Virus record (IMG/VR): IMGVR_UViG_3300044614_001923
Strand: one strand, 5' to 3'
DNA from: a virus
Lineage: Duplodnaviria; Caudoviricetes
Length of the DNA: 64,000 bases
Made by a program: the position numbers and the translations under genes. Under the pieces are notes generated by a model. The model searched no databases. It saw nothing but the letters and a program-made list of their open reading frames with translations, and had not been told where the DNA came from. Shown here in pieces: positions 1 through 64,000 of the stretch (positions are counted from its first letter, which is position 1; every line of letters starts with the position of its first letter).

Positions 1-101
1 TGAACCCAGAGTAATGAACGATTGTTGATGATACCAAACTGCCAAGTGTGGTCGGCAATACCATCGTCCCAAACTTTCTTATCGTATTGGAAGAGTTTCA
101 T
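1..101 (-). CDS. hypothetical protein, 3' end runs off the window (MKLFQYDKKVWDDG...)
   Basis: ATG at 101 overlaps the stop of the upstream ORF; frame open to the window edge; N-terminus resembles ORF 5921..6196. Confidence 0.55.
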   Translation of the reverse strand, partial: MKLFQYDKKVWDDGIADHTWQFGIINNRSLLWV

Positions 102-340
102 TCTTCACCTTCCCAGTCAATCTCAACGGTTTCAAATTGTTCTACATTAGTATAAGGCATAGGATTTGCTGGTCCTCCCATCTCATAATGGATTTTATCA
201 AACAATTCTTGAAGCACTAAACTCTCAAATCCTTCTTGGTCTGGATAATCCTCCCAGTCCTCAAACATTTCAGTTGTGGGAGCAACTGTGAGAGTTCGGG
301 TGTAAGTTACTGTGACAGCTTTGAGTGGGATTTTAGTCAT
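98..340 (-). CDS. hypothetical acidic phage protein
   Basis: ORF track; 4-nt overlaps with both neighbours. Confidence 0.7.
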   Translation of the reverse strand: MTKIPLKAVTVTYTRTLTVAPTTEMFEDWEDYPDQEGFESLVLQELFDKIHYEMGGPANPMPYTNVEQFETVEIDWEGEE

Positions 341-525
341 TTCAGTTCATCAAGTTTCTCATTCACAAAACCAGTCATATCAATTGTGCGAGGATCTACA
401 CCTTCATCAAGGCAATCAAGGTGAAACTCCATAACAGCACCCAGAATCAAACATGCTTTGCGTTTATCATCCAGTGGTTGAGCAATGTAATTGACAATGT
501 GCTCGTAGAGTTGGTCGTAGGTCAT
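337..525 (-). CDS. hypothetical protein (start moved to MTYDQ)
   Basis: ORF track 337..567, but a -10 box at 547-552 lies inside the extension. Confidence 0.65.
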   Translation of the reverse strand: MTYDQLYEHIVNYIAQPLDDKRKACLILGAVMEFHLDCLDEGVDPRTIDMTGFVNEKLDELK

Positions 526-546
526 CGGTTTGATGTGTATGAAGTC

Positions 547-604
547 ATTATAAGGCAAAAAGGGCACCTGTTGAGATGCCCTGTGCCAGTTCTTCAGGTG
601 TCCT
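547..604 (-). promoter_or_regulatory. early-type promoter element: palindrome GTGCCAG-N8-GTGTCCT, 30 nt, TATAAT; internal hairpin+U tract
   Basis: copy of a motif seen 8 times with conserved spacing; hairpin AGGGCA/TGCCCT followed by TTTT on the minus strand. Confidence 0.75.
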
Positions 605-896
605 TGTATTTCTCTTCTACTTCTTTCACACGCTCTATGAAACTATCATCACCATGATCACCACTATACAGATAATCAATGTGACGCATAATCTCTGACA
701 TCTTACGCATTTTGGGCAGTTGTTCTTTCAGATACTCAATTACATCAGGATCATGGTTAGGATACCATTTCTCACCATAGTATCCACTATCATCTTTTAC
801 TTTACCGTTGTTGAGGATTTCTTCTTCCAACTCATCAGCAAACTGTGATACCTTGTAGTAATCGTAACCACAATCTCCAAAGTGGCCTCCGCTCAT
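594..896 (-). CDS. hypothetical phage protein (MSGGHF...)
   Basis: ORF track; 4-nt overlap with upstream gene. Confidence 0.75.
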   Translation of the reverse strand: MSGGHFGDCGYDYYKVSQFADELEEEILNNGKVKDDSGYYGEKWYPNHDPDVIEYLKEQLPKMRKMSEIMRHIDYLYSGDHGDDSFIERVKEVEEKYKDT

Positions 897-1180
897 GGTT
901 GCTCCTCCGTCGTCACAGGCGGTGCAGGGGGTGCCACAGGTGGCAGTGTGGTAGTTTGAGGTTCTGGGGTCAGCACAGACGCTTCTGGGGCGGTCTCAGG
1001 CAGCGTCACGGGTGCTGGTTTGGAAAGGTCTTCGAGTTTCTGATCCAGTTGGATCAGTTTCTGATCTAATTCAGTTGATGATTGTTGTGAGCTTGCTTCA
1101 GTAAGTTTCCATCCAGCAGCAGCAGCAGCAAAAATACTCGCAAGGGCAGCAACAGTTGAAATGGTCTTTGTGAAACTCAT
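893..1180 (-). CDS. small protein with N-terminal hydrophobic helix, coiled coil and Pro-rich tail
   Basis: ISTVAALASIFAAAAAGW; PAPVTLP...PPVAPPAPP. Confidence 0.7.
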   Translation of the reverse strand: MSFTKTISTVAALASIFAAAAAGWKLTEASSQQSSTELDQKLIQLDQKLEDLSKPAPVTLPETAPEASVLTPEPQTTTLPPVAPPAPPVTTEEQP

Positions 1181-1359
1181 TCTTCCTCCAATTCTTCTTC
1201 TACAGGGAACATAGCATCATACTCTTCGTCAGTTAGAGTAAGATACTGGACATTAGCATCTCGGTGTTCTTCGGCATAAACCAATCGGTAATGATCAAAG
1301 TCATCAAGATCGGTGCTGCCATATTCTACAACACCATCAACCAAACACAAGTAGTTCAT
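1177..1359 (-). CDS. hypothetical protein
   Basis: ORF track; tight packing. Confidence 0.65.
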   Translation of the reverse strand: MNYLCLVDGVVEYGSTDLDDFDHYRLVYAEEHRDANVQYLTLTDEEYDAMFPVEEELEEE

Positions 1360-1360
1360 T

Positions 1361-1495
1361 TTAAGAAACTGTCTCAGGATTCCAATAATAGTAATATTCT
1401 TCTTCAGTCATAGCAAATACTTTTGCCATTTCTTCAAGATCTTCATCAGAGATGTCGAAGATTTCACCAGGCATGTCTTGGATCTCTTCAAGCAT
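1361..1495 (-). CDS. hypothetical acidic protein (start moved to MLEEIQ)
   Basis: ORF track 1361..1573, but promoter element 1523-1580 occupies the extension. Confidence 0.55.
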   Translation of the reverse strand: MLEEIQDMPGEIFDISDEDLEEMAKVFAMTEEEYYYYWNPETVS

Positions 1496-1522
1496 TTGAG
1501 GCGTTCCCTTGACTACCTTTAT

Positions 1523-1580
1523 AGTATAGAGCAAAACACACCCTCCACAATAGAAGGTGTGCCAGTTTTTCAAGTGTCAC
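1523..1580 (-). promoter_or_regulatory. early-type promoter element: GTGCCAG-N8-GTGTCAC, 30 nt, TATACT
   Basis: repeated motif with conserved spacing. Confidence 0.75.
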
Positions 1581-1597
1581 TTGATCATGTTCTTTAG

Positions 1598-1819
1598 TTA
1601 TTCAACATTACAATCAGAATGCCATTTTGCTTGAGATTTGCAGAACTTTTCTTTTGCAGAATAACCAATTTCAGAACTTGGTGAACTCTTAAGATTTTCC
1701 ATTGCTTGTTGTTTATAATATGATTTGTAAAGATTGTCATCACGCTGGATTAAAAATACATTCCAACCAATAATAGATAAGAATCCAATCAATCCAGCGA
1801 TAACATACTTACGATTCAT
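1598..1819 (-). CDS. small membrane protein
   Basis: N-terminal hydrophobic segment YVIAGLIGFLSIIGW. Confidence 0.65.
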   Translation of the reverse strand: MNRKYVIAGLIGFLSIIGWNVFLIQRDDNLYKSYYKQQAMENLKSSPSSEIGYSAKEKFCKSQAKWHSDCNVE

Positions 1820-2223
1820 TTGTTCATTTGGAGAGTAGGGACGGGCATTCCACCTTCTGTGGGAACATAGATGGTCACGTTACCATTCTTACTGCCATCT
1901 TCCAAACCAGTGATATACAGATACTGAAGATACTCACGGTTATCTTTCAGCGAATCACCGATGATTTGGTTTGCTTTAGCAACACCAGTAGCACGGATAA
2001 TTTCAGCATCAGCAAGTTGTTGTGCTGAATCTTTCTTTGCCTGAGCTTCAAGAACTGCTACCTGGCGAGTATATTCTGCCTTCTGCAGTTCTGCTTTACC
2101 AGCAAGAGATTGTTGCCACACATTATAGAGTGGTCCACCAAAGAATAACAGAGCAACAACAACTACAACTCCACCACCAAGAGCAATAGCAACAGGAGTG
2201 TTGGGATCATTATAACGAGTCAT
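1816..2223 (-). CDS. membrane-anchored coiled-coil protein (SPFH/band-7-like stalk)
   Basis: TM segment, AxAE/AQA heptads, C-terminal IYVPTEGGMP. Confidence 0.6.
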   Translation of the reverse strand: MTRYNDPNTPVAIALGGGVVVVVALLFFGGPLYNVWQQSLAGKAELQKAEYTRQVAVLEAQAKKDSAQQLADAEIIRATGVAKANQIIGDSLKDNREYLQYLYITGLEDGSKNGNVTIYVPTEGGMPVPTLQMNK

Positions 2224-2226
2224 AAT

Positions 2227-2460
2227 TCAAATCTTAACGTAATTCAGATGTTCTTGTTTTGTGAAAAGTTTATTATAAAGGGAACTTACAGATCCATATT
2301 GATTTGTAAGGGTATTTTCATTTCTTTTATCAAGACTATTCAGTGCAGATAGAAGAATTTGTAGTTCATTCTCATTTAAAGAAATGAGAGTATGAACATT
2401 AACGGTAGTGTCAGTCATCAACTTTTTTCCTTCGGTTTTGTGGAAATTGGTTCTTCCCAA
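2227..2460 (-). CDS. hypothetical protein (likely start MTDTT)
   Basis: ORF track. Confidence 0.55.
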   Translation of the reverse strand: MGRTNFHKTEGKKLMTDTTVNVHTLISLNENELQILLSALNSLDKRNENTLTNQYGSVSSLYNKLFTKQEHLNYVKI

Positions 2461-2691
2461 TTGGGACTATTTGCATTGAGCACATAATTGATGAATATTC
2501 CACCAATCATAGATCCAGTGAAAGCAAAAAGGAAAGTAATCAAGATTCTTCTCCAAATTTCAAAAAGTTTTTAGCAGATTCAACACCAACATCAAAGTTT
2601 AATTTAAAAGTTTGCCAGTCTTCATCTTTTTCATCTGGTTCTTTTTGAAAGTATTGAACATATATTTCATATGCTGGGTGCTTTTTGTCTA

Positions 2692-2868
2692 TCATACATC
2701 ATATCCTTCTGATTTTAGAATTGCTCGTCGGGCATCGTATGCTTGAAATTCAGAAGCAAACTCAGCAATCTTTTGGAAAGGATTGCGCCTATACAATCCC
2801 CAACGTGATGTGCCAATCATACCACGAATAACATACGGATTGTCAACACCAAGAGGATAGGGTTTCAT
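2692..2868 (-). CDS. small hypothetical protein (MKPYPLGVDNPY..., 58 aa)
   Basis: read manually; ATG overlaps the stop of 2865..3056; below the ORF-track cutoff. Confidence 0.55.
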   Translation of the reverse strand: MKPYPLGVDNPYVIRGMIGTSRWGLYRRNPFQKIAEFASEFQAYDARRAILKSEGYDV

Positions 2869-3056
2869 TTGATTTCACCTTCAGCGATAAGATTCAAAAT
2901 TTCACGGCATGTTACTTGCAGTACATAAGGATCATTAAGTTTATGATCTTCATAAAGATCAAACATGTCAGTATTGCAGTAAGTATCAATAATCAGTTTA
3001 CATGCATCGTAGAGAGCAGCAACGTGATGTGCCCGAGAAGGAAATGAAACAGTCAT
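2865..3056 (-). CDS. hypothetical protein
   Basis: ORF track; directly downstream of promoter element 3079-3137. Confidence 0.7.
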   Translation of the reverse strand: MTVSFPSRAHHVAALYDACKLIIDTYCNTDMFDLYEDHKLNDPYVLQVTCREILNLIAEGEIK

Positions 3057-3078
3057 TGGTTTTCTTGACTACCCCTAT

Positions 3079-3137
3079 ATTATAAACTCACTGAGACCCA
3101 TCCAGGAGCGCCTGTGTGCCACTTTTAAAAGCGTCTA
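3079..3137 (-). promoter_or_regulatory. early-type promoter element: GTGCCAC-N8-GCGTCTA, 31 nt, TATAAT
   Basis: repeated motif with conserved spacing. Confidence 0.7.
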
Positions 3138-3139
3138 CT

Positions 3140-3571
3140 TTACTCTATATGATCAGTCATTAATATACCATCAAGATGCTCTATTTCATGTTGAACGATC
3201 CTTGCACTTAATCCACTATAAGTCTCAAAATGAGGTTTTCCTTTTGTATCTCTATACTTTACTACAACCTCTTTGTGTCTTTTAAGATCAATGTATGTTT
3301 CTGGAATTGATAAACAACCTTCATTTCCATATTCAAATTCTTCAGAAATTTTAACAATTTCTGGATTTATCATTACAATTGGAACATCTTCGTGAAGAAT
3401 AATGATTATACGTTTTAAAATTCCTACTTGATTTCCTGCAAGACCTATTCCTCCAGAGGAAAGCATTACTTCAACCATTGATGAACAAATTGTTCTTATA
3501 CTATCATCAACCTTTGAAATTCTTTTAGATTTTTGCCTTAGGACTCTCTGATTGCCCGTTAGTATTTCCAT
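3140..3571 (-). CDS. def: peptide deformylase
   Basis: all three PDF motifs: GIGLAGNQVG, EGCLSIP, QHEIEHLDGIL; likely start MEILTG at 3571 (track 3628). Confidence 0.95.
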   Translation of the reverse strand: MEILTGNQRVLRQKSKRISKVDDSIRTICSSMVEVMLSSGGIGLAGNQVGILKRIIIILHEDVPIVMINPEIVKISEEFEYGNEGCLSIPETYIDLKRHKEVVVKYRDTKGKPHFETYSGLSARIVQHEIEHLDGILMTDHIE

Positions 3572-3664
3572 ATGTCTGATGCAAATTTTTAAGAGCCTCC
3601 AAAACTTCTGGAGTCTCTTCCCATTCATATGTATCCCCAGATTTAGTTACATAAGTTCTTGTTG

Positions 3665-4693
3665 TCATAATTCAATCCACCTATCGTTTTTAAGAGTCCA
3701 GTTTACAACTTCTGAAATGCGTTCTTTAACTGATTTTTTAGGAACCCACCCCATAACTTTCATTTTATCACCATCAAGTGCATAACGCAAATCATGACCA
3801 GGACGTGAAGAATGAAAATCTACAAATTGATACTTAAGTTCTTTATCTTGAACTTCAGCAATAATACGCGCAAGTTCAAGATTATTAAGTTCCTCAGATC
3901 CAACAATATTAAACTTGGGGCACTTTGCACCTCCCCAAACATTTTGTGTAATTTCAGTTTTGTTTATTAGAAACATAATAGCAGACGCAACATCCTCTGC
4001 ATGAATATAATGCCTTGATCCAGGTACTGTTTTTGTAGAGTCGCTATGAATAGTGACAACTTCACCATCACGCACCTTACGAATACACATTGGAATATAT
4101 TTTTCAGGATGTTGTCTCTGCCCAAATACATTCATTGTATGGGTAATATAGACGGGTAGATTATATGTGTTGTGATACGCTACTGCTAATTCTTCTCCAC
4201 CTGCTTTTGTTGCACTATAAGGATTTGTTGAATTGTACCTATCATTTTCTTCAAACTTAATACCATCTGGTGCTGGTCCAAATACTTCATCAGTACTGAA
4301 ATATACAAATCTCTCAAGATTGTCTTGAGTTCTTGCATATTCAAGAATATTGCAGGTTCCCACAACATTATCAAGAACAAACTCCATAGGATAAAGAATG
4401 CTGCGATCAACATGAGATCCTGCGGCAAGATGAAGAATGTAATTAACTTCTCCAATATTTGCTTTTACCAGTGGATTGATTTCTGCTTTCAGATCATGAA
4501 AGACAATCTTTACCCGTTTACGTGTTTCTTCATCATGATTCGTCATAAGCAAATCATGAAGCCTGTTTAGATTTCCACTATAATCCAAACGATCAAGACT
4601 AACAACTTCCCAATCAGTAAGTTTTAGAATCTGACCAATAAGATGATGGGCAATAAAACCAGCACCGCCAGTTACCAATACACGTTTACTCAT
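3665..4693 (-). CDS. rmlB: dTDP-glucose 4,6-dehydratase-like NAD-dependent epimerase/dehydratase
   Basis: GGAGFIA Rossmann motif, HLAAGSHVDRSI, STDEVFG, YSATK, RPGHDLRYALD. Confidence 0.85.
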   Translation of the reverse strand: MSKRVLVTGGAGFIAHHLIGQILKLTDWEVVSLDRLDYSGNLNRLHDLLMTNHDEETRKRVKIVFHDLKAEINPLVKANIGEVNYILHLAAGSHVDRSILYPMEFVLDNVVGTCNILEYARTQDNLERFVYFSTDEVFGPAPDGIKFEENDRYNSTNPYSATKAGGEELAVAYHNTYNLPVYITHTMNVFGQRQHPEKYIPMCIRKVRDGEVVTIHSDSTKTVPGSRHYIHAEDVASAIMFLINKTEITQNVWGGAKCPKFNIVGSEELNNLELARIIAEVQDKELKYQFVDFHSSRPGHDLRYALDGDKMKVMGWVPKKSVKERISEVVNWTLKNDRWIEL

Positions 4694-4965
4694 AGTTTTC
4701 CTCCAACTTTCCCCTCATAAGTTTTGGATTCAGAGAAACCTTCCTGCCGCCCTTTAAGGTAAAAACGGGTTGCTGAAATACATTGCTCTTTAGTGAGAGA
4801 TGTGATAAGTCCCTTCCCATCAGTGTCAACCGAGTACCAAAGTCCATACTTTTTTTGTTCAATATAAAAGCAATTGTCAATCAGTTCTCCTTTTTGTTTT
4901 AAATCTTCGGATCCCAATTGCTCCAGTTCCTTTGAGTTTTCTTGCGTAGTTGTCTCGGTAGTCAT
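4690..4965 (-). CDS. hypothetical phage protein
   Basis: ORF track; overlaps next start; cyanophage-like FYIEQKKYGLW...GKL. Confidence 0.65.
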   Translation of the reverse strand: MTTETTTQENSKELEQLGSEDLKQKGELIDNCFYIEQKKYGLWYSVDTDGKGLITSLTKEQCISATRFYLKGRQEGFSESKTYEGKVGGKL

Positions 4966-5119
4966 CGTATGGAAAATATGCGTTGTGTTGTAGTTTTTTC
5001 TTTCCGTCCTTTATAAACCATTCTAAGGCATATGGGAAAGTTTCATGAAAAGGTTTTACTTCAAGATTTTGATCACTGACCCTTTTGTTAATCATTTTTG
5101 CCTTCCGTGAATTGAACAC
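4877..5119 (-). CDS. hypothetical basic protein
   Basis: ORF track; long overlap with 4690..4965 makes boundaries uncertain. Confidence 0.45.
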   Translation of the reverse strand: MFNSRKAKMINKRVSDQNLEVKPFHETFPYALEWFIKDGKKKLQHNAYFPYDDYRDNYARKLKGTGAIGIRRFKTKRRTD

Positions 5120-5943
5120 TCGACGTCAATCCATTTTTTATCATCGGGCATTTCTTCATTATCAAGAATAGGGCAGATACATCCTGCTTCTCTTGCCTCA
5201 ATAGATCCAGGAATAAGACCATTCCATGCTTTAGCGGGTTCATTAGTAGTGACTTTCATCATACCCTGATCCCACATATCTTTGTTGGAGATGTCCTCTT
5301 CCCAGTAATCATAACCACGCTTTACTTTTTCAGTGATGGGTTCCTGATCAGGAGTGGTCATATAATATTCTGCTTCACGCAGATTATACTCATGACACTT
5401 TTGCTTTTCTTCGTCAGATGCCGCTTTGTCGCACATTGCATCCATTTCAGCGTCAGTATATTTCAGTGCTTCTATATCACTATGTCCTAATGAAGGCATG
5501 GTATCATTTGCCCTTTTTTCATTTTCAAGAGATACCAGTTTATGATAAACTGCCCAATATCTTTCTTCCCAATGTGGATTATTTTTTTCAATCCATTCAT
5601 TATCCAACTTTTTACGATCTTCAATGATGTCAGGAAGTTGTTCTGACATAATCAGTTCATATTCTTCAGCAACTTCACGCATGGTTTTCTCATCATTCAT
5701 TTCATTGAATGCGAGATTACAGGCACCCTGCATAATGTTCTTTTCACTGAAACCAACAGACATCAAGAACTTTCTGAACAGTCCAAAATACTGATGATAA
5801 TTCATCTCAATGTTAGGTGTCTGAATGACAATACTCTCATCATCAAGAAGTTCTGGAAATGAATTTTTGCTATAGTAAGGAGGAACACCCTTACTAAAGT
5901 ATTCAAATTTGATGTAACCTTCAGTTGCCATTGCGAAGTTCAT
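5092..5943 (-). CDS. hypothetical protein with C-terminal Cys/His motif (GCICP...VECSIHG)
   Basis: 283-aa ORF; likely start MATEG. Confidence 0.75.
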   Translation of the reverse strand: MNFAMATEGYIKFEYFSKGVPPYYSKNSFPELLDDESIVIQTPNIEMNYHQYFGLFRKFLMSVGFSEKNIMQGACNLAFNEMNDEKTMREVAEEYELIMSEQLPDIIEDRKKLDNEWIEKNNPHWEERYWAVYHKLVSLENEKRANDTMPSLGHSDIEALKYTDAEMDAMCDKAASDEEKQKCHEYNLREAEYYMTTPDQEPITEKVKRGYDYWEEDISNKDMWDQGMMKVTTNEPAKAWNGLIPGSIEAREAGCICPILDNEEMPDDKKWIDVECSIHGRQK

Positions 5944-6196
5944 CCAAAGTTATGTTAGTATCATAGCACCAGTTCCAGTGCCGCGCAAGCAGGTCAAGAC
6001 AGAATCCAAACCGCCACAGGGTCATAAGAAAACTAAAGATTCTACCATTCCCTGACGTAATTTGTACATATGGCCAACCACCATATTCATTATAATCAAA
6101 GGACACTTGAAGGAGAGAGTACTCTCCAAGTGTCAGAAATGAAAAATAAATCTCATGTCCAAAATCATATCTTTTATTAAATTGAAATAGTTTCAT
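5921..6196 (-). CDS. hypothetical aromatic-rich protein
   Basis: ORF track; 4-nt overlap with upstream gene. Confidence 0.7.
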   Translation of the reverse strand: MKLFQFNKRYDFGHEIYFSFLTLGEYSLLQVSFDYNEYGGWPYVQITSGNGRIFSFLMTLWRFGFCLDLLARHWNWCYDTNITLDELRNGN

Positions 6197-6588
6197 CGTC
6201 CTGTCACATCTTCATAATCTTTTAGCACACCATTTCTAAAATGTAGATTTAAACGTGGCCAATCTTCCCATTTACCCTTCCAATTTTCGGGATATACCTC
6301 AACATATTTGGTAATATGATGTGGTACATATTTACCATGCTCACCTGTTGGAATCCATTCAAAGTTTAAAAACTTTCTATCATGATTATAACGAGGATCA
6401 TTTTCCCTAATGATCTCAAAAGTATTTGTGCCAGTATAATTTGGATACCACAATTGGCCACTGGGATCTAACCAGTAGTGAGTCATTGTTCCTCCAATAC
6501 AATCTTCAATATCTTTGGTTTGACACACTACATTTGTAAACTGTTCTCCAAGATTGTATGAAGATCTAAAATAGTCGAACATTCCCAT
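6193..6588 (-). CDS. conserved hypothetical phage protein (MGMFDY...QTKD)
   Basis: ORF track; coupled start/stop. Confidence 0.75.
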   Translation of the reverse strand: MGMFDYFRSSYNLGEQFTNVVCQTKDIEDCIGGTMTHYWLDPSGQLWYPNYTGTNTFEIIRENDPRYNHDRKFLNFEWIPTGEHGKYVPHHITKYVEVYPENWKGKWEDWPRLNLHFRNGVLKDYEDVTGR

Positions 6589-6992
6589 CAGTCTTCGCCC
6601 TCCAATCCCAAGTAATCATCTAATGATAATTCTACATCATCAGTGAGATCTTGCAAACGTTTCATGAAGTCTTCATCAATTGGAATTAATTTTTCTTTAC
6701 CAGTTTCAACATCATATGCTAACTGCATCAGATATTCAAGAAACTCTTTAGGGTAACATTCATCCTCTCCAAGAGATACCCAGAACCACTCATAACATTC
6801 TTCGAATGGATCATCAGTATGTATCAAAGAATAATCGGAATAATTATCCGTCATCAGATCGCACCAAATACGGAAAGATCCTCGAATATTTTGCCATCCA
6901 GTCATCCAACAATGACCAATCCAATATTCCCACCAGTTTAACTTGGTAGATAATTTTTTATCTGTAGACAAAACTGCTTTAGAGTGAATCAT
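6588..6992 (-). CDS. hypothetical Trp-rich protein
   Basis: ORF track; coupled start/stop. Confidence 0.7.
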   Translation of the reverse strand: MIHSKAVLSTDKKLSTKLNWWEYWIGHCWMTGWQNIRGSFRIWCDLMTDNYSDYSLIHTDDPFEECYEWFWVSLGEDECYPKEFLEYLMQLAYDVETGKEKLIPIDEDFMKRLQDLTDDVELSLDDYLGLEGED

Positions 6993-6995
6993 GAT

Positions 6996-7217
6996 TTAGG
7001 TACTTTTTATTTCTTCCTTTATGTATATTTTGGACGGTTCATCATTCCAATGTCTTACTGCGTTAGCAACAATAGCAACATTAGTAATAAGATAAGTGAA
7101 GAATATAAAAGTTCGTACAATAGCAATTATATCTGCTTCTCTATCACATTTAGACCCCTTTTCCCCAAGTGCCTTTGCCCAAATTCTCCATATTGTTTTA
7201 TTTTTTTTCTTTTTCAT
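6996..7217 (-). CDS. small membrane protein
   Basis: basic N-terminus, one TM segment (IIAIVRTFIFFTYLITNVAIVA). Confidence 0.7.
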   Translation of the reverse strand: MKKKKNKTIWRIWAKALGEKGSKCDREADIIAIVRTFIFFTYLITNVAIVANAVRHWNDEPSKIYIKEEIKST

Positions 7218-7410
7218 CTCTTTGCTTCGGTTTAGAACACTCCAAACAAACTGTAGAATATCCAGATTTGAATGATTTTACTGTTTGAAAATTATCAGAG
7301 TCTAAAGGTTTTTCTTCCTTGCAAAACTGACAAGTATATTTACTTGGGACAGATAATAATATCTTTTGCCCCATTATTTTTAATGTAAGATTCCCAAAAA
7401 ATTGCATCAT
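7198..7410 (-). CDS. small Zn-finger-like protein (CxxC...CxxC)
   Basis: CQFC and CLEC pairs. Confidence 0.55.
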   Translation of the reverse strand: MMQFFGNLTLKIMGQKILLSVPSKYTCQFCKEEKPLDSDNFQTVKSFKSGYSTVCLECSKPKQRDEKEKK

Positions 7411-7482
7411 CTAATTTCAGAAACGTTGCTACTTGTTTAGAAAAACCTTTTTTCTTAGGTTGAAGGTAACGGACTTCAAAGA

Positions 7483-7707
7483 TCATTTTTCACTATCCTT
7501 AAGAACTTGAATTTTAGAATAATCAGAAGGGTACACTATAACAAGTGGAGGTTGTCTTCCCTGTGCAGGAGTAAGAGAAATTACAACATATGAGGAGCAA
7601 ATAAATTTAATTGTCCCATATAATCCTTTATAGGAAACTTCTGATTTTTCAGCAAACATTTTTAAAGTAAGGAATAAACAACCATTCTTCAGGTTCTTCA
7701 GAATCAA
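7483..7707 (-). CDS. hypothetical protein (likely start MFAEK)
   Basis: ORF track. Confidence 0.55.
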   Translation of the reverse strand: MILKNLKNGCLFLTLKMFAEKSEVSYKGLYGTIKFICSSYVVISLTPAQGRQPPLVIVYPSDYSKIQVLKDSEK

Positions 7708-7897
7708 TTACAAACTCTTCAAAAAGAGAGTGTGCATCGTCAAAAAGTTCTTCTTCAACAAGAACTTCTAAACGATGACAATAATTTTCTTCAATCAGAT
7801 AGATTGTATAATCTTTATCTGTACTAAGATGCATAAAGAAGAGTCTCCAGAGGATTTTGATTGAGAGGCATTGCAGTATATGCCCTCGTGTTTTCAA
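7649..7897 (-). CDS. hypothetical acidic protein (likely start MHLST)
   Basis: ORF track. Confidence 0.55.
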   Translation of the reverse strand: MKTRGHILQCLSIKILWRLFFMHLSTDKDYTIYLIEENYCHRLEVLVEEELFDDAHSLFEEFVIDSEEPEEWLFIPYFKNVC

Positions 7898-8120
7898 TGT
7901 TTACTTTGCTACCAACCTTTGATGAATTAATTGGTGCGTAGTATTCTTTTTTCTTTGGACTATAAAATCCCCAGATTGTTTTTGTCAGTTTCCCATTATT
8001 ATAATCAAATTTTCTATGACACATTAACCAGATTGAAATCAATCTTGTATTGTATTGCTCATAGATGTATGAGTATCCTTCTGGAGGATTGTGGGGAAAA
8101 TCAATCATCAGAAACTGCAC
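7824..8120 (-). CDS. conserved hypothetical cyanophage protein (FPHNPPEGYSY...TRAYTAM)
   Basis: ORF track; recognisable cyanophage-type sequence. Confidence 0.7.
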   Translation of the reverse strand: MQFLMIDFPHNPPEGYSYIYEQYNTRLISIWLMCHRKFDYNNGKLTKTIWGFYSPKKKEYYAPINSSKVGSKVNIENTRAYTAMPLNQNPLETLLYAS

Positions 8121-8262
8121 GAATACGATCAGGACTGCAACCTTGACCCAAAAAACTTTCCAATTTTTGTACAGTTTCAGATTTAGTTAGTTTACAAGCG
8201 TCATGCTCAATAAGTTCCCAACCAGTTGTTCCCAACTCTTCAATGCGATACAGTTTTTCCAT
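8101..8262 (-). CDS. small hypothetical protein (MEKLYRIEELGTTGWEL..., 53 aa)
   Basis: read manually; fills the gap between two genes. Confidence 0.6.
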   Translation of the reverse strand: MEKLYRIEELGTTGWELIEHDACKLTKSETVQKLESFLGQGCSPDRIRAVSDD

Positions 8263-8267
8263 AGTTA

Positions 8268-8516
8268 TCAAGTTGTAAATGCATCAACAATACCACATTC
8301 CTCATCATTATTCGCAAGTTCAAACCGTTGAGCAGTTGCAACCTTAGGGGCAATTAGATGCTTATATTTTTCCGCATCAATCTCCCCAAACTCGGAAGAT
8401 GCTTGAGAAAGGATGTCAAAACACTCATCGTCATCATGGGCAACTACAGAAATAGTCCCACCATACTCAGATGCAGGAAAAGGAACCCAGTAGTCAATAA
8501 GATAAAGAAATTTCAT
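8268..8516 (-). CDS. conserved hypothetical cyanophage protein (YLIDYWVPFPASEYGG)
   Basis: ORF track; downstream of a sigma70-like promoter. Confidence 0.75.
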   Translation of the reverse strand: MKFLYLIDYWVPFPASEYGGTISVVAHDDDECFDILSQASSEFGEIDAEKYKHLIAPKVATAQRFELANNDEECGIVDAFTT

Positions 8517-8556
8517 TGTAGTAAGTGATACCTCCGTAATTGGTAGTTATGTAGTT

Positions 8557-8585
8557 AGTATAGTATGTTCAGGACTTTTTGTAAA
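8557..8585 (-). promoter_or_regulatory. sigma70-like promoter TTTACA-N17-TATACT
   Basis: near-consensus hexamers with 17-nt spacer upstream of 8516. Confidence 0.65.
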
Positions 8586-8720
8586 GAGAAAGTTGCCTCT
8601 CGATCTCATATTTAATGGGAATGAGATGAGAAACAAAATACTTTTCCCATTCATTGCCTGCCATCAAACTGACAATATTATCCACTTGCATATTCGCAAG
8701 GATCAGTTTTGTTTGATCAT

Positions 8721-9134
8721 TCATACGGCAAGGGCAGCAGAGGGAATTTCAACGATTTCGGGGAGTTTGGCATCGTCAAACTGATTCATATTGTAGCAAA
8801 CCCATTCGCCATTACGGAACACATAAGCATACTCTTCACTGTTATCAGGAAGAAGATACTCACACAGGTCAGCATCAAGACGGGGAGGGCAATTATCACC
8901 ACGCTGAGAGTAGTATTCGGGACCATACTCTTCATTAAGTTTAGTATCCCAACGAGAAGTAGTCCAAGGAGAACTCATATCTCCACCATCAATCAGTTCA
9001 GCAACTTTCTCTTTGGTGTTGTAATGGGTACGAAGAATGCGACCCATCCATTCAGGATAACCATCCCAGTGAGAATATGCAGACAGAATGGAACCATCAG
9101 AAAGTTCAATACCGATGCGGGAGCGGGTTGCCAT
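8721..9134 (-). CDS. conserved hypothetical phage protein (MATRSRIG...YSHWDGYPE)
   Basis: ORF track; directly downstream of promoter element 9160-9217. Confidence 0.8.
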   Translation of the reverse strand: MATRSRIGIELSDGSILSAYSHWDGYPEWMGRILRTHYNTKEKVAELIDGGDMSSPWTTSRWDTKLNEEYGPEYYSQRGDNCPPRLDADLCEYLLPDNSEEYAYVFRNGEWVCYNMNQFDDAKLPEIVEIPSAALAV

Positions 9135-9159
9135 GAAGCGTTTTGTTGATTACCTTTAT

Positions 9160-9217
9160 ATTATAAGGGGTCCCCTAGAGAACCAGGAGACCCAGTGGAC
9201 AGTTTTTAGAGTGTCTG
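9160..9217 (-). promoter_or_regulatory. early-type promoter element: TGGACAG-N8-GTGTCTG, 30 nt, TATAAT
   Basis: repeated motif with conserved spacing. Confidence 0.75.
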
Positions 9218-9385
9218 CTAAGCATTCATTACTTTTTCATACAAGGAATCTAAAATATCTGTATCATGCTCAATAAACAAACCTTTTTCATCAATATCAA
9301 TCATAATTTGCTGAAGAAGAACAATTTCTTCGTAAGACAAGTTAGTAATCATGAGATTTGCTTTCATTTTTTTCCAATAAAATCT

Positions 9386-9688
9386 TTACATCATACCATA
9401 AATTGCCAATGCGACTAGAAGAGCAATTATGGGAAGTGCAATATACCAGTATTGAACAATTAGACCTATTCCAAAAAGAATCAAAAGAATCCAAACAAAA
9501 GGTCCAAGATCAAAAGAACTCCCACCAGAAGATCCAGATCCCCTAACTTCTCTCAAGTTTATAATTTGTTCAGCACCATATATGCGTTGCAGTTGTTGCT
9601 TTGCTCCACCAATAGTTGCAGCATCAACTTCACATTCTTGGTATCCAGCTTGGGATCCCAACCAACATTTTGCAACCCAACGTGCCAT
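9386..9688 (-). CDS. membrane protein with C-terminal TM segments (start moved to MARWVAK)
   Basis: ORF track 9386..9739; -10 box at 9711-9716 lies inside the extension. Confidence 0.7.
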   Translation of the reverse strand: MARWVAKCWLGSQAGYQECEVDAATIGGAKQQLQRIYGAEQIINLREVRGSGSSGGSSFDLGPFVWILLILFGIGLIVQYWYIALPIIALLVALAIYGMM

Positions 9689-9710
9689 GACTGTTTTGAA
9701 ACTTTTTAAT

Positions 9711-9767
9711 ATTATACACAAAAAAAAGAAGGTTGTCACCCTAATGTGACAGTTCTAAAACTGTCAC
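9711..9767 (-). promoter_or_regulatory. early-type promoter element with perfect palindrome GTGACAG-N8-CTGTCAC, 29 nt, TATAAT; internal hairpin+U tract
   Basis: perfect inverted repeat 9746-9767; AGGGT-GACA-ACCTT then a T run on the minus strand. Confidence 0.8.
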
Positions 9768-10021
9768 TGTCCTTTTTCTTTAAGACTTCTAACAAAATAT
9801 TCAGTAAATTGCTCCATTTTATCTGGAGACACTGATTGTGGAAGTTCATTAATTGCTTGCCTCAGTGCATTCATTTCCGACCATTCTGAATCAGAAAGTC
9901 TATTCAGTTTTCTTTCAGAGTAAGTCATAGTGATGCTCCTGTATATGTGAGCGTATCCTAACAGTATTTACCACGAAAACTAGATTGCTTAATATTGTTT
10001 TTAGACTGTTGTAACATTTCT

Positions 10022-10246
10022 TTACTTATCAAAGAATGATCCAAATGATCCACTATCGCCAAACTTCCTATTCTCCAATTTATCAAGAAGAGAATCAGTA
10101 GTCTGTAAGGATTCAATACGACTGATAAGATCAGCAATGACGCTACAGACCATAGGGCGTTCTTGTCTTGCAGCATACGCAAGTGCATTGCGAAGACTTG
10201 CTTCTGCTTCTTTTAACGATTCTTCAACTTGCGATCCCAGAGCCAT
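10022..10246 (-). CDS. conserved hypothetical cyanophage protein (MALGSQVEESLKEA...ARQERP)
   Basis: ORF track. Confidence 0.75.
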   Translation of the reverse strand: MALGSQVEESLKEAEASLRNALAYAARQERPMVCSVIADLISRIESLQTTDSLLDKLENRKFGDSGSFGSFFDK

Positions 10247-10412
10247 CTAATTCATCCTCAATTAACATACAATTTACGCATGATTGTAATTCTAACATAT
10301 CTTCTTTAGAAAGTCCATCAATAGTTGTTGTATGAAAGTTATTATATGAAATTGTTATGCTATAAAATTCACCATCAAAACTTCCGCACGTTTGTATTTT
10401 GGTCTTTTTCAT
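10224..10412 (-). CDS. hypothetical protein
   Basis: ORF track. Confidence 0.6.
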   Translation of the reverse strand: MKKTKIQTCGSFDGEFYSITISYNNFHTTTIDGLSKEDMLELQSCVNCMLIEDELDGSGIAS

Positions 10413-10764
10413 TAGATATCCAGTCTTCTGGGTTTGCTTCTATATTATTAGATTTTACATATTCTTCAGTATAATCTCCATCATACGGATAAGAAAGACT
10501 ATCATTTGGCAAGTTCAACTTTGAAATTAAAATATCTATTCTCGAATCTAAAGAATTTTCAAGCCTATAAAGTTCATTGCACAATGAAATATTTTCATCT
10601 TCTAATTTTAGAACTCTAAGTTTAAGATCGCAAATTTGATCATAAAGGGAAGACATTTCAAGTTCATACTCATGATCATATCTAACATAATCATTCAGTA
10701 GTGAATTAAACCATCGCTTGATTTTTTTCATTATGTACGCTTTTATAATATTTTTGATATGCAA
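10375..10764 (-). CDS. hypothetical coiled-coil protein (likely start MKKIK)
   Basis: ORF track; heptad pattern. Confidence 0.65.
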   Translation of the reverse strand: MHIKNIIKAYIMKKIKRWFNSLLNDYVRYDHEYELEMSSLYDQICDLKLRVLKLEDENISLCNELYRLENSLDSRIDILISKLNLPNDSLSYPYDGDYTEEYVKSNNIEANPEDWISNEKDQNTNVRKF

Positions 10765-10861
10765 AGAACCTAGTTAAAGATACTGGAATTTCTAGGCTTT
10801 CACAACACCTAATGTAAGAAATAAATTCAAACCATGGTGAGGTTGGATCAGTATCAGACAT

Positions 10862-11089
10862 TTATTTTCTCATGTCTTTTTCAAGTTCTCTTAACATTTT
10901 AGCATGTTCAATCTTTCTAATCAAGTTAGTAATTGGATTTCTTGGATGAAATTTAACTAACCAATAAAATCTATTAATATTTAAAATCAATATCTTTCTT
11001 TGCAAATCAATATATTCCGCAACATTAGGGTCTACAATTATCATGTAGCATATAACTGCGAATACAGTTAAGAGAATATAATAGTACAT
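10862..11089 (-). CDS. small membrane protein
   Basis: N-terminal TM; IIVDPNVAEYI...HPRNPI. Confidence 0.7.
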   Translation of the reverse strand: MYYYILLTVFAVICYMIIVDPNVAEYIDLQRKILILNINRFYWLVKFHPRNPITNLIRKIEHAKMLRELEKDMRK

Positions 11090-11228
11090 AAATTATTTTT
11101 CATCTCTCTTTTCTATAAGATGATTTATAATATAATTTTTAATATCTTCTAATTCACTTTCGCATTCCATTTCCTTTGCAAGGAAGCGAATATCTGTATG
11201 TTTTTTATGAAGATCCTCAATCATTAGA

Positions 11229-11426
11229 TCAAGAGCCTGAATTTCTTTTTGATTCATTATTAGAATCCTTTATCGTTATTGGACAAGATGGAACTACCTT
11301 TTTCAACTCATTGATAATTTCATACTTTTGTTGCAGAGAGAGTCCATTAAATTGACTAAACAATTTATGTCCAATTTCTTTAAATTGAGTGCATGATATA
11401 ATGGTTGCTAAAAACAATGATCCCAT
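11229..11426 (-). CDS. small hypothetical protein
   Basis: ORF track; preceded by TATAAATA. Confidence 0.6.
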   Translation of the reverse strand: MGSLFLATIISCTQFKEIGHKLFSQFNGLSLQQKYEIINELKKVVPSCPITIKDSNNESKRNSGS

Positions 11427-11449
11427 GTCTTCATGGCTTTGTTTGGTCT

Positions 11450-11457
11450 TATTTATA
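11450..11457 (-). promoter_or_regulatory. T4-type late promoter TATAAATA
   Basis: exact consensus in intergenic DNA. Confidence 0.55.
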
Positions 11458-11467
11458 TCTCAAATGA

Positions 11468-11650
11468 TTATTTCTTTCTATCTTCTACTGTAATATACTT
11501 TAAATATTTTTCTTTATCGCAGTTATCAAACCAATAATCCTGAACATCTTCCCAATGTTCAAATTTCATGGATTTTTTATTAAAAAAATGAACCTTATAA
11601 TAGTGTCTAATGTAAGGTTCTGCGGAAGTGCAATTAAATCTTTGCGTCAT
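11468..11650 (-). CDS. hypothetical protein
   Basis: ORF track. Confidence 0.6.
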   Translation of the reverse strand: MTQRFNCTSAEPYIRHYYKVHFFNKKSMKFEHWEDVQDYWFDNCDKEKYLKYITVEDRKK

Positions 11651-11909
11651 TGATTAAACCTTTTAATTCAACACTACTATTAACCTTATCCAGATGAGTT
11701 TCTATTTTTTCATTTAAAATATCCTCAATGTCAATATAGACACTCTTTGCGGATAATCCAGCGTCAAAGTAACTTTCAATTGCCTCAGCAAGATACCTCC
11801 TGCGAGTCCACTCTGCCGAATATGGTTTGTAGTGAGCCATGATGTGATGTTTATGTTGTTTGAGTATAGGGTATCTATTCCTGTTTGTCAAGAGATTCCA
11901 AATAGTCAA
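11634..11909 (-). CDS. hypothetical protein (likely start MAHYKPYS)
   Basis: ORF track; cyanophage-like YKPYSAEW motif. Confidence 0.6.
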   Translation of the reverse strand: MTIWNLLTNRNRYPILKQHKHHIMAHYKPYSAEWTRRRYLAEAIESYFDAGLSAKSVYIDIEDILNEKIETHLDKVNSSVELKGLINDAKI

Positions 11910-12012
11910 CCCACCACTGAGGATCTTTATTCATTTTCCAGTTTGGAACTTCCAATCCTTTTTCGAAATAATATTTCCAGAGAGTTTCATCTATAATCTG
12001 AGCGACTTCCAT
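11875..12012 (-). CDS. small hypothetical protein (start moved to MEVAQII)
   Basis: track 11875..12093 overlaps 11987..12217 extensively; the internal Met leaves only a short overlap. Confidence 0.5.
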   Translation of the reverse strand: MEVAQIIDETLWKYYFEKGLEVPNWKMNKDPQWWVDYLESLDKQE

Positions 12013-12217
12013 ACTCTTCATCCTCTTCATCAAGATCCTCATATGGGTTTTCCAAGTATGGTCCATGTGGTCGTTTGGAATCTTTTCTGACATAATCGAT
12101 TTCTGTTAGACTAGAAGACAACCATACCGATACTTTCATAATAACATAAATTATGGCCAGAGGTAAGAAGCATAATGATAGTATTAAAGCGTGTTTCATT
12201 CTCCAATTTCCCAGCAC
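11987..12217 (-). CDS. small membrane protein with acidic tail (likely start MKHALI)
   Basis: TM segment and HGPYLENPY motif. Confidence 0.65.
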   Translation of the reverse strand: MLGNWRMKHALILSLCFLPLAIIYVIMKVSVWLSSSLTEIDYVRKDSKRPHGPYLENPYEDLDEEDEEYGSRSDYR

Positions 12218-12414
12218 TTTTCAAGTTTATATCTCGACTCATTAGTTTTCATCTCTTCCCAATAAGTTAAAAGATGTTGCCCTAATTCTTTTTCTTCGTC
12301 AGTAAAATCAAGATCATACTTATTTTTAATTGAGACAAGTTTACAAAGATCATCAACAACCGATGTAGGAAGATCAAGAAACTCTTCGTATGTCATCAGT
12401 CTCTTTGCCTCCAA
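12196..12414 (-). CDS. hypothetical protein
   Basis: ORF track. Confidence 0.6.
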   Translation of the reverse strand: MEAKRLMTYEEFLDLPTSVVDDLCKLVSIKNKYDLDFTDEEKELGQHLLTYWEEMKTNESRYKLEKCWEIGE

Positions 12415-12722
12415 TCATCAGGTTTATCTCTTCCGTCACTGAAAAAATCTACAATATCATCAACACTATTAAATCCCCTTAGACCAAATCTTTCATTACC
12501 AAGACCACCAATGTCAAGTTGATTTAAAAAGTCATCCATATCACCATCTTGCATATCTGGATTTTCAGATTTACGTCTCGCTTGACGTAGCATAGTTCCA
12601 GCTGATCTATTTGCTTTAGCAAGTTTCTCTGCCCAAATCATATCCTCTAACCCTACGGATTCATGTAGGACGATCTTTCTACAGATTTCCTCCAATCGCA
12701 GGCGATATTGAGTTGATAGCAT
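12396..12722 (-). CDS. conserved hypothetical cyanophage protein (MLSTQYRLRLEEIC)
   Basis: ORF track. Confidence 0.75.
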   Translation of the reverse strand: MLSTQYRLRLEEICRKIVLHESVGLEDMIWAEKLAKANRSAGTMLRQARRKSENPDMQDGDMDDFLNQLDIGGLGNERFGLRGFNSVDDIVDFFSDGRDKPDDWRQRD

Positions 12723-12769
12723 AATGACCCAAATATTTTCTATATTTAGGTCATTATAGCACTTATATT

Positions 12770-12964
12770 CTATTTTTCAATCTTCCAATGCTCATTTCCA
12801 GACTTTTGAATCCAGAAGCAGTATTGTCTGTTTAGAGAGACCAAAAAGAGTTTATCATTCGTTTCCTGTTCAACTTCACATGAATGAAAGTTATTCATGA
12901 TGTTAACAAAACGATTCTTTGCTTTTGAACTCAACGGAGTAACATTTACAAATTTGCGTTTCAT
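12770..12964 (-). CDS. conserved hypothetical cyanophage protein (start moved to MKRKFVNVTPLSSKAKNRF)
   Basis: -10 box at 12995-13000 lies within the track extension to 13009. Confidence 0.7.
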   Translation of the reverse strand: MKRKFVNVTPLSSKAKNRFVNIMNNFHSCEVEQETNDKLFLVSLNRQYCFWIQKSGNEHWKIEK

Positions 12965-12994
12965 TTTTGTCACGGTTTTTGTTGGACTGGATTT

Positions 12995-13052
12995 AGTGTA
13001 GGATGCCATTGATACTATTTAACAAATACTGTGCCAGTTTGGGGAGTGGTTC
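12995..13052 (-). promoter_or_regulatory. early-type promoter element: GTGCCAG-N8-GTGGTTC, 30 nt, TACACT
   Basis: degenerate copy with exact spacing; overlaps the 3' end of 13015..13206. Confidence 0.55.
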
Positions 13053-13206
13053 GGTGCTTTTTAATAAAATTGCGGGCGGAACTGACGGTGCGGCACAGTT
13101 GCAACTGCTCCCCATTGAAAATCACGATTAATTGGTTTCCATAAGGAACCGCCGCATATCCATCATCTGTGATAAAACCTTCGATGAACTTAGACTGTTT
13201 TGCCAT
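13015..13206 (-). CDS. conserved hypothetical cyanophage protein (DGYAAVPYG)
   Basis: ORF track. Confidence 0.7.
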   Translation of the reverse strand: MAKQSKFIEGFITDDGYAAVPYGNQLIVIFNGEQLQLCRTVSSARNFIKKHRTTPQTGTVFVK

Positions 13207-13242
13207 AATTTATCTGCATTTATAGGGGAAAATGGACGATAA

Positions 13243-14484
13243 TCAACGCTTGATCACGGAAACTGCCGCCTCACCGCGCTCAAAAATGGTATCCACCACT
13301 GCCTGAACCTTCTTAGCGGTGCTGATCCCGACCTTGTTGAAAACGGGGACGCACACCAGACCAAAGGATTTGGAATACTGATCCAGGTTGCCAGGTTGGA
13401 TTGAACCATCACGAAGACCCTTTGCGTCATCATGATGCAACCTGATCACACGCCCAATAGTCTGACTGATGCCAATGTAATCCATAGAGCGCATGAAGAC
13501 CACCGCCTCAAGACCAGACACGTTGATACCTTCACTGAGGATACTGTGGTGAAGAACAACAAACTTCTTGTCGTTATCCTTACCCCAAGCACTTAGAGTG
13601 TCAAAGAAGACTTCACGGTTGACCTTTTGACCATCAATCACACCACCAGTCTTAGCACTGATATACATGTAGGAATACCCACGATCAGCAAGTTGCTGAC
13701 AGAAATCAGACTCAGAGACAAGACTGACAATTTGCTTGACTGCCTTAGCACAGATCAGGATCTTACCAACACCATGCTCATCAATGGTTTCCAGCAGATT
13801 CTCAGAATCAACCTCAGCAACTTGCATACCCTTAGGAACAAGGGGAAGTTGCTTGACTGCAACCTTAGGAGGAACAATGAAACCACCCTGCACAAGTTCA
13901 GGAGCAGGAACTTTACAGATCACTTGACCATAGACAGCAGCATCATTCATGCCAGGTTTGAAAACAGTGGCAGAATGCTTAGGAGTAGCAGTGAAGAAAT
14001 AGCAGCGGTCAGCAGCAGAAGAGAAATGCTCGGTGGCAGGGAAGAAATGACGTTGAACAGAGTTATGTGCCTCATCAAAGTAAATGGTATCAACATGAAT
14101 GTCTGCTGCCTGCAGACGGTTCAGAGAATGATAGGTCGTAAAGATCAGTTTGTGAGCAGAAGAATTGCTCTCAACCCACTGACGGATCACATAAGGGCGA
14201 GTAGAAGACTCGTGATGAGTCTCGCCACTGTGAACGTGGAAAACATGAGCATTGGTAACATGCTCAAGAAACTCACTAGACAGTTGCTCAGCGAGCAGAA
14301 TGCGCGGAGCAACAACTACAATAGTTTTAGGAGTCTCGGACTCAAGCAGGCGTAGCGTATCAACAATCATCTTGAGAGTCTTGCCACCGCCAGTGGGCAC
14401 GATGATCTGACCCTTACGGTGCTGCAGCATAGCAGCGGTGCCACGTTCTTGATGGGGGCGGAGGAGAGGAATCACAGCGGTCAT
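13243..14484 (-). CDS. superfamily 2 DExH helicase (ResIII-like)
   Basis: LRPHQ Q-motif, VPTGGGKT Walker A, DEAH, TAT motif III, LSEGINV, QTIGRVIR; likely start MTAVIP. Confidence 0.9.
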   Translation of the reverse strand: MTAVIPLLRPHQERGTAAMLQHRKGQIIVPTGGGKTLKMIVDTLRLLESETPKTIVVVAPRILLAEQLSSEFLEHVTNAHVFHVHSGETHHESSTRPYVIRQWVESNSSAHKLIFTTYHSLNRLQAADIHVDTIYFDEAHNSVQRHFFPATEHFSSAADRCYFFTATPKHSATVFKPGMNDAAVYGQVICKVPAPELVQGGFIVPPKVAVKQLPLVPKGMQVAEVDSENLLETIDEHGVGKILICAKAVKQIVSLVSESDFCQQLADRGYSYMYISAKTGGVIDGQKVNREVFFDTLSAWGKDNDKKFVVLHHSILSEGINVSGLEAVVFMRSMDYIGISQTIGRVIRLHHDDAKGLRDGSIQPGNLDQYSKSFGLVCVPVFNKVGISTAKKVQAVVDTIFERGEAAVSVIKR

Positions 14485-14499
14485 CAATTCAATAAAGTT

Positions 14500-14557
14500 A
14501 TTATACGGCAAAAAGACCCCCCATAGAGGGTCTATGTGACACTAGAAGAACTGGTCC
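14500..14557 (-). promoter_or_regulatory. early-type promoter element: GTGACAC-N8-CTGGTCC, 30 nt, TATAAT
   Basis: repeated motif with conserved spacing upstream of the helicase. Confidence 0.75.
14510..14533 (-). terminator. intrinsic terminator AGACCC-loop-GGGTCT-TTTT inside the promoter spacer
   Basis: GC hairpin plus U tract just past the stop of the small methyltransferase. Confidence 0.65.
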
Positions 14558-14955
14558 AGTGTCACCTCAGCAGGTGTTCCGTCAAAGCGGTAATGATAAG
14601 TTAGAGCATCTGCTTTTACATAGTGAGGATGAGTTATTGAAACTCCCAGACGCTCACATAGTTCTTTATGATTATCTTCTTGAAATTCTATCACATAAAG
14701 CATGTTATCCAAAACATGCTGTTCATCATGATATTGACATAAAAGTTCTTTGAGTCTGATAGAAAAATTGCCAGATCCAGCACAAAGATCCAAAAATTTA
14801 GCATTAGGATCTTTTAGTTTATCCAATGGAATCTGATCAAGCATATCATTGACAAGATCTGGAGGAGTAAAAACCTCTCCAGTATTGTCAATTCTATCTT
14901 TTGTTCTTTCAATATCAGACCCAATGTTTTTTACCTTAGTTTGCTTTGTTGACAT
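14542..14955 (-). CDS. truncated DNA amino-methyltransferase, SAM-binding half only (motifs X-I-II-III)
   Basis: GEVFTPPDLVNDML, KFLDLCAGSGNF, VIEFQEDN, VKADAL; ends without an NPPY/DPPY motif; likely start MSTKQ. Confidence 0.8.
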   Translation of the reverse strand: MSTKQTKVKNIGSDIERTKDRIDNTGEVFTPPDLVNDMLDQIPLDKLKDPNAKFLDLCAGSGNFSIRLKELLCQYHDEQHVLDNMLYVIEFQEDNHKELCERLGVSITHPHYVKADALTYHYRFDGTPAEVTLDQFF

Positions 14956-17900
14956 AGTAAGGATTGGGGATGACATTTAACATAGAGCAAACAGTTCGGA
15001 AACCACCACTCAACTGACATGCCTCGCGGTAGGTGTTTGCCTCCTCAGAGTTGAGAAACTCCATAATAGCATGACCCTCCTCCTCACTGTCAACTAGTAT
15101 GTACATACTATTATCTGTCACACCATACTTACCATCATCATAGTAGGGGTAAAAGTTACCACCTTCCTTAAAGATGACTTTCTTTTGCTGATAGTATGGT
15201 TGAGGTTTCTTATCATAAACAAACTCAGGTTCTCCGTTAGGAGTAGTTTTGTTTACATTTACATAGCAACCTTCAAAGTAAACAGTAGGATCAAACTTAT
15301 TGGGATTTTTCTTATCTTTGAAACGTGGAGCGCGTCCAACAGCAGCATTCAGACGGGGAATAGATGCATCAGTATTCAGATACTTTTGAAGTAGATCTAG
15401 ACTGTGATTTGGTACAAAAGGATAATCACGGAAGTCTACATCAACCCACTCTTCAGATGCTTGAAAGCGGACTTTAGTAGGACCAGTGCGCTCCTCTTTG
15501 CAGTATGAATACCAATCATAAGAAGTGTTAGCATTGAAAACTTTAACACCTTCCTTAGAAGAATGAATAGAAAGTTTTTCTACCTGAACATCACGCATCA
15601 GATAGTGACGCTTATTGGTAGGTTTCCGTAGACCAGGAGGATGCACCATGATACCATAACCACCCTCTTTCAGCAGATTGTAACCAAGTTCCGCAAAATC
15701 TCCATAAGCAGACTTACCTGTTTTGTGGGAATTGATTGAATACGGAGGATTTGAAATTACGCCATCAAATTGGATTTTACCCATCAGACCCTCCAGGTCA
15801 GAGACCACGTTGATTGCACTATCCACACATTCTACCCTAAACAGGTGAGTTTGGCAAGACTCCCAGACCCAGATATTCTGGGCAGGGACGCCACACTTCT
15901 CAATCAGATAGGCAACTTGCGACCCAGAAGGATCACAAATCACAAGAATTTTGTGGTGAGGTTGAACATAATCTCCGATCATTTCAGAGAACATGTCATA
16001 AGGAATGCTGCGATGTTCTTTTGATGAGACTGAAAGTGTATCCAGAGTATCTGCGAAGGAATTCTTCATAGCAAGGGCAATATCTGTCGATACCTGAGAG
16101 ATACGATGCATTAGACGATTGTAGTTCAGAAGACCGTCATCAAGGCAACGTTCAATAATATTCTGATTATCACCAGTAGAACTGATGTAATAATCAGACT
16201 TCAGAACGTTATCAACAGAATTTACATTTTTACCATTACGCATTTCATAAAGAATTGTCAGAGGAATTGCTTCCAAAATAGACTTAATGGATTCTTTTTT
16301 GCGACTGAGTTCTTTATTATGAGCAGCAGGAGATTTACCTTCTACTTTTGTATTTGTCTTACCATTTGCACCATTATCATTCACTTCAGCACTTTTTGCG
16401 AGGTCTGAAGTAGAAGATTTGAGATCCAAGTTCATCTCAAATTCATTCAGTTTCTCCATATCAATATGATACACCGCACTTGCGATCAAAGAACGTGTAT
16501 CAGCAATATCACATGCAGTGATCTGATTGATTTGATCTTGAGTCATATGAACAAACTTATCTGCCCACTCTGAAATTGCAACAAATTCAATTGACTGATA
16601 GTTCAAAAGTTCTGGATTACTATCGCAAGCAATAGAATAAGATAAACGAATAGATTCTAGACACTTTTGGGGGGAAAATTCAATCACATTGTAATCATGA
16701 TCACCCGACCCACCACGCGATGCACCTTGAATCCAAAACTCAGTAGATTTGCCATCAGAGCAATTAATAACCGTATCAATATCTTTGACAGTTACCCCAA
16801 GAACATTTGCCCAACGAGTAATAATCATAGTCTTAGTATTCTCAGCAACATGCTTGCGAATCATGTCCGCATCAACACCAGACTCACCGATTGCAACAAG
16901 AGGAGAATAGTCCTTAATATAGTCTGCAATCAGTACACATGCTTCTGCACTAGGCATCAGCAAATATGCATGTTGAGTATCATTTAGAAGGCGATCTTTT
17001 GGATTACGAATGTGACGCTGAGTAGAAAGATAGTTATGCACAAAGTCAATTACCAGACTCTCATGTTCAAACTTACCATCTTTAATAGAAAAGATGTTGT
17101 TCATTGCATCAGGCAAGTCACCAAAGATTTTACGATACTCTTGAGACTCATACTTTGCGAGGATTACATGCATTTTGCCACGATGAAAAACACCGCGCTG
17201 AACGTCAAGTTGCTCATCAAAGTATGTGTAAATGAAAGTGTTCTCTTGAGAGAAATCAGATGCTAGTTTGAAAGCAGTTCCAGACACATACATGCAAGGA
17301 ACGTTCTTTAACTTAGAACGAATCTCTTTCCACTGCTTAGCACCATATCCGATATGGCATTCATCATAACAAAGAAAATCTACTTGATGAATGTCTTGGA
17401 TTTTATTCACAAGACCCTGAATTGTAGACCAAAGAATAACTTGAATACCTTCAACTTGCGACCAGTATTCTAATTGTTCTTTCCAATTTTTATCAGCAAG
17501 ACAGATATATCTAAAGTGATCAAAGTCTATAAAGTTCTCAGAATCTTCTTTCCAAGATTGTTCTGGAGACTTGCTACGAGAAACAATCAAAGAAATCTTA
17601 AACTTGCGATCTAGAATGTGGGAAAGAACCATCACTGATTTACCTGCGCGACACTTTGCCCACAAAAGAAACTCACAATATTCCTTATTTGCTTTCTTAA
17701 TAAACTCCACTTGATAAGGACGAGGAGTAAACTTTACTTTCTCATCAAGAATTTTCCCATCAAGAGAAAACTGCTTACAGCACATATCTACAATAATTTC
17801 TTCAGTGTATGAGTGATCTCCACGAAAAGCAAAAATTTCTTTATGCTTTTTTGAATATGGAAGAGTCTTCAAAAAAGCATGGATATCGTGATCACGACCA

Positions 17901-18094
17901 TCAAAGTCTTTAAAGAAAGCAATAACTCTATAATCCCCATTACCATCAGGTGAAATTGCTTCAAGCATTGCCCTTGCTTTGGAGTGATCCCCCATAGAAA
18001 GACGACCATTCACAAGATCTTGTTCAGTCTCACCGCATCCGATAATCAGATGAGGCATTTCAAAGTTGGGAGTGATAAAGTAAATGTTTTTCAT
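14936..18094 (-). CDS. restriction-modification-like fusion: putative GIY-YIG/T5orf172-like nuclease + SF2 helicase + N6-adenine methyltransferase/TRD
   Basis: N-terminal IYFITP..MPHLIIG..ET..RL...DHDIH..L...EIF; PRPYQ, AKCRAGKS, DECH; C-terminal FDGVISNPPY. Confidence 0.8.
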   Translation of the reverse strand: MKNIYFITPNFEMPHLIIGCGETEQDLVNGRLSMGDHSKARAMLEAISPDGNGDYRVIAFFKDFDGRDHDIHAFLKTLPYSKKHKEIFAFRGDHSYTEEIIVDMCCKQFSLDGKILDEKVKFTPRPYQVEFIKKANKEYCEFLLWAKCRAGKSVMVLSHILDRKFKISLIVSRSKSPEQSWKEDSENFIDFDHFRYICLADKNWKEQLEYWSQVEGIQVILWSTIQGLVNKIQDIHQVDFLCYDECHIGYGAKQWKEIRSKLKNVPCMYVSGTAFKLASDFSQENTFIYTYFDEQLDVQRGVFHRGKMHVILAKYESQEYRKIFGDLPDAMNNIFSIKDGKFEHESLVIDFVHNYLSTQRHIRNPKDRLLNDTQHAYLLMPSAEACVLIADYIKDYSPLVAIGESGVDADMIRKHVAENTKTMIITRWANVLGVTVKDIDTVINCSDGKSTEFWIQGASRGGSGDHDYNVIEFSPQKCLESIRLSYSIACDSNPELLNYQSIEFVAISEWADKFVHMTQDQINQITACDIADTRSLIASAVYHIDMEKLNEFEMNLDLKSSTSDLAKSAEVNDNGANGKTNTKVEGKSPAAHNKELSRKKESIKSILEAIPLTILYEMRNGKNVNSVDNVLKSDYYISSTGDNQNIIERCLDDGLLNYNRLMHRISQVSTDIALAMKNSFADTLDTLSVSSKEHRSIPYDMFSEMIGDYVQPHHKILVICDPSGSQVAYLIEKCGVPAQNIWVWESCQTHLFRVECVDSAINVVSDLEGLMGKIQFDGVISNPPYSINSHKTGKSAYGDFAELGYNLLKEGGYGIMVHPPGLRKPTNKRHYLMRDVQVEKLSIHSSKEGVKVFNANTSYDWYSYCKEERTGPTKVRFQASEEWVDVDFRDYPFVPNHSLDLLQKYLNTDASIPRLNAAVGRAPRFKDKKNPNKFDPTVYFEGCYVNVNKTTPNGEPEFVYDKKPQPYYQQKKVIFKEGGNFYPYYDDGKYGVTDNSMYILVDSEEEGHAIMEFLNSEEANTYREACQLSGGFRTVCSMLNVIPNPYYVNKAN

Positions 18095-18131
18095 TAGTCT
18101 TAAAGAATGGTCATCAACCTTGACAAGGCAG

Positions 18132-18161
18132 ATTATAAGGGAAATCTTAGGGGTGTGTCAA
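18132..18161 (-). promoter_or_regulatory. sigma70-like promoter TTGACA-N18-TATAAT for the RM-like gene
   Basis: consensus hexamers 38 nt upstream of ATG 18094. Confidence 0.75.
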
Positions 18162-18602
18162 GCGGTTTGGAAAAGAATACACAAAGTCATTTAAACCAAG
18201 ATATTCGATATACAAAAGTTCTTCCATTTGTCTTGCTTCAATTTCCCATGGTTGATTTTCATACTCAGTTTCAGTATAATCTATACCTCTCCAAAGACGT
18301 TTACCATGTTTGTCTTTAAGATTGCCCATAACATGCTGATAGACATGCCATAGTTCATGAAACAAAGTTTTGAGATAGTGATCTGAATTCATACGATTAT
18401 GAATCTCAATTTCAAACTCTCTAGGACGGTAATTGCAATCCATAACCGTACACCATCCATAAACTCCTTCACGCATCAATCCGCGATGATTGATTTCTAT
18501 CTCAAGTTTATGTCTTGGTAGATACTTTGCAATAAACCACTCTGTAGCGTTAATACAACGTTTCTTGCTATAGTTGCGTCCAGAGATATACAATGTAAGC
18601 AT
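18147..18602 (-). CDS. zinc metallopeptidase-like protein (HExxH, SprT-like)
   Basis: TLFHELWHVYQ and QPWEIEA. Confidence 0.75.
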   Translation of the reverse strand: MLTLYISGRNYSKKRCINATEWFIAKYLPRHKLEIEINHRGLMREGVYGWCTVMDCNYRPREFEIEIHNRMNSDHYLKTLFHELWHVYQHVMGNLKDKHGKRLWRGIDYTETEYENQPWEIEARQMEELLYIEYLGLNDFVYSFPNRLTHP

Positions 18603-18706
18603 TAGACCAGACCATCAAGAATAATATAAGTTAAACGGACTCCCCAATTCATTAGTAGCATAAGAGATCCTACAAAAATCAAACGTTCTAAGTTTGAAAA
18701 TTTCAT
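18602..18706 (-). CDS. small membrane protein (MKFSNLERLIFVGSLMLLMNWGVR..., 34 aa)
   Basis: read manually; between the promoter element and the metallopeptidase, stop overlaps its ATG. Confidence 0.55.
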   Translation of the reverse strand: MKFSNLERLIFVGSLMLLMNWGVRLTYIILDGLV

Positions 18707-18727
18707 GAGAAAGATGAAACTCCACAT

Positions 18728-18785
18728 ACAATAACCCCACCCAGAGATATCTGAGCGGGGTGTGTGACACTTTCTAAACTGTCAT
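18728..18785 (-). promoter_or_regulatory. early-type promoter element: GTGACAC-N8-CTGTCAT, 30 nt, TATTGT
   Basis: repeated motif at the border between the late glycan island and the early region. Confidence 0.7.
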
Positions 18786-19141
18786 TGATATATTTTTATT
18801 TCACGAAATTCTGAATTATATGAATTATTAATTTCTTTTTTAATCTTTGATCTTTCATCGTTTAATTTATAGACCGAACGTGCAAGTTCAATGAACCTAG
18901 CACAAAAATTTTGAGAAGATTCAAATCTTCTTACTTCATTCTCAACCTCCCAAAGATTTTTGTTTACATTCTTTAGTTTATAAATTAAACTTATCTCATA
19001 AACATTATTTGCTATTGCAATGTTTATGAGTTCATTTAATTCTTTTTCTACATATTCACTTGAGGTTTTTTGAAACTTTATTTGAAGTATGCTTATTTTG
19101 TCTAGAAGTTCGCCAACCGAAATTGGAATAGTTATTTTCAT
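18782..19141 (-). CDS. DUF6165-like protein
   Basis: MKITIPISVGELLDKISILQIK...LW..E..R......F..LARSVYKLNDERSKIK. Confidence 0.8.
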   Translation of the reverse strand: MKITIPISVGELLDKISILQIKFQKTSSEYVEKELNELINIAIANNVYEISLIYKLKNVNKNLWEVENEVRRFESSQNFCARFIELARSVYKLNDERSKIKKEINNSYNSEFREIKIYQ

Positions 19142-20694
19142 AATGGAGCATCAAGATTAATATTAGTTTTAATGAACTCAATTAATTTTTCATTCTTAGA
19201 AACTATTCCCAATCCAAATGTATGAGTAAAATTGACTTTTGGTAAGTCTAATTCCTCAAAGAATCTTTTTACCCCATATTCATTACCGTTAATATTTTCA
19301 ACCATAGTATCATGAAATAGAATAATACCATCATCGTCTAAGAATTTACTCCATGTCTCATAATCATTCTTTACTGATTCATATGCATGATCCCCGTCTA
19401 TATGGAGCAGATTAATCTTTTTATCCCAAGTCTTAGCAACATCATCAAAAGTACCTTTAATGAAGGTTACAGAGTCATCTAGACCAGTCTCACGCGCTTT
19501 CTGAGTGACAAATTCAAACAGTTGGTTAGAATCTCTTGCGCCCGCATATTGATCACCTTCGAAGGTATCAACTCCATATACTTTTTGTCCAACCTTAGGT
19601 GTTCCAAATACAAATGTAGAATATCCATGATCAACACCAAGATCGACCACAACCTCAGGTTTAATTGTAGATACCAACCACTTTGCAAAATTCTTGTGTC
19701 CTTTCCAGCAACTATGAATATCCTCATAGTTTTTTCTGCTCAACTCTTTGATTGCCTCACTTCTTGCTGAAGATTCTCTTAATTCTGGAATAAAAGCAGT
19801 TGAGAATACAGTAAGATCCAGATTTCCAATTTCTTTACTGAAACCAAAAAGATTTTGGAAAGATTCGATTGCAAACGGTTCCCCAAGCATCAAAGACTCA
19901 CTCATTGAATGAATAAGATAATTTGCAGATCTTTGAATATCTCCATTCTGGAAAAATATTTTACTACATTCAACAAACACTTTTACTCTAAAACTATTAA
20001 AATATGCTTGAGTGCAAGTTAAGAATTGCTGTCCATAATCTAAAGCTAGTTCATAATTTTTTACAGTTAGATGATGATTGAAAACAAACCAAATGTAATA
20101 CCAATTTGTAGGATTAGTCTTAAGTTCTCTCTCACAAATTGAAAGGTAAAAAAGTTCTTTATCTACACTTTTATTAATTAACTTTGTAATTTTCGTAGTG
20201 ACATCTACTACATTTTCTTTTGGAAAGTTTTCCGTTGCTACAAAAATTGGAGTTTCATGAACAGCATTAACCCACTTATAATTTTCTTTTCTATGAAAAC
20301 GAATGTGAACTTCATTTGATGGATAAATTTGTCCGTCTTTATCATCAAATCTAAGATGCTTAAATGCGCTGAATTGATCTTCAATCTGATCTAAACCATC
20401 TGCAAAGTAATCGTCAATATCTTCATTGAAATCTAAACTCAAGCACCAATCATTTGTTGCATATGAAAGTGCCTGATTTCTTGCTACTGAAAAATCAAAC
20501 TCATCTCTAGATTGTGGATGCTCATAAACAGTAATTCCAGCATCCCTCAGCAACTGAACTGTATTGTCAATACTACCAGTATCAACTACAACAACCTCAT
20601 CAAATTTTTCCGCATTCTTTAGAAACTTTTCAATATTCTTTTCTTCATTTTTTGCGATAGAATATAAACTTACTTTCATAGGTACTTCTCCCAA
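19138..20694 (-). CDS. GT2 glycosyltransferase + helical/TPR-like region + class I SAM methyltransferase
   Basis: IAKNEEKN, VVDTGSIDNT, FDFSVARN; C-terminal VDLGVDHGYS, LHIDGDHAYE, GIILFHD. Confidence 0.85.
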   Translation of the reverse strand: MGEVPMKVSLYSIAKNEEKNIEKFLKNAEKFDEVVVVDTGSIDNTVQLLRDAGITVYEHPQSRDEFDFSVARNQALSYATNDWCLSLDFNEDIDDYFADGLDQIEDQFSAFKHLRFDDKDGQIYPSNEVHIRFHRKENYKWVNAVHETPIFVATENFPKENVVDVTTKITKLINKSVDKELFYLSICERELKTNPTNWYYIWFVFNHHLTVKNYELALDYGQQFLTCTQAYFNSFRVKVFVECSKIFFQNGDIQRSANYLIHSMSESLMLGEPFAIESFQNLFGFSKEIGNLDLTVFSTAFIPELRESSARSEAIKELSRKNYEDIHSCWKGHKNFAKWLVSTIKPEVVVDLGVDHGYSTFVFGTPKVGQKVYGVDTFEGDQYAGARDSNQLFEFVTQKARETGLDDSVTFIKGTFDDVAKTWDKKINLLHIDGDHAYESVKNDYETWSKFLDDDGIILFHDTMVENINGNEYGVKRFFEELDLPKVNFTHTFGLGIVSKNEKLIEFIKTNINLDAPL

Positions 20695-21392
20695 TCAATA
20701 CAAGGTGATAGAAATTCTGAGTGACAATGTGTGGAATATCCAGGTATAGATGATGCCAAATATTTTCCTTTTTGACTTAATTCAAGAAATTTAATATGAT
20801 CATTGGATGGTTCAACATCCGTTGAGTATTTAACATGGATATCTAAGTCATCTTTTAAATTACCAAAGGTAGTAGCGAAGGTATTTGTAGTTGAAGGAAC
20901 AGGTCTCCAATGAGAATTTTCTGTGATTAAAACTCTGGACATTAGACTTGAATACATTCCACTGTATTTGTCCCCATGATCATACAATGTAATGTATTTC
21001 ACCGTGTCCTTTTCATTCACTTTAATATCAAATCCTTCAATTAAAACTTGAGTCCAATTATCTCTATGAACATAATCATCTTCTAGAAAGTAAATGATTG
21101 TATTATCATCAAAGTTTTGACTATCAACATATTCTAAGGTTTTTAGGAAACTTTTTGCTTCTCCACCTTCGTTAATTTTTACTAAACCTTCTTCATCTTT
21201 TAAAAATGTATCTTCAATTTTTCCATAATGTTCATCATATATGATGGTATAATTGATCAGTTCTGGATCAAGAGTTCTTTTAAAATTTTCAAATACTTTT
21301 TCTTTATCCCACCAAGATGGTCTAGATCTTGATGGTTGCTCTTGCAACTTAGAGTAAAAGCAATGACGTAAAAATACTTCAACCTTTTTCAT
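20676..21392 (-). CDS. putative GT-A fold glycosyltransferase
   Basis: IIYFLEDDYVH (ExDD/DxD-like); YITLYDHGDKY. Confidence 0.65.
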   Translation of the reverse strand: MKKVEVFLRHCFYSKLQEQPSRSRPSWWDKEKVFENFKRTLDPELINYTIIYDEHYGKIEDTFLKDEEGLVKINEGGEAKSFLKTLEYVDSQNFDDNTIIYFLEDDYVHRDNWTQVLIEGFDIKVNEKDTVKYITLYDHGDKYSGMYSSLMSRVLITENSHWRPVPSTTNTFATTFGNLKDDLDIHVKYSTDVEPSNDHIKFLELSQKGKYLASSIPGYSTHCHSEFLSPCIDWEKYL

Positions 21393-22075
21393 TTTGCCAT
21401 GTTCCCAAAAAATTCTTTTGCTGTTTGAATAGTTTTTTCTTCTTTAGATACTTTCATCACATACTTGTCTTTGAAACTTTCTTTTTCAAAGACTATCATT
21501 GAGTTGTAAAAAGATAATCCTGATAGGTTTTCTATTACTGGATTAAATGGTTCTTCCATGTATTCAATATTCATGTTATGAACAAAGTTACTAAAAACAG
21601 AAATTGAATTTGTATTAGATCTCAATCCTCCTTGAAATATATTAAAATAAGCGGTGTGAGTATCTTCTACAATATAACATCCACCATTATTCAGAGTTGG
21701 ATACAAAAAGAAAAAAGAATTTAGAACATCGGATTGAATGTGACTTCCATCATCAATGATAATATCAAAAGGACCATGCTCTTCGCATATTCTTTTTAGA
21801 AAAATCTCATCTGATTGGTCTCCAATCTCTACAGTAATTTGATCCTCAGCAAATTTAAATTCTTCATGAATATCAATTCCTAAAATTTCAGAGTCGGGTC
21901 CAAAATACTGTTTCCACATTTGCAGGGAACCACCACCTTGAACGCCAATTTCAAGTAATTTTATAGGTTTATTTCTATACTTAGATAAGTGCCTCTCATA
22001 TAAGTCGAAATAATGTAACCATTTATGAATTGGTCTATCATTATTTTGCTTAAAGATTTCAATTAATGATTTCAT
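21389..22075 (-). CDS. class I SAM-dependent (sugar O-)methyltransferase
   Basis: HKWLHYFDLYE, LLEIGVQGGGS, GIDI, DIIIDDGSH, YIVEDT. Confidence 0.85.
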   Translation of the reverse strand: MKSLIEIFKQNNDRPIHKWLHYFDLYERHLSKYRNKPIKLLEIGVQGGGSLQMWKQYFGPDSEILGIDIHEEFKFAEDQITVEIGDQSDEIFLKRICEEHGPFDIIIDDGSHIQSDVLNSFFFLYPTLNNGGCYIVEDTHTAYFNIFQGGLRSNTNSISVFSNFVHNMNIEYMEEPFNPVIENLSGLSFYNSMIVFEKESFKDKYVMKVSKEEKTIQTAKEFFGNMAK

Positions 22076-22863
22076 AGATTAATATTAAATTTGTCAAAGA
22101 GATCTGTATTTTCTTTTCCTATAACTTCTTCTGGTGGAAGATTAGTTCTACCAAGTTTGGAGCGGATTTTATGAAGATTTTCTAATCCCCAAGCAGCATC
22201 TTTTTCTTCTGCACATGTATTTAGAATGTTATTAAAGTCGTGGTCAAAGGATTCTATCTGCAAAAAATTATAAATCTTTTCTAATTCTTTCTGTGGATCG
22301 TTAGTTAGGTTATTATAATCAACCAAATGAATATTGCTACGAAAGTTACTCAGTCCAAATACTGTACTTTCATATGGGTCAGAAATATAATTTCTCCATA
22401 GACATTCAACTCTATTGTCTAGTGTAATTTCTTTTCCAATTGATCTTAGATAATTGTCAACAAAATTATCTTGTTGATTATTTTTTTTAATTAATGTAAT
22501 GTATGAAGCAATTACTTCACTAATTCTTCTGTTTGTGCAGATAATTTTTGGATCTTTTCCTAAGAATTTTTTAACTGAATTTACATTTCTAGGCCATGCT
22601 CTATGTTTATCAATCACATATTCTTTAGGTATATGGGAATAAAAATTATTAAGTATAGATGAATATGTATTATGAGTAATATTTATTTTATCATAAGTAT
22701 ATTGAATATCTAATCTAGAAAAGTTTTCATCAACTAAACAAAGTAAGTCTGATAATGGACTTGTTGGAGTTACATGAATATCTGGGTGCTGATTTAAAAT
22801 CGACCCAAGAAGTGTAGATCCTGATCTTGGAAGACCAGATAGAAATAACAAAGAATTTTTCAT
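22072..22863 (-). CDS. sulfotransferase
   Basis: 5'-PSB loop FLSGLPRSGSTLL; IDKHR; downstream R...S 3'-PB-like segment. Confidence 0.85.
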   Translation of the reverse strand: MKNSLLFLSGLPRSGSTLLGSILNQHPDIHVTPTSPLSDLLCLVDENFSRLDIQYTYDKINITHNTYSSILNNFYSHIPKEYVIDKHRAWPRNVNSVKKFLGKDPKIICTNRRISEVIASYITLIKKNNQQDNFVDNYLRSIGKEITLDNRVECLWRNYISDPYESTVFGLSNFRSNIHLVDYNNLTNDPQKELEKIYNFLQIESFDHDFNNILNTCAEEKDAAWGLENLHKIRSKLGRTNLPPEEVIGKENTDLFDKFNINL

Positions 22864-22866
22864 AAT

Positions 22867-24099
22867 TTATGGGTATAATACTGTTCCGTCATATTTGTTT
22901 GCTAGAGTCCATTGTGACATTGGACCAACTGATATCTTTCTCCAATCAGTATTTGTTGTCACTTGTGTTGGGAATGAAACTCTTTGAATTAAAGTATTGC
23001 CAATACCAACTTGACCGTTACTATTTAATCCCCATGCCCATAATGTGCCATCTGATTTCAAAGCAACGGTATGATATTGTCCACATGAAACATCTTTCCA
23101 ATTACCTGATCCATAATTATTATTAAAATCAGCTCCATATAATTGGAATGGTGATGTATAAATTGAGTTATTTGTTACGCCAACGCCTAACTGACCATCA
23201 CTGTTTATTCCCCATACCCATAAAGAACCATTATCTTTAATTGCAGCACTGTGAGATCTTCCCGCTGATGCTGTTCTCCAAACAAATCCTGGTTCAACTT
23301 CAGTTGGAATAGTTACAAAAAGGATTGATGGATTTTTTCCACATTGAGCTCCATCATTTACTCCCCATGCATATAATTTTCCATCATTTTTAATTGCTAA
23401 TGCGTGTCCGTAACCACAATCAACTGACTTCCAATCATTTCCACCAGCAAATGTGGTTACTGGAGTTGATCTAATAAGATCTGGTCCAGGAAATGTATAT
23501 GTTCCTATTCCAAGTCTTGCTCCATAATTATTTCCCCAAACCCACAAACTTCCGTCAGTTTTAACAGCTGCTGCAAAATGTCTTCCACAAGAAACTTGCT
23601 TCCAGTTATTTCCCCCAGCAAATGTTGTAACTGGAGTTGAACGTGTAACAGTGATTCCTATTCCTAATTGTCCAAACTGATTTTGTCCCCAAGTCCATAG
23701 GGAACCATCAGTTTTAATTGCAGCAACAAATGTTTCTGCTCCAGTAGAAAGACTTCTCCAAGTTTTATCTCCACTAATTACAGTTGGAGTTGTTGCTTGA
23801 ACAGGAACCCCATTTGTCCCTAATTGTCCATAACTATTGTTTCCCCAAACGAACATTTGTCCGTCAGCCGCTATTCCATATCCACTAAAACGACCATTGC
23901 ATATATCATTCCAATATTGTGCTCCAGATAACATAATAACTGGACTACTTCTGGTTATTAAATCATTAGTTCCCAATTGCGCGTTTACATTGAGTCCCCA
24001 GTTCCAAGCAGTTCCCTGCTGAAACAATCTTGCTGATACAAAGACATCATCAAATGCTACTTCTTGTCCGTTTTGTGTGAAATTAAATTTACCTGACAT
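22867..24099 (-). CDS. RCC1/BLIP-II-like repeat beta-propeller protein (paralogue 4)
   Basis: about seven repeats of H..AIK.DG.LW.WG.N..GQLG. Confidence 0.9.
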   Translation of the reverse strand: MSGKFNFTQNGQEVAFDDVFVSARLFQQGTAWNWGLNVNAQLGTNDLITRSSPVIMLSGAQYWNDICNGRFSGYGIAADGQMFVWGNNSYGQLGTNGVPVQATTPTVISGDKTWRSLSTGAETFVAAIKTDGSLWTWGQNQFGQLGIGITVTRSTPVTTFAGGNNWKQVSCGRHFAAAVKTDGSLWVWGNNYGARLGIGTYTFPGPDLIRSTPVTTFAGGNDWKSVDCGYGHALAIKNDGKLYAWGVNDGAQCGKNPSILFVTIPTEVEPGFVWRTASAGRSHSAAIKDNGSLWVWGINSDGQLGVGVTNNSIYTSPFQLYGADFNNNYGSGNWKDVSCGQYHTVALKSDGTLWAWGLNSNGQVGIGNTLIQRVSFPTQVTTNTDWRKISVGPMSQWTLANKYDGTVLYP

Positions 24100-24100
24100 T

Positions 24101-24472
24101 TTAGAGCTCTATCCAGTTATTTTCTTTCAAGTAAATGACTGGAGTATTCATTAAAGAACTCCAGATTTTAAACCAATCTAATGTATTAGTATTTATTTCC
24201 TGATTCTCTATAGGTAAAATTTTTAAGTATTGTTTTTCTTCTTTGTTTTCAACTGAAACTAAAAACTTACATCTATCAGGTCTCATTTCAATAGGTAACA
24301 CTTCTTGAGCCCAAGCACAAAAGTAATTCATGCAAACATTTGGTCTTGCTTTATGGACACTGCATCCAGACCCGCATAAAAACTTGCAGGATTTTCCATT
24401 GCCAAAATCATAACCATAAGCATTACCAATTAACCAAGTGCAACATGCTGTGCAATCTCCACATTCTCTCAT
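24101..24472 (-). CDS. YkgJ-like cysteine-cluster (Zn/Fe-S) protein
   Basis: CGDCTACC...C..L...C..H..RP..C..Y.C.W. Confidence 0.75.
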   Translation of the reverse strand: MRECGDCTACCTWLIGNAYGYDFGNGKSCKFLCGSGCSVHKARPNVCMNYFCAWAQEVLPIEMRPDRCKFLVSVENKEEKQYLKILPIENQEINTNTLDWFKIWSSLMNTPVIYLKENNWIEL

Positions 24473-25140
24473 AGCATGTATTCTTTCTCTGAAAAATAAT
24501 AAGTATCTAGATCATTTTCTATACAATAATTATCTTTCCACTTGTTCAATGATTTTGCCTTATGGTTTTTATTTGAACCTATCCAAAATTCACGATCAAG
24601 ACGATAACCACTTTCCAAATACTTATTATCTAGTGTATTAATATAAGATGCATTTGCCCACCAAAAGTTTCCTGGATAAAATCCTACGCCTTCATTTGAA
24701 GTTCTAGATCCATCAGACCATACAGTATCTCCCAATGGTTCCCATGTTTGTCCAGCACAATCATATCCTTCTTCTAGTGCTGTGACACATTCTTTCCAAC
24801 GGTCAATGACAAAATATTCCATCATAAGTCTCCACGAATCGTGATGGAGAGTTTGTTTACTTCCTCCCTTTAAATGAAAATAAAGAACTTTATAATCTCC
24901 ATTTTCCTTACAAAAATCTCTTAAAGAGCACAGAGTATCTGTCTCTTCTTTTTGATTCTCATTATAAACAACTCTCGCATTATCTGGAATATTGAATAAT
25001 TCATTTGAACCATTAACTCCAATATGAATTAGGTCTGCTGCTTTAACAAGACCAGATGCACATAAACGATGGATTTGTTGTTGGTAAATAAATGCACTTA
25101 TTCCATTCTGAAATACGTGATAGAAGATTGCAATTTTCAT
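24469..25140 (-). CDS. putative glycosyltransferase-like protein
   Basis: IAIFYH, KVLYFHLKG, FYPGNFWWA, EFWIG; context of GT genes. Confidence 0.55.
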   Translation of the reverse strand: MKIAIFYHVFQNGISAFIYQQQIHRLCASGLVKAADLIHIGVNGSNELFNIPDNARVVYNENQKEETDTLCSLRDFCKENGDYKVLYFHLKGGSKQTLHHDSWRLMMEYFVIDRWKECVTALEEGYDCAGQTWEPLGDTVWSDGSRTSNEGVGFYPGNFWWANASYINTLDNKYLESGYRLDREFWIGSNKNHKAKSLNKWKDNYCIENDLDTYYFSEKEYML

Positions 25141-25946
25141 AGTGAATATGAATCTCCATCCATTCCTTTAAGAACATCTAGACCCAAAGTTGGAATGTTT
25201 AAAATTTTATTCCTATCTAAGAAATGATAAAGAGAATGTTCTATATCAATTCCTGCAGTATATTGAATTGCTCTTTCCATATAACCAAAACTTTTTTCTA
25301 AAGCATCAACAACATCACCAAAAAGGAACCGATCAAATGACCATAATCCAGTTACAACCATTCCTTTTGCTGCGTAAAGATCTAAGTATATATTTTCAGT
25401 ATCTTCAAATCTCTTACTATCATAAGAATAAAGTTTGGCGACATAATAATTTTGAAGGAAACTGGTCTTATAATCTTCAATGTTGAAATAATTATTCAGA
25501 GTGTAACGTCCGCTGATTTTAAAGACACGAGTTACATCTGAGAAAATATTATGAGTCTTCATGTATTCAAACACGTTTAAGAGTGCTCTACACTCAAGCA
25601 TTGACTTGCCATAAACAAAGCGGTCTGGTTGCTTGTTTAGATTATCATAAAGAAGTTGGATTCCTGGCTCTCCATAAAATTCTAAAAATAGATCAGACTC
25701 TTCAATAAATCTTTCTCTATACTTTTCACTAATCTTTATTGGAGATACTTCATAAACACAAATGTAAGCATCTGGAACTTTTTCTTTTACTGATCTGATT
25801 GTTTCTAAAGTTTGTTCAAAACGTTGCTCAGCAGTAAAATAACTAAAATCATTTGATTTAAAATGCTCAACGGCAGAACCAACTAAAAATAAAAATTTAT
25901 AGTCCATAGAATGATGAAAGATAATTTGGTGATGTTGAATGATCAT
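25137..25946 (-). CDS. hypothetical protein of the glycan-modification island (likely start MDYKFL)
   Basis: EQRFEQTLETI, RVFKISGRY motifs; coupled to neighbours. Confidence 0.65.
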   Translation of the reverse strand: MIIQHHQIIFHHSMDYKFLFLVGSAVEHFKSNDFSYFTAEQRFEQTLETIRSVKEKVPDAYICVYEVSPIKISEKYRERFIEESDLFLEFYGEPGIQLLYDNLNKQPDRFVYGKSMLECRALLNVFEYMKTHNIFSDVTRVFKISGRYTLNNYFNIEDYKTSFLQNYYVAKLYSYDSKRFEDTENIYLDLYAAKGMVVTGLWSFDRFLFGDVVDALEKSFGYMERAIQYTAGIDIEHSLYHFLDRNKILNIPTLGLDVLKGMDGDSYSL

Positions 25947-26583
25947 TTAGAAAATCTTCAACTCTGTTTGACCAGAGTTCTGGGATTTCTTCTTTAAACT
26001 TACTAATTCTAAAATAATGCCATGCTCCTGGATACCAAGTCCCAGTTCCATACATTCCGTATCCTGATAGTTTATAACCTTCTCCCTCATCCCATCCGTA
26101 AGGATACATGAGTTGATAGTTCATTCCTATTTGATTTGCTCTCAAAGTTAGTATTTGTGCGGTATCAATTTGATTTTCATTCTGAATAAACCAAGAAAGA
26201 CTTGGCGATCCTAGTGATTGCCACGCAGTTTTATTCACAAATAAACATGAAGCCGCAGCATAAATGTGATTTCTCATATTAGTGTGAGAAATATTTTGAG
26301 CATGACCAACAAAAGATTTATTGATTTTTGCCCAGTTATATGCTTTTTCTAAGACTTCCTTTTTATATGGAAGGCAATCAATATCTAAAAAACAGGCAGT
26401 ATCTTTTTCTTCTTCTAAAATAGAAGTCATGAAGTTGCCATGTGCAGTATAAACTGCATTGTAATCATCATAAAACTTTTCTTTGTGATAGACTACTTCT
26501 AAGTCAAGTTTATCACAACATTTTTTATGATCTTCTAAGATTTGATTTGGAATATTTTCTGTACAAAATGTATGAAATCTCAA
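25897..26583 (-). CDS. putative glycosyltransferase/nucleotide-diphospho-sugar transferase-like protein
   Basis: ACFLDIDCLP DxD motif. Confidence 0.55.
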   Translation of the reverse strand: MRFHTFCTENIPNQILEDHKKCCDKLDLEVVYHKEKFYDDYNAVYTAHGNFMTSILEEEKDTACFLDIDCLPYKKEVLEKAYNWAKINKSFVGHAQNISHTNMRNHIYAAASCLFVNKTAWQSLGSPSLSWFIQNENQIDTAQILTLRANQIGMNYQLMYPYGWDEGEGYKLSGYGMYGTGTWYPGAWHYFRISKFKEEIPELWSNRVEDFLNDHSTSPNYLSSFYGL

Positions 26584-27932
26584 GTTAACCCTCTATTCAT
26601 TAAAAATTCACTCAACTTATTTATTGGACCTTTCCAATCTCTAGGTTTTACTTGCTTAAATATATGAACATTGTCTCCATACCAAGCAGACTTTCCTGAT
26701 TCATGTATCCAAACATAATATTCCATAATAGGAACAAATACACAAACTTCTTTTCCTAAAGATGCTGCAACATGAGCAGTAAAACTACATGATGTGATTA
26801 TAAGATCTAGGTTATTGATGATTGAGAAAGTATCCGCATATTCTCTATCGGGAATAGATAAAGATTGTTTTATTTCTGGATATTTGTCTGCGTCTTTATT
26901 GTCAGCATGTGTTTGTAATGAATAGAGTGAAATGTTTTTGTTCTTAAGAACACTCATATAATCATCAAGACTTACGCTTCTAAACTGATTCTGTTCATAT
27001 CCAGAACTTGATGCCCAAAATAATCCTACTTTAAAACCTTCGTCTTTATGCATCCATTTCCACTTCTCATCAATTTCTGCAATTGGTTTCAGATAAGGAT
27101 GCTTTCCAAGTTCTTCAACATTCAAGTCTAGATGATAAGGCAGTGCTAGACCATAAACCCAACAAGAATCTTTAGGAAATTGTGGTTTATCCCAACAACA
27201 GACTGCATCATATCCATTGTAATTGAATAATTCTACAAGTTCCCTTCGGGTAGAATTCCAAATTGGTTTCATTCCCAATTCTTTAAGATGTTTCATGAAG
27301 CGAATATGAATCACTTCATCACCAGCTCCGCATTGGTTATCAATAATAATAGTTCTTCCTGGAGTAACAGTTCCGTCCCACTTTTCATATTCGGGTAGTT
27401 TTTGATTCTTATATGCTTCAATTTCACCAGCTCTTAAAAAATGCTTTAATGCAGTTTTTATATCATTCTTTCTAAAGTAATGTCCAGATAGATTGTGATA
27501 TGCTTTTCTTTCAATCTCTTCTGGCAGTTTCTTTTGAAGAAGATTGAATAATAGTTTTTCAGATTTATCTTTCTGTCCTAATGCCGAGTATGCAAAAGTT
27601 TCTTCCAATAATAATTCTGAATCCTGTGGATTTATTTTCTTACAAAACTCTATTTGAGTAAGTGCTTTTTCTGGATAATTTGACTGATTATACGCATTAA
27701 TTAAATTTTTTGAAAGGATATATCTTTCTTGTTTTGTCTTTGCTTGTTGAAGTGCCTTTTCCCCATATTCAATTGCTTTGGGAAAGTTTTTGACTTCAAA
27801 AAATATCTTTGCAACATCATCATATTGTTGGACTGTTTGCGCTCTTTTCCCAAAGGCATCCAACAATTGATAAGTTAGTTCTTTTTCACTAAACGAATGT
27901 AATGTTTTTGCTACCAACTCAAGTGGATTCAT
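26580..27932 (-). CDS. TPR-repeat + GT9-like (GT-B) glycosyltransferase
   Basis: N-terminal TPR-like helices; WDG, QCGAGDEVIHIRF, KVGLFWA, YSLQ, DLIITSCS..AHVAASLGK. Confidence 0.85.
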   Translation of the reverse strand: MNPLELVAKTLHSFSEKELTYQLLDAFGKRAQTVQQYDDVAKIFFEVKNFPKAIEYGEKALQQAKTKQERYILSKNLINAYNQSNYPEKALTQIEFCKKINPQDSELLLEETFAYSALGQKDKSEKLLFNLLQKKLPEEIERKAYHNLSGHYFRKNDIKTALKHFLRAGEIEAYKNQKLPEYEKWDGTVTPGRTIIIDNQCGAGDEVIHIRFMKHLKELGMKPIWNSTRRELVELFNYNGYDAVCCWDKPQFPKDSCWVYGLALPYHLDLNVEELGKHPYLKPIAEIDEKWKWMHKDEGFKVGLFWASSSGYEQNQFRSVSLDDYMSVLKNKNISLYSLQTHADNKDADKYPEIKQSLSIPDREYADTFSIINNLDLIITSCSFTAHVAASLGKEVCVFVPIMEYYVWIHESGKSAWYGDNVHIFKQVKPRDWKGPINKLSEFLMNRGLT

Positions 27933-27952
27933 AGATATAAATCAGTTTTATC

Positions 27953-27960
27953 TATTTATT
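27953..27960 (-). promoter_or_regulatory. late promoter AATAAATA
   Basis: NATAAATA 21 nt upstream of the GT9 start, at the head of a gap-free run to 18782. Confidence 0.65.
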
Positions 27961-27981
27961 TAATCCTCGTAGGATCTGATT
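27960..27981 (+). repeat. 22-bp direct repeat (1 mismatch), copy 1; copy 2 at 29169-29190
   Basis: ttaatcctcgtaggatc(t/c)gatt at the 3' ends of two unrelated genes, both ending SYED*. Confidence 0.9.
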
Positions 27982-29165
27982 GCAAAAACAGTTGCATTGT
28001 CATTAAAACTCACAGATTTCCAATTATTTCCACCTATGAATGTTGTGACTGGCGTTAATCTTAAAGTTGTATTATTAATTCCAAGTTGTCCAAAATTATT
28101 AAATCCCCAAATCCATAACGTCCCATCTGTTTTAATCGCTGCAGTGCTATTCCCTCCGCAAGAAATCTGTTTCCAATTGTTTCCTCCAGCAAATGTTGTG
28201 ACTGGAGTTAATGCGTTAGATACAGTATTAGTACCAAGTTGACCACTACCATTCAATCCCCAACCCCATAAAGTTCCATCAGTTTTAATTGCTGTGGTAT
28301 GGTAATACCCACAGCTAACCTGTCTCCAATTATTTCCCCCACCAAATGTTGTTATTGGAGTTGAACGGTTGGGTTGAGGGGAAGGTTGTCCAAGTTGTCC
28401 AATAGCATTACTACCCCATAACCATAAAGTTCCATCAGTTTTAACCGCTGCAGTATGAAGAGATCCGCAAGAAACTTGTTTCCAATCATTACCTCCAGCA
28501 AATGTAGTTACTGGTGTAGATCTATTTGCTGCAGTATTATTTGCTAATTGTCCATTAGTATTTTGACCCCATAACCATAAAGATCCATCAGTTTTTACTG
28601 CTGCAGTATGATTAAATCCACAACTCACTTGTTTCCAATTATTACCCCCCGCAAATGTAGTAACTGGTGTAGAAACAACAATATTGGAATTTATTCCAAG
28701 TTTTCCATAAGAGTTGTTTCCCCATGACCATAGAGATCCATCCGTTTTAATTGCTGCATTATGAAAAGGACCGCAACTTATTTGTTTCCAATTTGTTCCT
28801 CCAGAAAATGTAGTGATTGGAGTTCTAGAATTGCCTATATTATTTGTTCCAAGACTAAGATAAAGAGAATTATTTCCACCCCAAATCCATAAAGTACCAT
28901 CATTTTTTATTGCAGTTGTATGGTGTCTTCCGCAAGCAACTTGTTTCCAGTTGGCACCACCTGCAAATGTTGTGATTGGAGTAGATTTGGATTCTATATC
29001 ATTTGTCCCTAATTGCCCATCAACACCAAATCCCCATCCCCATAACTCTGGGGTAATATATCGATTCGCAATGTTTAAATAAACACTATTAAAGTATTCT
29101 TTCTCTAGGAGTTTAGATCCTACATCAACTCCATCTGATCCTATGAAATTAGTTGTTGAGATCAT
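27960..29165 (-). CDS. RCC1/BLIP-II-like repeat beta-propeller protein (paralogue 3)
   Basis: seven ~52-aa repeats TPVTTFAGGNNWKQVSCG..HTAAIKTDGTLW.WG.N..GQLG. Confidence 0.92.
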   Translation of the reverse strand: MISTTNFIGSDGVDVGSKLLEKEYFNSVYLNIANRYITPELWGWGFGVDGQLGTNDIESKSTPITTFAGGANWKQVACGRHHTTAIKNDGTLWIWGGNNSLYLSLGTNNIGNSRTPITTFSGGTNWKQISCGPFHNAAIKTDGSLWSWGNNSYGKLGINSNIVVSTPVTTFAGGNNWKQVSCGFNHTAAVKTDGSLWLWGQNTNGQLANNTAANRSTPVTTFAGGNDWKQVSCGSLHTAAVKTDGTLWLWGSNAIGQLGQPSPQPNRSTPITTFGGGNNWRQVSCGYYHTTAIKTDGTLWGWGLNGSGQLGTNTVSNALTPVTTFAGGNNWKQISCGGNSTAAIKTDGTLWIWGFNNFGQLGINNTTLRLTPVTTFIGGNNWKSVSFNDNATVFAIRSYED

Positions 29166-29168
29166 TTC

Positions 29169-29822
29169 TTAATCCTCGTAGGATCCGATTACTACTGGAG
29201 GTCTAATGACAACTTCATAAACCTCATCTATTGTTTGACATGCATCAATCTCTTGGTTTTTTGCAAGTTCCCAATCAAATGCTTCTTGTACTTTTAGATC
29301 AATTTGCTGTAAAATATATTCAATATCAGTTTTTGTAATCTCCACCCAAGTCTGATTATCAAATTTAAAATTGTAAGGACCAACACCACTCATTGCTTTT
29401 GATGCTAATGAGAGACGATTATCTCTGCTGGTTGATATCTTTACTTCCGTTCCGTTTATAGTTAGATTAATCTCAGTATTTTCTTTCTCTTTTCTGACTG
29501 GAGCAATTTCTACTTTTCTTTCCGCTTTTACTTGATCAATAGACTTATCTCTTGTACCATAAAGAAATACCACTTCATTTTGGAAAATTCCTACTGATGG
29601 TCCCGTATGCTCATGATATTTGGCATTATAAAACGGAGAGTACTCATTTTTTGCTGGAACAATTCTTACAGTGTCCGTAATATTAAAAGGAACTCTTGCC
29701 TCGTCAATTGAAGATACACGCTGATCCAATTCTAGATCATCTTCTAAAACAGAATTAATCATTCTGTAATTAAATGGAATTGGTCCTAACAAGACCATTG
29801 AACCGTCTACTAGAGCGTACAT
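29169..29822 (-). CDS. DUF4376-like tail-associated protein
   Basis: C-terminal R..KE...I..NG....T....R......NFKF...WV.......I....QEAFDWE...EI. Confidence 0.7.
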   Translation of the reverse strand: MYALVDGSMVLLGPIPFNYRMINSVLEDDLELDQRVSSIDEARVPFNITDTVRIVPAKNEYSPFYNAKYHEHTGPSVGIFQNEVVFLYGTRDKSIDQVKAERKVEIAPVRKEKENTEINLTINGTEVKISTSRDNRLSLASKAMSGVGPYNFKFDNQTWVEITKTDIEYILQQIDLKVQEAFDWELAKNQEIDACQTIDEVYEVVIRPPVVIGSYED

Positions 29823-29839
29823 ATACTTTTTTTAATTAT

Positions 29840-31036
29840 TTAGTATTCTGGTCCTGATGTTACTACCATAGTATGTCCTTGTCCAGTAGATACTTGTTTC
29901 CAATTATTTCCGCCAGCAAATGTTGTAACTGGAGTTGAACGGTTTACAGTATTACCATTTCCCAATTGTCCAGTATTATTTTGACCCCATAACCATAATG
30001 TTCCGTCAGTTTTGATTGCTGCAGAAAAATTAGTTCCACAACTTACTTGTTTCCAGTTATTTCCTCCAGAAAATGTTGTTACAGGGGTTAAAATACCTCC
30101 AGGATTATTGTCATTAATGCCCAGCATTCCACTAAAATTACTTCCCCAAGCCCATAAAGTTCCATCTGTTTTTATTGCTGCCATATGCAAAATGCCACAT
30201 GAAACTTGTTTCCAGTTGGTATTTCCAGCAAAAGTTGTTACTGGCGTAGATCTATTATTAAATTGATTATTTCCAAGTATTCCAGCAGTTCCATTTCCCC
30301 ATGCCCATAAAGTGCCGTCTGTTTTAATTGCTGCTGTAAATTCAGATCCACATGCAACTTGTTTCCAATTAGTTCCTGCAGCTGATGTTTCTACTGGAGA
30401 AAATCTATCCGTTGTATCATTGACTCCTAGTTGAGCATAAGAATTACGTCCCCACCCCCATAAAGTTCCATCAGTTTTAACTGCTGCAGTATGATTAAAT
30501 CCTCCACTAATTTGTTTCCAATTATTACCTCCAGTAAATGTTGTAACTGGAGTTGAACGATCTACAGAATTGTTAGTTCCCAACTGACCAAATTGATTTC
30601 TCCCCCAAGTCCATAGGGTCCCATCAGTTTTGATTGCTGTAGTAAAAAGTCTTCCACAAGAAACTTGTTTCCAGTTAGTTCCTCCAGCAAATGTTGTGAC
30701 TGGCGTGGATCTATTGGCAGTTCCTGCACCTGTTCCTAAATTATTTCCCAATTGTCCATAAGAATTTAATCCCCAAGTCCATAAAGTTCCATCAGTTTTG
30801 ATTGCTGCACTGTGACTTTCTCCACAAGAAATCTGTTTCCAATTATTTCCACCAGGAAGCGTTGTGATTGGTGTTGATCTGCTGGATGAAATTAAATTTT
30901 GCCCAAGCTGTCCAGAAGTATTGTCTCCCCAAACCCAAAGTTGATCACCAATCCATTGGTCTACTAACCAGGATTCGGTAATGTAAGTTTGGTTTTCTAA
31001 GTCTCCTTCTGGAGTTCTAAAGTTGTTTATTGGCAT
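29840..31036 (-). CDS. RCC1/BLIP-II-like repeat beta-propeller protein (paralogue 2)
   Basis: seven repeats; N-terminus nearly identical to paralogue 1. Confidence 0.92.
   Translation of the reverse strand: MPINNFRTPEGDLENQTYITESWLVDQWIGDQLWVWGDNTSGQLGQNLISSSRSTPITTLPGGNNWKQISCGESHSAAIKTDGTLWTWGLNSYGQLGNNLGTGAGTANRSTPVTTFAGGTNWKQVSCGRLFTTAIKTDGTLWTWGRNQFGQLGTNNSVDRSTPVTTFTGGNNWKQISGGFNHTAAVKTDGTLWGWGRNSYAQLGVNDTTDRFSPVETSAAGTNWKQVACGSEFTAAIKTDGTLWAWGNGTAGILGNNQFNNRSTPVTTFAGNTNWKQVSCGILHMAAIKTDGTLWAWGSNFSGMLGINDNNPGGILTPVTTFSGGNNWKQVSCGTNFSAAIKTDGTLWLWGQNNTGQLGNGNTVNRSTPVTTFAGGNNWKQVSTGQGHTMVVTSGPEY
30935..31027 (+). repeat. 93-bp identical direct repeat, copy 1; copy 2 at 32160-32252
   Basis: base-by-base comparison of the 5' ends of RCC1 paralogues 1 and 2. 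Confidence 0.92.
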
Positions 31037-31037
31037 T

Positions 31038-32261
31038 TTAGTAATCTGGTCCTGATGTTACTGCCATAGCAAATTCATATCCACATGCAACTTGTCTCCA
31101 ATTATTTCCTCCAGCAAATGTAGTGACTGGAGTGGGTCTATATGAAGTTGGATTGATAGTGCCTAATTGTGAATAATAATCTCCACCCCAAGACCACAAA
31201 GTTCCATCGGTTTTTATTGCAGACTTAAAAGAATATCCACATGCAACTTGCTTCCAATTATTTCCTCCAGCAAATGTTGTGACTGGAGTAGATCTACCTA
31301 TTATTGTATTGTCACCTATAGATCCAGCTCGATTTACAGTATTATCTCCCCAAGTCCATAGGGTTCCATTAGTTTTAATTGCTGCAGTTTGGTCTCTACT
31401 TACAGCAACTTGTTTCCAATCATTAGTATTTCCAAATACTTGTACTGGTATAGATCTATAAAGATTGTCATTTGTTCCCAATTCTCCTGAAATATTTGTT
31501 CCCCAAGTCCATAAAGTTCCATCAGTTTTGATTGCTGCTACATGATATGCTCCAGTATTTCCAGCAACTTGTTTCCAATTAGTTCCTCCAGCAAATGTAG
31601 TTATTGGAGTAAGTCTTTGAGTTACTGTATTGTCTCCAAGTTGCCCAAAATCTCCAGAACCCCAAGTCCATAAAGTTCCATCAGTTTTGATTGCTGCTGT
31701 ATGATCTGAAGAACATACAACTTGTTTCCAATTATTTCCTCCAGCAAATGTTGTTACTGGAGTAGAACGAGCTGAATTTGGAGCCGCTGGAAATAAATTA
31801 ATTCCCAGTTGTCCAACACTATTACTTCCCCACATCCATAATGTTCCGTCAGTTTTGATTGCTGCAGTATGATAATTGCCACAAGAAACTTGTTTCCAGT
31901 TGGTTCCTCCAGCAAATGTTGTTACTGGAGTAGAACGTGCTGCATTTGGGTTTACTCCACTTAAGTTAATTCCAAGTTGCCCATTACTATTATCTCCCCA
32001 CAACCATAAAGTTCCATCAGTTTTAATTGCAGCAGAATGCCCCAATCCACCATCAACTTGTTTCCAATTAGTTCCTCCAGCGAGAGTAGTAACTGGAGTT
32101 GATTTTGTTACGACAATATTATTAATTCCAAGTTGTCCATATAAATTATATCCCCAAGTCCAAAGTTGATCACCAATCCATTGGTCTACTAACCAGGATT
32201 CGGTAATGTAAGTTTGGTTTTCTAAGTCTCCTTCTGGAGTTCTAAAGTTGTTCGTGGGCAT
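31038..32261 (-). CDS. RCC1/BLIP-II-like repeat beta-propeller protein (paralogue 1)
   Basis: seven repeats; start overlaps the tail-fibre stop by 20 nt. Confidence 0.92.
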   Translation of the reverse strand: MPTNNFRTPEGDLENQTYITESWLVDQWIGDQLWTWGYNLYGQLGINNIVVTKSTPVTTLAGGTNWKQVDGGLGHSAAIKTDGTLWLWGDNSNGQLGINLSGVNPNAARSTPVTTFAGGTNWKQVSCGNYHTAAIKTDGTLWMWGSNSVGQLGINLFPAAPNSARSTPVTTFAGGNNWKQVVCSSDHTAAIKTDGTLWTWGSGDFGQLGDNTVTQRLTPITTFAGGTNWKQVAGNTGAYHVAAIKTDGTLWTWGTNISGELGTNDNLYRSIPVQVFGNTNDWKQVAVSRDQTAAIKTNGTLWTWGDNTVNRAGSIGDNTIIGRSTPVTTFAGGNNWKQVACGYSFKSAIKTDGTLWSWGGDYYSQLGTINPTSYRPTPVTTFAGGNNWRQVACGYEFAMAVTSGPDY

Positions 32262-34257
32262 CTAGACGCGCCTCCAGATCATCAATTCTCTTCTGCTGAT
32301 CTTTAATCGCCTCTATCAGAACACCAATCAGCATATCATAGCAAACTGATTTCATTCCTTCTGGGTCTGTCTTAACTGCTTCTGGTAGAACCTTTTCTAC
32401 ATCTTGTGCAATTACACCAACCGAAGGATCTCCACCATCTTTCCAATTAAATCTTACACCTTTAACTTCATTTAAGATCACAAATGGATCATCAATTCTT
32501 TCAATATTCGCTTTGAGTCTTTCATCGGAGGTTGAAGTAAATGTATTTGCATACATTATACCTGAAGTATCAAGTCTTGCTGTAATAGGTTGCTCAGTTC
32601 CTAATGTTCCAATACCAGTTCTGAATAAAAGTTCTCCTGGATAAGTTGATGACGCTCCACCAACAAAATCAATTTGACCACCTCTTTGTGAAGAGGAAGT
32701 CATTCCTCCAGCAAAGATTGATAATCTTCCTCCATTACTTCCCGAAAAAATTGTCGTTGGTATATCAGTATTATTAGAAGTTACTAAAAGATGCCCAACA
32801 CCACCAGAATTACTTACTCCTCCAATAAAATTAACTCTTGCAACGTTCGCTAAAGTAATTCCCAATCCAACATTAACATATCCACCAAAGTAAGCGTTAC
32901 TATTTCCAAAATCTACTTGTGTAGAACCATTAATAATGGTGGTATTAAATCCTACATTTCCATTAAAGTAAGAATTCCCTTGAACATGAAACTTTTCAAC
33001 TGGATTTGTGGTTCCTATACCCAGATTGCCAGAAACATAAGCACCACCACCAACTTGAAGATATTGATTTGCAGTTCCAGTTCCCTGTGTAGTTCCAATA
33101 CCAACAAATACTGTTGTAGCATTTGTTAAGTTTCTGGTTTGAAGATAAATTGGTCTGGACTGTCCTGTTTTTGCAACATTAATATAACCAGCATCAATAT
33201 TATCATCATATCCCATCCACATAGTTCTTCCAGTATTTCCAGAAGAAAGCGCAAATGCGTGTGCTCCAGATTCACCAGCAGTAGAAGGATTTGTTCCTGA
33301 TTGTGTTACAAAAAGTCTAGATGTTGGATTTGTGGTTCCTATACCAAGATTATTACTTACATAAGCACCACCAGTAACTTGAAGTGTTTGTGATGCGGTT
33401 CCAGTTGAAGTTCCAGAACCAATCAAAATTGGTCCATTTGTAAATGTTGAAATTCCTGCAGATCTTAATAGAGTAACATCTACAGTTCCGTTTACTGCAG
33501 TTGAAACTCCAGATGTAGTTGAATATGTTGTTTGTGTAGCAAATCCAGCAGTTACTGCGTAAGTTGCTGATGTTGCTGATGTTGCTGATGTAGAAAGACC
33601 TGCAACAGTCGCATAACTGGATGTTGTAGAGAATCCAGTTGATGCTGCATAAGAAACACTACCAACTAATGTTGTTGCTGTTAAAATACCAGTAACAATT
33701 GCACCACCAGCAGTTGTTTGAAATTTCTTTACATTATCATGATAAAGTTCTACTGAACCATTTCCATTAAAAATTGCTGAGTTTTCTCCGCTAGGTGTTA
33801 TAATATTAACGCTAGTATTACTGATTAAATATAAATTTGCAGCAGCATTTGTAATATAACTATTATTATTTGCTCCGTTATGGAAAATTTGAAGATCATT
33901 TCCATCACCAAAGTATAAAGTATCATTATCACCAAAATAAGCGTGATTTTGGAAGGTTGAAACGCCAACTACCCTTAAATTTTGTGCAGTGGCAATACCA
34001 GTGACATTTACATTAACTGATGTGATTATTCCAGTAGCATTTAAATTCCGTAATGTATTAGTATTTGAAGAAACAATAGATTGTGCTGTTAAAATACCAG
34101 TAACATTAACATTACCAACAACTTCAACTTTTGCATTTGGAATAGTAGTTCCAATACCAATATTTTGTCCCTCTTGACTTTTAATATTGATATGTTTACT
34201 GGTATCTAATACCTCAATAAGATTTGCTATTTGCGATAACTCTCTATTATTAGTCAT
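32242..34257 (-). CDS. tail fibre with C-terminal peptidase S74-type intramolecular chaperone
   Basis: GIGTT fibre motifs; TSDERLKANI...GVRFNWK...GVIAQDVEKVLPEAV...SVCYD.L...LIEAIK coiled coil. Confidence 0.9.
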   Translation of the reverse strand: MTNNRELSQIANLIEVLDTSKHINIKSQEGQNIGIGTTIPNAKVEVVGNVNVTGILTAQSIVSSNTNTLRNLNATGIITSVNVNVTGIATAQNLRVVGVSTFQNHAYFGDNDTLYFGDGNDLQIFHNGANNNSYITNAAANLYLISNTSVNIITPSGENSAIFNGNGSVELYHDNVKKFQTTAGGAIVTGILTATTLVGSVSYAASTGFSTTSSYATVAGLSTSATSATSATYAVTAGFATQTTYSTTSGVSTAVNGTVDVTLLRSAGISTFTNGPILIGSGTSTGTASQTLQVTGGAYVSNNLGIGTTNPTSRLFVTQSGTNPSTAGESGAHAFALSSGNTGRTMWMGYDDNIDAGYINVAKTGQSRPIYLQTRNLTNATTVFVGIGTTQGTGTANQYLQVGGGAYVSGNLGIGTTNPVEKFHVQGNSYFNGNVGFNTTIINGSTQVDFGNSNAYFGGYVNVGLGITLANVARVNFIGGVSNSGGVGHLLVTSNNTDIPTTIFSGSNGGRLSIFAGGMTSSSQRGGQIDFVGGASSTYPGELLFRTGIGTLGTEQPITARLDTSGIMYANTFTSTSDERLKANIERIDDPFVILNEVKGVRFNWKDGGDPSVGVIAQDVEKVLPEAVKTDPEGMKSVCYDMLIGVLIEAIKDQQKRIDDLEARLDAHEQL

Positions 34258-34281
34258 TCTGCTGAGGGTTTCTTATAGATT

Positions 34282-34289
34282 TATTTATT
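34282..34289 (-). promoter_or_regulatory. late promoter AATAAATA
   Basis: intergenic NATAAATA upstream of 34257. Confidence 0.65.
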
Positions 34290-34299
34290 AGATGGTAAA

Positions 34300-35355
34300 T
34301 TAACTTAAACGTGCAGTGACAAATGAGGTTACTTGATCTGTCAACTTATTTGTTGTTGCTCCTAAAGATAAAGCATTTGCATCTGGATTGATTGCGATAG
34401 GTGGATCATTTACATCACCAAGATAGAAATTTAAATCTTCATGAGCATATATTTCTGCAGTTGCAACATCAGTACTATTCAAATATAGAGCAAATGTAGA
34501 ATTAGATTTAATTTCAGATGGAAGTGCATCGTAAAATGTTCTTGCGCGTTCAAATCTATCTGTTGCTCCTCTAGTGACAACCAAAAAAGGACAAAATGCC
34601 GAAGAAGCACTTCTAAAGGGAGATGCTGCTTGATAAAAAATCAAACAATTTTGTCTTCCTGTTGTTGAATTTGGATAATCTGTAGTATATGTTGTTCCTC
34701 CAATTGGTATTGGTGGAATTGCAAAAGCGTTTGCATATACAATTTGAGATTTAATATTAGATCCACCTACATCAGTGTTAGTATCCCGAATAATTGTTTC
34801 AATATCATATCCATCAGTATCTAAAGAAATGCATCCTTTAATAGCAGATCTCAAAGCATTTCTCTGTGCAGTTGTAGTATATGCACTATTAATATAAGTT
34901 GTATTTGTGCATAATAGTGAAACTAAATGTGCTCCAGCACTATGCCCAGCAGCAACAATTTTGTTTGGATTTCCTCCAAAACGATTAACATTTTCAAAAG
35001 TCCACCTCAAAGCAGTAACCACATCATTTATATGATTTGGATGACGTACTCTATTTGTCGCCCAAGTTCCAATATTTGTAGATGGTATTGGGCTTAATCT
35101 ATAATTTACCGTTACAAAAATATAACCCAAAGAATTGAAAAATCTCGCTTTAGAATATGTTGATGATCCTTTATCACCAACTGTCCATGCTCCACCATGA
35201 ACCCAGAAAATGACAGGTCTATTTCCATAAATTCCTTCATTTAGATGATATACATCTAGATTTAATAAATTTTGAGTAACTCCAGAAATAGTATTATGAG
35301 ATATATTTAATATCGGAGAATTATCCTCAGATAAAAACAATCCTTGAATTGACAT
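34300..35355 (-). CDS. alpha/beta-hydrolase, HSL-family esterase/lipase
   Basis: LDVY, PVIFWVHGGAW, VNYRL, GHSAG nucleophile elbow, late His (YAHED). Confidence 0.88.
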   Translation of the reverse strand: MSIQGLFLSEDNSPILNISHNTISGVTQNLLNLDVYHLNEGIYGNRPVIFWVHGGAWTVGDKGSSTYSKARFFNSLGYIFVTVNYRLSPIPSTNIGTWATNRVRHPNHINDVVTALRWTFENVNRFGGNPNKIVAAGHSAGAHLVSLLCTNTTYINSAYTTTAQRNALRSAIKGCISLDTDGYDIETIIRDTNTDVGGSNIKSQIVYANAFAIPPIPIGGTTYTTDYPNSTTGRQNCLIFYQAASPFRSASSAFCPFLVVTRGATDRFERARTFYDALPSEIKSNSTFALYLNSTDVATAEIYAHEDLNFYLGDVNDPPIAINPDANALSLGATTNKLTDQVTSFVTARLS

Positions 35356-37859
35356 TAGGTAACTCCCGCACCAGTAAGAGCAAAACTATTCGTCCCAACG
35401 CATAAAATAGTTGCCAGAGCATATGAATTTAATCCTCTTGGTCCTGTATCGCCAATAGCAGCTCTTCTTAAGGTTACGCCAGCAGATGGAGTTAGCATTT
35501 GAACAGAAGCACTATTGTTGTATATGGTTACAATATCTCCTGTTGCAAATATGCCCTGAGGAATTGTGACTCCTCCAGTGCTAATTGCAACATGTTTTCC
35601 AACATCTGATTTTACAAGAACATAAGCAGATGCACGAGCATTCTGAGGTAATGTTCTAAGATCTCCCTTAGAATCTGCAAGAGTTGCTGCAGTCACAATT
35701 CCTGAGAATTGTGCATCTCCACTGTTATAAATGACAGTTTGTGGAGATGCAACAGTTGGACCAACTTCAATCTTTCCAGTATTGAATTGATTTGACTGAT
35801 AATCAACATACCATCTGTTTGTTCCACTTGTTCTTAGGTAGATACCTCCAGAAACTCCAGTGTTGTTTGAAACAATCTGACCATTTGATGGATCAATTAA
35901 TGTGCCAGCAGTTGATCCCAGTCCAAGACCAACTTCTCCAACTCTAACCACATCATAAAAAGTTGAAATTCCTATAATACTTAGGGATCCGCCAACAGAT
36001 AATCTTGCTGCTGGAGTTGTTGTTCCTACTCCAACAAATCCATTATTAGTTGTTCTTATAATAGTCCCTGCTGCTCCAACATTTAAAGTTGTCGCAGTTG
36101 CAATTCCTGCGGAAAGATTTGTTGTAGATGTGTGAGTTGCAGTTAAAGAAGTAGTAGTTGAGAAAGAACTTGTAAAATCAGTGCTAGTGAAACTAGTAAT
36201 GATACCAGAAGACGCTGTTAATGAAGTAACTATTCCAGTCGCAATATTTAATGTTGTAATAGTTCCTACACCAGAAACTGATAAGTTAGTAAATTCACCT
36301 CTTCCACTTACAGTAAGTTCTGATGTTGCATTTGTAGTACCAATTCCAACCTTAGAAGTTGTATTAATTCCTGTTGCTGTTGGATTCCAATATAAAGGTT
36401 CTGATAGTAGCGCATTAACTATAACTTGACCGTATGAGGTGCTGATAGAAACATTAGTACCTGCTACGAGTGTTGTTACGATACCAGTGATACTTGATCC
36501 TTCACCTCTAAATGAAGTTGCTGTCAAAGCGCCACTAACATAAGCATTTCCACTTACTGTAAGTGTAGCTACTGGAATATTTGTACCGACACTTACAGAT
36601 GATGTAGTATGAATGCCAGTTGATGTTGGATACCACTTAGATGGATATGCCCATGAAAGATTTCCATCTCCATCCGATGTTAAAGCATCATATTGAGATC
36701 CATTATTAGTTGGTAAACGTAAAGTATAGTTATCAGATCCATCTGGAGCAAGTAGAGAAATTACATGTGGATCTTCACCAGCATAGTATGAGTAAAAATT
36801 AATCTTGGTACTTTCATTTGATTGATTCAAATGCAAATTAATACTAGTGGTATTAATTCCAATATAAGTATATCCAAGTCCTACGCTAATTCTTCCCGAA
36901 GTTGTAACTCCAATAACTTTAAGACCACCATCTACATGCAACTTTTCTTCAGCTGCATTTGTACCTATGCCGACATAAAAAGAATTGTTTCCATACAACC
37001 AAGCAGTGTTTCCAGCACCAATCACAAGTTGATGTGATCCTTCTAAAATAGGAGGAGTTTTAAGAACAGAATCTGGATTAACGTCAAATACATCACCATC
37101 TGCTCCAGTTGGTCCGATCATAACATTATATGATCCAGTTAATCCAGGATTAGATGGATTATATCCTACTCCATTTCCAATGAATATATTATTATTAGAG
37201 TCTGCATATGAGTTACCAGCATATGCTCCTACAAAAACATTATCACTGGAACCTAGATTTGTAAAACTTGATCCAGTCTCTTCTCCTATGAATACGTTTC
37301 TTCTTGCAGTACTGTCTAAAGAAAATCCAGATCTCTTACCAAAAATTATATTTCCCTTATTGCCTCTATATCCTAATGTTAAACCAGTATTAATATTTTC
37401 TCCACCTATTGTAATATAACCACGATAATCATAATCACTATCAGCCGCAGTGGTGAATGTCACCATTCCTGTATTGTTTATACCTCCATTAACATAAAGA
37501 GCAGTGCCACCATATCCAATTGTGCCAACTTCTAATTTAAATCTTGGATTGGTTGTTCCTATACCAACATCAGATAATCTATAGATTCCAGATTCAACTT
37601 CAGTCCAAATTGCATTTACATCTACGGTAACTCTATTTGAGGTATATGCAACTCCTAGATAATTTCCAAAATTTATTGATGTTATTCCAGTTCCAACAAC
37701 AGTGCCATTATCTTCTACTGTTAGTGGCACTGTATTTTGTACCAAAATTACAGAAGAACTAAAACCAACCCACTGAACTCCATTCCAGATAAAAGAAGAA
37801 CCATCTGGGGTAGTATAAACTTCATCTAGTGCTGGAGAATTTGGAAAATTTAGTGCCAC
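35355..37859 (-). CDS. tail fibre protein
   Basis: MALNFPNSP...FIWNG N-terminus, repeated VGIGTT motifs, S/T/G-rich. Confidence 0.85.
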   Translation of the reverse strand: MALNFPNSPALDEVYTTPDGSSFIWNGVQWVGFSSSVILVQNTVPLTVEDNGTVVGTGITSINFGNYLGVAYTSNRVTVDVNAIWTEVESGIYRLSDVGIGTTNPRFKLEVGTIGYGGTALYVNGGINNTGMVTFTTAADSDYDYRGYITIGGENINTGLTLGYRGNKGNIIFGKRSGFSLDSTARRNVFIGEETGSSFTNLGSSDNVFVGAYAGNSYADSNNNIFIGNGVGYNPSNPGLTGSYNVMIGPTGADGDVFDVNPDSVLKTPPILEGSHQLVIGAGNTAWLYGNNSFYVGIGTNAAEEKLHVDGGLKVIGVTTSGRISVGLGYTYIGINTTSINLHLNQSNESTKINFYSYYAGEDPHVISLLAPDGSDNYTLRLPTNNGSQYDALTSDGDGNLSWAYPSKWYPTSTGIHTTSSVSVGTNIPVATLTVSGNAYVSGALTATSFRGEGSSITGIVTTLVAGTNVSISTSYGQVIVNALLSEPLYWNPTATGINTTSKVGIGTTNATSELTVSGRGEFTNLSVSGVGTITTLNIATGIVTSLTASSGIITSFTSTDFTSSFSTTTSLTATHTSTTNLSAGIATATTLNVGAAGTIIRTTNNGFVGVGTTTPAARLSVGGSLSIIGISTFYDVVRVGEVGLGLGSTAGTLIDPSNGQIVSNNTGVSGGIYLRTSGTNRWYVDYQSNQFNTGKIEVGPTVASPQTVIYNSGDAQFSGIVTAATLADSKGDLRTLPQNARASAYVLVKSDVGKHVAISTGGVTIPQGIFATGDIVTIYNNSASVQMLTPSAGVTLRRAAIGDTGPRGLNSYALATILCVGTNSFALTGAGVT

Positions 37860-37879
37860 TTTATTCGCCCTTTATTAGT

Positions 37880-37887
37880 TATTTATT
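37880..37887 (-). promoter_or_regulatory. late promoter AATAAATA
   Basis: intergenic NATAAATA. Confidence 0.65.
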
Positions 37888-37893
37888 GAAAGA

Positions 37894-40677
37894 TTAGACC
37901 GCAACAGTACTTAAATTACCAGAGTCATTGACAATGAGACGATATTGAGTTCCTCCTGGAGAAGTGAGAATTATTCCAGTTGAGGTATTAACACCAACTT
38001 TAACGTCACCAATAACAGTAAGAGCACTTGTCGCATTTGTGGTTCCAATACCAACATTTGCTGTTGTGCCAATTCCAGTTGCTGAAGGTTCCCAGTAATT
38101 CGTAATACTAATAGTAGCAATTCCTGAAGTTACAAGAACATCGGCATTACCCTCAAAGTTAATTGTTGTCGCTGTTCCTACTGGAAATTTACTTTGCTGA
38201 AGACTTACTCCTCCAGTAACTCCAGTTAAACCAGAACCATCTCCATAGAATGTGGATGCTTTTACATTACCAACAACATCAAGAGTTACTGTTGGCTGAG
38301 TAGAACCAATACCAATAGATCCATTAACTGTGGATGTAAGTATTGTCCCTCCTGTTCCAACATTAATAACATTGTTAAATGTAGAAATTCCTGAAACTCT
38401 TAACTGAGTTACTGAGGATATTCCTCCAACAACTGAGGTTGCTATTCCAGAAGTTGCAGCATAAGTTGCTTGTGTTGCGATTCCAGCAGTTCCTGCATAA
38501 GTAGCAATTCCAGCGGTTCCTGCATAAGTAGCAATACCAGCAGTTGTTGAATAGGTAGCAATACCAGCAGTTCCTGCATAAGTAGCAATTCCAGCAGTTG
38601 TTGAATAGGTAGCAATACCAGCGGTTACTGAATAAGTTGCTTGAGTTGCTATTCCTGCAGTTGTTGCGTAAGTTGCAATGCCTGCTATACTAGTGTATAT
38701 AACATTAATATCAGTATTAATTCCAATTGTAGCAATACCTGCAATAGAAGTACTAATACTTACATTTCCAGTGAAATTAATATTTGAAATTGCTTGAGTA
38801 AGTGGAACACCATTGTTTGAAACAGTAACAGTGTTTGATTGAACTCCACCATTTGGAGAAAAATCTACCCACTGTGAACTATCATCATCAACATAATATA
38901 TAAATCCTCTTCCTAGCATTGAAGAGTACCAAAGATCTCCGCTAAATGGTGAAGATGGTGCAGTATCTGAAATTGATACGTTGGAACCTCCACCACCGCC
39001 ACCTCCTCCAGATGCATTAATAACAACTCTTCCAGTTGATCCACTAATAGTAATATTAGTTCCAGCAATAATAGAGGTTACAATACCAGAAAGCGCATTT
39101 CCACTTCCAGTATAGACTGGAGAATAGATACTATTTGCTGCTGTTATTATACCAGCAGAAACTGTTGTTGCAGTAACTACACCAGTGATTGCCGCATTTG
39201 GAACAGATAGTAATCCATAAGAAAGTCTTTGTTCACCATTAATTTGATATGATCTATTAGACGAAAGACCAATATTTACATTAGATGTCCAAGCATTATT
39301 AGTATAATCCCATAAGAATTGTTTATTTGTATCACCATAGAGAATTATTCCTCCACCATCTGCTCCAATATCATTTGGAGTTGAAGTAGTTCCGAGACCT
39401 ACGATTTTATCGGTAACTTGTAGGTTTACAGAACTAGTTTCTGTTCTGGTTCCATCTACATATAAATTACCAAGAATTCTTACTGCAGTTCCACCGACTG
39501 AAATAAGCCCTGGAGCATTGATTAAAGAACTGTCAATAACAATATTACCAGCACCAATTCCTCCAGATGCTGTTAAACTTCCACCAATACTTATATTTGA
39601 AGTTGCTTCAATTCCACCACGAACATATAATTGAGTTGTAGTATCTCCAAATGATCCAACTTCGAGTTGATACTGTGGATTTGTAGTTCCTATTCCAACA
39701 TTTGCAGTTGTTCCAATTCCTACTGATGGAGTATTAATCCACCCAGTATCAAGTGCCGCTGCTGTGATATTCGTTAATCCAGAACCATCGCCAATAAATT
39801 GATTAGCAGTTACTACTCCAGTTGCACTAATTCCCCCATTAACATATAGAGAAATTTGTGTAGATGAAGTTCCAACTGTTGCAATACCAAGCGTAGTGAA
39901 TCCAGAAATTGATGCGTTTCCAACTACTGTTAATCTATTGGGAGAATTAGTAGTTCCTATTCCAATATTAGAAGTTGTGTGGATTCCAGTTGCGGTTTGT
40001 TGCCAATAAGATTCTCCACCTCCTCCACCAGCACTATAGACAGTTACTCCATATCCAGTAGTTGTAACTCCTACCGTTGGTCCGACAAAATTAATAGAGG
40101 TTACAAGTCCAGCAATACCTTTTAAAGTATTATTTTCATATACTGTAATTCCACCAATAGTTGCTCCACCAGTTGAAGTTCCTACTGTATCGGAAGTATA
40201 TCCAATAATTTCAACAATGTCATCTACAAATGCAGGATCGTTTAATCTTACCTTTACTCCAGGAATATATGTGTAACTATTCTCCGTTAATTTTACACCA
40301 TTAACGTATACATCAATGAAAGCAGCAACTGATGTGTAATCAAAATCAATTTGATCTTCAGTTGCTGTATAAACAACAGAGGTTCTTAGGTCTGGAAGAG
40401 ATGCCCACTCTATTCCACCAGTACCAGTTGCTCTTAAATATTGATATGCTTGACCAGAAGTGTTGGCAATACTAACAGATCCTGTAAGAACAAGAGAATT
40501 GATAGTTGTGACGCCACTTACACTTATGTGTGTTGCTGCAATGCCACCATTGACATGCAACAAATGAGTTGGAAGACTTGTGCCAATTCCAACTCTATTA
40601 GTATCTGCGTTTGCAAGAATGAGACTTGTATCTACCTCAAGACCATTCTTTACGACGAAATTCTTATTTACGCCCAT
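37894..40677 (-). CDS. tail fibre protein with internal 9-aa tandem repeats
   Basis: NFVVKNGLEV N-terminus, GIGT motifs, C-terminal LTSPGGTQYRLIVND. Confidence 0.85.
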   Translation of the reverse strand: MGVNKNFVVKNGLEVDTSLILANADTNRVGIGTSLPTHLLHVNGGIAATHISVSGVTTINSLVLTGSVSIANTSGQAYQYLRATGTGGIEWASLPDLRTSVVYTATEDQIDFDYTSVAAFIDVYVNGVKLTENSYTYIPGVKVRLNDPAFVDDIVEIIGYTSDTVGTSTGGATIGGITVYENNTLKGIAGLVTSINFVGPTVGVTTTGYGVTVYSAGGGGGESYWQQTATGIHTTSNIGIGTTNSPNRLTVVGNASISGFTTLGIATVGTSSTQISLYVNGGISATGVVTANQFIGDGSGLTNITAAALDTGWINTPSVGIGTTANVGIGTTNPQYQLEVGSFGDTTTQLYVRGGIEATSNISIGGSLTASGGIGAGNIVIDSSLINAPGLISVGGTAVRILGNLYVDGTRTETSSVNLQVTDKIVGLGTTSTPNDIGADGGGIILYGDTNKQFLWDYTNNAWTSNVNIGLSSNRSYQINGEQRLSYGLLSVPNAAITGVVTATTVSAGIITAANSIYSPVYTGSGNALSGIVTSIIAGTNITISGSTGRVVINASGGGGGGGGSNVSISDTAPSSPFSGDLWYSSMLGRGFIYYVDDDSSQWVDFSPNGGVQSNTVTVSNNGVPLTQAISNINFTGNVSISTSIAGIATIGINTDINVIYTSIAGIATYATTAGIATQATYSVTAGIATYSTTAGIATYAGTAGIATYSTTAGIATYAGTAGIATYAGTAGIATQATYAATSGIATSVVGGISSVTQLRVSGISTFNNVINVGTGGTILTSTVNGSIGIGSTQPTVTLDVVGNVKASTFYGDGSGLTGVTGGVSLQQSKFPVGTATTINFEGNADVLVTSGIATISITNYWEPSATGIGTTANVGIGTTNATSALTVIGDVKVGVNTSTGIILTSPGGTQYRLIVNDSGNLSTVAV
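38474..38635 (+). repeat. six tandem 27-bp units encoding GIATY(S/A)(T/G/V)TA
   Basis: units such as gtagcaataccagcagttcctgcataa read directly. Confidence 0.9.
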
Positions 40678-40720
40678 TGATACTCCTGAGGTTCACTGTC
40701 CCCTCGTAACTTCTTATTAT

Positions 40721-41095
40721 TTATGCAGTTGGAGGTTCTGGAAAAACTACTTCTTCAGGTGAAGAAAAAGTAGTTGTAATATCTCTCAATTCTTGACGAT
40801 ATGTTTTCCATGATGTTGGAATGTTAGTTCCACATTCTTTTGCTTTTAATACAACCCAGTCGCAATTTGTAAGAAGTTGATCTCTCTCTTTTCTAACTTC
40901 TGCCCATGCAAGATCTAAATCTTCAACTGGAGCAACAAATTCGCCATTAATATATGACCACCCCATTCCAACACCCGCAACTGTTGATGTTTCAACATCG
41001 ACCCAGTTTGGATAATTCTTTGCATGTGATGGTTCAGCAGCTGTCATATTGACAACTACTTCGTTTTCTACAATTGCATAAATTTTGATTGCCAT
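40721..41095 (-). CDS. tail fibre assembly chaperone-like protein
   Basis: W.EVRKERDQLL...DW......W..YRQELRDIT...FPEPP. Confidence 0.8.
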   Translation of the reverse strand: MAIKIYAIVENEVVVNMTAAEPSHAKNYPNWVDVETSTVAGVGMGWSYINGEFVAPVEDLDLAWAEVRKERDQLLTNCDWVVLKAKECGTNIPTSWKTYRQELRDITTTFSSPEEVVFPEPPTA

Positions 41096-41131
41096 TTTTT
41101 TAATGCTCCTTTTTAGATTTATATAAAATTA

Positions 41132-42925
41132 TTACCATGCCCAAACACGGACAACACCATTTCCACCAGCGCCAGAAGGAGATCCTGGAACAGTATTTCC
41201 CCCTCCTCCACCACCAGGAAATCCTCCGTTAGTTGGAAGAGTGGAACTATTTCCACCATTTCCGCCCGCACCCATAGATGAAGCATAAAGACCACCTAAA
41301 GGTCCACCTCTTCTTAGAGAAGTTCCTCCAATTCCTGCGTTTGCTGCTCCTCCCGCTCCAGGTCCAATTACGGAACTTCCTCCACGAGAAGATACTGATG
41401 CGGTGCCTCCACCAGCTCCAGCTGCTGAAGAATAACCATGACAACCTGTGTTTACTGCTGCTGAAGGTGCTGTGATATAAAAATCTCCAGCATATTGAAG
41501 ATTTCCATCGCCACCATAACCACCTCCAAAATTAGTATTTCTAGCTCCGCCACCACCACCAGCTCTTACAAAGTTATCTGCTGCAACTTCAAAAGAACTT
41601 GGTCCACCATCTTGACCAGTAGTTGTTGTAGAATTTGTTCCTCCTAGTCCTACAATTACAGAGGAAACATCTGGCAAATCTTTTGCTCTGAATAATCGTT
41701 CAACTACACCTCCAGCTCCTCCTCCAGAACAGGTAGATCTTGAATTTCCCGCTCCTCCTCCACCAACACACTGAACATATATCCAATTTGCTCTAAATGG
41801 AAGCGATGCTTGATTGAATGTACCAGAAGAAGTAAATTCTTGCAGATAAGTTTGAACGGTGCTAGCAACACCAACTAGACCAGAACCGTTTCCATAAAAT
41901 GTTGTTGCTGTAATAACACCTGTAATATTTGCACTTGCGCCAATTCTAATATGTTGACTTGTTTCTAAGTCTCCATTTACATATTCTGTTGTTCCTTTAA
42001 GACCTGGATATCCAACTTCTAATACATAATTTGGAATAGTTGTTGAACCAATTCCAACCTTACCATCTGCAGTTGCAGTGATAACTGTTCCTCCAGATCC
42101 AACCGTAATTTTTGGAACTTGAACGTCAGTGTAAGCATTAAGAATACCTACGTTTAACTGATCAGTATCTGGGGAATAATTTAAATTAGTATCTGTTCTT
42201 AATTCTTCTGCTCCAGTTGCTCCATTTACAAAAGTAATGTAGTGTGCTCCAGAGTCAGTACTTGCACCAACAATAGTTGCAGTTGTTGCGTTACTCGCTG
42301 TTCCAGTTAAACTGCCAACAAATCCGCCAGTGGCAGTAACTACGCCACTAATATTCGCATTTCCTTGTACTGTTAATTTCCATGGAGAATTGGTTGTTCC
42401 AATTCCAACATTAGCAGTCGTATGAACACCTGTTGCTGTTTGTTGGAAGTAATTTTGCTCATCAAATGCACTAATAGTTACAATTCCAGATCCTGCTGAT
42501 GTTCCAGATGAAACAATGGTGATATTTGTTCCAGCAACAATTTGAGTTACAATTCCAGTAAGAGATCTACCATCTCCTCTATAAGAGAGAGCAGTGACAA
42601 TACCAGTTGCTCTTAATCCTTGAGCATTAACTGTAACTCCAGATCCAACCTGAAGCTGAGAATCGATGGTTGTGACTCCAACAATTCTCAGATTATTTGG
42701 GATATATGTTACAGCAACACCAGCATTTTGTAAATATCGACCATCTCCATAATAAGTAACAATTCCAGATAAAGAATCAGATGTTGCTGTTATAAAACCA
42801 GCAGTTACTTTTACCGTACCTAAAGTTGTTACTCCAGTTACCCCAGAAACTACGAGACCTTGATCAAAGGTTGGAGATGAACTTCCAGATTTACTTCTGA
42901 TTGTATTAACCTGAATTATAGACAT
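41132..42925 (-). CDS. tail fibre protein with C-terminal glycine-rich domain
   Basis: GIGTT motifs; EFTSSGTF...CVGGGGAG...GGNGVVRVWAW. Confidence 0.8.
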   Translation of the reverse strand: MSIIQVNTIRSKSGSSSPTFDQGLVVSGVTGVTTLGTVKVTAGFITATSDSLSGIVTYYGDGRYLQNAGVAVTYIPNNLRIVGVTTIDSQLQVGSGVTVNAQGLRATGIVTALSYRGDGRSLTGIVTQIVAGTNITIVSSGTSAGSGIVTISAFDEQNYFQQTATGVHTTANVGIGTTNSPWKLTVQGNANISGVVTATGGFVGSLTGTASNATTATIVGASTDSGAHYITFVNGATGAEELRTDTNLNYSPDTDQLNVGILNAYTDVQVPKITVGSGGTVITATADGKVGIGSTTIPNYVLEVGYPGLKGTTEYVNGDLETSQHIRIGASANITGVITATTFYGNGSGLVGVASTVQTYLQEFTSSGTFNQASLPFRANWIYVQCVGGGGAGNSRSTCSGGGAGGVVERLFRAKDLPDVSSVIVGLGGTNSTTTTGQDGGPSSFEVAADNFVRAGGGGGARNTNFGGGYGGDGNLQYAGDFYITAPSAAVNTGCHGYSSAAGAGGGTASVSSRGGSSVIGPGAGGAANAGIGGTSLRRGGPLGGLYASSMGAGGNGGNSSTLPTNGGFPGGGGGGNTVPGSPSGAGGNGVVRVWAW

Positions 42926-42963
42926 AGTATTGTGTAGTAATCTGTTTTTTTACTCTTATGGTT

Positions 42964-42971
42964 TATTTATA
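42964..42971 (-). promoter_or_regulatory. late promoter TATAAATA
   Basis: exact T4 late consensus upstream of 42925. Confidence 0.75.
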
Positions 42972-42988
42972 GTAGAATAACAAAAGAA

Positions 42989-45900
42989 TTATGCTTGTGT
43001 TTCAATCCAAGTAATACGACCAGATACCAAGAATGGAGATGAACCTCTAATCAATGCGGTATCGATAGGTTTAACTGCAAGAGTTAATACATCTGGACCA
43101 TCTGGATAAAGTCCATCACCACCAAGTACAGAGTTTCCAAGTGTTGCAACTCCATCAAGACCTACAGTTGTTCCGTTCAGTCCTCTCTTGAGAGTAACTC
43201 CTTCAAGTGAAGCTCCACCTTGAGCTCTGAATGAATAGACAACCTGACCACTAGAATAAGTGTCTCCAACTTCATGTTGACAATATTGACTTAAACTTGG
43301 GGAACCAACTTCTTCCCATTCATCACTAGAAAGTTTAGCATTAACGATGAGAGAAACTTCGCAATCGTGAGTTGTAAGAACATTTGCTTCTTTAAGTAGA
43401 ATTTGCATTCTATTAATAATTTCTCTAAAACCAACCTTTCCTGTTGTTGAATTGTCCGCAGAAGGAGCAAGTCTGATTGAAACCAGAGGAATAAATTCCT
43501 TGAGAGTTTCAGCAGTTCCAGAGAATGCATAGAAAGCAAAGTTAGTAGTTCTAGTTACTAACGCTTCCTTATCCATAAAGATTCTATAATCGTCTCTTTG
43601 GCGGTTGGTAATAGTAGCTTGCTCAATTTCAATTGCTGTAATACGAGTTCCTGCTTCAAAGATACCTGTAGTTGAACCTGTGATTTCTTCACCAACAACT
43701 AGAGTTTGTCCCTCTGTTCTATTAATAAATGTAACTACAGTTGAACCTACGCTTGTCTGACCAGTTGGAACTACACCATTGTAGTTTGCAATACCACCAT
43801 TAGTGAATGGAAGAACCTTAGAGTCTGCACTGAAGTGATAAACTCTATCTTGGTCAAACTTGCCATCCATGATGACAGATACGCCCCAGTGATATAGTGA
43901 TGGTGAGAAGAATGGGTCATCTAAGGTTTCAACTTCATATCTGACAGGTAAGTTACCAGATCTAAAGTATGCTTCAGTGAATTGGTTATTATGTATAAAC
44001 TCATGACAATACTTAATTTCACCCTCTTGAGTCTTCATACCAAATCTGATAGTTCCAGCGCCATACCAGGAATAATCCATGTAAAGCATTTGAATTCTAT
44101 TTGTATCAATCTGATATCCACTGATACCAGTTCCATCCATTCTATCAATATTCCATTCACTTTGAGGTACAATAGTATCAATAACTTTACTTGCGGTTAC
44201 TCCACTGAGAGTCTTAGATCTATATGCTGGTTGTACATACATTAGATCGTCATCTAAGATCTTAATAACCTTATATGTTTGACCTCTAAGAATAATTCTA
44301 TCAAACTCTCTAAGTTGGGTAGTAAGTCTTGCACGACTTCCTCTAATCAGATACTCTCCTTTTTCGCAAGTAAAGGAACCAGCAAGTTGTTGAGTATTTG
44401 ATCTTCTTACAACAGATAGAATGTCTCCATCAAACTGGAAGAAGAATCCATTTTGATCATCAAACATACCAGCTTTAAGGTATGCGTCTCTCCAATTTAC
44501 TACGTTAAATACAGGGAATCCTTCAAACTTAGGATCTTTTAATGGTGTAGGAGTTCCTATTCTAATATTAAAATCATCAATAACTTCTTCAATTGCATAC
44601 TCACCATTCAATTCTACTGGATAAGTTGCATTTAGAATTTGGAACTTCTGATCATCGTCAAATGGCGCTTCAGTTGAAATACCATGTGGCCATTTTGTTG
44701 TGACAATCAAGTTAGTTGAAACTCCAACTTCTCCTTGAATTTGAACTTTTTCAATATCATATGTTGGGTTGAAGTTCAATGCCATTGAGCACTGAATACC
44801 CTTTCCTGCTTGATAGCGGAAATACTTTCTTGTTTGCCTAATCAATTGAGAATTAGGAACAAGACCTGCAACAAGTTGTACAGCACCGTCAAATGGTCTA
44901 TGAATTACTTTACTGTCACTGACTGCATACAATCTACTAGGAATGAAGTAATTTGCACTTTCATTGGAGAATGATGGTTCATCCTCAAGTTTAATAACAG
45001 TATTACTCTTTACTTGAACAATCTTAGATTCAAAATAAGTTCCTGGTCCAACGTTTGTACCAACTCCAGATCTATTCTTATAGATTCTGAAAGTATCGCC
45101 AGCAGAGAAATCAGTATAGAAATTGGTATTCTTTCCAGTTACTGTTTCCGACTCAGTATTAATTCCAATTGTACCAGGACCTTGAATAAATCCTTTAATA
45201 CTTCTAGAAATGAATGAATGAGTAAGTGTTGAACCCAAAGAAGTATATACAATCAGATCACTATTATCAACATCATTAAATCTATTGATCGCAAGTTCTT
45301 GGTTTGTTGATAAACCAATATGATTTGAATCAAGAGTTCTTACAAAATAATCAGCATTGTCAGTTAGACCACCAATAACAGCGGATCCATTTGAAGTGTA
45401 TCTGATTTTAGTTCCATCTGCAAGTTTATGATCAATAATTCTAAGCCAATTGGAATTAATTCCAACTCTGGTAGTATCTCCACCAGACATTGTATTGATG
45501 ACTTCTGGAACTTCTACGGTACTATAAAGTGTAAATGCATTTTCAGCATATCCTGTTGAAGTAGTTTCAACATCTTTTACTACATACGTATCGTCAGCAG
45601 CTCCATCGGTATCAATAGTGATAGAATGTGTTCCAATTCCACCTTGACTTGTAAATGATGTAATTCCACAAATCTTAACTGAAGCGGATGTTACACGCTT
45701 GTTAAAGACATTAAGACGATTCTTAGTTGTTGGTACAGCAACTGTAATATAAGTTAATGGATTTCTTCTACGTACTTTATATCTTCTCCAGTAGTACCAC
45801 CAATACCTTCTTCTCCATCTTCTTCTCCATCTTCTACTATAGTAGTAATAATAAAAATATGCAGTAGAAATTCCTACAATCTGGTGAATACCTTGAATGA

Positions 45901-48187
45901 GAACGTTTTCAGCAGCAGTTCCTTCATATCCACTGACTTGAGCATACCCATAACGGAATAGACCTGCTGTGTGAGCAGCGCCAGTAATACAAGTAATTGT
46001 TGCAGTTGCTCTTAATCCTCCCGAATAATTCCAGGAATAAATGTCAAGACTTTCTTGTTCACGAGCAACTCTGAATCGATCATTTGAGATTAGACCATCA
46101 TCAGTTTTTGCATAGAAATAATTATCAGCTGTTAATCCTCCTATAGGAGTTCCAGTGGTTGTATTATATCTAAGTCTTTGATTGTTTGTTAGTTCAGCTC
46201 TAGGTGGATTAGTAATTCGAATTGTAAATGCATTTGGTCCAATTAAAGAAGATGTAAATCTATGATAACCATTAAGAGTTCTAAATGAATCATTTGGATT
46301 CTGAATATTCAGAACTAATTTGTTTCTTAGTCTTGCATCTCTATAATTATAGAGTTCATACCAATTATCTCCAATATCACTCTTAACATTTCTAATCAAA
46401 TAATCTGTGTTATTTGCTAATCCAGATGGAGTTCCACGAGTTCCTGTATTAGTTGTATAGCGAACAGTTTGAGCAGTTCTATAACCTTCTGTGCTAAATC
46501 CTACATCCTGAGGAAGATAGATTGAATGCTGCAGTGGGTGATCAACAACCCGAGATGCCGCAACAAGTCTATCGTCATTCATGTAATAGGTAAGGTAGTA
46601 TCCATAATACCAGTAGTAATACCAATACCAACCCCACCACCAGTACCTATAATATCTTGCTCCAGGTACTCTAATCTGATACTCATTTAAGATGCCAGTA
46701 ACTTTATATGTTCTGTATAGATCAGTCGACCAATTTCCTCTTGTAGTAGTAACACCAATATTTCCAGTATTCCACTTACTAAAGAAGCAAATATTATCAC
46801 CGTATTGCAATCCGTGTGGTTTTGCAAACGTAATGGTTCCTCTTCTATCTACACGGGTGATTCTACCACCATTTGCTTTAATTAAACGGTGAGTTCCAAA
46901 ATCATTAGTTCCTCTAGTTGTTGGAGTTATTGCTGGATCATTAAAATCTCCAGCAACTCTAAACGAAACGAAAGTATATCCAGAACCAACTTGTACATCA
47001 CTGACTTTTAGTGGATGATAACTGGAAATTCCTGGTCCAGGAAAACTGTTTCCTCTGGGCGTATAGAACATAACGACGTCATCATTTTCAACAAGAATAT
47101 TCTTGCCGTTTCCATACTGCTCATCCTTATAGATATAAATTCTTCCAGCATTTGCTTCACCATTAATCTTCCAGTTTGCTCTTGGAACATTCCATTCTTG
47201 ACTTCCAATCCAGTTATCCTCAATATAAGGAAGATTTGCAAGATAAACTGAAGAAATTGGAGTAATTGCAACTCCAGGACCTGGAGATGGAATTGTTGAT
47301 TGGTAATATGTTTCGTTTTGGGTTTCAACGTTTGTAGGACTTTGGAAATTATATTTTTTTGTTGCTCTACTTTTCTTGAGGAAGAGTTTTGTTCCCTCTA
47401 CAATACCAGGAATATTATCTGTTGTAACTCTAAACGTTGACGCAGCGCCAGTGCTTGTCTGAATATCTAGAACTTCAATTGTTGATCCAGTATAGAAAGA
47501 TCCTGGGAAAATAAGAGTAAACTCTGTGTCTAACTGAAGAGTTTTATTGGATCTAAATGGAATCTTAACAGCAAATGTTGTGTCATCAGGAACATCTCTA
47601 ATAATAAAGATACCTTCATACTTTGGATCTTTAAGACCTTGAATGTCTACTACAGAACCAATTTTTAAATTATGAGGTTCTGGGGTCTGTACTACGATAT
47701 AATCGTTACCATCATCTACTTTTACAGTAAGAGCTTCAATATTTTCTTCTGGAATACCTGAAGTATATGAAGTTGGGATATTATTAACTAACTTAACAGT
47801 TTCCCATTTAGTAGTTTGAGTTCCATATTCAAAATCAGTATCAATTAGGGATTGTGGCTCAGATACTCTTAATTTTCCAACAGGATCAAGTAAATGCTTA
47901 GTTGGGATTATTTCAATATCTTCTTTTTCATAATAAATTTGGAATGAATCCGTAGATGCCATTCCAACAGTATTATATGATAAATCAAACGTTGTTTGAT
48001 TTAGTGGAGCATTGTAATTTACTCTGACTGTAGTATCAGGATCTGCAAAGCTGTATACCGCAACGTTTCTGGTTGAGTTTACAATGGATAATAATTTTGG
48101 AAGAGGCACATATCCTTTTGCTGTAATAATACCAACAGAAGGAGTAAAACCAATTATTTGATTACCATAAATTAATTGTCTTGCCAT
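42989..48187 (-). CDS. large virion structural protein (1732 aa) with two Tyr/Trp/Arg-rich inserts
   Basis: cyanomyophage structural-protein-like blocks (SLIDTDFEYG, RQTRKYFRYQAGKG, HPFDG-like HRPFDGAV); late-gene context. Confidence 0.8.
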   Translation of the reverse strand: MARQLIYGNQIIGFTPSVGIITAKGYVPLPKLLSIVNSTRNVAVYSFADPDTTVRVNYNAPLNQTTFDLSYNTVGMASTDSFQIYYEKEDIEIIPTKHLLDPVGKLRVSEPQSLIDTDFEYGTQTTKWETVKLVNNIPTSYTSGIPEENIEALTVKVDDGNDYIVVQTPEPHNLKIGSVVDIQGLKDPKYEGIFIIRDVPDDTTFAVKIPFRSNKTLQLDTEFTLIFPGSFYTGSTIEVLDIQTSTGAASTFRVTTDNIPGIVEGTKLFLKKSRATKKYNFQSPTNVETQNETYYQSTIPSPGPGVAITPISSVYLANLPYIEDNWIGSQEWNVPRANWKINGEANAGRIYIYKDEQYGNGKNILVENDDVVMFYTPRGNSFPGPGISSYHPLKVSDVQVGSGYTFVSFRVAGDFNDPAITPTTRGTNDFGTHRLIKANGGRITRVDRRGTITFAKPHGLQYGDNICFFSKWNTGNIGVTTTRGNWSTDLYRTYKVTGILNEYQIRVPGARYYRYWWWGWYWYYYWYYGYYLTYYMNDDRLVAASRVVDHPLQHSIYLPQDVGFSTEGYRTAQTVRYTTNTGTRGTPSGLANNTDYLIRNVKSDIGDNWYELYNYRDARLRNKLVLNIQNPNDSFRTLNGYHRFTSSLIGPNAFTIRITNPPRAELTNNQRLRYNTTTGTPIGGLTADNYFYAKTDDGLISNDRFRVAREQESLDIYSWNYSGGLRATATITCITGAAHTAGLFRYGYAQVSGYEGTAAENVLIQGIHQIVGISTAYFYYYYYSRRWRRRWRRRYWWYYWRRYKVRRRNPLTYITVAVPTTKNRLNVFNKRVTSASVKICGITSFTSQGGIGTHSITIDTDGAADDTYVVKDVETTSTGYAENAFTLYSTVEVPEVINTMSGGDTTRVGINSNWLRIIDHKLADGTKIRYTSNGSAVIGGLTDNADYFVRTLDSNHIGLSTNQELAINRFNDVDNSDLIVYTSLGSTLTHSFISRSIKGFIQGPGTIGINTESETVTGKNTNFYTDFSAGDTFRIYKNRSGVGTNVGPGTYFESKIVQVKSNTVIKLEDEPSFSNESANYFIPSRLYAVSDSKVIHRPFDGAVQLVAGLVPNSQLIRQTRKYFRYQAGKGIQCSMALNFNPTYDIEKVQIQGEVGVSTNLIVTTKWPHGISTEAPFDDDQKFQILNATYPVELNGEYAIEEVIDDFNIRIGTPTPLKDPKFEGFPVFNVVNWRDAYLKAGMFDDQNGFFFQFDGDILSVVRRSNTQQLAGSFTCEKGEYLIRGSRARLTTQLREFDRIILRGQTYKVIKILDDDLMYVQPAYRSKTLSGVTASKVIDTIVPQSEWNIDRMDGTGISGYQIDTNRIQMLYMDYSWYGAGTIRFGMKTQEGEIKYCHEFIHNNQFTEAYFRSGNLPVRYEVETLDDPFFSPSLYHWGVSVIMDGKFDQDRVYHFSADSKVLPFTNGGIANYNGVVPTGQTSVGSTVVTFINRTEGQTLVVGEEITGSTTGIFEAGTRITAIEIEQATITNRQRDDYRIFMDKEALVTRTTNFAFYAFSGTAETLKEFIPLVSIRLAPSADNSTTGKVGFREIINRMQILLKEANVLTTHDCEVSLIVNAKLSSDEWEEVGSPSLSQYCQHEVGDTYSSGQVVYSFRAQGGASLEGVTLKRGLNGTTVGLDGVATLGNSVLGGDGLYPDGPDVLTLAVKPIDTALIRGSSPFLVSGRITWIETQA

Positions 48188-48234
48188 CGAATCCCCTTAT
48201 GCTTCTCTTTAATTAATCTGTATTATTTAGTAAA

Positions 48235-51200
48235 TCAAATACCAAAGATAATTGAAATTCCGTTGACAAAATTTCTAATACTTTGATTTCTAATATAAAG
48301 ATTTGTTTGCATGGTTGCAATACCAGTCACAGCAAGATGCTCTGTAGTTAAAACACCATCAACATCTATATTTTTTAAGAATCTAATGTCTTCAGCGAAA
48401 GTTGAGTATCCAACAATTCTATCAACATAGATATCCGAGAAAGTTGCAACACCAACTACAGAAAAGTCTCCGCCAATATTAACTGATTTTTCAATTCCAA
48501 CACCACCTTTGATAACAATAGATCCTGAAGAAATTCCACTGGATTCTGTTGTATTTGCAAATGTTGTTATTCCATTTATTAAAGTTCTTCCTTGAACATA
48601 TAAAGCAGTGCCACTAATTGCTACAGTTGTACCAATACCAACACTAGATGTTGTAACAAGACCTACTCCACTAATGTCTCTCTTCCAAACGTCGGATACG
48701 TTGAATAGTCCCGATCCATCTCCAGTGAAAGTACCAGACCAAATACCAACAAAAGTATTTCCAACCTTAATAGCACCAAATTGTTCCCACTCGTTATCTG
48801 TAGTGTAAACCCATCCTAAATGACCTCCACTTTGGGGATTTGAATTAAATACAACATCGCCAGGAGAACCAATGTCACTAGGAGCAGAAACTCCAACTGT
48901 ATATTTCTTAGATGTTAGTTGATTTCCCTGTAAGTATAGTGATACCGCTTCAATTCCCTTATCTGATGTTGAAGTTAGTCTGTTAGAGAATACTACTGGT
49001 CCATCAAATCTTGATATAATGTTTCCGTCTGGTCCACCTTCAACTTTGACTGATCTACTAATTGTAACTTCTAATGGAGATAATACATCAAAACCAATAT
49101 TAATTCCTTGAATATCTAAATCTTCACCAGTTACAGTAGGAACAGGTGCATTAAACACTTCTTCCTGACCAGTTGCTGAGTTAATCTTTTTATTTCCGAT
49201 GAAGAAAGAACCTTCTCCATTCATTGCTGTATAAACAGCAACGCCACCATCCATTTTTAAAGAAGTTGCAGCAATCTCTTCTGGTCCAGATAGTTTTCTA
49301 TCTTGACGATCTGGAAGAGAAGTTGAATAGTTTCCTGGTCCAAATCCCAGATATTCAAATGTATGCCCAGATGCCCTGATGATTGAATTCCTACGTAGTT
49401 CAATTGGAACTGGATTTATTTTGAATACTTTTGATCCGATTAAATGTCCACTCTTAAATGTTCCAAGAACACCTCTAAACACTGGAATTTCATTCTGAGT
49501 AACATTCTCTCTAATTCTAACAATTTCATCATCAATTGCTAGATAATCTCCAATTTTTAGACCCAGATTAACTGCGTTAAAAATTACAATGTTATCAATG
49601 TCTGGACCTGTAACTTCTCCATAAAGTGTTGTAGTAATTCCAGCATAATATGGAACCATTCTGCCAGAAATATTTTCATTTTTATTAGTTACTGATCCTG
49701 CATTTGAGGTTAATGCTTCTCTATATGCGTATATTGTTCCTGTTGGAATAGTAGTTGTTTGTACACCAACATTCAATTCAAATTGAGTTTTACTAATAAC
49801 TTTTTTAACAATAAAATCATCATTGTAAGATGATATAGAAGCACCACCTATTTTAACTTTATTATTGATAGCGAAACCATGCGAACCACTTGAAGTGAAT
49901 GTTGCAATTCCAGTATTAACATTATATCTGATCGATGTTATTCCTACAGATGGAGAACCTAGAAGTGCATATGCATTTAGTGTTGCAGTAACACCAATAC
50001 CTGTTCCAGGATTTGCAATTTCAACAAAATGAGCTGACTCTACATCAATTGAAGTACTTGCTCCAATTGATATATTTGTGATTCTATATACGGTATTATA
50101 TTGATCCAGTGTGTCAGGAATAATACCTTGAACACTTAAAACATCTCCAACATTATTGTAAATTGATGTTACACTGACGATACCGATAGTATGTCCAGTT
50201 GTTGTTGCAATTCCAACTACTGCAAGTGTATTTCCAACTCCATAAGCACTTCCTCCATCAATAATATTAACATCTAGAAGTCCTCCACTTACGCTATCGA
50301 TTCTTACAATTGCAGTAGCATCACTACCAACAACGGTTGTACCCAATCCAACAAGTCTAGCATTATAAAATACCTCACTTACTCCAATACCTGTACCATA
50401 ATTTAATCCAGAGTTTGCAATGGATACTTTTGTAATTGCATTTAATCCATGATCATGTTTTGTGGTGATTGTATGATTGTATCCTCCAACACTAGAAGCA
50501 ATATTCTGAATGTCAATTCCATTTTTAGAATCAATAAAATTCTTATTAATTGTTTCTTTAGTAACGCTTCTCTGAGGATCATTTAATACTACCTGACCAA
50601 TTGTAGATCGAGAAGCAAATGATCTAGATGGAAGAGGATCTGAATCAAAATTATCTCGGTTTATTTGTGGATAAAGATTTTCAATAGGTTGACCAAACTT
50701 ATATACATCAAAAGGAGATATATTTGGAGAATTTGATGCATTAGTTACTACAAGGTGATAAACACCATCCCTTTCTCCAGGTATATAACTTTGTATCTCT
50801 TGAACTCTATATACGACATAAGTCTCTTTATACTTTGTTCTTGTTAGATATGGAAGAGCAGTTGTTCTTGTTGATATATCATTCTGGAAGATTCCAGGAT
50901 TGGTTGTTAATGCAACTGTAAATCTTCTTCTAGTAGAAACACTCAGTACAGTAAATTCTCCATTAAATCCAAGATCATCTGTTGCGCTTAGATTTTCAAT
51001 ACTTGAAATATTTTTTAAGCGAACAGTGTTACCTGCTGTCAATTTATGAGGAAGTTCTGTAGTAATTGTTGCAACTCCAGAATTCCAGGTAGCGTTAGAA
51101 ATGAATCTAAAATTCCTTAATTCGTAAGTTGAATTTAATTCTTGATTATCAGTACTCAGATACTTAAGAATTTCTTCATCTGTTTCTGCTGTAGTGGTGC

Positions 51201-53619
51201 TGGATTCTTGAATAACATAACCATCAAGTGGTGGTCTTGCTAGTAAGAAACCTCTTGGAATTACATATCTTAAACGATAAATTGAATCAGAGAATGATCT
51301 AGTATCAGGTGTACGAGTAATATAAGTTCTTGCAGTAGCTTTATATGTAAGATCAGATATTGCATCTGTTATTGTATCAGTTGTTTGTGATATTTGAATG
51401 TACCATTGATTATTTGAAGAATCATATTGAATTGGATGTCCAATATCACCAGATTTTTTATCAGATACTCTACTGATTAACTTTAACTCAGATGTTTCGT
51501 TACTGTATATTTGCGTTTCTTGTCCAATAGTTGCTTCATTCAATGATTTAGCAAGTTTTATCTGTGTTGATCCAATTCCAGTTGCAACATCATTTGTAAT
51601 TACATAATACAAATTATTATTTGTCAGACCATCTGGAAGATGTCCAGTATCGGACATTATCCTGACGGTCTCTCCATTTTCAAAATCATGTGGTGCTTTA
51701 AATGTGATAATATTATTTGTTATTGAATTAGATACTCCATTGATTTTTTTAGAAACAATAGAAACTTTCTCTGAAGTATTTTCATTACTTCCGCCACTCA
51801 TTATAACTTTTGAGGAGTATAATTGAGATAAACCAGACTTAGTAATATTAATATTGATTAATTCATTTCTCTTTGCTCCAATTCTATATCCATCAGAAAT
51901 ATAATCTGGGATAATATCTTGGTTTAATTGATTATAAAGATATAATCTACCTGGAGTAGTTGCTGCATTAGTATTTTCTATATCAATTTGATAGAATTCA
52001 ACTGAGGTCTCTCTTTCCTCATTTTCTCTTGGTGGAATTACGTGAGTAATATATCCATAATCATCTCTTCTAAATGCAAGAGGTCTAAATCCTTTGGATA
52101 CAAGAGAAACAGCACCAAAGTTAGAGTTGGAGTTTGTGATTGAAAGATCACCACCAGATTCCGCAACAAAGTGATTTGCATATCCAATTGCAAATACTGA
52201 TACAATTTGGATAAAAGCATTATTTGATGCTTTGATATGGAAATTTTCTGATTCTGGTTTATATCTTGCTCTTGAATTAGAATACAAGTTAGAAACAGAA
52301 GTATTATCTAAATATGATCCTGTTTCATCATCATAAAGAACAAATGCATTATCATCTTTTTGCAGACCAATTCCAGTGAATTGGGCGACTACCATACTTT
52401 TGAATCCACTTGCCTTGCTTCCATCAGCATGTAATCCGCACATGCCAAATACTGAACGGAGTGAAATATTAAAGATGTATGGAGATGCTGAGGTCACAGT
52501 ATCACTAACAAGAACTAGAGATGCATTTGCAGTTGCATCTGCAGTTGGAGCAGCAATAAGTGGAGGATTCTGTACTTGATAACGAATTACCGATGAACTA
52601 ACAACTTCACTTATAACAAATTGTCCATTATAACCACCAGAATCAACATTTTGAATTTGAATAGGCGTATCTACATCTAGACCTGAAAGTGGTTCTTGTA
52701 ATTCTACAGTAATTGTTGTGCTAGAATCAATTGCATTTCCTGCATAAATTGAAGATATTAATGTCTCTTCTCCAGTTGATCCAACAATTCTAAATTCATC
52801 AACTTTAGTTTGAACATCAATACTTGTTGATGGATAATCTGGAAATATATTTCTTCCACTTGACTCGCCATATGCCAAACCAATTTTTTCATAATACATG
52901 TCAAGATCTGTTCTACCAGCATTAAAATTGCTGATAAAGTCATCATTGATTTTGACATTATTAACACCATCAGCGTACTCAAATACGGTTAATTTGTGGT
53001 GAGAAAAATTTGGAACAAATAGATTAGTTGTATAGTCTTTATAAATGTTTCCATTTGGAGCACCATCAAGAATAGTGAATTGCCAAATATAGGAAGAACC
53101 AGTTAATCTAAAAATTGCAGATCTCTCGATTTCATTATTTTGAGGATCTGGAACGTATTTTGGTCTAATTCTAGTTTTTCTGAGGTCTAATCCAACAATA
53201 GATGTTCCTCTTGGAATAATTACTCCACCATGAACACTATTAAACTTGTATAATTGATTATCTTCAGAGTTTAAATTAAAATCAGAAGTTCCACTAAATG
53301 GTGGGAAATTACTTGAGGTATCACTATTTCTAAGTAAGAAATTGTTTGTACCATTAGGTATCCATCCAGGTCTATTATCTACAATGTGATCACCTGGATA
53401 TAGGAGAATTGTTGTCTTACCAAACCTATCATTATCCAGACCTCTTTGATAAGAAAATCTAGCTGCTTCAATTAATGCCCTTTGAATTGTTTTGAAAGGA
53501 CGAGCAAGAGAATTGCCTTGATTTTCTACACTATCTGTAGAATCTAGACTTGATGGGTCAACATATAATATTTCCCCTTTGATGTTCTTGAGAAAATTAT
53601 CTAAGCGGCTTAGACCCAT
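48235..53619 (-). CDS. large virion structural protein (1794 aa)
   Basis: MGLSRLDNFLKN...ARPFKTIQRALIEAARFS; SIIRASGHTFEYLGFGPGNYS; late promoter upstream. Confidence 0.85.
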   Translation of the reverse strand: MGLSRLDNFLKNIKGEILYVDPSSLDSTDSVENQGNSLARPFKTIQRALIEAARFSYQRGLDNDRFGKTTILLYPGDHIVDNRPGWIPNGTNNFLLRNSDTSSNFPPFSGTSDFNLNSEDNQLYKFNSVHGGVIIPRGTSIVGLDLRKTRIRPKYVPDPQNNEIERSAIFRLTGSSYIWQFTILDGAPNGNIYKDYTTNLFVPNFSHHKLTVFEYADGVNNVKINDDFISNFNAGRTDLDMYYEKIGLAYGESSGRNIFPDYPSTSIDVQTKVDEFRIVGSTGEETLISSIYAGNAIDSSTTITVELQEPLSGLDVDTPIQIQNVDSGGYNGQFVISEVVSSSVIRYQVQNPPLIAAPTADATANASLVLVSDTVTSASPYIFNISLRSVFGMCGLHADGSKASGFKSMVVAQFTGIGLQKDDNAFVLYDDETGSYLDNTSVSNLYSNSRARYKPESENFHIKASNNAFIQIVSVFAIGYANHFVAESGGDLSITNSNSNFGAVSLVSKGFRPLAFRRDDYGYITHVIPPRENEERETSVEFYQIDIENTNAATTPGRLYLYNQLNQDIIPDYISDGYRIGAKRNELININITKSGLSQLYSSKVIMSGGSNENTSEKVSIVSKKINGVSNSITNNIITFKAPHDFENGETVRIMSDTGHLPDGLTNNNLYYVITNDVATGIGSTQIKLAKSLNEATIGQETQIYSNETSELKLISRVSDKKSGDIGHPIQYDSSNNQWYIQISQTTDTITDAISDLTYKATARTYITRTPDTRSFSDSIYRLRYVIPRGFLLARPPLDGYVIQESSTTTAETDEEILKYLSTDNQELNSTYELRNFRFISNATWNSGVATITTELPHKLTAGNTVRLKNISSIENLSATDDLGFNGEFTVLSVSTRRRFTVALTTNPGIFQNDISTRTTALPYLTRTKYKETYVVYRVQEIQSYIPGERDGVYHLVVTNASNSPNISPFDVYKFGQPIENLYPQINRDNFDSDPLPSRSFASRSTIGQVVLNDPQRSVTKETINKNFIDSKNGIDIQNIASSVGGYNHTITTKHDHGLNAITKVSIANSGLNYGTGIGVSEVFYNARLVGLGTTVVGSDATAIVRIDSVSGGLLDVNIIDGGSAYGVGNTLAVVGIATTTGHTIGIVSVTSIYNNVGDVLSVQGIIPDTLDQYNTVYRITNISIGASTSIDVESAHFVEIANPGTGIGVTATLNAYALLGSPSVGITSIRYNVNTGIATFTSSGSHGFAINNKVKIGGASISSYNDDFIVKKVISKTQFELNVGVQTTTIPTGTIYAYREALTSNAGSVTNKNENISGRMVPYYAGITTTLYGEVTGPDIDNIVIFNAVNLGLKIGDYLAIDDEIVRIRENVTQNEIPVFRGVLGTFKSGHLIGSKVFKINPVPIELRRNSIIRASGHTFEYLGFGPGNYSTSLPDRQDRKLSGPEEIAATSLKMDGGVAVYTAMNGEGSFFIGNKKINSATGQEEVFNAPVPTVTGEDLDIQGINIGFDVLSPLEVTISRSVKVEGGPDGNIISRFDGPVVFSNRLTSTSDKGIEAVSLYLQGNQLTSKKYTVGVSAPSDIGSPGDVVFNSNPQSGGHLGWVYTTDNEWEQFGAIKVGNTFVGIWSGTFTGDGSGLFNVSDVWKRDISGVGLVTTSSVGIGTTVAISGTALYVQGRTLINGITTFANTTESSGISSGSIVIKGGVGIEKSVNIGGDFSVVGVATFSDIYVDRIVGYSTFAEDIRFLKNIDVDGVLTTEHLAVTGIATMQTNLYIRNQSIRNFVNGISIIFGI

Positions 53620-53648
53620 TGTATTAACGCTATATGTTCTGTTATGTT

Positions 53649-53656
53649 TATTTATT
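53649..53656 (-). promoter_or_regulatory. late promoter AATAAATA
   Basis: 30 nt upstream of the structural-gene ATG. Confidence 0.65.
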
Positions 53657-53659
53657 CAC

Positions 53660-53686
53660 AACAAAACCCCCGATTACTCGGAGGTT
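53660..53686 (-). terminator. intrinsic terminator AACCTCCGA-GTAA-TCGGGGGTT-TTGT
   Basis: 9-bp stem (one G-U pair) with tetraloop, then a U-rich tract. Confidence 0.75.
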
Positions 53687-53728
53687 CATGAAGTCACACG
53701 GAAGGGTCTGGTTTTTTGTATCGCTACT
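53660..53728 (-). ncRNA. candidate ~65-70 nt small RNA
   Basis: no ORF between a perfect sigma70 promoter and an intrinsic terminator. Confidence 0.45.
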
Positions 53729-53733
53729 TATAT

Positions 53734-53762
53734 ATTATAAGATATTTAATTATTTTTGTCAA
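53734..53762 (-). promoter_or_regulatory. perfect sigma70 promoter TTGACA-N17-TATAAT
   Basis: exact consensus hexamers and spacer. Confidence 0.85.
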
Positions 53763-53925
53763 GTTTACTACTTAGAAGGTATTCGACAGTATTTGCAACG
53801 TCATTCATTGCGAGTCTTAAATCTGGTCTTTGACCAGATTCTTGTTTAACTATGGGTCTTGAGTCCTCAGTTAGAGTCCACCTCCACTGCCCCATGTCTT
53901 TACAATACCACAAATTAATTTTCAT
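53746..53925 (-). CDS. conserved small cyanophage protein (MKINLWYCKDMGQWRWTL..., 59 aa)
   Basis: read manually; below the ORF-track cutoff. Confidence 0.65.
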   Translation of the reverse strand: MKINLWYCKDMGQWRWTLTEDSRPIVKQESGQRPDLRLAMNDVANTVEYLLSSKLDKNN

Positions 53926-53945
53926 TTACTTCTAATGTTAATGTA

Positions 53946-54027
53946 TGTCGATGAAAGGACTTGAACCTTCAAGGATTGCTCCACTGGAACCTAAACCCAG
54001 CGCGTATACCAATTCCGCCACATCGAC
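53946..54027 (-). tRNA. trnL: tRNA-Leu(TAG)
   Basis: acceptor GTCGATG/CATCGAC, GGAATTGGT D-loop, CTGGG-TTTAGGT-TCCAG, long variable arm, GTTCAAGTC; no encoded CCA. Confidence 0.92.
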
Positions 54028-54031
54028 AGAG

Positions 54032-54103
54032 AGCCCCCGACTGGATTTGAACCAGCGACCAACGGTTTACAAAACCGTTGCTCTACCACTGAGCTACAAG
54101 GGC
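54032..54103 (-). tRNA. trnT: tRNA-Thr(TGT)
   Basis: GCCCTTG acceptor, AGCTCAGTGGTAGAGC, ACGGT-TTTGTAA-ACCGT, GTTCAAATC; no encoded CCA. Confidence 0.93.
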
Positions 54104-54104
54104 A

Positions 54105-54383
54105 CTAATCACAAGGAAGACATTCTGGATTTTCCAGATCCAATTCGAAAAAACATGGATGACATTCTTCCATAATAAGATAACCAGAAGATTTATATAA
54201 CCTTTCAGCATCATAAATTAAATTATGATTCGCCATAGATATGATCTCTGGATCATCTGTTGCAATTTCGGGAAGTTCATCAAAAGTAAAAGGTACTTCA
54301 TTAATAAAGTACATTTTTACAATCATTATGAGGTCTTCATCAAATTTGTACCAACAGTATCTATGAGTTATTTTATGCTTCAT
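54105..54383 (-). CDS. conserved hypothetical cyanophage protein (MYFINEVPFTFDEL)
   Basis: ORF track. Confidence 0.7.
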   Translation of the reverse strand: MKHKITHRYCWYKFDEDLIMIVKMYFINEVPFTFDELPEIATDDPEIISMANHNLIYDAERLYKSSGYLIMEECHPCFFELDLENPECLPCD

Positions 54384-54522
54384 AGTTACAATTCCTTCTA
54401 TTATATGTAGAAGGTTGGGATAGTGAGTTAAAACTCACACTTTAAAAAAGTAATAAGGGCAAAAATTTGAGGAATTTTTTTTCGCCCTAAAATGGAATTA
54501 AAAGTTGATTTTCTCTGAGAAA

Positions 54523-54705
54523 TTAAAAAGGATTTGAATAAACTAGATTATCTTCATGTACCTGATTACGAACAACCTCAAGAACATTCATAAACTGATC
54601 TACAGTTTGGCAGGTCACTTGCTTTTCTGAACCTTCACTGGAGTACAGATACACTGTACGCTTGATAGGGTCTACCACGCAACGTGAGAGGTACTCGTCT
54701 TGCAT
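54523..54705 (-). CDS. conserved hypothetical cyanophage protein (LSRCVVDPIKRTVYLYS)
   Basis: ORF track; sigma70 promoter upstream. Confidence 0.75.
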   Translation of the reverse strand: MQDEYLSRCVVDPIKRTVYLYSSEGSEKQVTCQTVDQFMNVLEVVRNQVHEDNLVYSNPF

Positions 54706-54730
54706 TTGGTCATCCGTTGATTACCTTAGT

Positions 54731-54759
54731 AATATAGCAGGTCCTATGGTCCGTGTCAA
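54731..54759 (-). promoter_or_regulatory. sigma70-like promoter TTGACA-N17-TATATT
   Basis: near-consensus; overlaps the stop of 54756..55688. Confidence 0.7.
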
Positions 54760-55688
54760 GCCCCGTATTCCAGAATTAATCTTCCTTCATCATCACTCAT
54801 TTCAGAATTAATAACATGCTCATCTTGTCTCTCTGCTACAACTATCCAAGAAATTAAATCTGTACAATTTTCATCTTCACATTCAATTTCTAAAATAGAT
54901 CCAGTAATTCTTCCTTTTAATCTAGACCAACCTTCAAGATTTTGTAAGAAAATATCTGGGTTTCTATTTAATTTTTCCCAAGTTCCTGGTGTCATTGTTT
55001 GACCACCTGGAGATACACAATCAACGTCTAGATTAACGGTTGCTTTACCAGTTGATAGTCTTACCTTATTTCTGTAAATGTTATCATATCTTGGACCCTC
55101 AATGAATGAGTGTCTTAATCTTTTAGTTTCTTCAAGTGGGTGATTGATGTCAAAAGTACCAGAACCTTTTGTAAGTGTTCCTTCAATACAACAATCTCCA
55201 AGAACAACTAAATTTTGTTCTATTAGAGTATTGCCGTTTACATAAAGTTTAGCATCCCCAGGTACTGGGCATAGTCCTCCAGGATCATCTGAATAAATTC
55301 CTGCAATAGAAACTCTATCGCTAAAGTATGATTTTCCATATACTTGCAAACGGTAATCTGTGAGACCTGGAATTACACTTTCTCCATCTCCTCCTCCACC
55401 AATAATCTCATATTGCAGAACATAAATTTTGTTTGCTACCTCATATCTTTTAACCCAAAGTTTATCTACAACTAACCTTTTAACATCCTTTGGACCTTCA
55501 AGGGTAGTATATCTTCTGATATATTCATACTCATTTTCTGTAGTTCCAATACCAACTGGTTCAGTAGAACCAAGACCTACTGGTTCTGGTTGTAAAATAT
55601 TAAGCGTTAATGGATATGGATCTGGTGGGAGTGGTTGTGGAGGTATTGATACAAATACGGTTCCGACTCCAGCGGGTGCTTCTGCCAT
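54756..55688 (-). CDS. short fibre/spike-like protein with C-terminal F-x-I-x-HP...H-x-x-x-EGP domain
   Basis: GTLTKGSGTFDINHPLEETKRLRHSFIEGP. Confidence 0.7.
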   Translation of the reverse strand: MAEAPAGVGTVFVSIPPQPLPPDPYPLTLNILQPEPVGLGSTEPVGIGTTENEYEYIRRYTTLEGPKDVKRLVVDKLWVKRYEVANKIYVLQYEIIGGGGDGESVIPGLTDYRLQVYGKSYFSDRVSIAGIYSDDPGGLCPVPGDAKLYVNGNTLIEQNLVVLGDCCIEGTLTKGSGTFDINHPLEETKRLRHSFIEGPRYDNIYRNKVRLSTGKATVNLDVDCVSPGGQTMTPGTWEKLNRNPDIFLQNLEGWSRLKGRITGSILEIECEDENCTDLISWIVVAERQDEHVINSEMSDDEGRLILEYGA

Positions 55689-55693
55689 GATAA

Positions 55694-56491
55694 TTATCTC
55701 CTGTCGTAGTGATATCCAGCAATCGATCTTTGAGAATTATCTCCAGGATAATCTTCAATTGTTCCTCGATACTCTGGTATTAATTTTTCAGTGTCTGCTC
55801 TTTCAGCAAAAATATGATAGAAACAATCAATAGGCATTCCACCATTTGATTGTAAAAATACTTTATTCTCCCCTATTCTTTTTATGATCACATTTTGATG
55901 TGACCCTATAGGAGTTAAAGATACTGTGATTGATGTTGGATCTACAAGATTTGTCCAATATTCTGGTAACTCAATTTCATTTTTATTTTTTACTCTTCCG
56001 CGAACATAAACTGCTGCTTCTGGACCTTCTACACAGGTATGAGTAAGTCTCCAACCTTCTTTTGTTGGATGAGGAATATCAAAGTTTTTCTTTTGATGTA
56101 ACTTATGACCTCCACAATGAGACCATACCTGTGCTGCTGATATGATATTGTCTCCTGCTTTTATTTGAGCACCGACTGTAAGTTGGCGGTCAACATCAAC
56201 TGCTCCAAGAAATGCAGATGGTCCCATAACACCTAAAGTATATGGACTGTTGTTTACGGATTCACAAGCTGAAATTGAGCCAGGAATAGATGGGGTTGGG
56301 GACTCTGGATTCGTCAATGGAGCGTGCATTACACACGCTCCAACCTGAGTCCAATAAGTAGCACTTCCAAAAATCATTGGACCCTGAATATAAGCAGATC
56401 CTCTAATTTCTTTAACTCCTATTCCTAGTGGTTTTGGTTTTCCCAAACCAACTTGAAGTCTTTTTCCTACAGATACATTTGGTAATAACAT
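55694..56491 (-). CDS. short fibre/spike-like protein with the same C-terminal HP...EGP domain
   Basis: KKNFDIPHPTKEGWRLTHTCVEGPEAAVY.RG. Confidence 0.7.
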   Translation of the reverse strand: MLLPNVSVGKRLQVGLGKPKPLGIGVKEIRGSAYIQGPMIFGSATYWTQVGACVMHAPLTNPESPTPSIPGSISACESVNNSPYTLGVMGPSAFLGAVDVDRQLTVGAQIKAGDNIISAAQVWSHCGGHKLHQKKNFDIPHPTKEGWRLTHTCVEGPEAAVYVRGRVKNKNEIELPEYWTNLVDPTSITVSLTPIGSHQNVIIKRIGENKVFLQSNGGMPIDCFYHIFAERADTEKLIPEYRGTIEDYPGDNSQRSIAGYHYDRR

Positions 56492-56497
56492 ATTAAT

Positions 56498-57103
56498 TTA
56501 AGCTTGAATAGTTCCAGAATTAAGTTGAGTATTTGTTTGAATATTTGTATCCCAAAGGGAGGGTTTACTGTTTCCTCCACTACAAGCGTTATCAACTGCT
56601 GCAAATAGACCTGCAGAAAAATTCATAGATGATTTTGCTACAAGTTCACATGCACCTGATGAAAAGAATTTTACCACAGAACTGCCATTAAGTTCAACAT
56701 TTTTAGATCTAAGCATAATTTTTTCATTTGCTTCCATGGTAAGAATGCCTTGATCGTTACCACTAGCATTTTCATTTGCAAGAATATCAATATTTCTTGC
56801 TTTCATTTTTATATCACCATTGAGAGCATTTAAAACAATGTCACCATTCAATGCTTCAATTAGGATTGCCGTTTGACCTTTTTTCTGATCATCTCCACAT
56901 TTAATTTGATAAACTTTTGGGCAACGATTTGTTGTTGTTCCAGCTCTTTTTCCTTCAGAATCAAATGTCATGTAGTGGCGATAATCATATCCACTTCTTG
57001 CCATAAAAGAAGATAGAGTTTGGTCATTGTGAACATGTCCAAATTTTATTTCACCATTTCTAGTGCCATACCTTACTGCATCTCTTGATTCTTTTTTTGC
57101 CAT
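56498..57103 (-). CDS. baseplate spike-associated beta-helix protein (gp5 C-terminal-like; start MAKKES)
   Basis: repeated short beta-strands NGDIVLNALNGDIKMKARNIDILA; follows gp5. Confidence 0.55.
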   Translation of the reverse strand: MAKKESRDAVRYGTRNGEIKFGHVHNDQTLSSFMARSGYDYRHYMTFDSEGKRAGTTTNRCPKVYQIKCGDDQKKGQTAILIEALNGDIVLNALNGDIKMKARNIDILANENASGNDQGILTMEANEKIMLRSKNVELNGSSVVKFFSSGACELVAKSSMNFSAGLFAAVDNACSGGNSKPSLWDTNIQTNTQLNSGTIQA

Positions 57104-57108
57104 GTTAA

Positions 57109-59484
57109 TTAGTTCTCTGGGATAAGTCTTCCAACACAATCTACGACTTGTATGATTGGAACTCCTGCTGGAACTTCCTTCACTTCGTCTACTCTATTTA
57201 CACAAAAATTTGGGAGGATTTTTGCATTGTAACCAGTGTCACTTTCAACATATATCGTTGGCCAAAAGTCAAATCCATTTCCAGGATTTATGACTCTAAT
57301 CTCCTCTAAGGTTCCATTTGGACCAAACACTGGTTCAAACTCCGCTCCATTACTGTCTGGATATATTTTTATTTTATCTGTTGGTTGATAGTTCCAACCT
57401 TTTCTTACAACTCTCGGATCACATATTGTTAAGAATACGCCATAAGTATCAGCATTTCCTTTAGGTGGAACTTCTTCTGGTTCCACTGGCAAAGGTGCAG
57501 TTATTTCCATAACATCAGTAGTCATATCTTTAGTAATAACAGTAGTAACTCCACCAAATAAAGGAATTGGAAAGTCTATTTTACTATTCTCAGGAAGAGT
57601 TATTTCATCTCCTGGTTTTAAAATAATTTTTTGTCCAGGAGAAAAAGGACGTTCCCAATCTTTATTTTCTCTTTTAACAATGGTTTGATTTGGTTTTGCC
57701 CACTCTCTCCCATCTCCTCCTTTACTTCCATCTGGCTTTGGCAGATATCCATCACCAGGAGTATCAATTAAAACATTAGTTAGAACAAACTGACCAGTAG
57801 GAACGCCTCCTCCAGCAGGAGCGCCACCTCCAGCAGGAGCGCCTCCTCCAGCAGGTGCAAACTCTGCGATTGCTGCTGCTCCAGAACCTTTTCTGCAAGT
57901 ATCTTGAATCATCACTTCAGGCGAATTATTAATTCCAAAGGTACTTCCTGCATTTACAAGATCAACTGCTAATAAATCACCAGCAGCACTGACTACAGCA
58001 TTTGCAGTGGCATTTTTAAGTTGTCCAAAAAAGTCAACTGTAGGTGGTCCGCATTTTTTAGAATCACCACTACATCCCTTAACACCAGAAACTATAGATG
58101 ATATTGCACTTCCAATATTTACCATTGTGGCAAAATTAGCAGATGCACTACTAACTGCACTCTGAACCTGACCAATCAAACCAGAAATTTGACTTGCGAA
58201 TCCAGCAGCGGCACCAAATATTGCAGTGAGATTAAACTGACTTTGCATTCCTGCTATCGTTCCAGGGCCATCCCACAAACTCCAAGTCAATAAACTCTTA
58301 CAATCTTCTTCTTTTTCACATAAGAAGAATCCAACCAGTGCTTGAATAAGACCTAAAATACCACTAATTCCTCCACCAATACCCAGAAGTGCTAAAAGAG
58401 GTTGTAGTAGGTTACTGATCAGAGCAATCAAAGGTCCCAAAATCTGACCAAGAATTGATCCAGCTACATTTTGAGCAATACATGAAGGAACGTTAACTAG
58501 TTTTTTAGATAGTGGACATACAATCCCTTTAACAATTTTTGGTATTGAATCGATAAATTTATTGAAAAGGCAACTTATCAATTCCCAGACTTTATCTTGA
58601 GTTTTCTTTAACTTAGGTCTATCTTCTTCCCAGACTTTACCATATTCCTTTTTAACTTTCTGCTGAATCAGATCTAAAGTATTTTTTCTAATTTCTTCAA
58701 CAGTATTTTTTAATTTACCAGAAATATAATCAGATGCTTTTTGACATAAAGCATCAGCTTGTCCATCAATTCCTCCAGAAATTCCACTAAGTTTTGCTGA
58801 TATAGAATTCAAAGGATCTTGTAGTCTTTCAACATCTTGAATTAAATCACGAAGAAAAATTTGAATACCTTGTGTTTCATCACCTCCACATTTTCTTTTT
58901 GACGGTAAAGTTGTTTCTTTTTTTCCATCATATTCTTGATCATCATCTATCTTAATTTTTTCTACAGTATCACTCCCAGAATTTGATTCTGTTTTTCCTC
59001 CACCACCTTTGATTCCAAATTCGGCAACTCCATCAGATGACCTATATGGATCTTTTCCATATCCAGTTTTATTATCAAATCCCTTATTATCGTTAGCAGA
59101 ACCTAGAGTTTGATTTTGAGAATCGTTTGGTAAAATACCTACAATAAGATATTCTGCACCATCAGCACCATCTTGAGCTTCAAGTTTAACCCAAGTACCT
59201 TCCTTAATATTTGCCGTCTGTGAAGCATTTGCATGTCCACTTCCAGCAGTAACTGGCATTAAGACGCTACATACTGGCAATTTCTCATCAGGTATTTCTT
59301 TTTGGTCATGTACTCCAACGATACGAACTCTATAACGTTGACCAAACCCAGTAATTACTCCAGGTTGTGTCCATTTTTTTCTTTCTTCATTGGTACACCA
59401 AGTTACTTCCTTCCCAATGATGCCTCTAATGACACCGCTGGTCGCAGTTCCTTGTTGTTGAGATGTTTCAACCTGAAAATACAT
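57109..59484 (-). CDS. gp5: baseplate hub/spike protein, gp5-like (N-terminal OB fold; no lysozyme motif seen)
   Basis: GQRYRVRIVGVH..EIPDEKLP...LMPVTAGSG...GTWV...DG.....LIVGIL. Confidence 0.8.
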   Translation of the reverse strand: MYFQVETSQQQGTATSGVIRGIIGKEVTWCTNEERKKWTQPGVITGFGQRYRVRIVGVHDQKEIPDEKLPVCSVLMPVTAGSGHANASQTANIKEGTWVKLEAQDGADGAEYLIVGILPNDSQNQTLGSANDNKGFDNKTGYGKDPYRSSDGVAEFGIKGGGGKTESNSGSDTVEKIKIDDDQEYDGKKETTLPSKRKCGGDETQGIQIFLRDLIQDVERLQDPLNSISAKLSGISGGIDGQADALCQKASDYISGKLKNTVEEIRKNTLDLIQQKVKKEYGKVWEEDRPKLKKTQDKVWELISCLFNKFIDSIPKIVKGIVCPLSKKLVNVPSCIAQNVAGSILGQILGPLIALISNLLQPLLALLGIGGGISGILGLIQALVGFFLCEKEEDCKSLLTWSLWDGPGTIAGMQSQFNLTAIFGAAAGFASQISGLIGQVQSAVSSASANFATMVNIGSAISSIVSGVKGCSGDSKKCGPPTVDFFGQLKNATANAVVSAAGDLLAVDLVNAGSTFGINNSPEVMIQDTCRKGSGAAAIAEFAPAGGGAPAGGGAPAGGGVPTGQFVLTNVLIDTPGDGYLPKPDGSKGGDGREWAKPNQTIVKRENKDWERPFSPGQKIILKPGDEITLPENSKIDFPIPLFGGVTTVITKDMTTDVMEITAPLPVEPEEVPPKGNADTYGVFLTICDPRVVRKGWNYQPTDKIKIYPDSNGAEFEPVFGPNGTLEEIRVINPGNGFDFWPTIYVESDTGYNAKILPNFCVNRVDEVKEVPAGVPIIQVVDCVGRLIPEN
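57804..57857 (+). repeat. three tandem 18-bp units encoding APAGGG
   Basis: gcgcc(t/a)cctccagcagga repeated. Confidence 0.85.
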
Positions 59485-59489
59485 TTAAA

Positions 59490-59720
59490 TCAATCCTCAT
59501 AAATTCTACACTCTAAAGCCTCTGGGTTTGAATCACAATATAATTCTAGAGGGGTTGGGTCATGTTCATCTCCAGGATGATTTTCTTTGTATGATTCTAA
59601 AGAAATCAATTCATCTTCAGTATGTCTACGTGATTGTGGAGATGTCTGTGGATCATCTAATATTTTTTTATCTTGCTCAATATGTTGAGACAGTGTTCTT
59701 TTGTTGTCCATATAAGACAA
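59490..59720 (-). CDS. cp12: CP12, Calvin-cycle inhibitor (phage type)
   Basis: RRH..DEL..LE.Y...HP...DPTPLELYCDSNPEALECRIYED C-terminal CP12 signature. Confidence 0.92.
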   Translation of the reverse strand: MSYMDNKRTLSQHIEQDKKILDDPQTSPQSRRHTEDELISLESYKENHPGDEHDPTPLELYCDSNPEALECRIYED

Positions 59721-59732
59721 TAGCGTTTGTCT

Positions 59733-59740
59733 TATTTATT
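59733..59740 (-). promoter_or_regulatory. late promoter AATAAATA upstream of cp12
   Basis: NATAAATA in the 32-nt gap between hub and cp12. Confidence 0.65.
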
Positions 59741-59752
59741 ATGGATTATAAT

Positions 59753-61087
59753 CTATTTTTTACCTTCAGTGTCTCTAATTAATGTTAATGCAGTTGTATT
59801 TGCAGTATTTGTCATTTTTGATAGTCCAATTTTATGTGCTAAAGATTCAATCATGTATCTGCCACTTTTTCGTTTAGTTAGTTTTAGTGGTGCCTTTCCT
59901 CCTTTGTTTTCAGGGAAAGTAACTTCGATAATATCACCAGCGTGAAGTTTCACATTTAATGGGATTACTATTTTTAAATTTGAAGTATTCAATTGATTAT
60001 AACGCGCTCTTGCTTGACGCATAATTTCATCAGGTAATAGGTTTTGCTCTTTAGATTTCTTTTTGTCTATAGGTTTTAATTGACCAGTATCTAAAGGTCT
60101 CATATTAATTTTAAATGTCCTATTAGCAAAGTCTAATGCCTCTGCAATAATAGGAATATCTTTTCCAGCATTATTCTTTTTTAGATTTTGAGTTATTGCA
60201 TCAAAAGGAGATGCTTCTTTGTATTTTGTTTTATATGGATCTACTGTTATAGATTCTGATTGAGAAAAAGTTCCACCTTTCATCATGTTCTCAATATCCA
60301 TACTCTTATTGAATTGATAATCCATAATTTTTGCATCATATCCAGGAGGAGCTGCTTCTTCAACTTTTTCATTATAAATGAATTTTGCTTTTGGAGACTC
60401 TGAAAATAATTTATCAATAGATTTAAACTTTATAGAATCTGAGGTTTGATACAATAAGTATCCAGCAAGTTTTCCCTTCGCTCCAGAGAAATCAGGAACG
60501 CAACGTGAAGCTAACCACAAACATTGATCGTATGGAGTTGCAGTCGCTTTATTTCCTTGAAATGTAAAATTTCCAAGTGAAGTATCAACATCAACTTTAA
60601 GAGATGTGCCTAAAGTATTTTTTAATATATCACTTACTGAATCTGATATTAATCCTTCATATTGCTTAATTACTCTTTTCTTAGTATCTTCATTTTCAAC
60701 CATGTCTGGCGACCACATATTCAAATCAACAAGAACTCCTTTAGTATCCTGTACATAATTATAATTTTTTAAAATTAAATCCAAATCTAATTTATTTTTA
60801 TAACCATCCTGCAAAGATATTTTTATTTTTTCTCCAGAGGTTAACTTTGCTTTATCAACTATATTAAGGTCTCCTCCAGTGGGCCCACTTACATCAACAA
60901 TTTTTGATGTTGCTCTTATTGTTGTATCGAAAATGCTTTCAAAATATTGCAATTCTGCAAATCCACCAAGATTCTGACTATTAGAAACCTTGATTACTTC
61001 TCCGCCACCATTCGGAGTGATCGTATATGTACTAATTACTGCTTGGCCAGTTTCAGCTGGCGTATTTGCGTACTTCTTTTCTGCCAT
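59753..61087 (-). CDS. baseplate hub protein (gp27-like)
   Basis: LQYFESIFD..IRA, YLLYQT...FKSIDKL, LHAGDII, SGRYMIESLAH; position before gp5. Confidence 0.65.
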   Translation of the reverse strand: MAEKKYANTPAETGQAVISTYTITPNGGGEVIKVSNSQNLGGFAELQYFESIFDTTIRATSKIVDVSGPTGGDLNIVDKAKLTSGEKIKISLQDGYKNKLDLDLILKNYNYVQDTKGVLVDLNMWSPDMVENEDTKKRVIKQYEGLISDSVSDILKNTLGTSLKVDVDTSLGNFTFQGNKATATPYDQCLWLASRCVPDFSGAKGKLAGYLLYQTSDSIKFKSIDKLFSESPKAKFIYNEKVEEAAPPGYDAKIMDYQFNKSMDIENMMKGGTFSQSESITVDPYKTKYKEASPFDAITQNLKKNNAGKDIPIIAEALDFANRTFKINMRPLDTGQLKPIDKKKSKEQNLLPDEIMRQARARYNQLNTSNLKIVIPLNVKLHAGDIIEVTFPENKGGKAPLKLTKRKSGRYMIESLAHKIGLSKMTNTANTTALTLIRDTEGKK

Positions 61088-61089
61088 TT

Positions 61090-64000
61090 TTAGGTCTTAA
61101 TATACACTGTTTTGACAGCTAACACTGAAGATCCTCCACCATAACTCTGGTATTTCTGGAGGCTATTATATTTATTAGGATCCCTTGATGGTGTATTAAT
61201 AACACCTCCACCCTGTTTACCTGTCGTTTCAACGTGCATGTGAGTTGGGTGTCCATGTCCTCCTGGACCCTCTTTAGGAGCCCCCGCCCCATACATTGCT
61301 CCCCAACTATCATGAATTAGCATATTAATGTTTTGTCCTTTTCTATTCTCATACAAAGAATTTAAGACAGAACGATATCTTGCTTTAGAATCTTCTAATG
61401 ATCCCCTAAAGTCAGTAACATCAAGTGCTCTTCCTTCATAGTGTCCCCTTCCTTTATGAACACTAGAAACTGATCCTTTTCCTGGAGTATATCCAACATG
61501 CTTTGTAAAATCTGGATGCTCTGCTACTTTGAATCCTTGTTTTAATAAAGATTTTCCAATTTCAACGATTGTTTTTCCACCTGCAGCAGTTTTTCCACCA
61601 CCAGCACCTCCTCCCATAACAACAATATCACCAAGTTGTGGAGCTTTTGCTGCACCTGGATTTTTAGCTCCATAAGCTTTAGCTGCAGGTCCTACAAACC
61701 ACCCAAAAAAGTTATTGGGTGTATTGGTTGTTCTCTGAACATCTTCAGCACCTTTTTTATTACCACCTCCCATAAAATCAGTTCTTCCCCCAACAAATTT
61801 TCTTGCCTCTTCTTGATATTTTGAATTTTTTAAAGCAGCTGCTGTTCTTTGCAAATCTCCCTTAGAAATTCCTGTTGCGGCAGAAGCAGTATCAAGATCT
61901 TTAATATTATGCCATTCTGGATTTGGAACTCCAGTTCTACCTCTTTTTGGATATTTCCAAGTTGGTTCATATTGACCTTGCCTTAGAACTATTTCTTTAA
62001 TGGTTTTGCCACCATATATTCCAGACGCAACTCTATTATAAATTGATTGGGCAACGTCAGCAGATCCCTGAGGATCTGCATCCTCCATTCTTGAGATTGC
62101 AACTAATGTCCAAAAATCTGCATTTCCACCAGTGACAGTTCCACCCTCTCCAGGAGCACCAACATCTAAAGATGCAGATTCATCTTCTTTTCCTTGAGGA
62201 TCTCCATCTTTTGGGGTTGGTTCTCCTATTTCCTTTAAACCAAGTTGTCTTCTAATAATATTTACTGCTTTTGTAACATCTCTTGATGTTGATTGTCTCA
62301 AGCTATTTTCAATAGCGTTTCTCATCTCCTCTGTAGTTACACCTTTATTCTGATCAATTCTTAAATATCTTCCTGCAGTAACACTTTTTACTTCCCCACC
62401 TTCTTCCATTCTAGTAATATCTCTAGAAACATCTGAATATAATCTATTAATAGTTTTTGATCCCTTTAAAACCCCATAAAGATTTATTAAGGAATCAGAA
62501 ACTTCTTTAAAGAATCCTGTTGTAATGCTTTGACCTAATGCTAGATCAATGGCAGCTCCCATTATTCTTCCAATAAAAGGAATTTTCTTTAGAGTATATG
62601 AAAGTGATAATAATGCATCGAATGGACTTTTCTTATTTTGGTCTGGACTCTTAGGAAAAAGTTCTTGAACCTTATTAATTCCTCCAACATCTTTACCAAC
62701 TTCAACTTTTTGGGGGGATTTAATATTTCTTCTTTTTTGTAATTTTGCAGTTTGCTCATCATCCTTCTTTAGAGTTCTTCCACCTTCTCCAATAATATTG
62801 CCACCATTTGCATGAGCAGCAATCAATCCACCATAAACTCTTCCCTGTGTCCCTGCATTATTTTTCTTATTGCCAAAGAAAATATCATAGAGTTTTCCAC
62901 CTGCCCAGTCTCCAGCAAATCCTCCTAGAACAGCTCCTATAGGACCACCAAAACCAGTACCAATAGCACCAAGTATAGCAGCACCAATTCCTTTAAATGC
63001 TGCTCTTCCTAAAGGTTCTCCCATTGCGACCGAGAGACCGAAATCAATCAGACCTCCAATCAGAGGTAATCTTTTAACAAAAGGTCTAACAATTTTTAGT
63101 GCTGCTTTTGTTCCCCCTTTACCAAGAAGTGAGACCGCTCCTTTTCTAGCAAAATTTGTCGCTGAAGATCTTCCATACTTTCCGCCAAGAGATCTTACGC
63201 CATCTTTTCCAAATTTCTTTATTGCAGCATCTCTACCATATCTTTCCGCATATTTTCTAGCAGCAGCTGGATCAACTGCTCTAGTTCTTCCTGCTCTTCT
63301 ACCTGTAATACCTACATCATCACCACCACCGCCGCCAGCACCACGACCTCCTCTTCCTCCACGACCTCCTCTTCCTCTACCGCCGCGGCCTCCAAAACCT
63401 TTTGATTTTGAGAGTAGTATCGCAAGGATAATTGCGCCATTAATAACCTTATTCAACATTCCAGAGAATTGATCAAATATTTTAAGAGATCCTTCGCCAC
63501 CAACTTTTTTGATAAATCCTCTTATTTGATCAAATTTTTCATAACTAAAATCGATAAAATTAACTAATCCTTCTACAGTTTTAACAAATACTGTTCCTAT
63601 AAACTTTCCAATAGAAATTATTGTTTGAAAAGCTTTATTTGCTTTATCTATATTTTCTTTTGTAAAGAATTTGAAAAATAAATTTCCAGCAATTGTCCAG
63701 AAAAAGAAGTTTAGAATTTTATCTAAGAAACTTGGTTTAGGTATAGAAATTCCACTTCCCTTTCCTTCTTGTTGTTCTTTTTTAGTTTGTTTTTCAAGAT
63801 CATCTTCTCTTGTTTTTCTTCTCTTAACTTTAGATTGTTTATCTTTTTCCGATAAGATTTTACTGTTTGTATCTATAATCTTTTTGAATGTTTTATCAAT
63901 AAACTTAACGCTCTTGTCAATCGCCTTTAAGTTTGGAATTAATTTATCAAAATTAAAAGACTCTTTTGATTTTTGATTACGTAGTTTTATTGTTTTTTGT
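61090..64000 (-). CDS. tape-measure/baseplate-hub-like protein with SleB-like hydrolase and M15-like peptidase domains (5' end outside the window)
   Basis: frame stays open from 63459 to the window edge (QKTIKLRNQKSKESF...); RLPLIGGLIDF/GAILGAIG tape-like segments; hydrolase motifs. Confidence 0.75.
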   Translation of the reverse strand, partial: QKTIKLRNQKSKESFNFDKLIPNLKAIDKSVKFIDKTFKKIIDTNSKILSEKDKQSKVKRRKTREDDLEKQTKKEQQEGKGSGISIPKPSFLDKILNFFFWTIAGNLFFKFFTKENIDKANKAFQTIISIGKFIGTVFVKTVEGLVNFIDFSYEKFDQIRGFIKKVGGEGSLKIFDQFSGMLNKVINGAIILAILLSKSKGFGGRGGRGRGGRGGRGGRGAGGGGGDDVGITGRRAGRTRAVDPAAARKYAERYGRDAAIKKFGKDGVRSLGGKYGRSSATNFARKGAVSLLGKGGTKAALKIVRPFVKRLPLIGGLIDFGLSVAMGEPLGRAAFKGIGAAILGAIGTGFGGPIGAVLGGFAGDWAGGKLYDIFFGNKKNNAGTQGRVYGGLIAAHANGGNIIGEGGRTLKKDDEQTAKLQKRRNIKSPQKVEVGKDVGGINKVQELFPKSPDQNKKSPFDALLSLSYTLKKIPFIGRIMGAAIDLALGQSITTGFFKEVSDSLINLYGVLKGSKTINRLYSDVSRDITRMEEGGEVKSVTAGRYLRIDQNKGVTTEEMRNAIENSLRQSTSRDVTKAVNIIRRQLGLKEIGEPTPKDGDPQGKEDESASLDVGAPGEGGTVTGGNADFWTLVAISRMEDADPQGSADVAQSIYNRVASGIYGGKTIKEIVLRQGQYEPTWKYPKRGRTGVPNPEWHNIKDLDTASAATGISKGDLQRTAAALKNSKYQEEARKFVGGRTDFMGGGNKKGAEDVQRTTNTPNNFFGWFVGPAAKAYGAKNPGAAKAPQLGDIVVMGGGAGGGKTAAGGKTIVEIGKSLLKQGFKVAEHPDFTKHVGYTPGKGSVSSVHKGRGHYEGRALDVTDFRGSLEDSKARYRSVLNSLYENRKGQNINMLIHDSWGAMYGAGAPKEGPGGHGHPTHMHVETTGKQGGGVINTPSRDPNKYNSLQKYQSYGGGSSVLAVKTVYIKT

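Follow-up and report, generated by a model that had tools for sequence, protein, structure and literature searches.

Directly behind the tail-fibre gene of a T4-like freshwater cyanophage lies a tandem of propeller genes that combine a near-constant blade frame with hypervariable positions, which raises the question of what these proteins bind and how their variable positions are diversified. In the analysed window, a stretch of 64,000 nucleotides, three such genes are clustered (A, B, and C), with a fourth copy (D) 3.9 kb away. We consider the chances about even that the four genes encode interchangeable host-binding modules of the virion, diversified by homologous recombination together with selection.

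Overall structure of the propellers

Gene A (31038..32261, minus strand) encodes a protein of 407 aa, and its tandem paralogue gene B (29840..31036, minus strand) one of 398 aa, both with a type-1 leader. Gene C (27960..29165, minus strand; 401 aa) carries a type-2 leader (...ITPELW), and gene D (22867..24099, minus strand; 410 aa) a type-3 leader (...FDDVFV). Each gene consists of exactly 7 blades of 49–60 residues, giving 28 blades in total, in line with the original prediction of three paralogues and the copy at 22867 with about 28 blades. All four proteins matched Pfam RCC1, RCC1_2, and WD40_RLD at scores well beyond the gathering thresholds (E 1e-47 to 1e-113), with 202–262 bits for RCC1 (PF00415; cut-off 21.7) and 253–378 bits for WD40_RLD (PF25390; cut-off 150). 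For gene A, the Pfam matches and the blade split were complemented by an AF2 model (pLDDT 82.7, pTM 0.84), which contains 28 strands in 7 blades, four per blade, plus a closing N-terminal strand; residues 1–21 are predicted to be disordered, with a helix at residues 22–28. A Foldseek search with this model retrieved HERC2 RLD2, UVR8, RPGR, and RCC1 (E 1e-31 to 1e-33, TM 0.75–0.90), and the modelled fold is of the four-stranded RCC1/HERC2/UVR8 type.

Alignment of the 28 blades revealed the near-constant frame that had been predicted, W-x-WG-x-N-xx-GQLG-x-N-x...xxx-RSTPVTTFAGG(N/T)NWKQVSCG-xx-HTAAIKTDGTL. Its fixed elements in each blade are the strands LWxWG, RSTPVT, WKQVxC, and HTAAIK, the B-C turn KTDGT, and the D-A loop FAGGxNW. 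Gene D is more divergent than A–C (42–45% identity), and its blades are less regular. The family is very large: of 8,000 candidates scored, at least 7,985 reach E 1e-20 or better.

Hypervariable positions and the predicted binding face

In the alignment of the 28 blades, about 13 positions of each blade are hypervariable. The entropy maxima (about 2.9–3.5 bits) coincide with the residue pairs in CG[xx]H and N[xx]G and with the insertion-prone loop following GQLG, where variation had been anticipated, and two additional maxima were found at W[x]W and G[x]N. The same variability pattern was observed in 72 family members and in 481 unique blades of 131 proteins. When mapped onto the DSSP strands of the gene A model, the variable columns fall in the A-B loop (CG-xx-H) and the C-D loop (G-x-N-xx-GQLG-x-N-x...). 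By the beta-meander topology of the model, these two loops are located on one common face of the propeller, consistent with the earlier proposal of a single variable face; with 6–13 hypervariable residues per blade in the A-B and C-D loops, this face is predicted to present 40–90 variable residues. The variable residues are rich in Asn, Ser, Tyr, Gly, Asp, Phe, and Arg, and the core variable positions of the 481 unique blades have a paratope-like make-up (N 18%, S 15%, Y 11%, F 6%, K 0.8%, E 1.8%).

Comparison of positionally equivalent blades among related phages revealed an identity of 0.16–0.18 at the 13 variable columns, against a chance expectation of 0.179, while the framework columns were 77–86% identical; the variable columns are saturated between related phages. 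Relative to the related phage L016, the propellers are 50–63% identical and most neighbouring non-propeller genes 71–91% (the DUF4376 gene 64%), so evolution is faster in the propellers than in most genes around them. Chance-level identity is also expected from drift to saturation, and variable loops around a conserved core are generic to repeat proteins, which would suit loops that are simply unconstrained, in redundant decoration or structural paralogues drifting neutrally on a rigid scaffold amid ordinary phage mosaicism. We regard this explanation as improbable, since exposed free loops are expected to be rich in Lys and Glu, the two scarcest residues given above, whereas Tyr and Phe together reach 17%. 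The faster evolution of the propellers also argues against it, as do near-identical alleles, which change at loop codons by 2–3 bases per codon with a single change in 645 adjacent bases.

Genomic context of the propeller genes

The original prediction had placed the genes right after a tail fibre, and this position was confirmed. The tail-fibre gene (32242..34257, minus strand; 671 aa) has its stop overlapping the start of gene A by 20 nt, and its product matches PHROG tail-fibre families (E to 3e-38) and carries a C-terminal intramolecular chaperone domain (Pfam Peptidase_S74, residues 577–629). Between B and C lies a DUF4376 gene (29169..29822, minus strand; 217 aa; Pfam DUF4376 E 1e-6), which occupies this place between type-1 and type-2 propeller genes in every relative examined. 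Its product has weak tail-fibre PHROG matches (phrog_10508 "tail fiber protein", E 1e-5), and its AF2 model (pLDDT 91) gave no informative fold match. The products of gene C and the DUF4376 gene have the C-terminal end SYED in common. A separate Gly_rich_2 fibre protein is encoded in the window at 41132–42925.

The T4-type late-promoter-like core ATAAATA occurs 12 times in the window, all on the coding strand, with 28 occurrences expected over both strands, and most sites near structural genes are in gaps immediately upstream of a gene start. One site (34282..34288, minus strand) lies upstream of the fibre gene and another (27953..27959, minus strand) directly past the stop of gene C, with no ATAAATA between 34282 and 27959; the fibre gene, A, B, the DUF4376 gene, and C thus form one block between late-promoter-like motifs. 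The site at 34282 probably marks the start of this unit, and that at 27953 the start of the next, which runs from a TPR protein through gene D to a sulfotransferase. The motif suggests late transcription of the fibre-propeller block.

The type-1 leaders of A (codons 1–34; 32160..32261, minus strand) and B (30935–31036, minus strand) comprise 34 near-identical leading codons, which include a 93-nt exact match; past these codons, the nucleotide identity of 0.94–1.00 abruptly falls to 0.57. Three leader classes are kept across the family, and each class marks one fixed slot in the locus. In other phages, propellers are found together with fibre-type sequences: a Gly_rich_2 fibre-type domain is fused to RCC1 in the related phage L012, Pseudomonas phage Littlefix has an RCC1-like fold in a protein that bears the name "Tail fiber protein", and phage PollyC has a propeller fold in a protein whose N-terminal domain is that of a T7 tail fibre. 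Mass spectrometry of phAPEC6 virions detected the RCC1-like proteins gp003, 005, 007, 009, 549, and 551 (PMC7247149, Table 1).

An adhesin role in the virion is suggested by this context, because the genes share a late-promoter-bounded block with an S74 fibre, fibre-domain fusions exist elsewhere, and phAPEC6 virions contain RCC1-like proteins. Several observations count against it: the propellers are bare, with no recognizable fibre-attachment domain; gene D lies among transferase-like genes (Sulfotransfer_1, a weak Methyltransf_24, and a glycosyltransferase PHROG) and not beside the fibre; and the phAPEC6 proteins are only about 25% identical. The first two of these, single domains of about 400 aa and the surroundings of gene D, would equally suit late intracellular binders that are no part of the virion, such as proteins that, in the manner of BLIP-II, would inhibit variable host proteins or act as decoys for them (defence or envelope enzymes, for instance), or lectin-like helpers of the transferase genes or of fibre assembly. 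A hypervariable binding face suits any arms race, at adsorption or otherwise, and the general fold is common to BLIP-II (Foldseek rank 47). Intracellular binders are a real but lesser possibility, since the overlap with the fibre gene and the shared promoter-bounded block, the propeller-fibre fusions of relatives, the phAPEC6 virion proteins, and the conserved slot-specific leaders, which suggest docking to a conserved phage partner, all argue against them. Such docking is itself qualified, as the leader may merely be a structural cap.

It is hardly credible that the propellers are DNA-condensation or chromatin regulators, for which the family name alone speaks; the labels "regulator of chromosome condensation" and "DNA condensation protein" in GenBank and PHROG have inherited it. 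That name stems from eukaryotic RCC1, an exchange factor for Ran, and Ran is not known from bacteria; the context contains nothing DNA-related, and the locus belongs to a fibre module.

Exchange of propellers among phages and patchy change at loop codons

Sliding-identity analysis showed that the 1.1-kb body of gene A (codons 21–400; 31062..32201, minus strand) is 97–100% identical to two related phages, L016 and L017, while its flanks are 57–83% identical. The body being this similar inside flanks of far lower identity, the whole propeller body of A has recently been exchanged between phage lineages, with one cassette junction in the conserved leader and the other at the 3′ end of the gene. 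The few differences within the body are multi-base patches at loop codons. According to the codon table, codons that are variable or belong to inserts hold 13 of the 16 non-synonymous changes among close alleles (P = 1.3e-6). The synonymous changes gather around the patches: 7 of 10 lie within 3 codons of a non-synonymous change, a number not attained in any of 20,000 random placements. The majority of changed codons differ at 2–3 bases, and codons 186–400 differ at 1 of 645 bases between close alleles. These statistics support the introduction of short patches of 10–40 nt at loop codons by recombination. Exact donors for the gene A patches were sought and none was found, which leaves room for repeated selected point mutation. 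The allele differences involve all four bases and do not suggest adenine-specific mutagenesis. As the original prediction held, the search for a reverse transcriptase (PF00078) was negative for the complete S-SRM01 genome, for the 64.8-kb record that contains the window, and for three related fragments, although fragments cannot exclude one, and no recombinase-family match was found among the genes scanned near the locus.

Gene and blade numbers also differ, with 3 propeller genes in S-SRM01, 4 in the window, and 5 in L016; one S-SRM01 propeller gene is six-bladed, and blade number is 6–7 among relatives. Genes and blades have been gained and lost among these phages. Between blades of the window, mean DNA identity is 60–65%, the closest pair being blades 2 and 3 of gene A (79%). 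Codon identity at identical residues is 0.60–0.63, where codon usage predicts 0.54, and synonymous sites between blades are near saturation. The prediction that the frame is often constant at the DNA level held only to a modest degree; long exact matches are nevertheless in excess, with 5 of at least 30 nt between blades (0.61 expected under a synonymous codon-shuffle null). This excess is modest in the window and larger in S-SRM01 (21 against 0.8 expected) and in two further relatives, with the longest match of 73 nt in L010 and one of 60 nt between two genes in L011. In these relatives, blade-to-blade conversion has occurred occasionally. Across alleles, gene A also shows partial matches between its blades 2 and 3, with 3 mismatches over 42 nt and 5 over 48 nt.

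The excess of exact matches, the partial match of blades 2 and 3, the patchy loop-codon differences, and the varying blade and gene numbers could reflect a programmed high-frequency generator, in which a pool of blade cassettes is reshuffled in populations on short timescales, like lamprey VLR or fungal HNWD. This is very unlikely: blades only about 65% identical in DNA with synonymous sites near saturation, the missing patch donors, and the negative scans for reverse transcriptases (complete S-SRM01 genome and fragments) and recombinases (nearby genes) all speak against it. Furthermore, pieces without differences from the window were found in one 2016 freshwater run and in 2020–2024 lake-water runs. 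The earlier picture of an antibody-like repertoire that actively shuffles blades was not supported, in view of this saturation and of these unchanged pieces. Its broader claim of diversification by recombination was retained in the form of whole-propeller exchange, loop-codon patches, and excess exact matches, with the whole propeller or the 10–40-nt patch, not the blade, as the clearest exchange unit.

A proposed model of host-binding modules

In the favoured host-binding reading, the variable face would serve as the ligand-recognition surface, and the ligand would probably be a glycan or protein on the surface of freshwater picocyanobacterial cells. Virion location and receptor binding are deduced from context, and the leaders would probably dock the propeller onto a conserved partner while doubling as homology arms. 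Diversity would be generated by ordinary homologous recombination followed by selection: co-infecting phages swap whole propeller bodies, loop codons would be edited by 10–40-nt patches, genes and blades are gained or lost, and blades, as seen in relatives, are occasionally converted. With considerable doubt, we propose that the family is a scaffold resembling a consensus-designed one, rigid in its repeat, with 6–13 programmable positions per blade and a paratope of 40–90 residues. Phages would rewrite it with no reverse transcriptase involved: paralogous blades would serve as templates for the conversion of short patches, and whole propellers would be exchanged at the leaders. If this templated rewriting holds, it would be a phage counterpart of lamprey VLR and fungal HNWD and a natural alternative to diversity-generating retroelements (DGRs) for receptor re-targeting.

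If the propellers are virion adhesins, T4-like freshwater cyanophages would have a second layer of host recognition in addition to their fibres, modular in build and with a clearly delimited variable surface. The propellers would then help to predict host range from sequence in abundant, little-studied lake phages and would correct the widespread misannotation "regulator of chromosome condensation" (PHROGs: DNA metabolism). The scaffold could appeal to protein engineers as a natural repeat-protein binder, since it is a highly regular seven-bladed propeller whose hypervariable positions are defined and of which nature offers thousands of variants. The cassette exchange of gene A provides a clean natural example of conserved leaders acting as recombination arms between phages that are otherwise about 75% identical.

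Comparison with known systems

BLIP-II binds its partner through loops on one face, and its blades are compact, with about 40 residues and three strands. It is a seven-bladed propeller like those described here. The original prediction of an RCC1/BLIP-II fold was right in its RCC1-like half (Pfam, AF2, and Foldseek), whereas BLIP-II (PDB 3qi0) is a distant match (rank 47, TMq 0.54, chain of 268 residues); a BLIP-II-type propeller was ruled out by this match, the shorter chain, and the four strands per blade in the model. HERC2, UVR8, RPGR, and RCC1 (PDB 7q40, 4dnw, 4jhn, and 1a12) share the seven-bladed, four-stranded fold and the repeat register, but sequence identity is just 22–28%, the eukaryotic blades are heterogeneous, and nothing links the window propellers to Ran, ubiquitin, or UV-B signalling.

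Recombination at conserved gp38 motifs reportedly swaps specificity, a result attributed to Tetart et al. in 1998. Like gp38 of T-even phages, the propeller genes are small adhesin-type genes adjoining the distal fibre gene of a T4-type phage and form a mosaic of conserved motifs (glycine-rich in gp38) and hypervariable segments (Trojet et al. 2011, PMC3157838). Unlike them, gp38 has an unrelated fold and is present once, at the tip of the fibre, and its receptor binding is proven; no gp38-type or Gly-rich match was found for the propeller proteins in Pfam or PHROG. DGR targets such as Mtd of Bordetella phage BPP-1 likewise carry massive variation on a fixed scaffold, in Mtd on the receptor-binding surface of the phage. 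A DGR target was rejected on the absence of PF00078 from the complete S-SRM01 genome and from the 64.8-kb record and three related fragments, with the limit on fragments given above.

According to Paoletti et al. 2007 (PMC1805685), the WD40 repeats of Podospora anserina HNWD genes (het-d/het-e) evolve in concert, and their repeat units are constantly exchanged. They resemble the window genes in being propeller repeats with a conserved frame and few variable positions per repeat on an interaction surface, in exchanging repeats within and between paralogous loci, and in their variable repeat number. They differ in fold family and biology (allorecognition), and exchange in the window, whose blades are about 65% identical in DNA, is occasional. 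HNWD-type concerted evolution was ruled against by the mean blade identity (0.60–0.65) and by codon identity (0.60–0.63, against 0.54 expected).

The closest counterparts in arrangement are the tandem RCC1-like "DNA condensation" arrays of Rak2-like jumbo coliphages (phAPEC6, 121Q, and PBECO4; Wagemans et al. 2020, PMC7247149), which also comprise several single-domain propellers of about 40 kDa per phage with shared N-terminal leaders. Their similarity to the window proteins is weak (about 25% identity, E 2e-6). In contrast to these arrays, the locus described here belongs to a T4-like freshwater cyanophage, a different lineage with a different host, contains only 3–5 copies directly behind the tail fibre, and uses three slot-specific leaders instead of one tag, with a far more regular blade scaffold and defined hypervariable positions.

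Fold and hypervariable face of the RCC1-like propellers

The four propeller genes of the window, all on the minus strand, encode proteins of 407 aa (A, 31038-32261), 398 aa (B, 29840-31036), 401 aa (C, 27960-29165) and 410 aa (D, 22867-24099). Each contains exactly seven blades and scores far above threshold with the Pfam families RCC1, RCC1_2 and WD40_RLD. Alignment of the 28 blades confirmed the predicted combination of a scaffold with hypervariable loops. W1, W3, G4, N6, G-Q-L-G, RSTPVTTFAGG(N/T)NWKQV, C-G, H, and AAIKTDGTL are near-constant, while entropy peaks of approximately 2.9-3.5 bits fall in W[x]W, G[x]N, N[xx]G, after GQLG[x]N[x], in the three residues before R-S-T-P, and in CG[xx]H; insertions are confined to the loop after GQLG. 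The same pattern recurs in a 72-homologue consensus and across 131 proteins that yielded 481 unique 51-residue blades (positions 5, 7, 8, 18, 39, and 40 above 3 bits), indicating a family-wide property. The family is very large, with 7,985 of the 8,000 scored candidates at E 1e-20 or better.

An AlphaFold2 model of A, built from a 72-sequence alignment (pLDDT 82.7, pTM 0.84), consists of seven four-stranded blades, with residues 1-21 predicted to be disordered and followed by a short helix (22-28). Foldseek matched the model to HERC2 RLD2, UVR8, RPGR, and RCC1 at E 1e-31 to 1e-33, with BLIP-II a distant 47th. Thus, of the RCC1/BLIP-II assignment originally proposed, the RCC1 half stands: profile and fold alike identify A-D as true RCC1-like domains, and the BLIP-II type was discarded. 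In the model, LWxWG forms strand C, RSTPVT strand D, WKQVxC strand A, and HTAAIK strand B, which assigns CG-xx-H to the A-B loop and G-x-N-xx-GQLG-x-N-x... to the C-D loop. Successive loops of a beta-meander alternate between the sheet ends, so the A-B and C-D loops are predicted to lie on one propeller face, with the other face carrying the B-C turn (KTDGT) together with the D-A loop (FAGGxNW). By strand topology and established propeller geometry, the variable loops would share one face, in agreement with the predicted single binding face.

Positionally equivalent blades of different genomes were compared among the window, its closest isolate Synechococcus phage S-SRM01, and three IMG/VR relatives. 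Identity in the 13 variable columns was 0.16-0.18, against 0.179 expected from column composition, and framework identity was 0.77-0.86. Whole-propeller protein identity was approximately 55-65% regardless of the position in the locus, and the third propeller of S-SRM01 resembles its own paralogues (71% identity) more than its positional counterpart D (42%).

Organization of the locus

The window represents the minus strand of a viral contig of 64.8 kb in IMG/VR, estimated to be approximately 26% complete. It occurs in metagenomic runs from lake water and fresh water, with no RNA run among those listed. S-SRM01, a freshwater T4-like cyanophage (Kyanoviridae, Serangoonvirus) cultured on Synechococcus sp. 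KCZYC6, and the window have a common gene order: distal fibre, RCC1, small hypothetical, RCC1, TPR protein, several small genes, RCC1, sulfotransferase, and glycosyltransferase. The placement of the propellers right after the tail fibre holds, as the fibre gene (32242-34257, minus), with its C-terminal Peptidase_S74 chaperone domain, lies upstream of A and overlaps it by 20 nt. D is set within a transferase-like gene run (20676-27932, minus) encoding a protein with weak TPR matches, a Cys-rich 123-aa protein, a sulfotransferase, a methyltransferase-like protein, and a glycosyltransferase-methyltransferase fusion. The 2OG-Fe(II) oxygenase gene that follows the TPR gene in S-SRM01 and in the metagenome contig L016 is absent from the window. 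Between B and C lies a DUF4376 gene (29169-29822, minus), whose protein was modelled with a pLDDT of 91; the model had no Foldseek match in the PDB at E <= 0.001 and only generic helical matches (Z < 7) in a wide VIA-align search.

An alpha/beta-hydrolase of 351 aa (34300-35355, minus; matching COesterase, BD-FAE, and Abhydrolase_3) lies between fibre-like genes and may act in the adsorption apparatus as an esterase (deacetylase) that modifies the receptor. A fibre-like protein (41132-42925, minus) ends in a Gly_rich_2 domain and is directly followed by a 124-aa gene (40721-41095, minus). The counterpart of this gene in the metagenome contig L017 matches Pfam Phage_tail_APC (tail assembly chaperone), suggesting that the two genes form a fibre-plus-chaperone pair. 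Adjacent tRNA-Leu(TAG) and tRNA-Thr(TGT) genes (53945-54103, minus) lie just downstream of a 1794-aa fibre gene.

Three classes of N-terminal leader are kept across the family: type 1 (...EGDLE...WLxDQW/Y), type 2 (...ITPELW), and type 3 (...FDDVFV), and these mark fixed slots in the locus. The first 34 codons of A and B are almost base-identical (93-nt exact match), after which identity falls abruptly to approximately 0.57-0.75. In the related phage L010, both tandem copies have another leader variant in common, indicating that leaders are homogenised within a genome. At the other end, A and B both terminate in TSGP(D/E)Y, while C and the DUF4376 gene both terminate in SYED, with the last ~21 bases nearly alike (ATC.GATCCTACGAGGATTAA; 27960-27985 and 29169-29195). 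The 3' box of the DUF4376 gene also supplies the GAGGA Shine-Dalgarno sequence for C. Judged from the sequences, these shared ends resemble conserved 3' boxes and may serve as recombination junctions.

Whole-propeller exchange and patch-wise editing

Direct evidence of exchange came from the phage represented by the NCBI metagenome contigs L016 and L017, whose neighbouring genes share 64-91% protein identity with the window and whose other propellers share 50-63%. Codons 21-400 of A (31062-32201) are 97-100% identical to L016/L017 at the DNA level, with both flanks at 57-83%, and the junctions fall within the leader and the last codons of the gene. This is a clean case of whole-propeller exchange between phage lineages.

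Within the exchanged body, 16 codons differ non-synonymously. Variable or insert positions account for 13 of them, against an expectation of 23% (P = 1.3e-6), and the majority of altered codons have 2-3 base changes. Of the 10 synonymous differences, seven are no more than three codons away from a non-synonymous one (random mean 1.26; 7 reached in 0 of 20,000 placements), and across codons 186-400 a single base of 645 is changed. This clustering into multi-base patches is more readily explained by short templated replacement than by independent point mutation. Between blades 2 and 3 of A, some patches are similar to the adjacent blade, with 3/42 and 5/48 mismatches; since no exact donor was found for the allele patches, two of which have no exact match in IMG/VR, patch replacement is supported rather than demonstrated. 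Diversification would thus combine whole-propeller swaps between phage lineages with patch-wise editing of loop codons by short templated replacement. Propeller gene number also varies, from three in S-SRM01 (gp335, gp337, and gp344, with gp336 as the DUF4376 protein) to four in the window and five in L016. One of the three in S-SRM01, gp335 (4665-5699 of its locus), the counterpart of A/B, has 344 aa, an intact type-1 leader, and only six blades, which suggests in-register loss of one blade.

Base identity between blades averages 0.60-0.65, with a maximum of 0.79 (blades 2 and 3 of A). Where residues are identical, the codon is also identical at a frequency of 0.60-0.63, against 0.54 expected from codon usage, indicating that most inter-blade DNA similarity is due to protein conservation. 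The claim that the frame is often near-constant at the DNA level holds only modestly in the window. Long exact matches nevertheless exceed a null in which proteins were kept and synonymous codons redrawn. Exact matches of at least 30 nt numbered 5 in the window (expected 0.61, longest 39 nt), 21 in S-SRM01 (expected 0.8, longest 46 nt), 12 in L010 (expected 0.46, longest 73 nt), and 8 in the related phage L011 (expected 0.46, longest 60 nt, between two genes). Conversion between blades therefore does happen occasionally in this group of phages, but it is weak in the window.

The original prediction also envisaged an antibody-like repertoire that shuffles blades by recombination. Segments fully identical to the window are present in a freshwater run of 2016 and in runs from 2020, 2022, and 2024. 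Protein A is recorded with an identical sequence on eight contigs; in one of these, taken from a different sample, the adjacent genes match those of the window in length. The search for a reverse transcriptase was negative for the complete S-SRM01 genome and for the fragments examined, as predicted, and a DGR reading of the propellers was rejected on this ground. Alignment of lake-metagenome contigs to the locus produced numerous short joints and variant unitigs at loop codons, with sides of 21-39 nt; these probably derive from paralogues or other phages sharing the frame and were not counted as blade swaps. The runs were compared as contigs only, in which rare variants are invisible. On these observations there is no sign of fast, programmed, or active antibody-like shuffling, and the original interpretation as a whole finds partial support.

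Putative function and comparison with known systems

Analysis of the late-promoter core ATAAATA identified 12 sites in the window, all on the coding strand, versus approximately 28 expected when both strands are counted; outside likely late promoters, the motif is avoided. Sites at 34282 and 27953 bracket the fibre-A-B-DUF4376-C block with none between, suggesting one late transcription unit. Only this core is informative, the full T4 late-promoter consensus TATAAATA occurring at just two sites (11450 and 42964). At the core variable positions, Asn, Ser, Tyr, Gly, Asp, Phe, and Arg are frequent and Lys and Glu almost absent, as expected of a binding site and not of a free surface. In the related IMG/VR phage L012 (9278-11116), a 613-aa protein carries its RCC1 propeller behind a Gly_rich_2 domain, as found in the window fibre-like protein, and a DUF4376 gene again comes next. 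In BFVD, the propeller fold occurs in the "Tail fiber protein" of Pseudomonas phage Littlefix and in a phage PollyC protein with a T7 tail-fibre N-terminal domain. Mass spectrometry of virions of the jumbo coliphage phAPEC6 identified 6 of its 11 RCC1-like proteins (PMC7247149, Table 1). Taken together, the fibre context, ATAAATA bracketing, residue composition, fusions, and phAPEC6 virions make putative virion-borne accessory adhesins the best reading of the propellers. A role in DNA condensation was rejected, the family name being its sole support.

The related IMG/VR phage L014 (2-4495) encodes two further fusions, propeller proteins of 715 and 782 aa in which the N-terminal 330-400 residues match no family. 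Literature retrieved on RCC1 in cyanophages or receptor-binding proteins consisted mostly of RCC strain numbers or unrelated papers, and the S-SRM01 paper contains no mention of RCC1 and no virion proteome.

New in this analysis are the quantified, predicted one-face hypervariability in a very large family, the slot-specific leaders, and the clean whole-propeller exchange with probable patch-wise editing between lineages. Among phages, the closest precedent is the array of RCC1-like proteins in Rak2-like jumbo phages. In their mode of working, the propellers seem most like two systems, T-even gp38 adhesins and fungal HNWD WD40 repeats. As in gp38, conserved motifs flank hypervariable segments next to a fibre gene (PMC3157838). 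In HNWD, a few selected positions per repeat lie on the interaction face and repeats are exchanged within and between loci (PMC1805685). Concerted evolution keeps the HNWD repeats alike at the DNA level, whereas the window propellers are not kept alike in this way.
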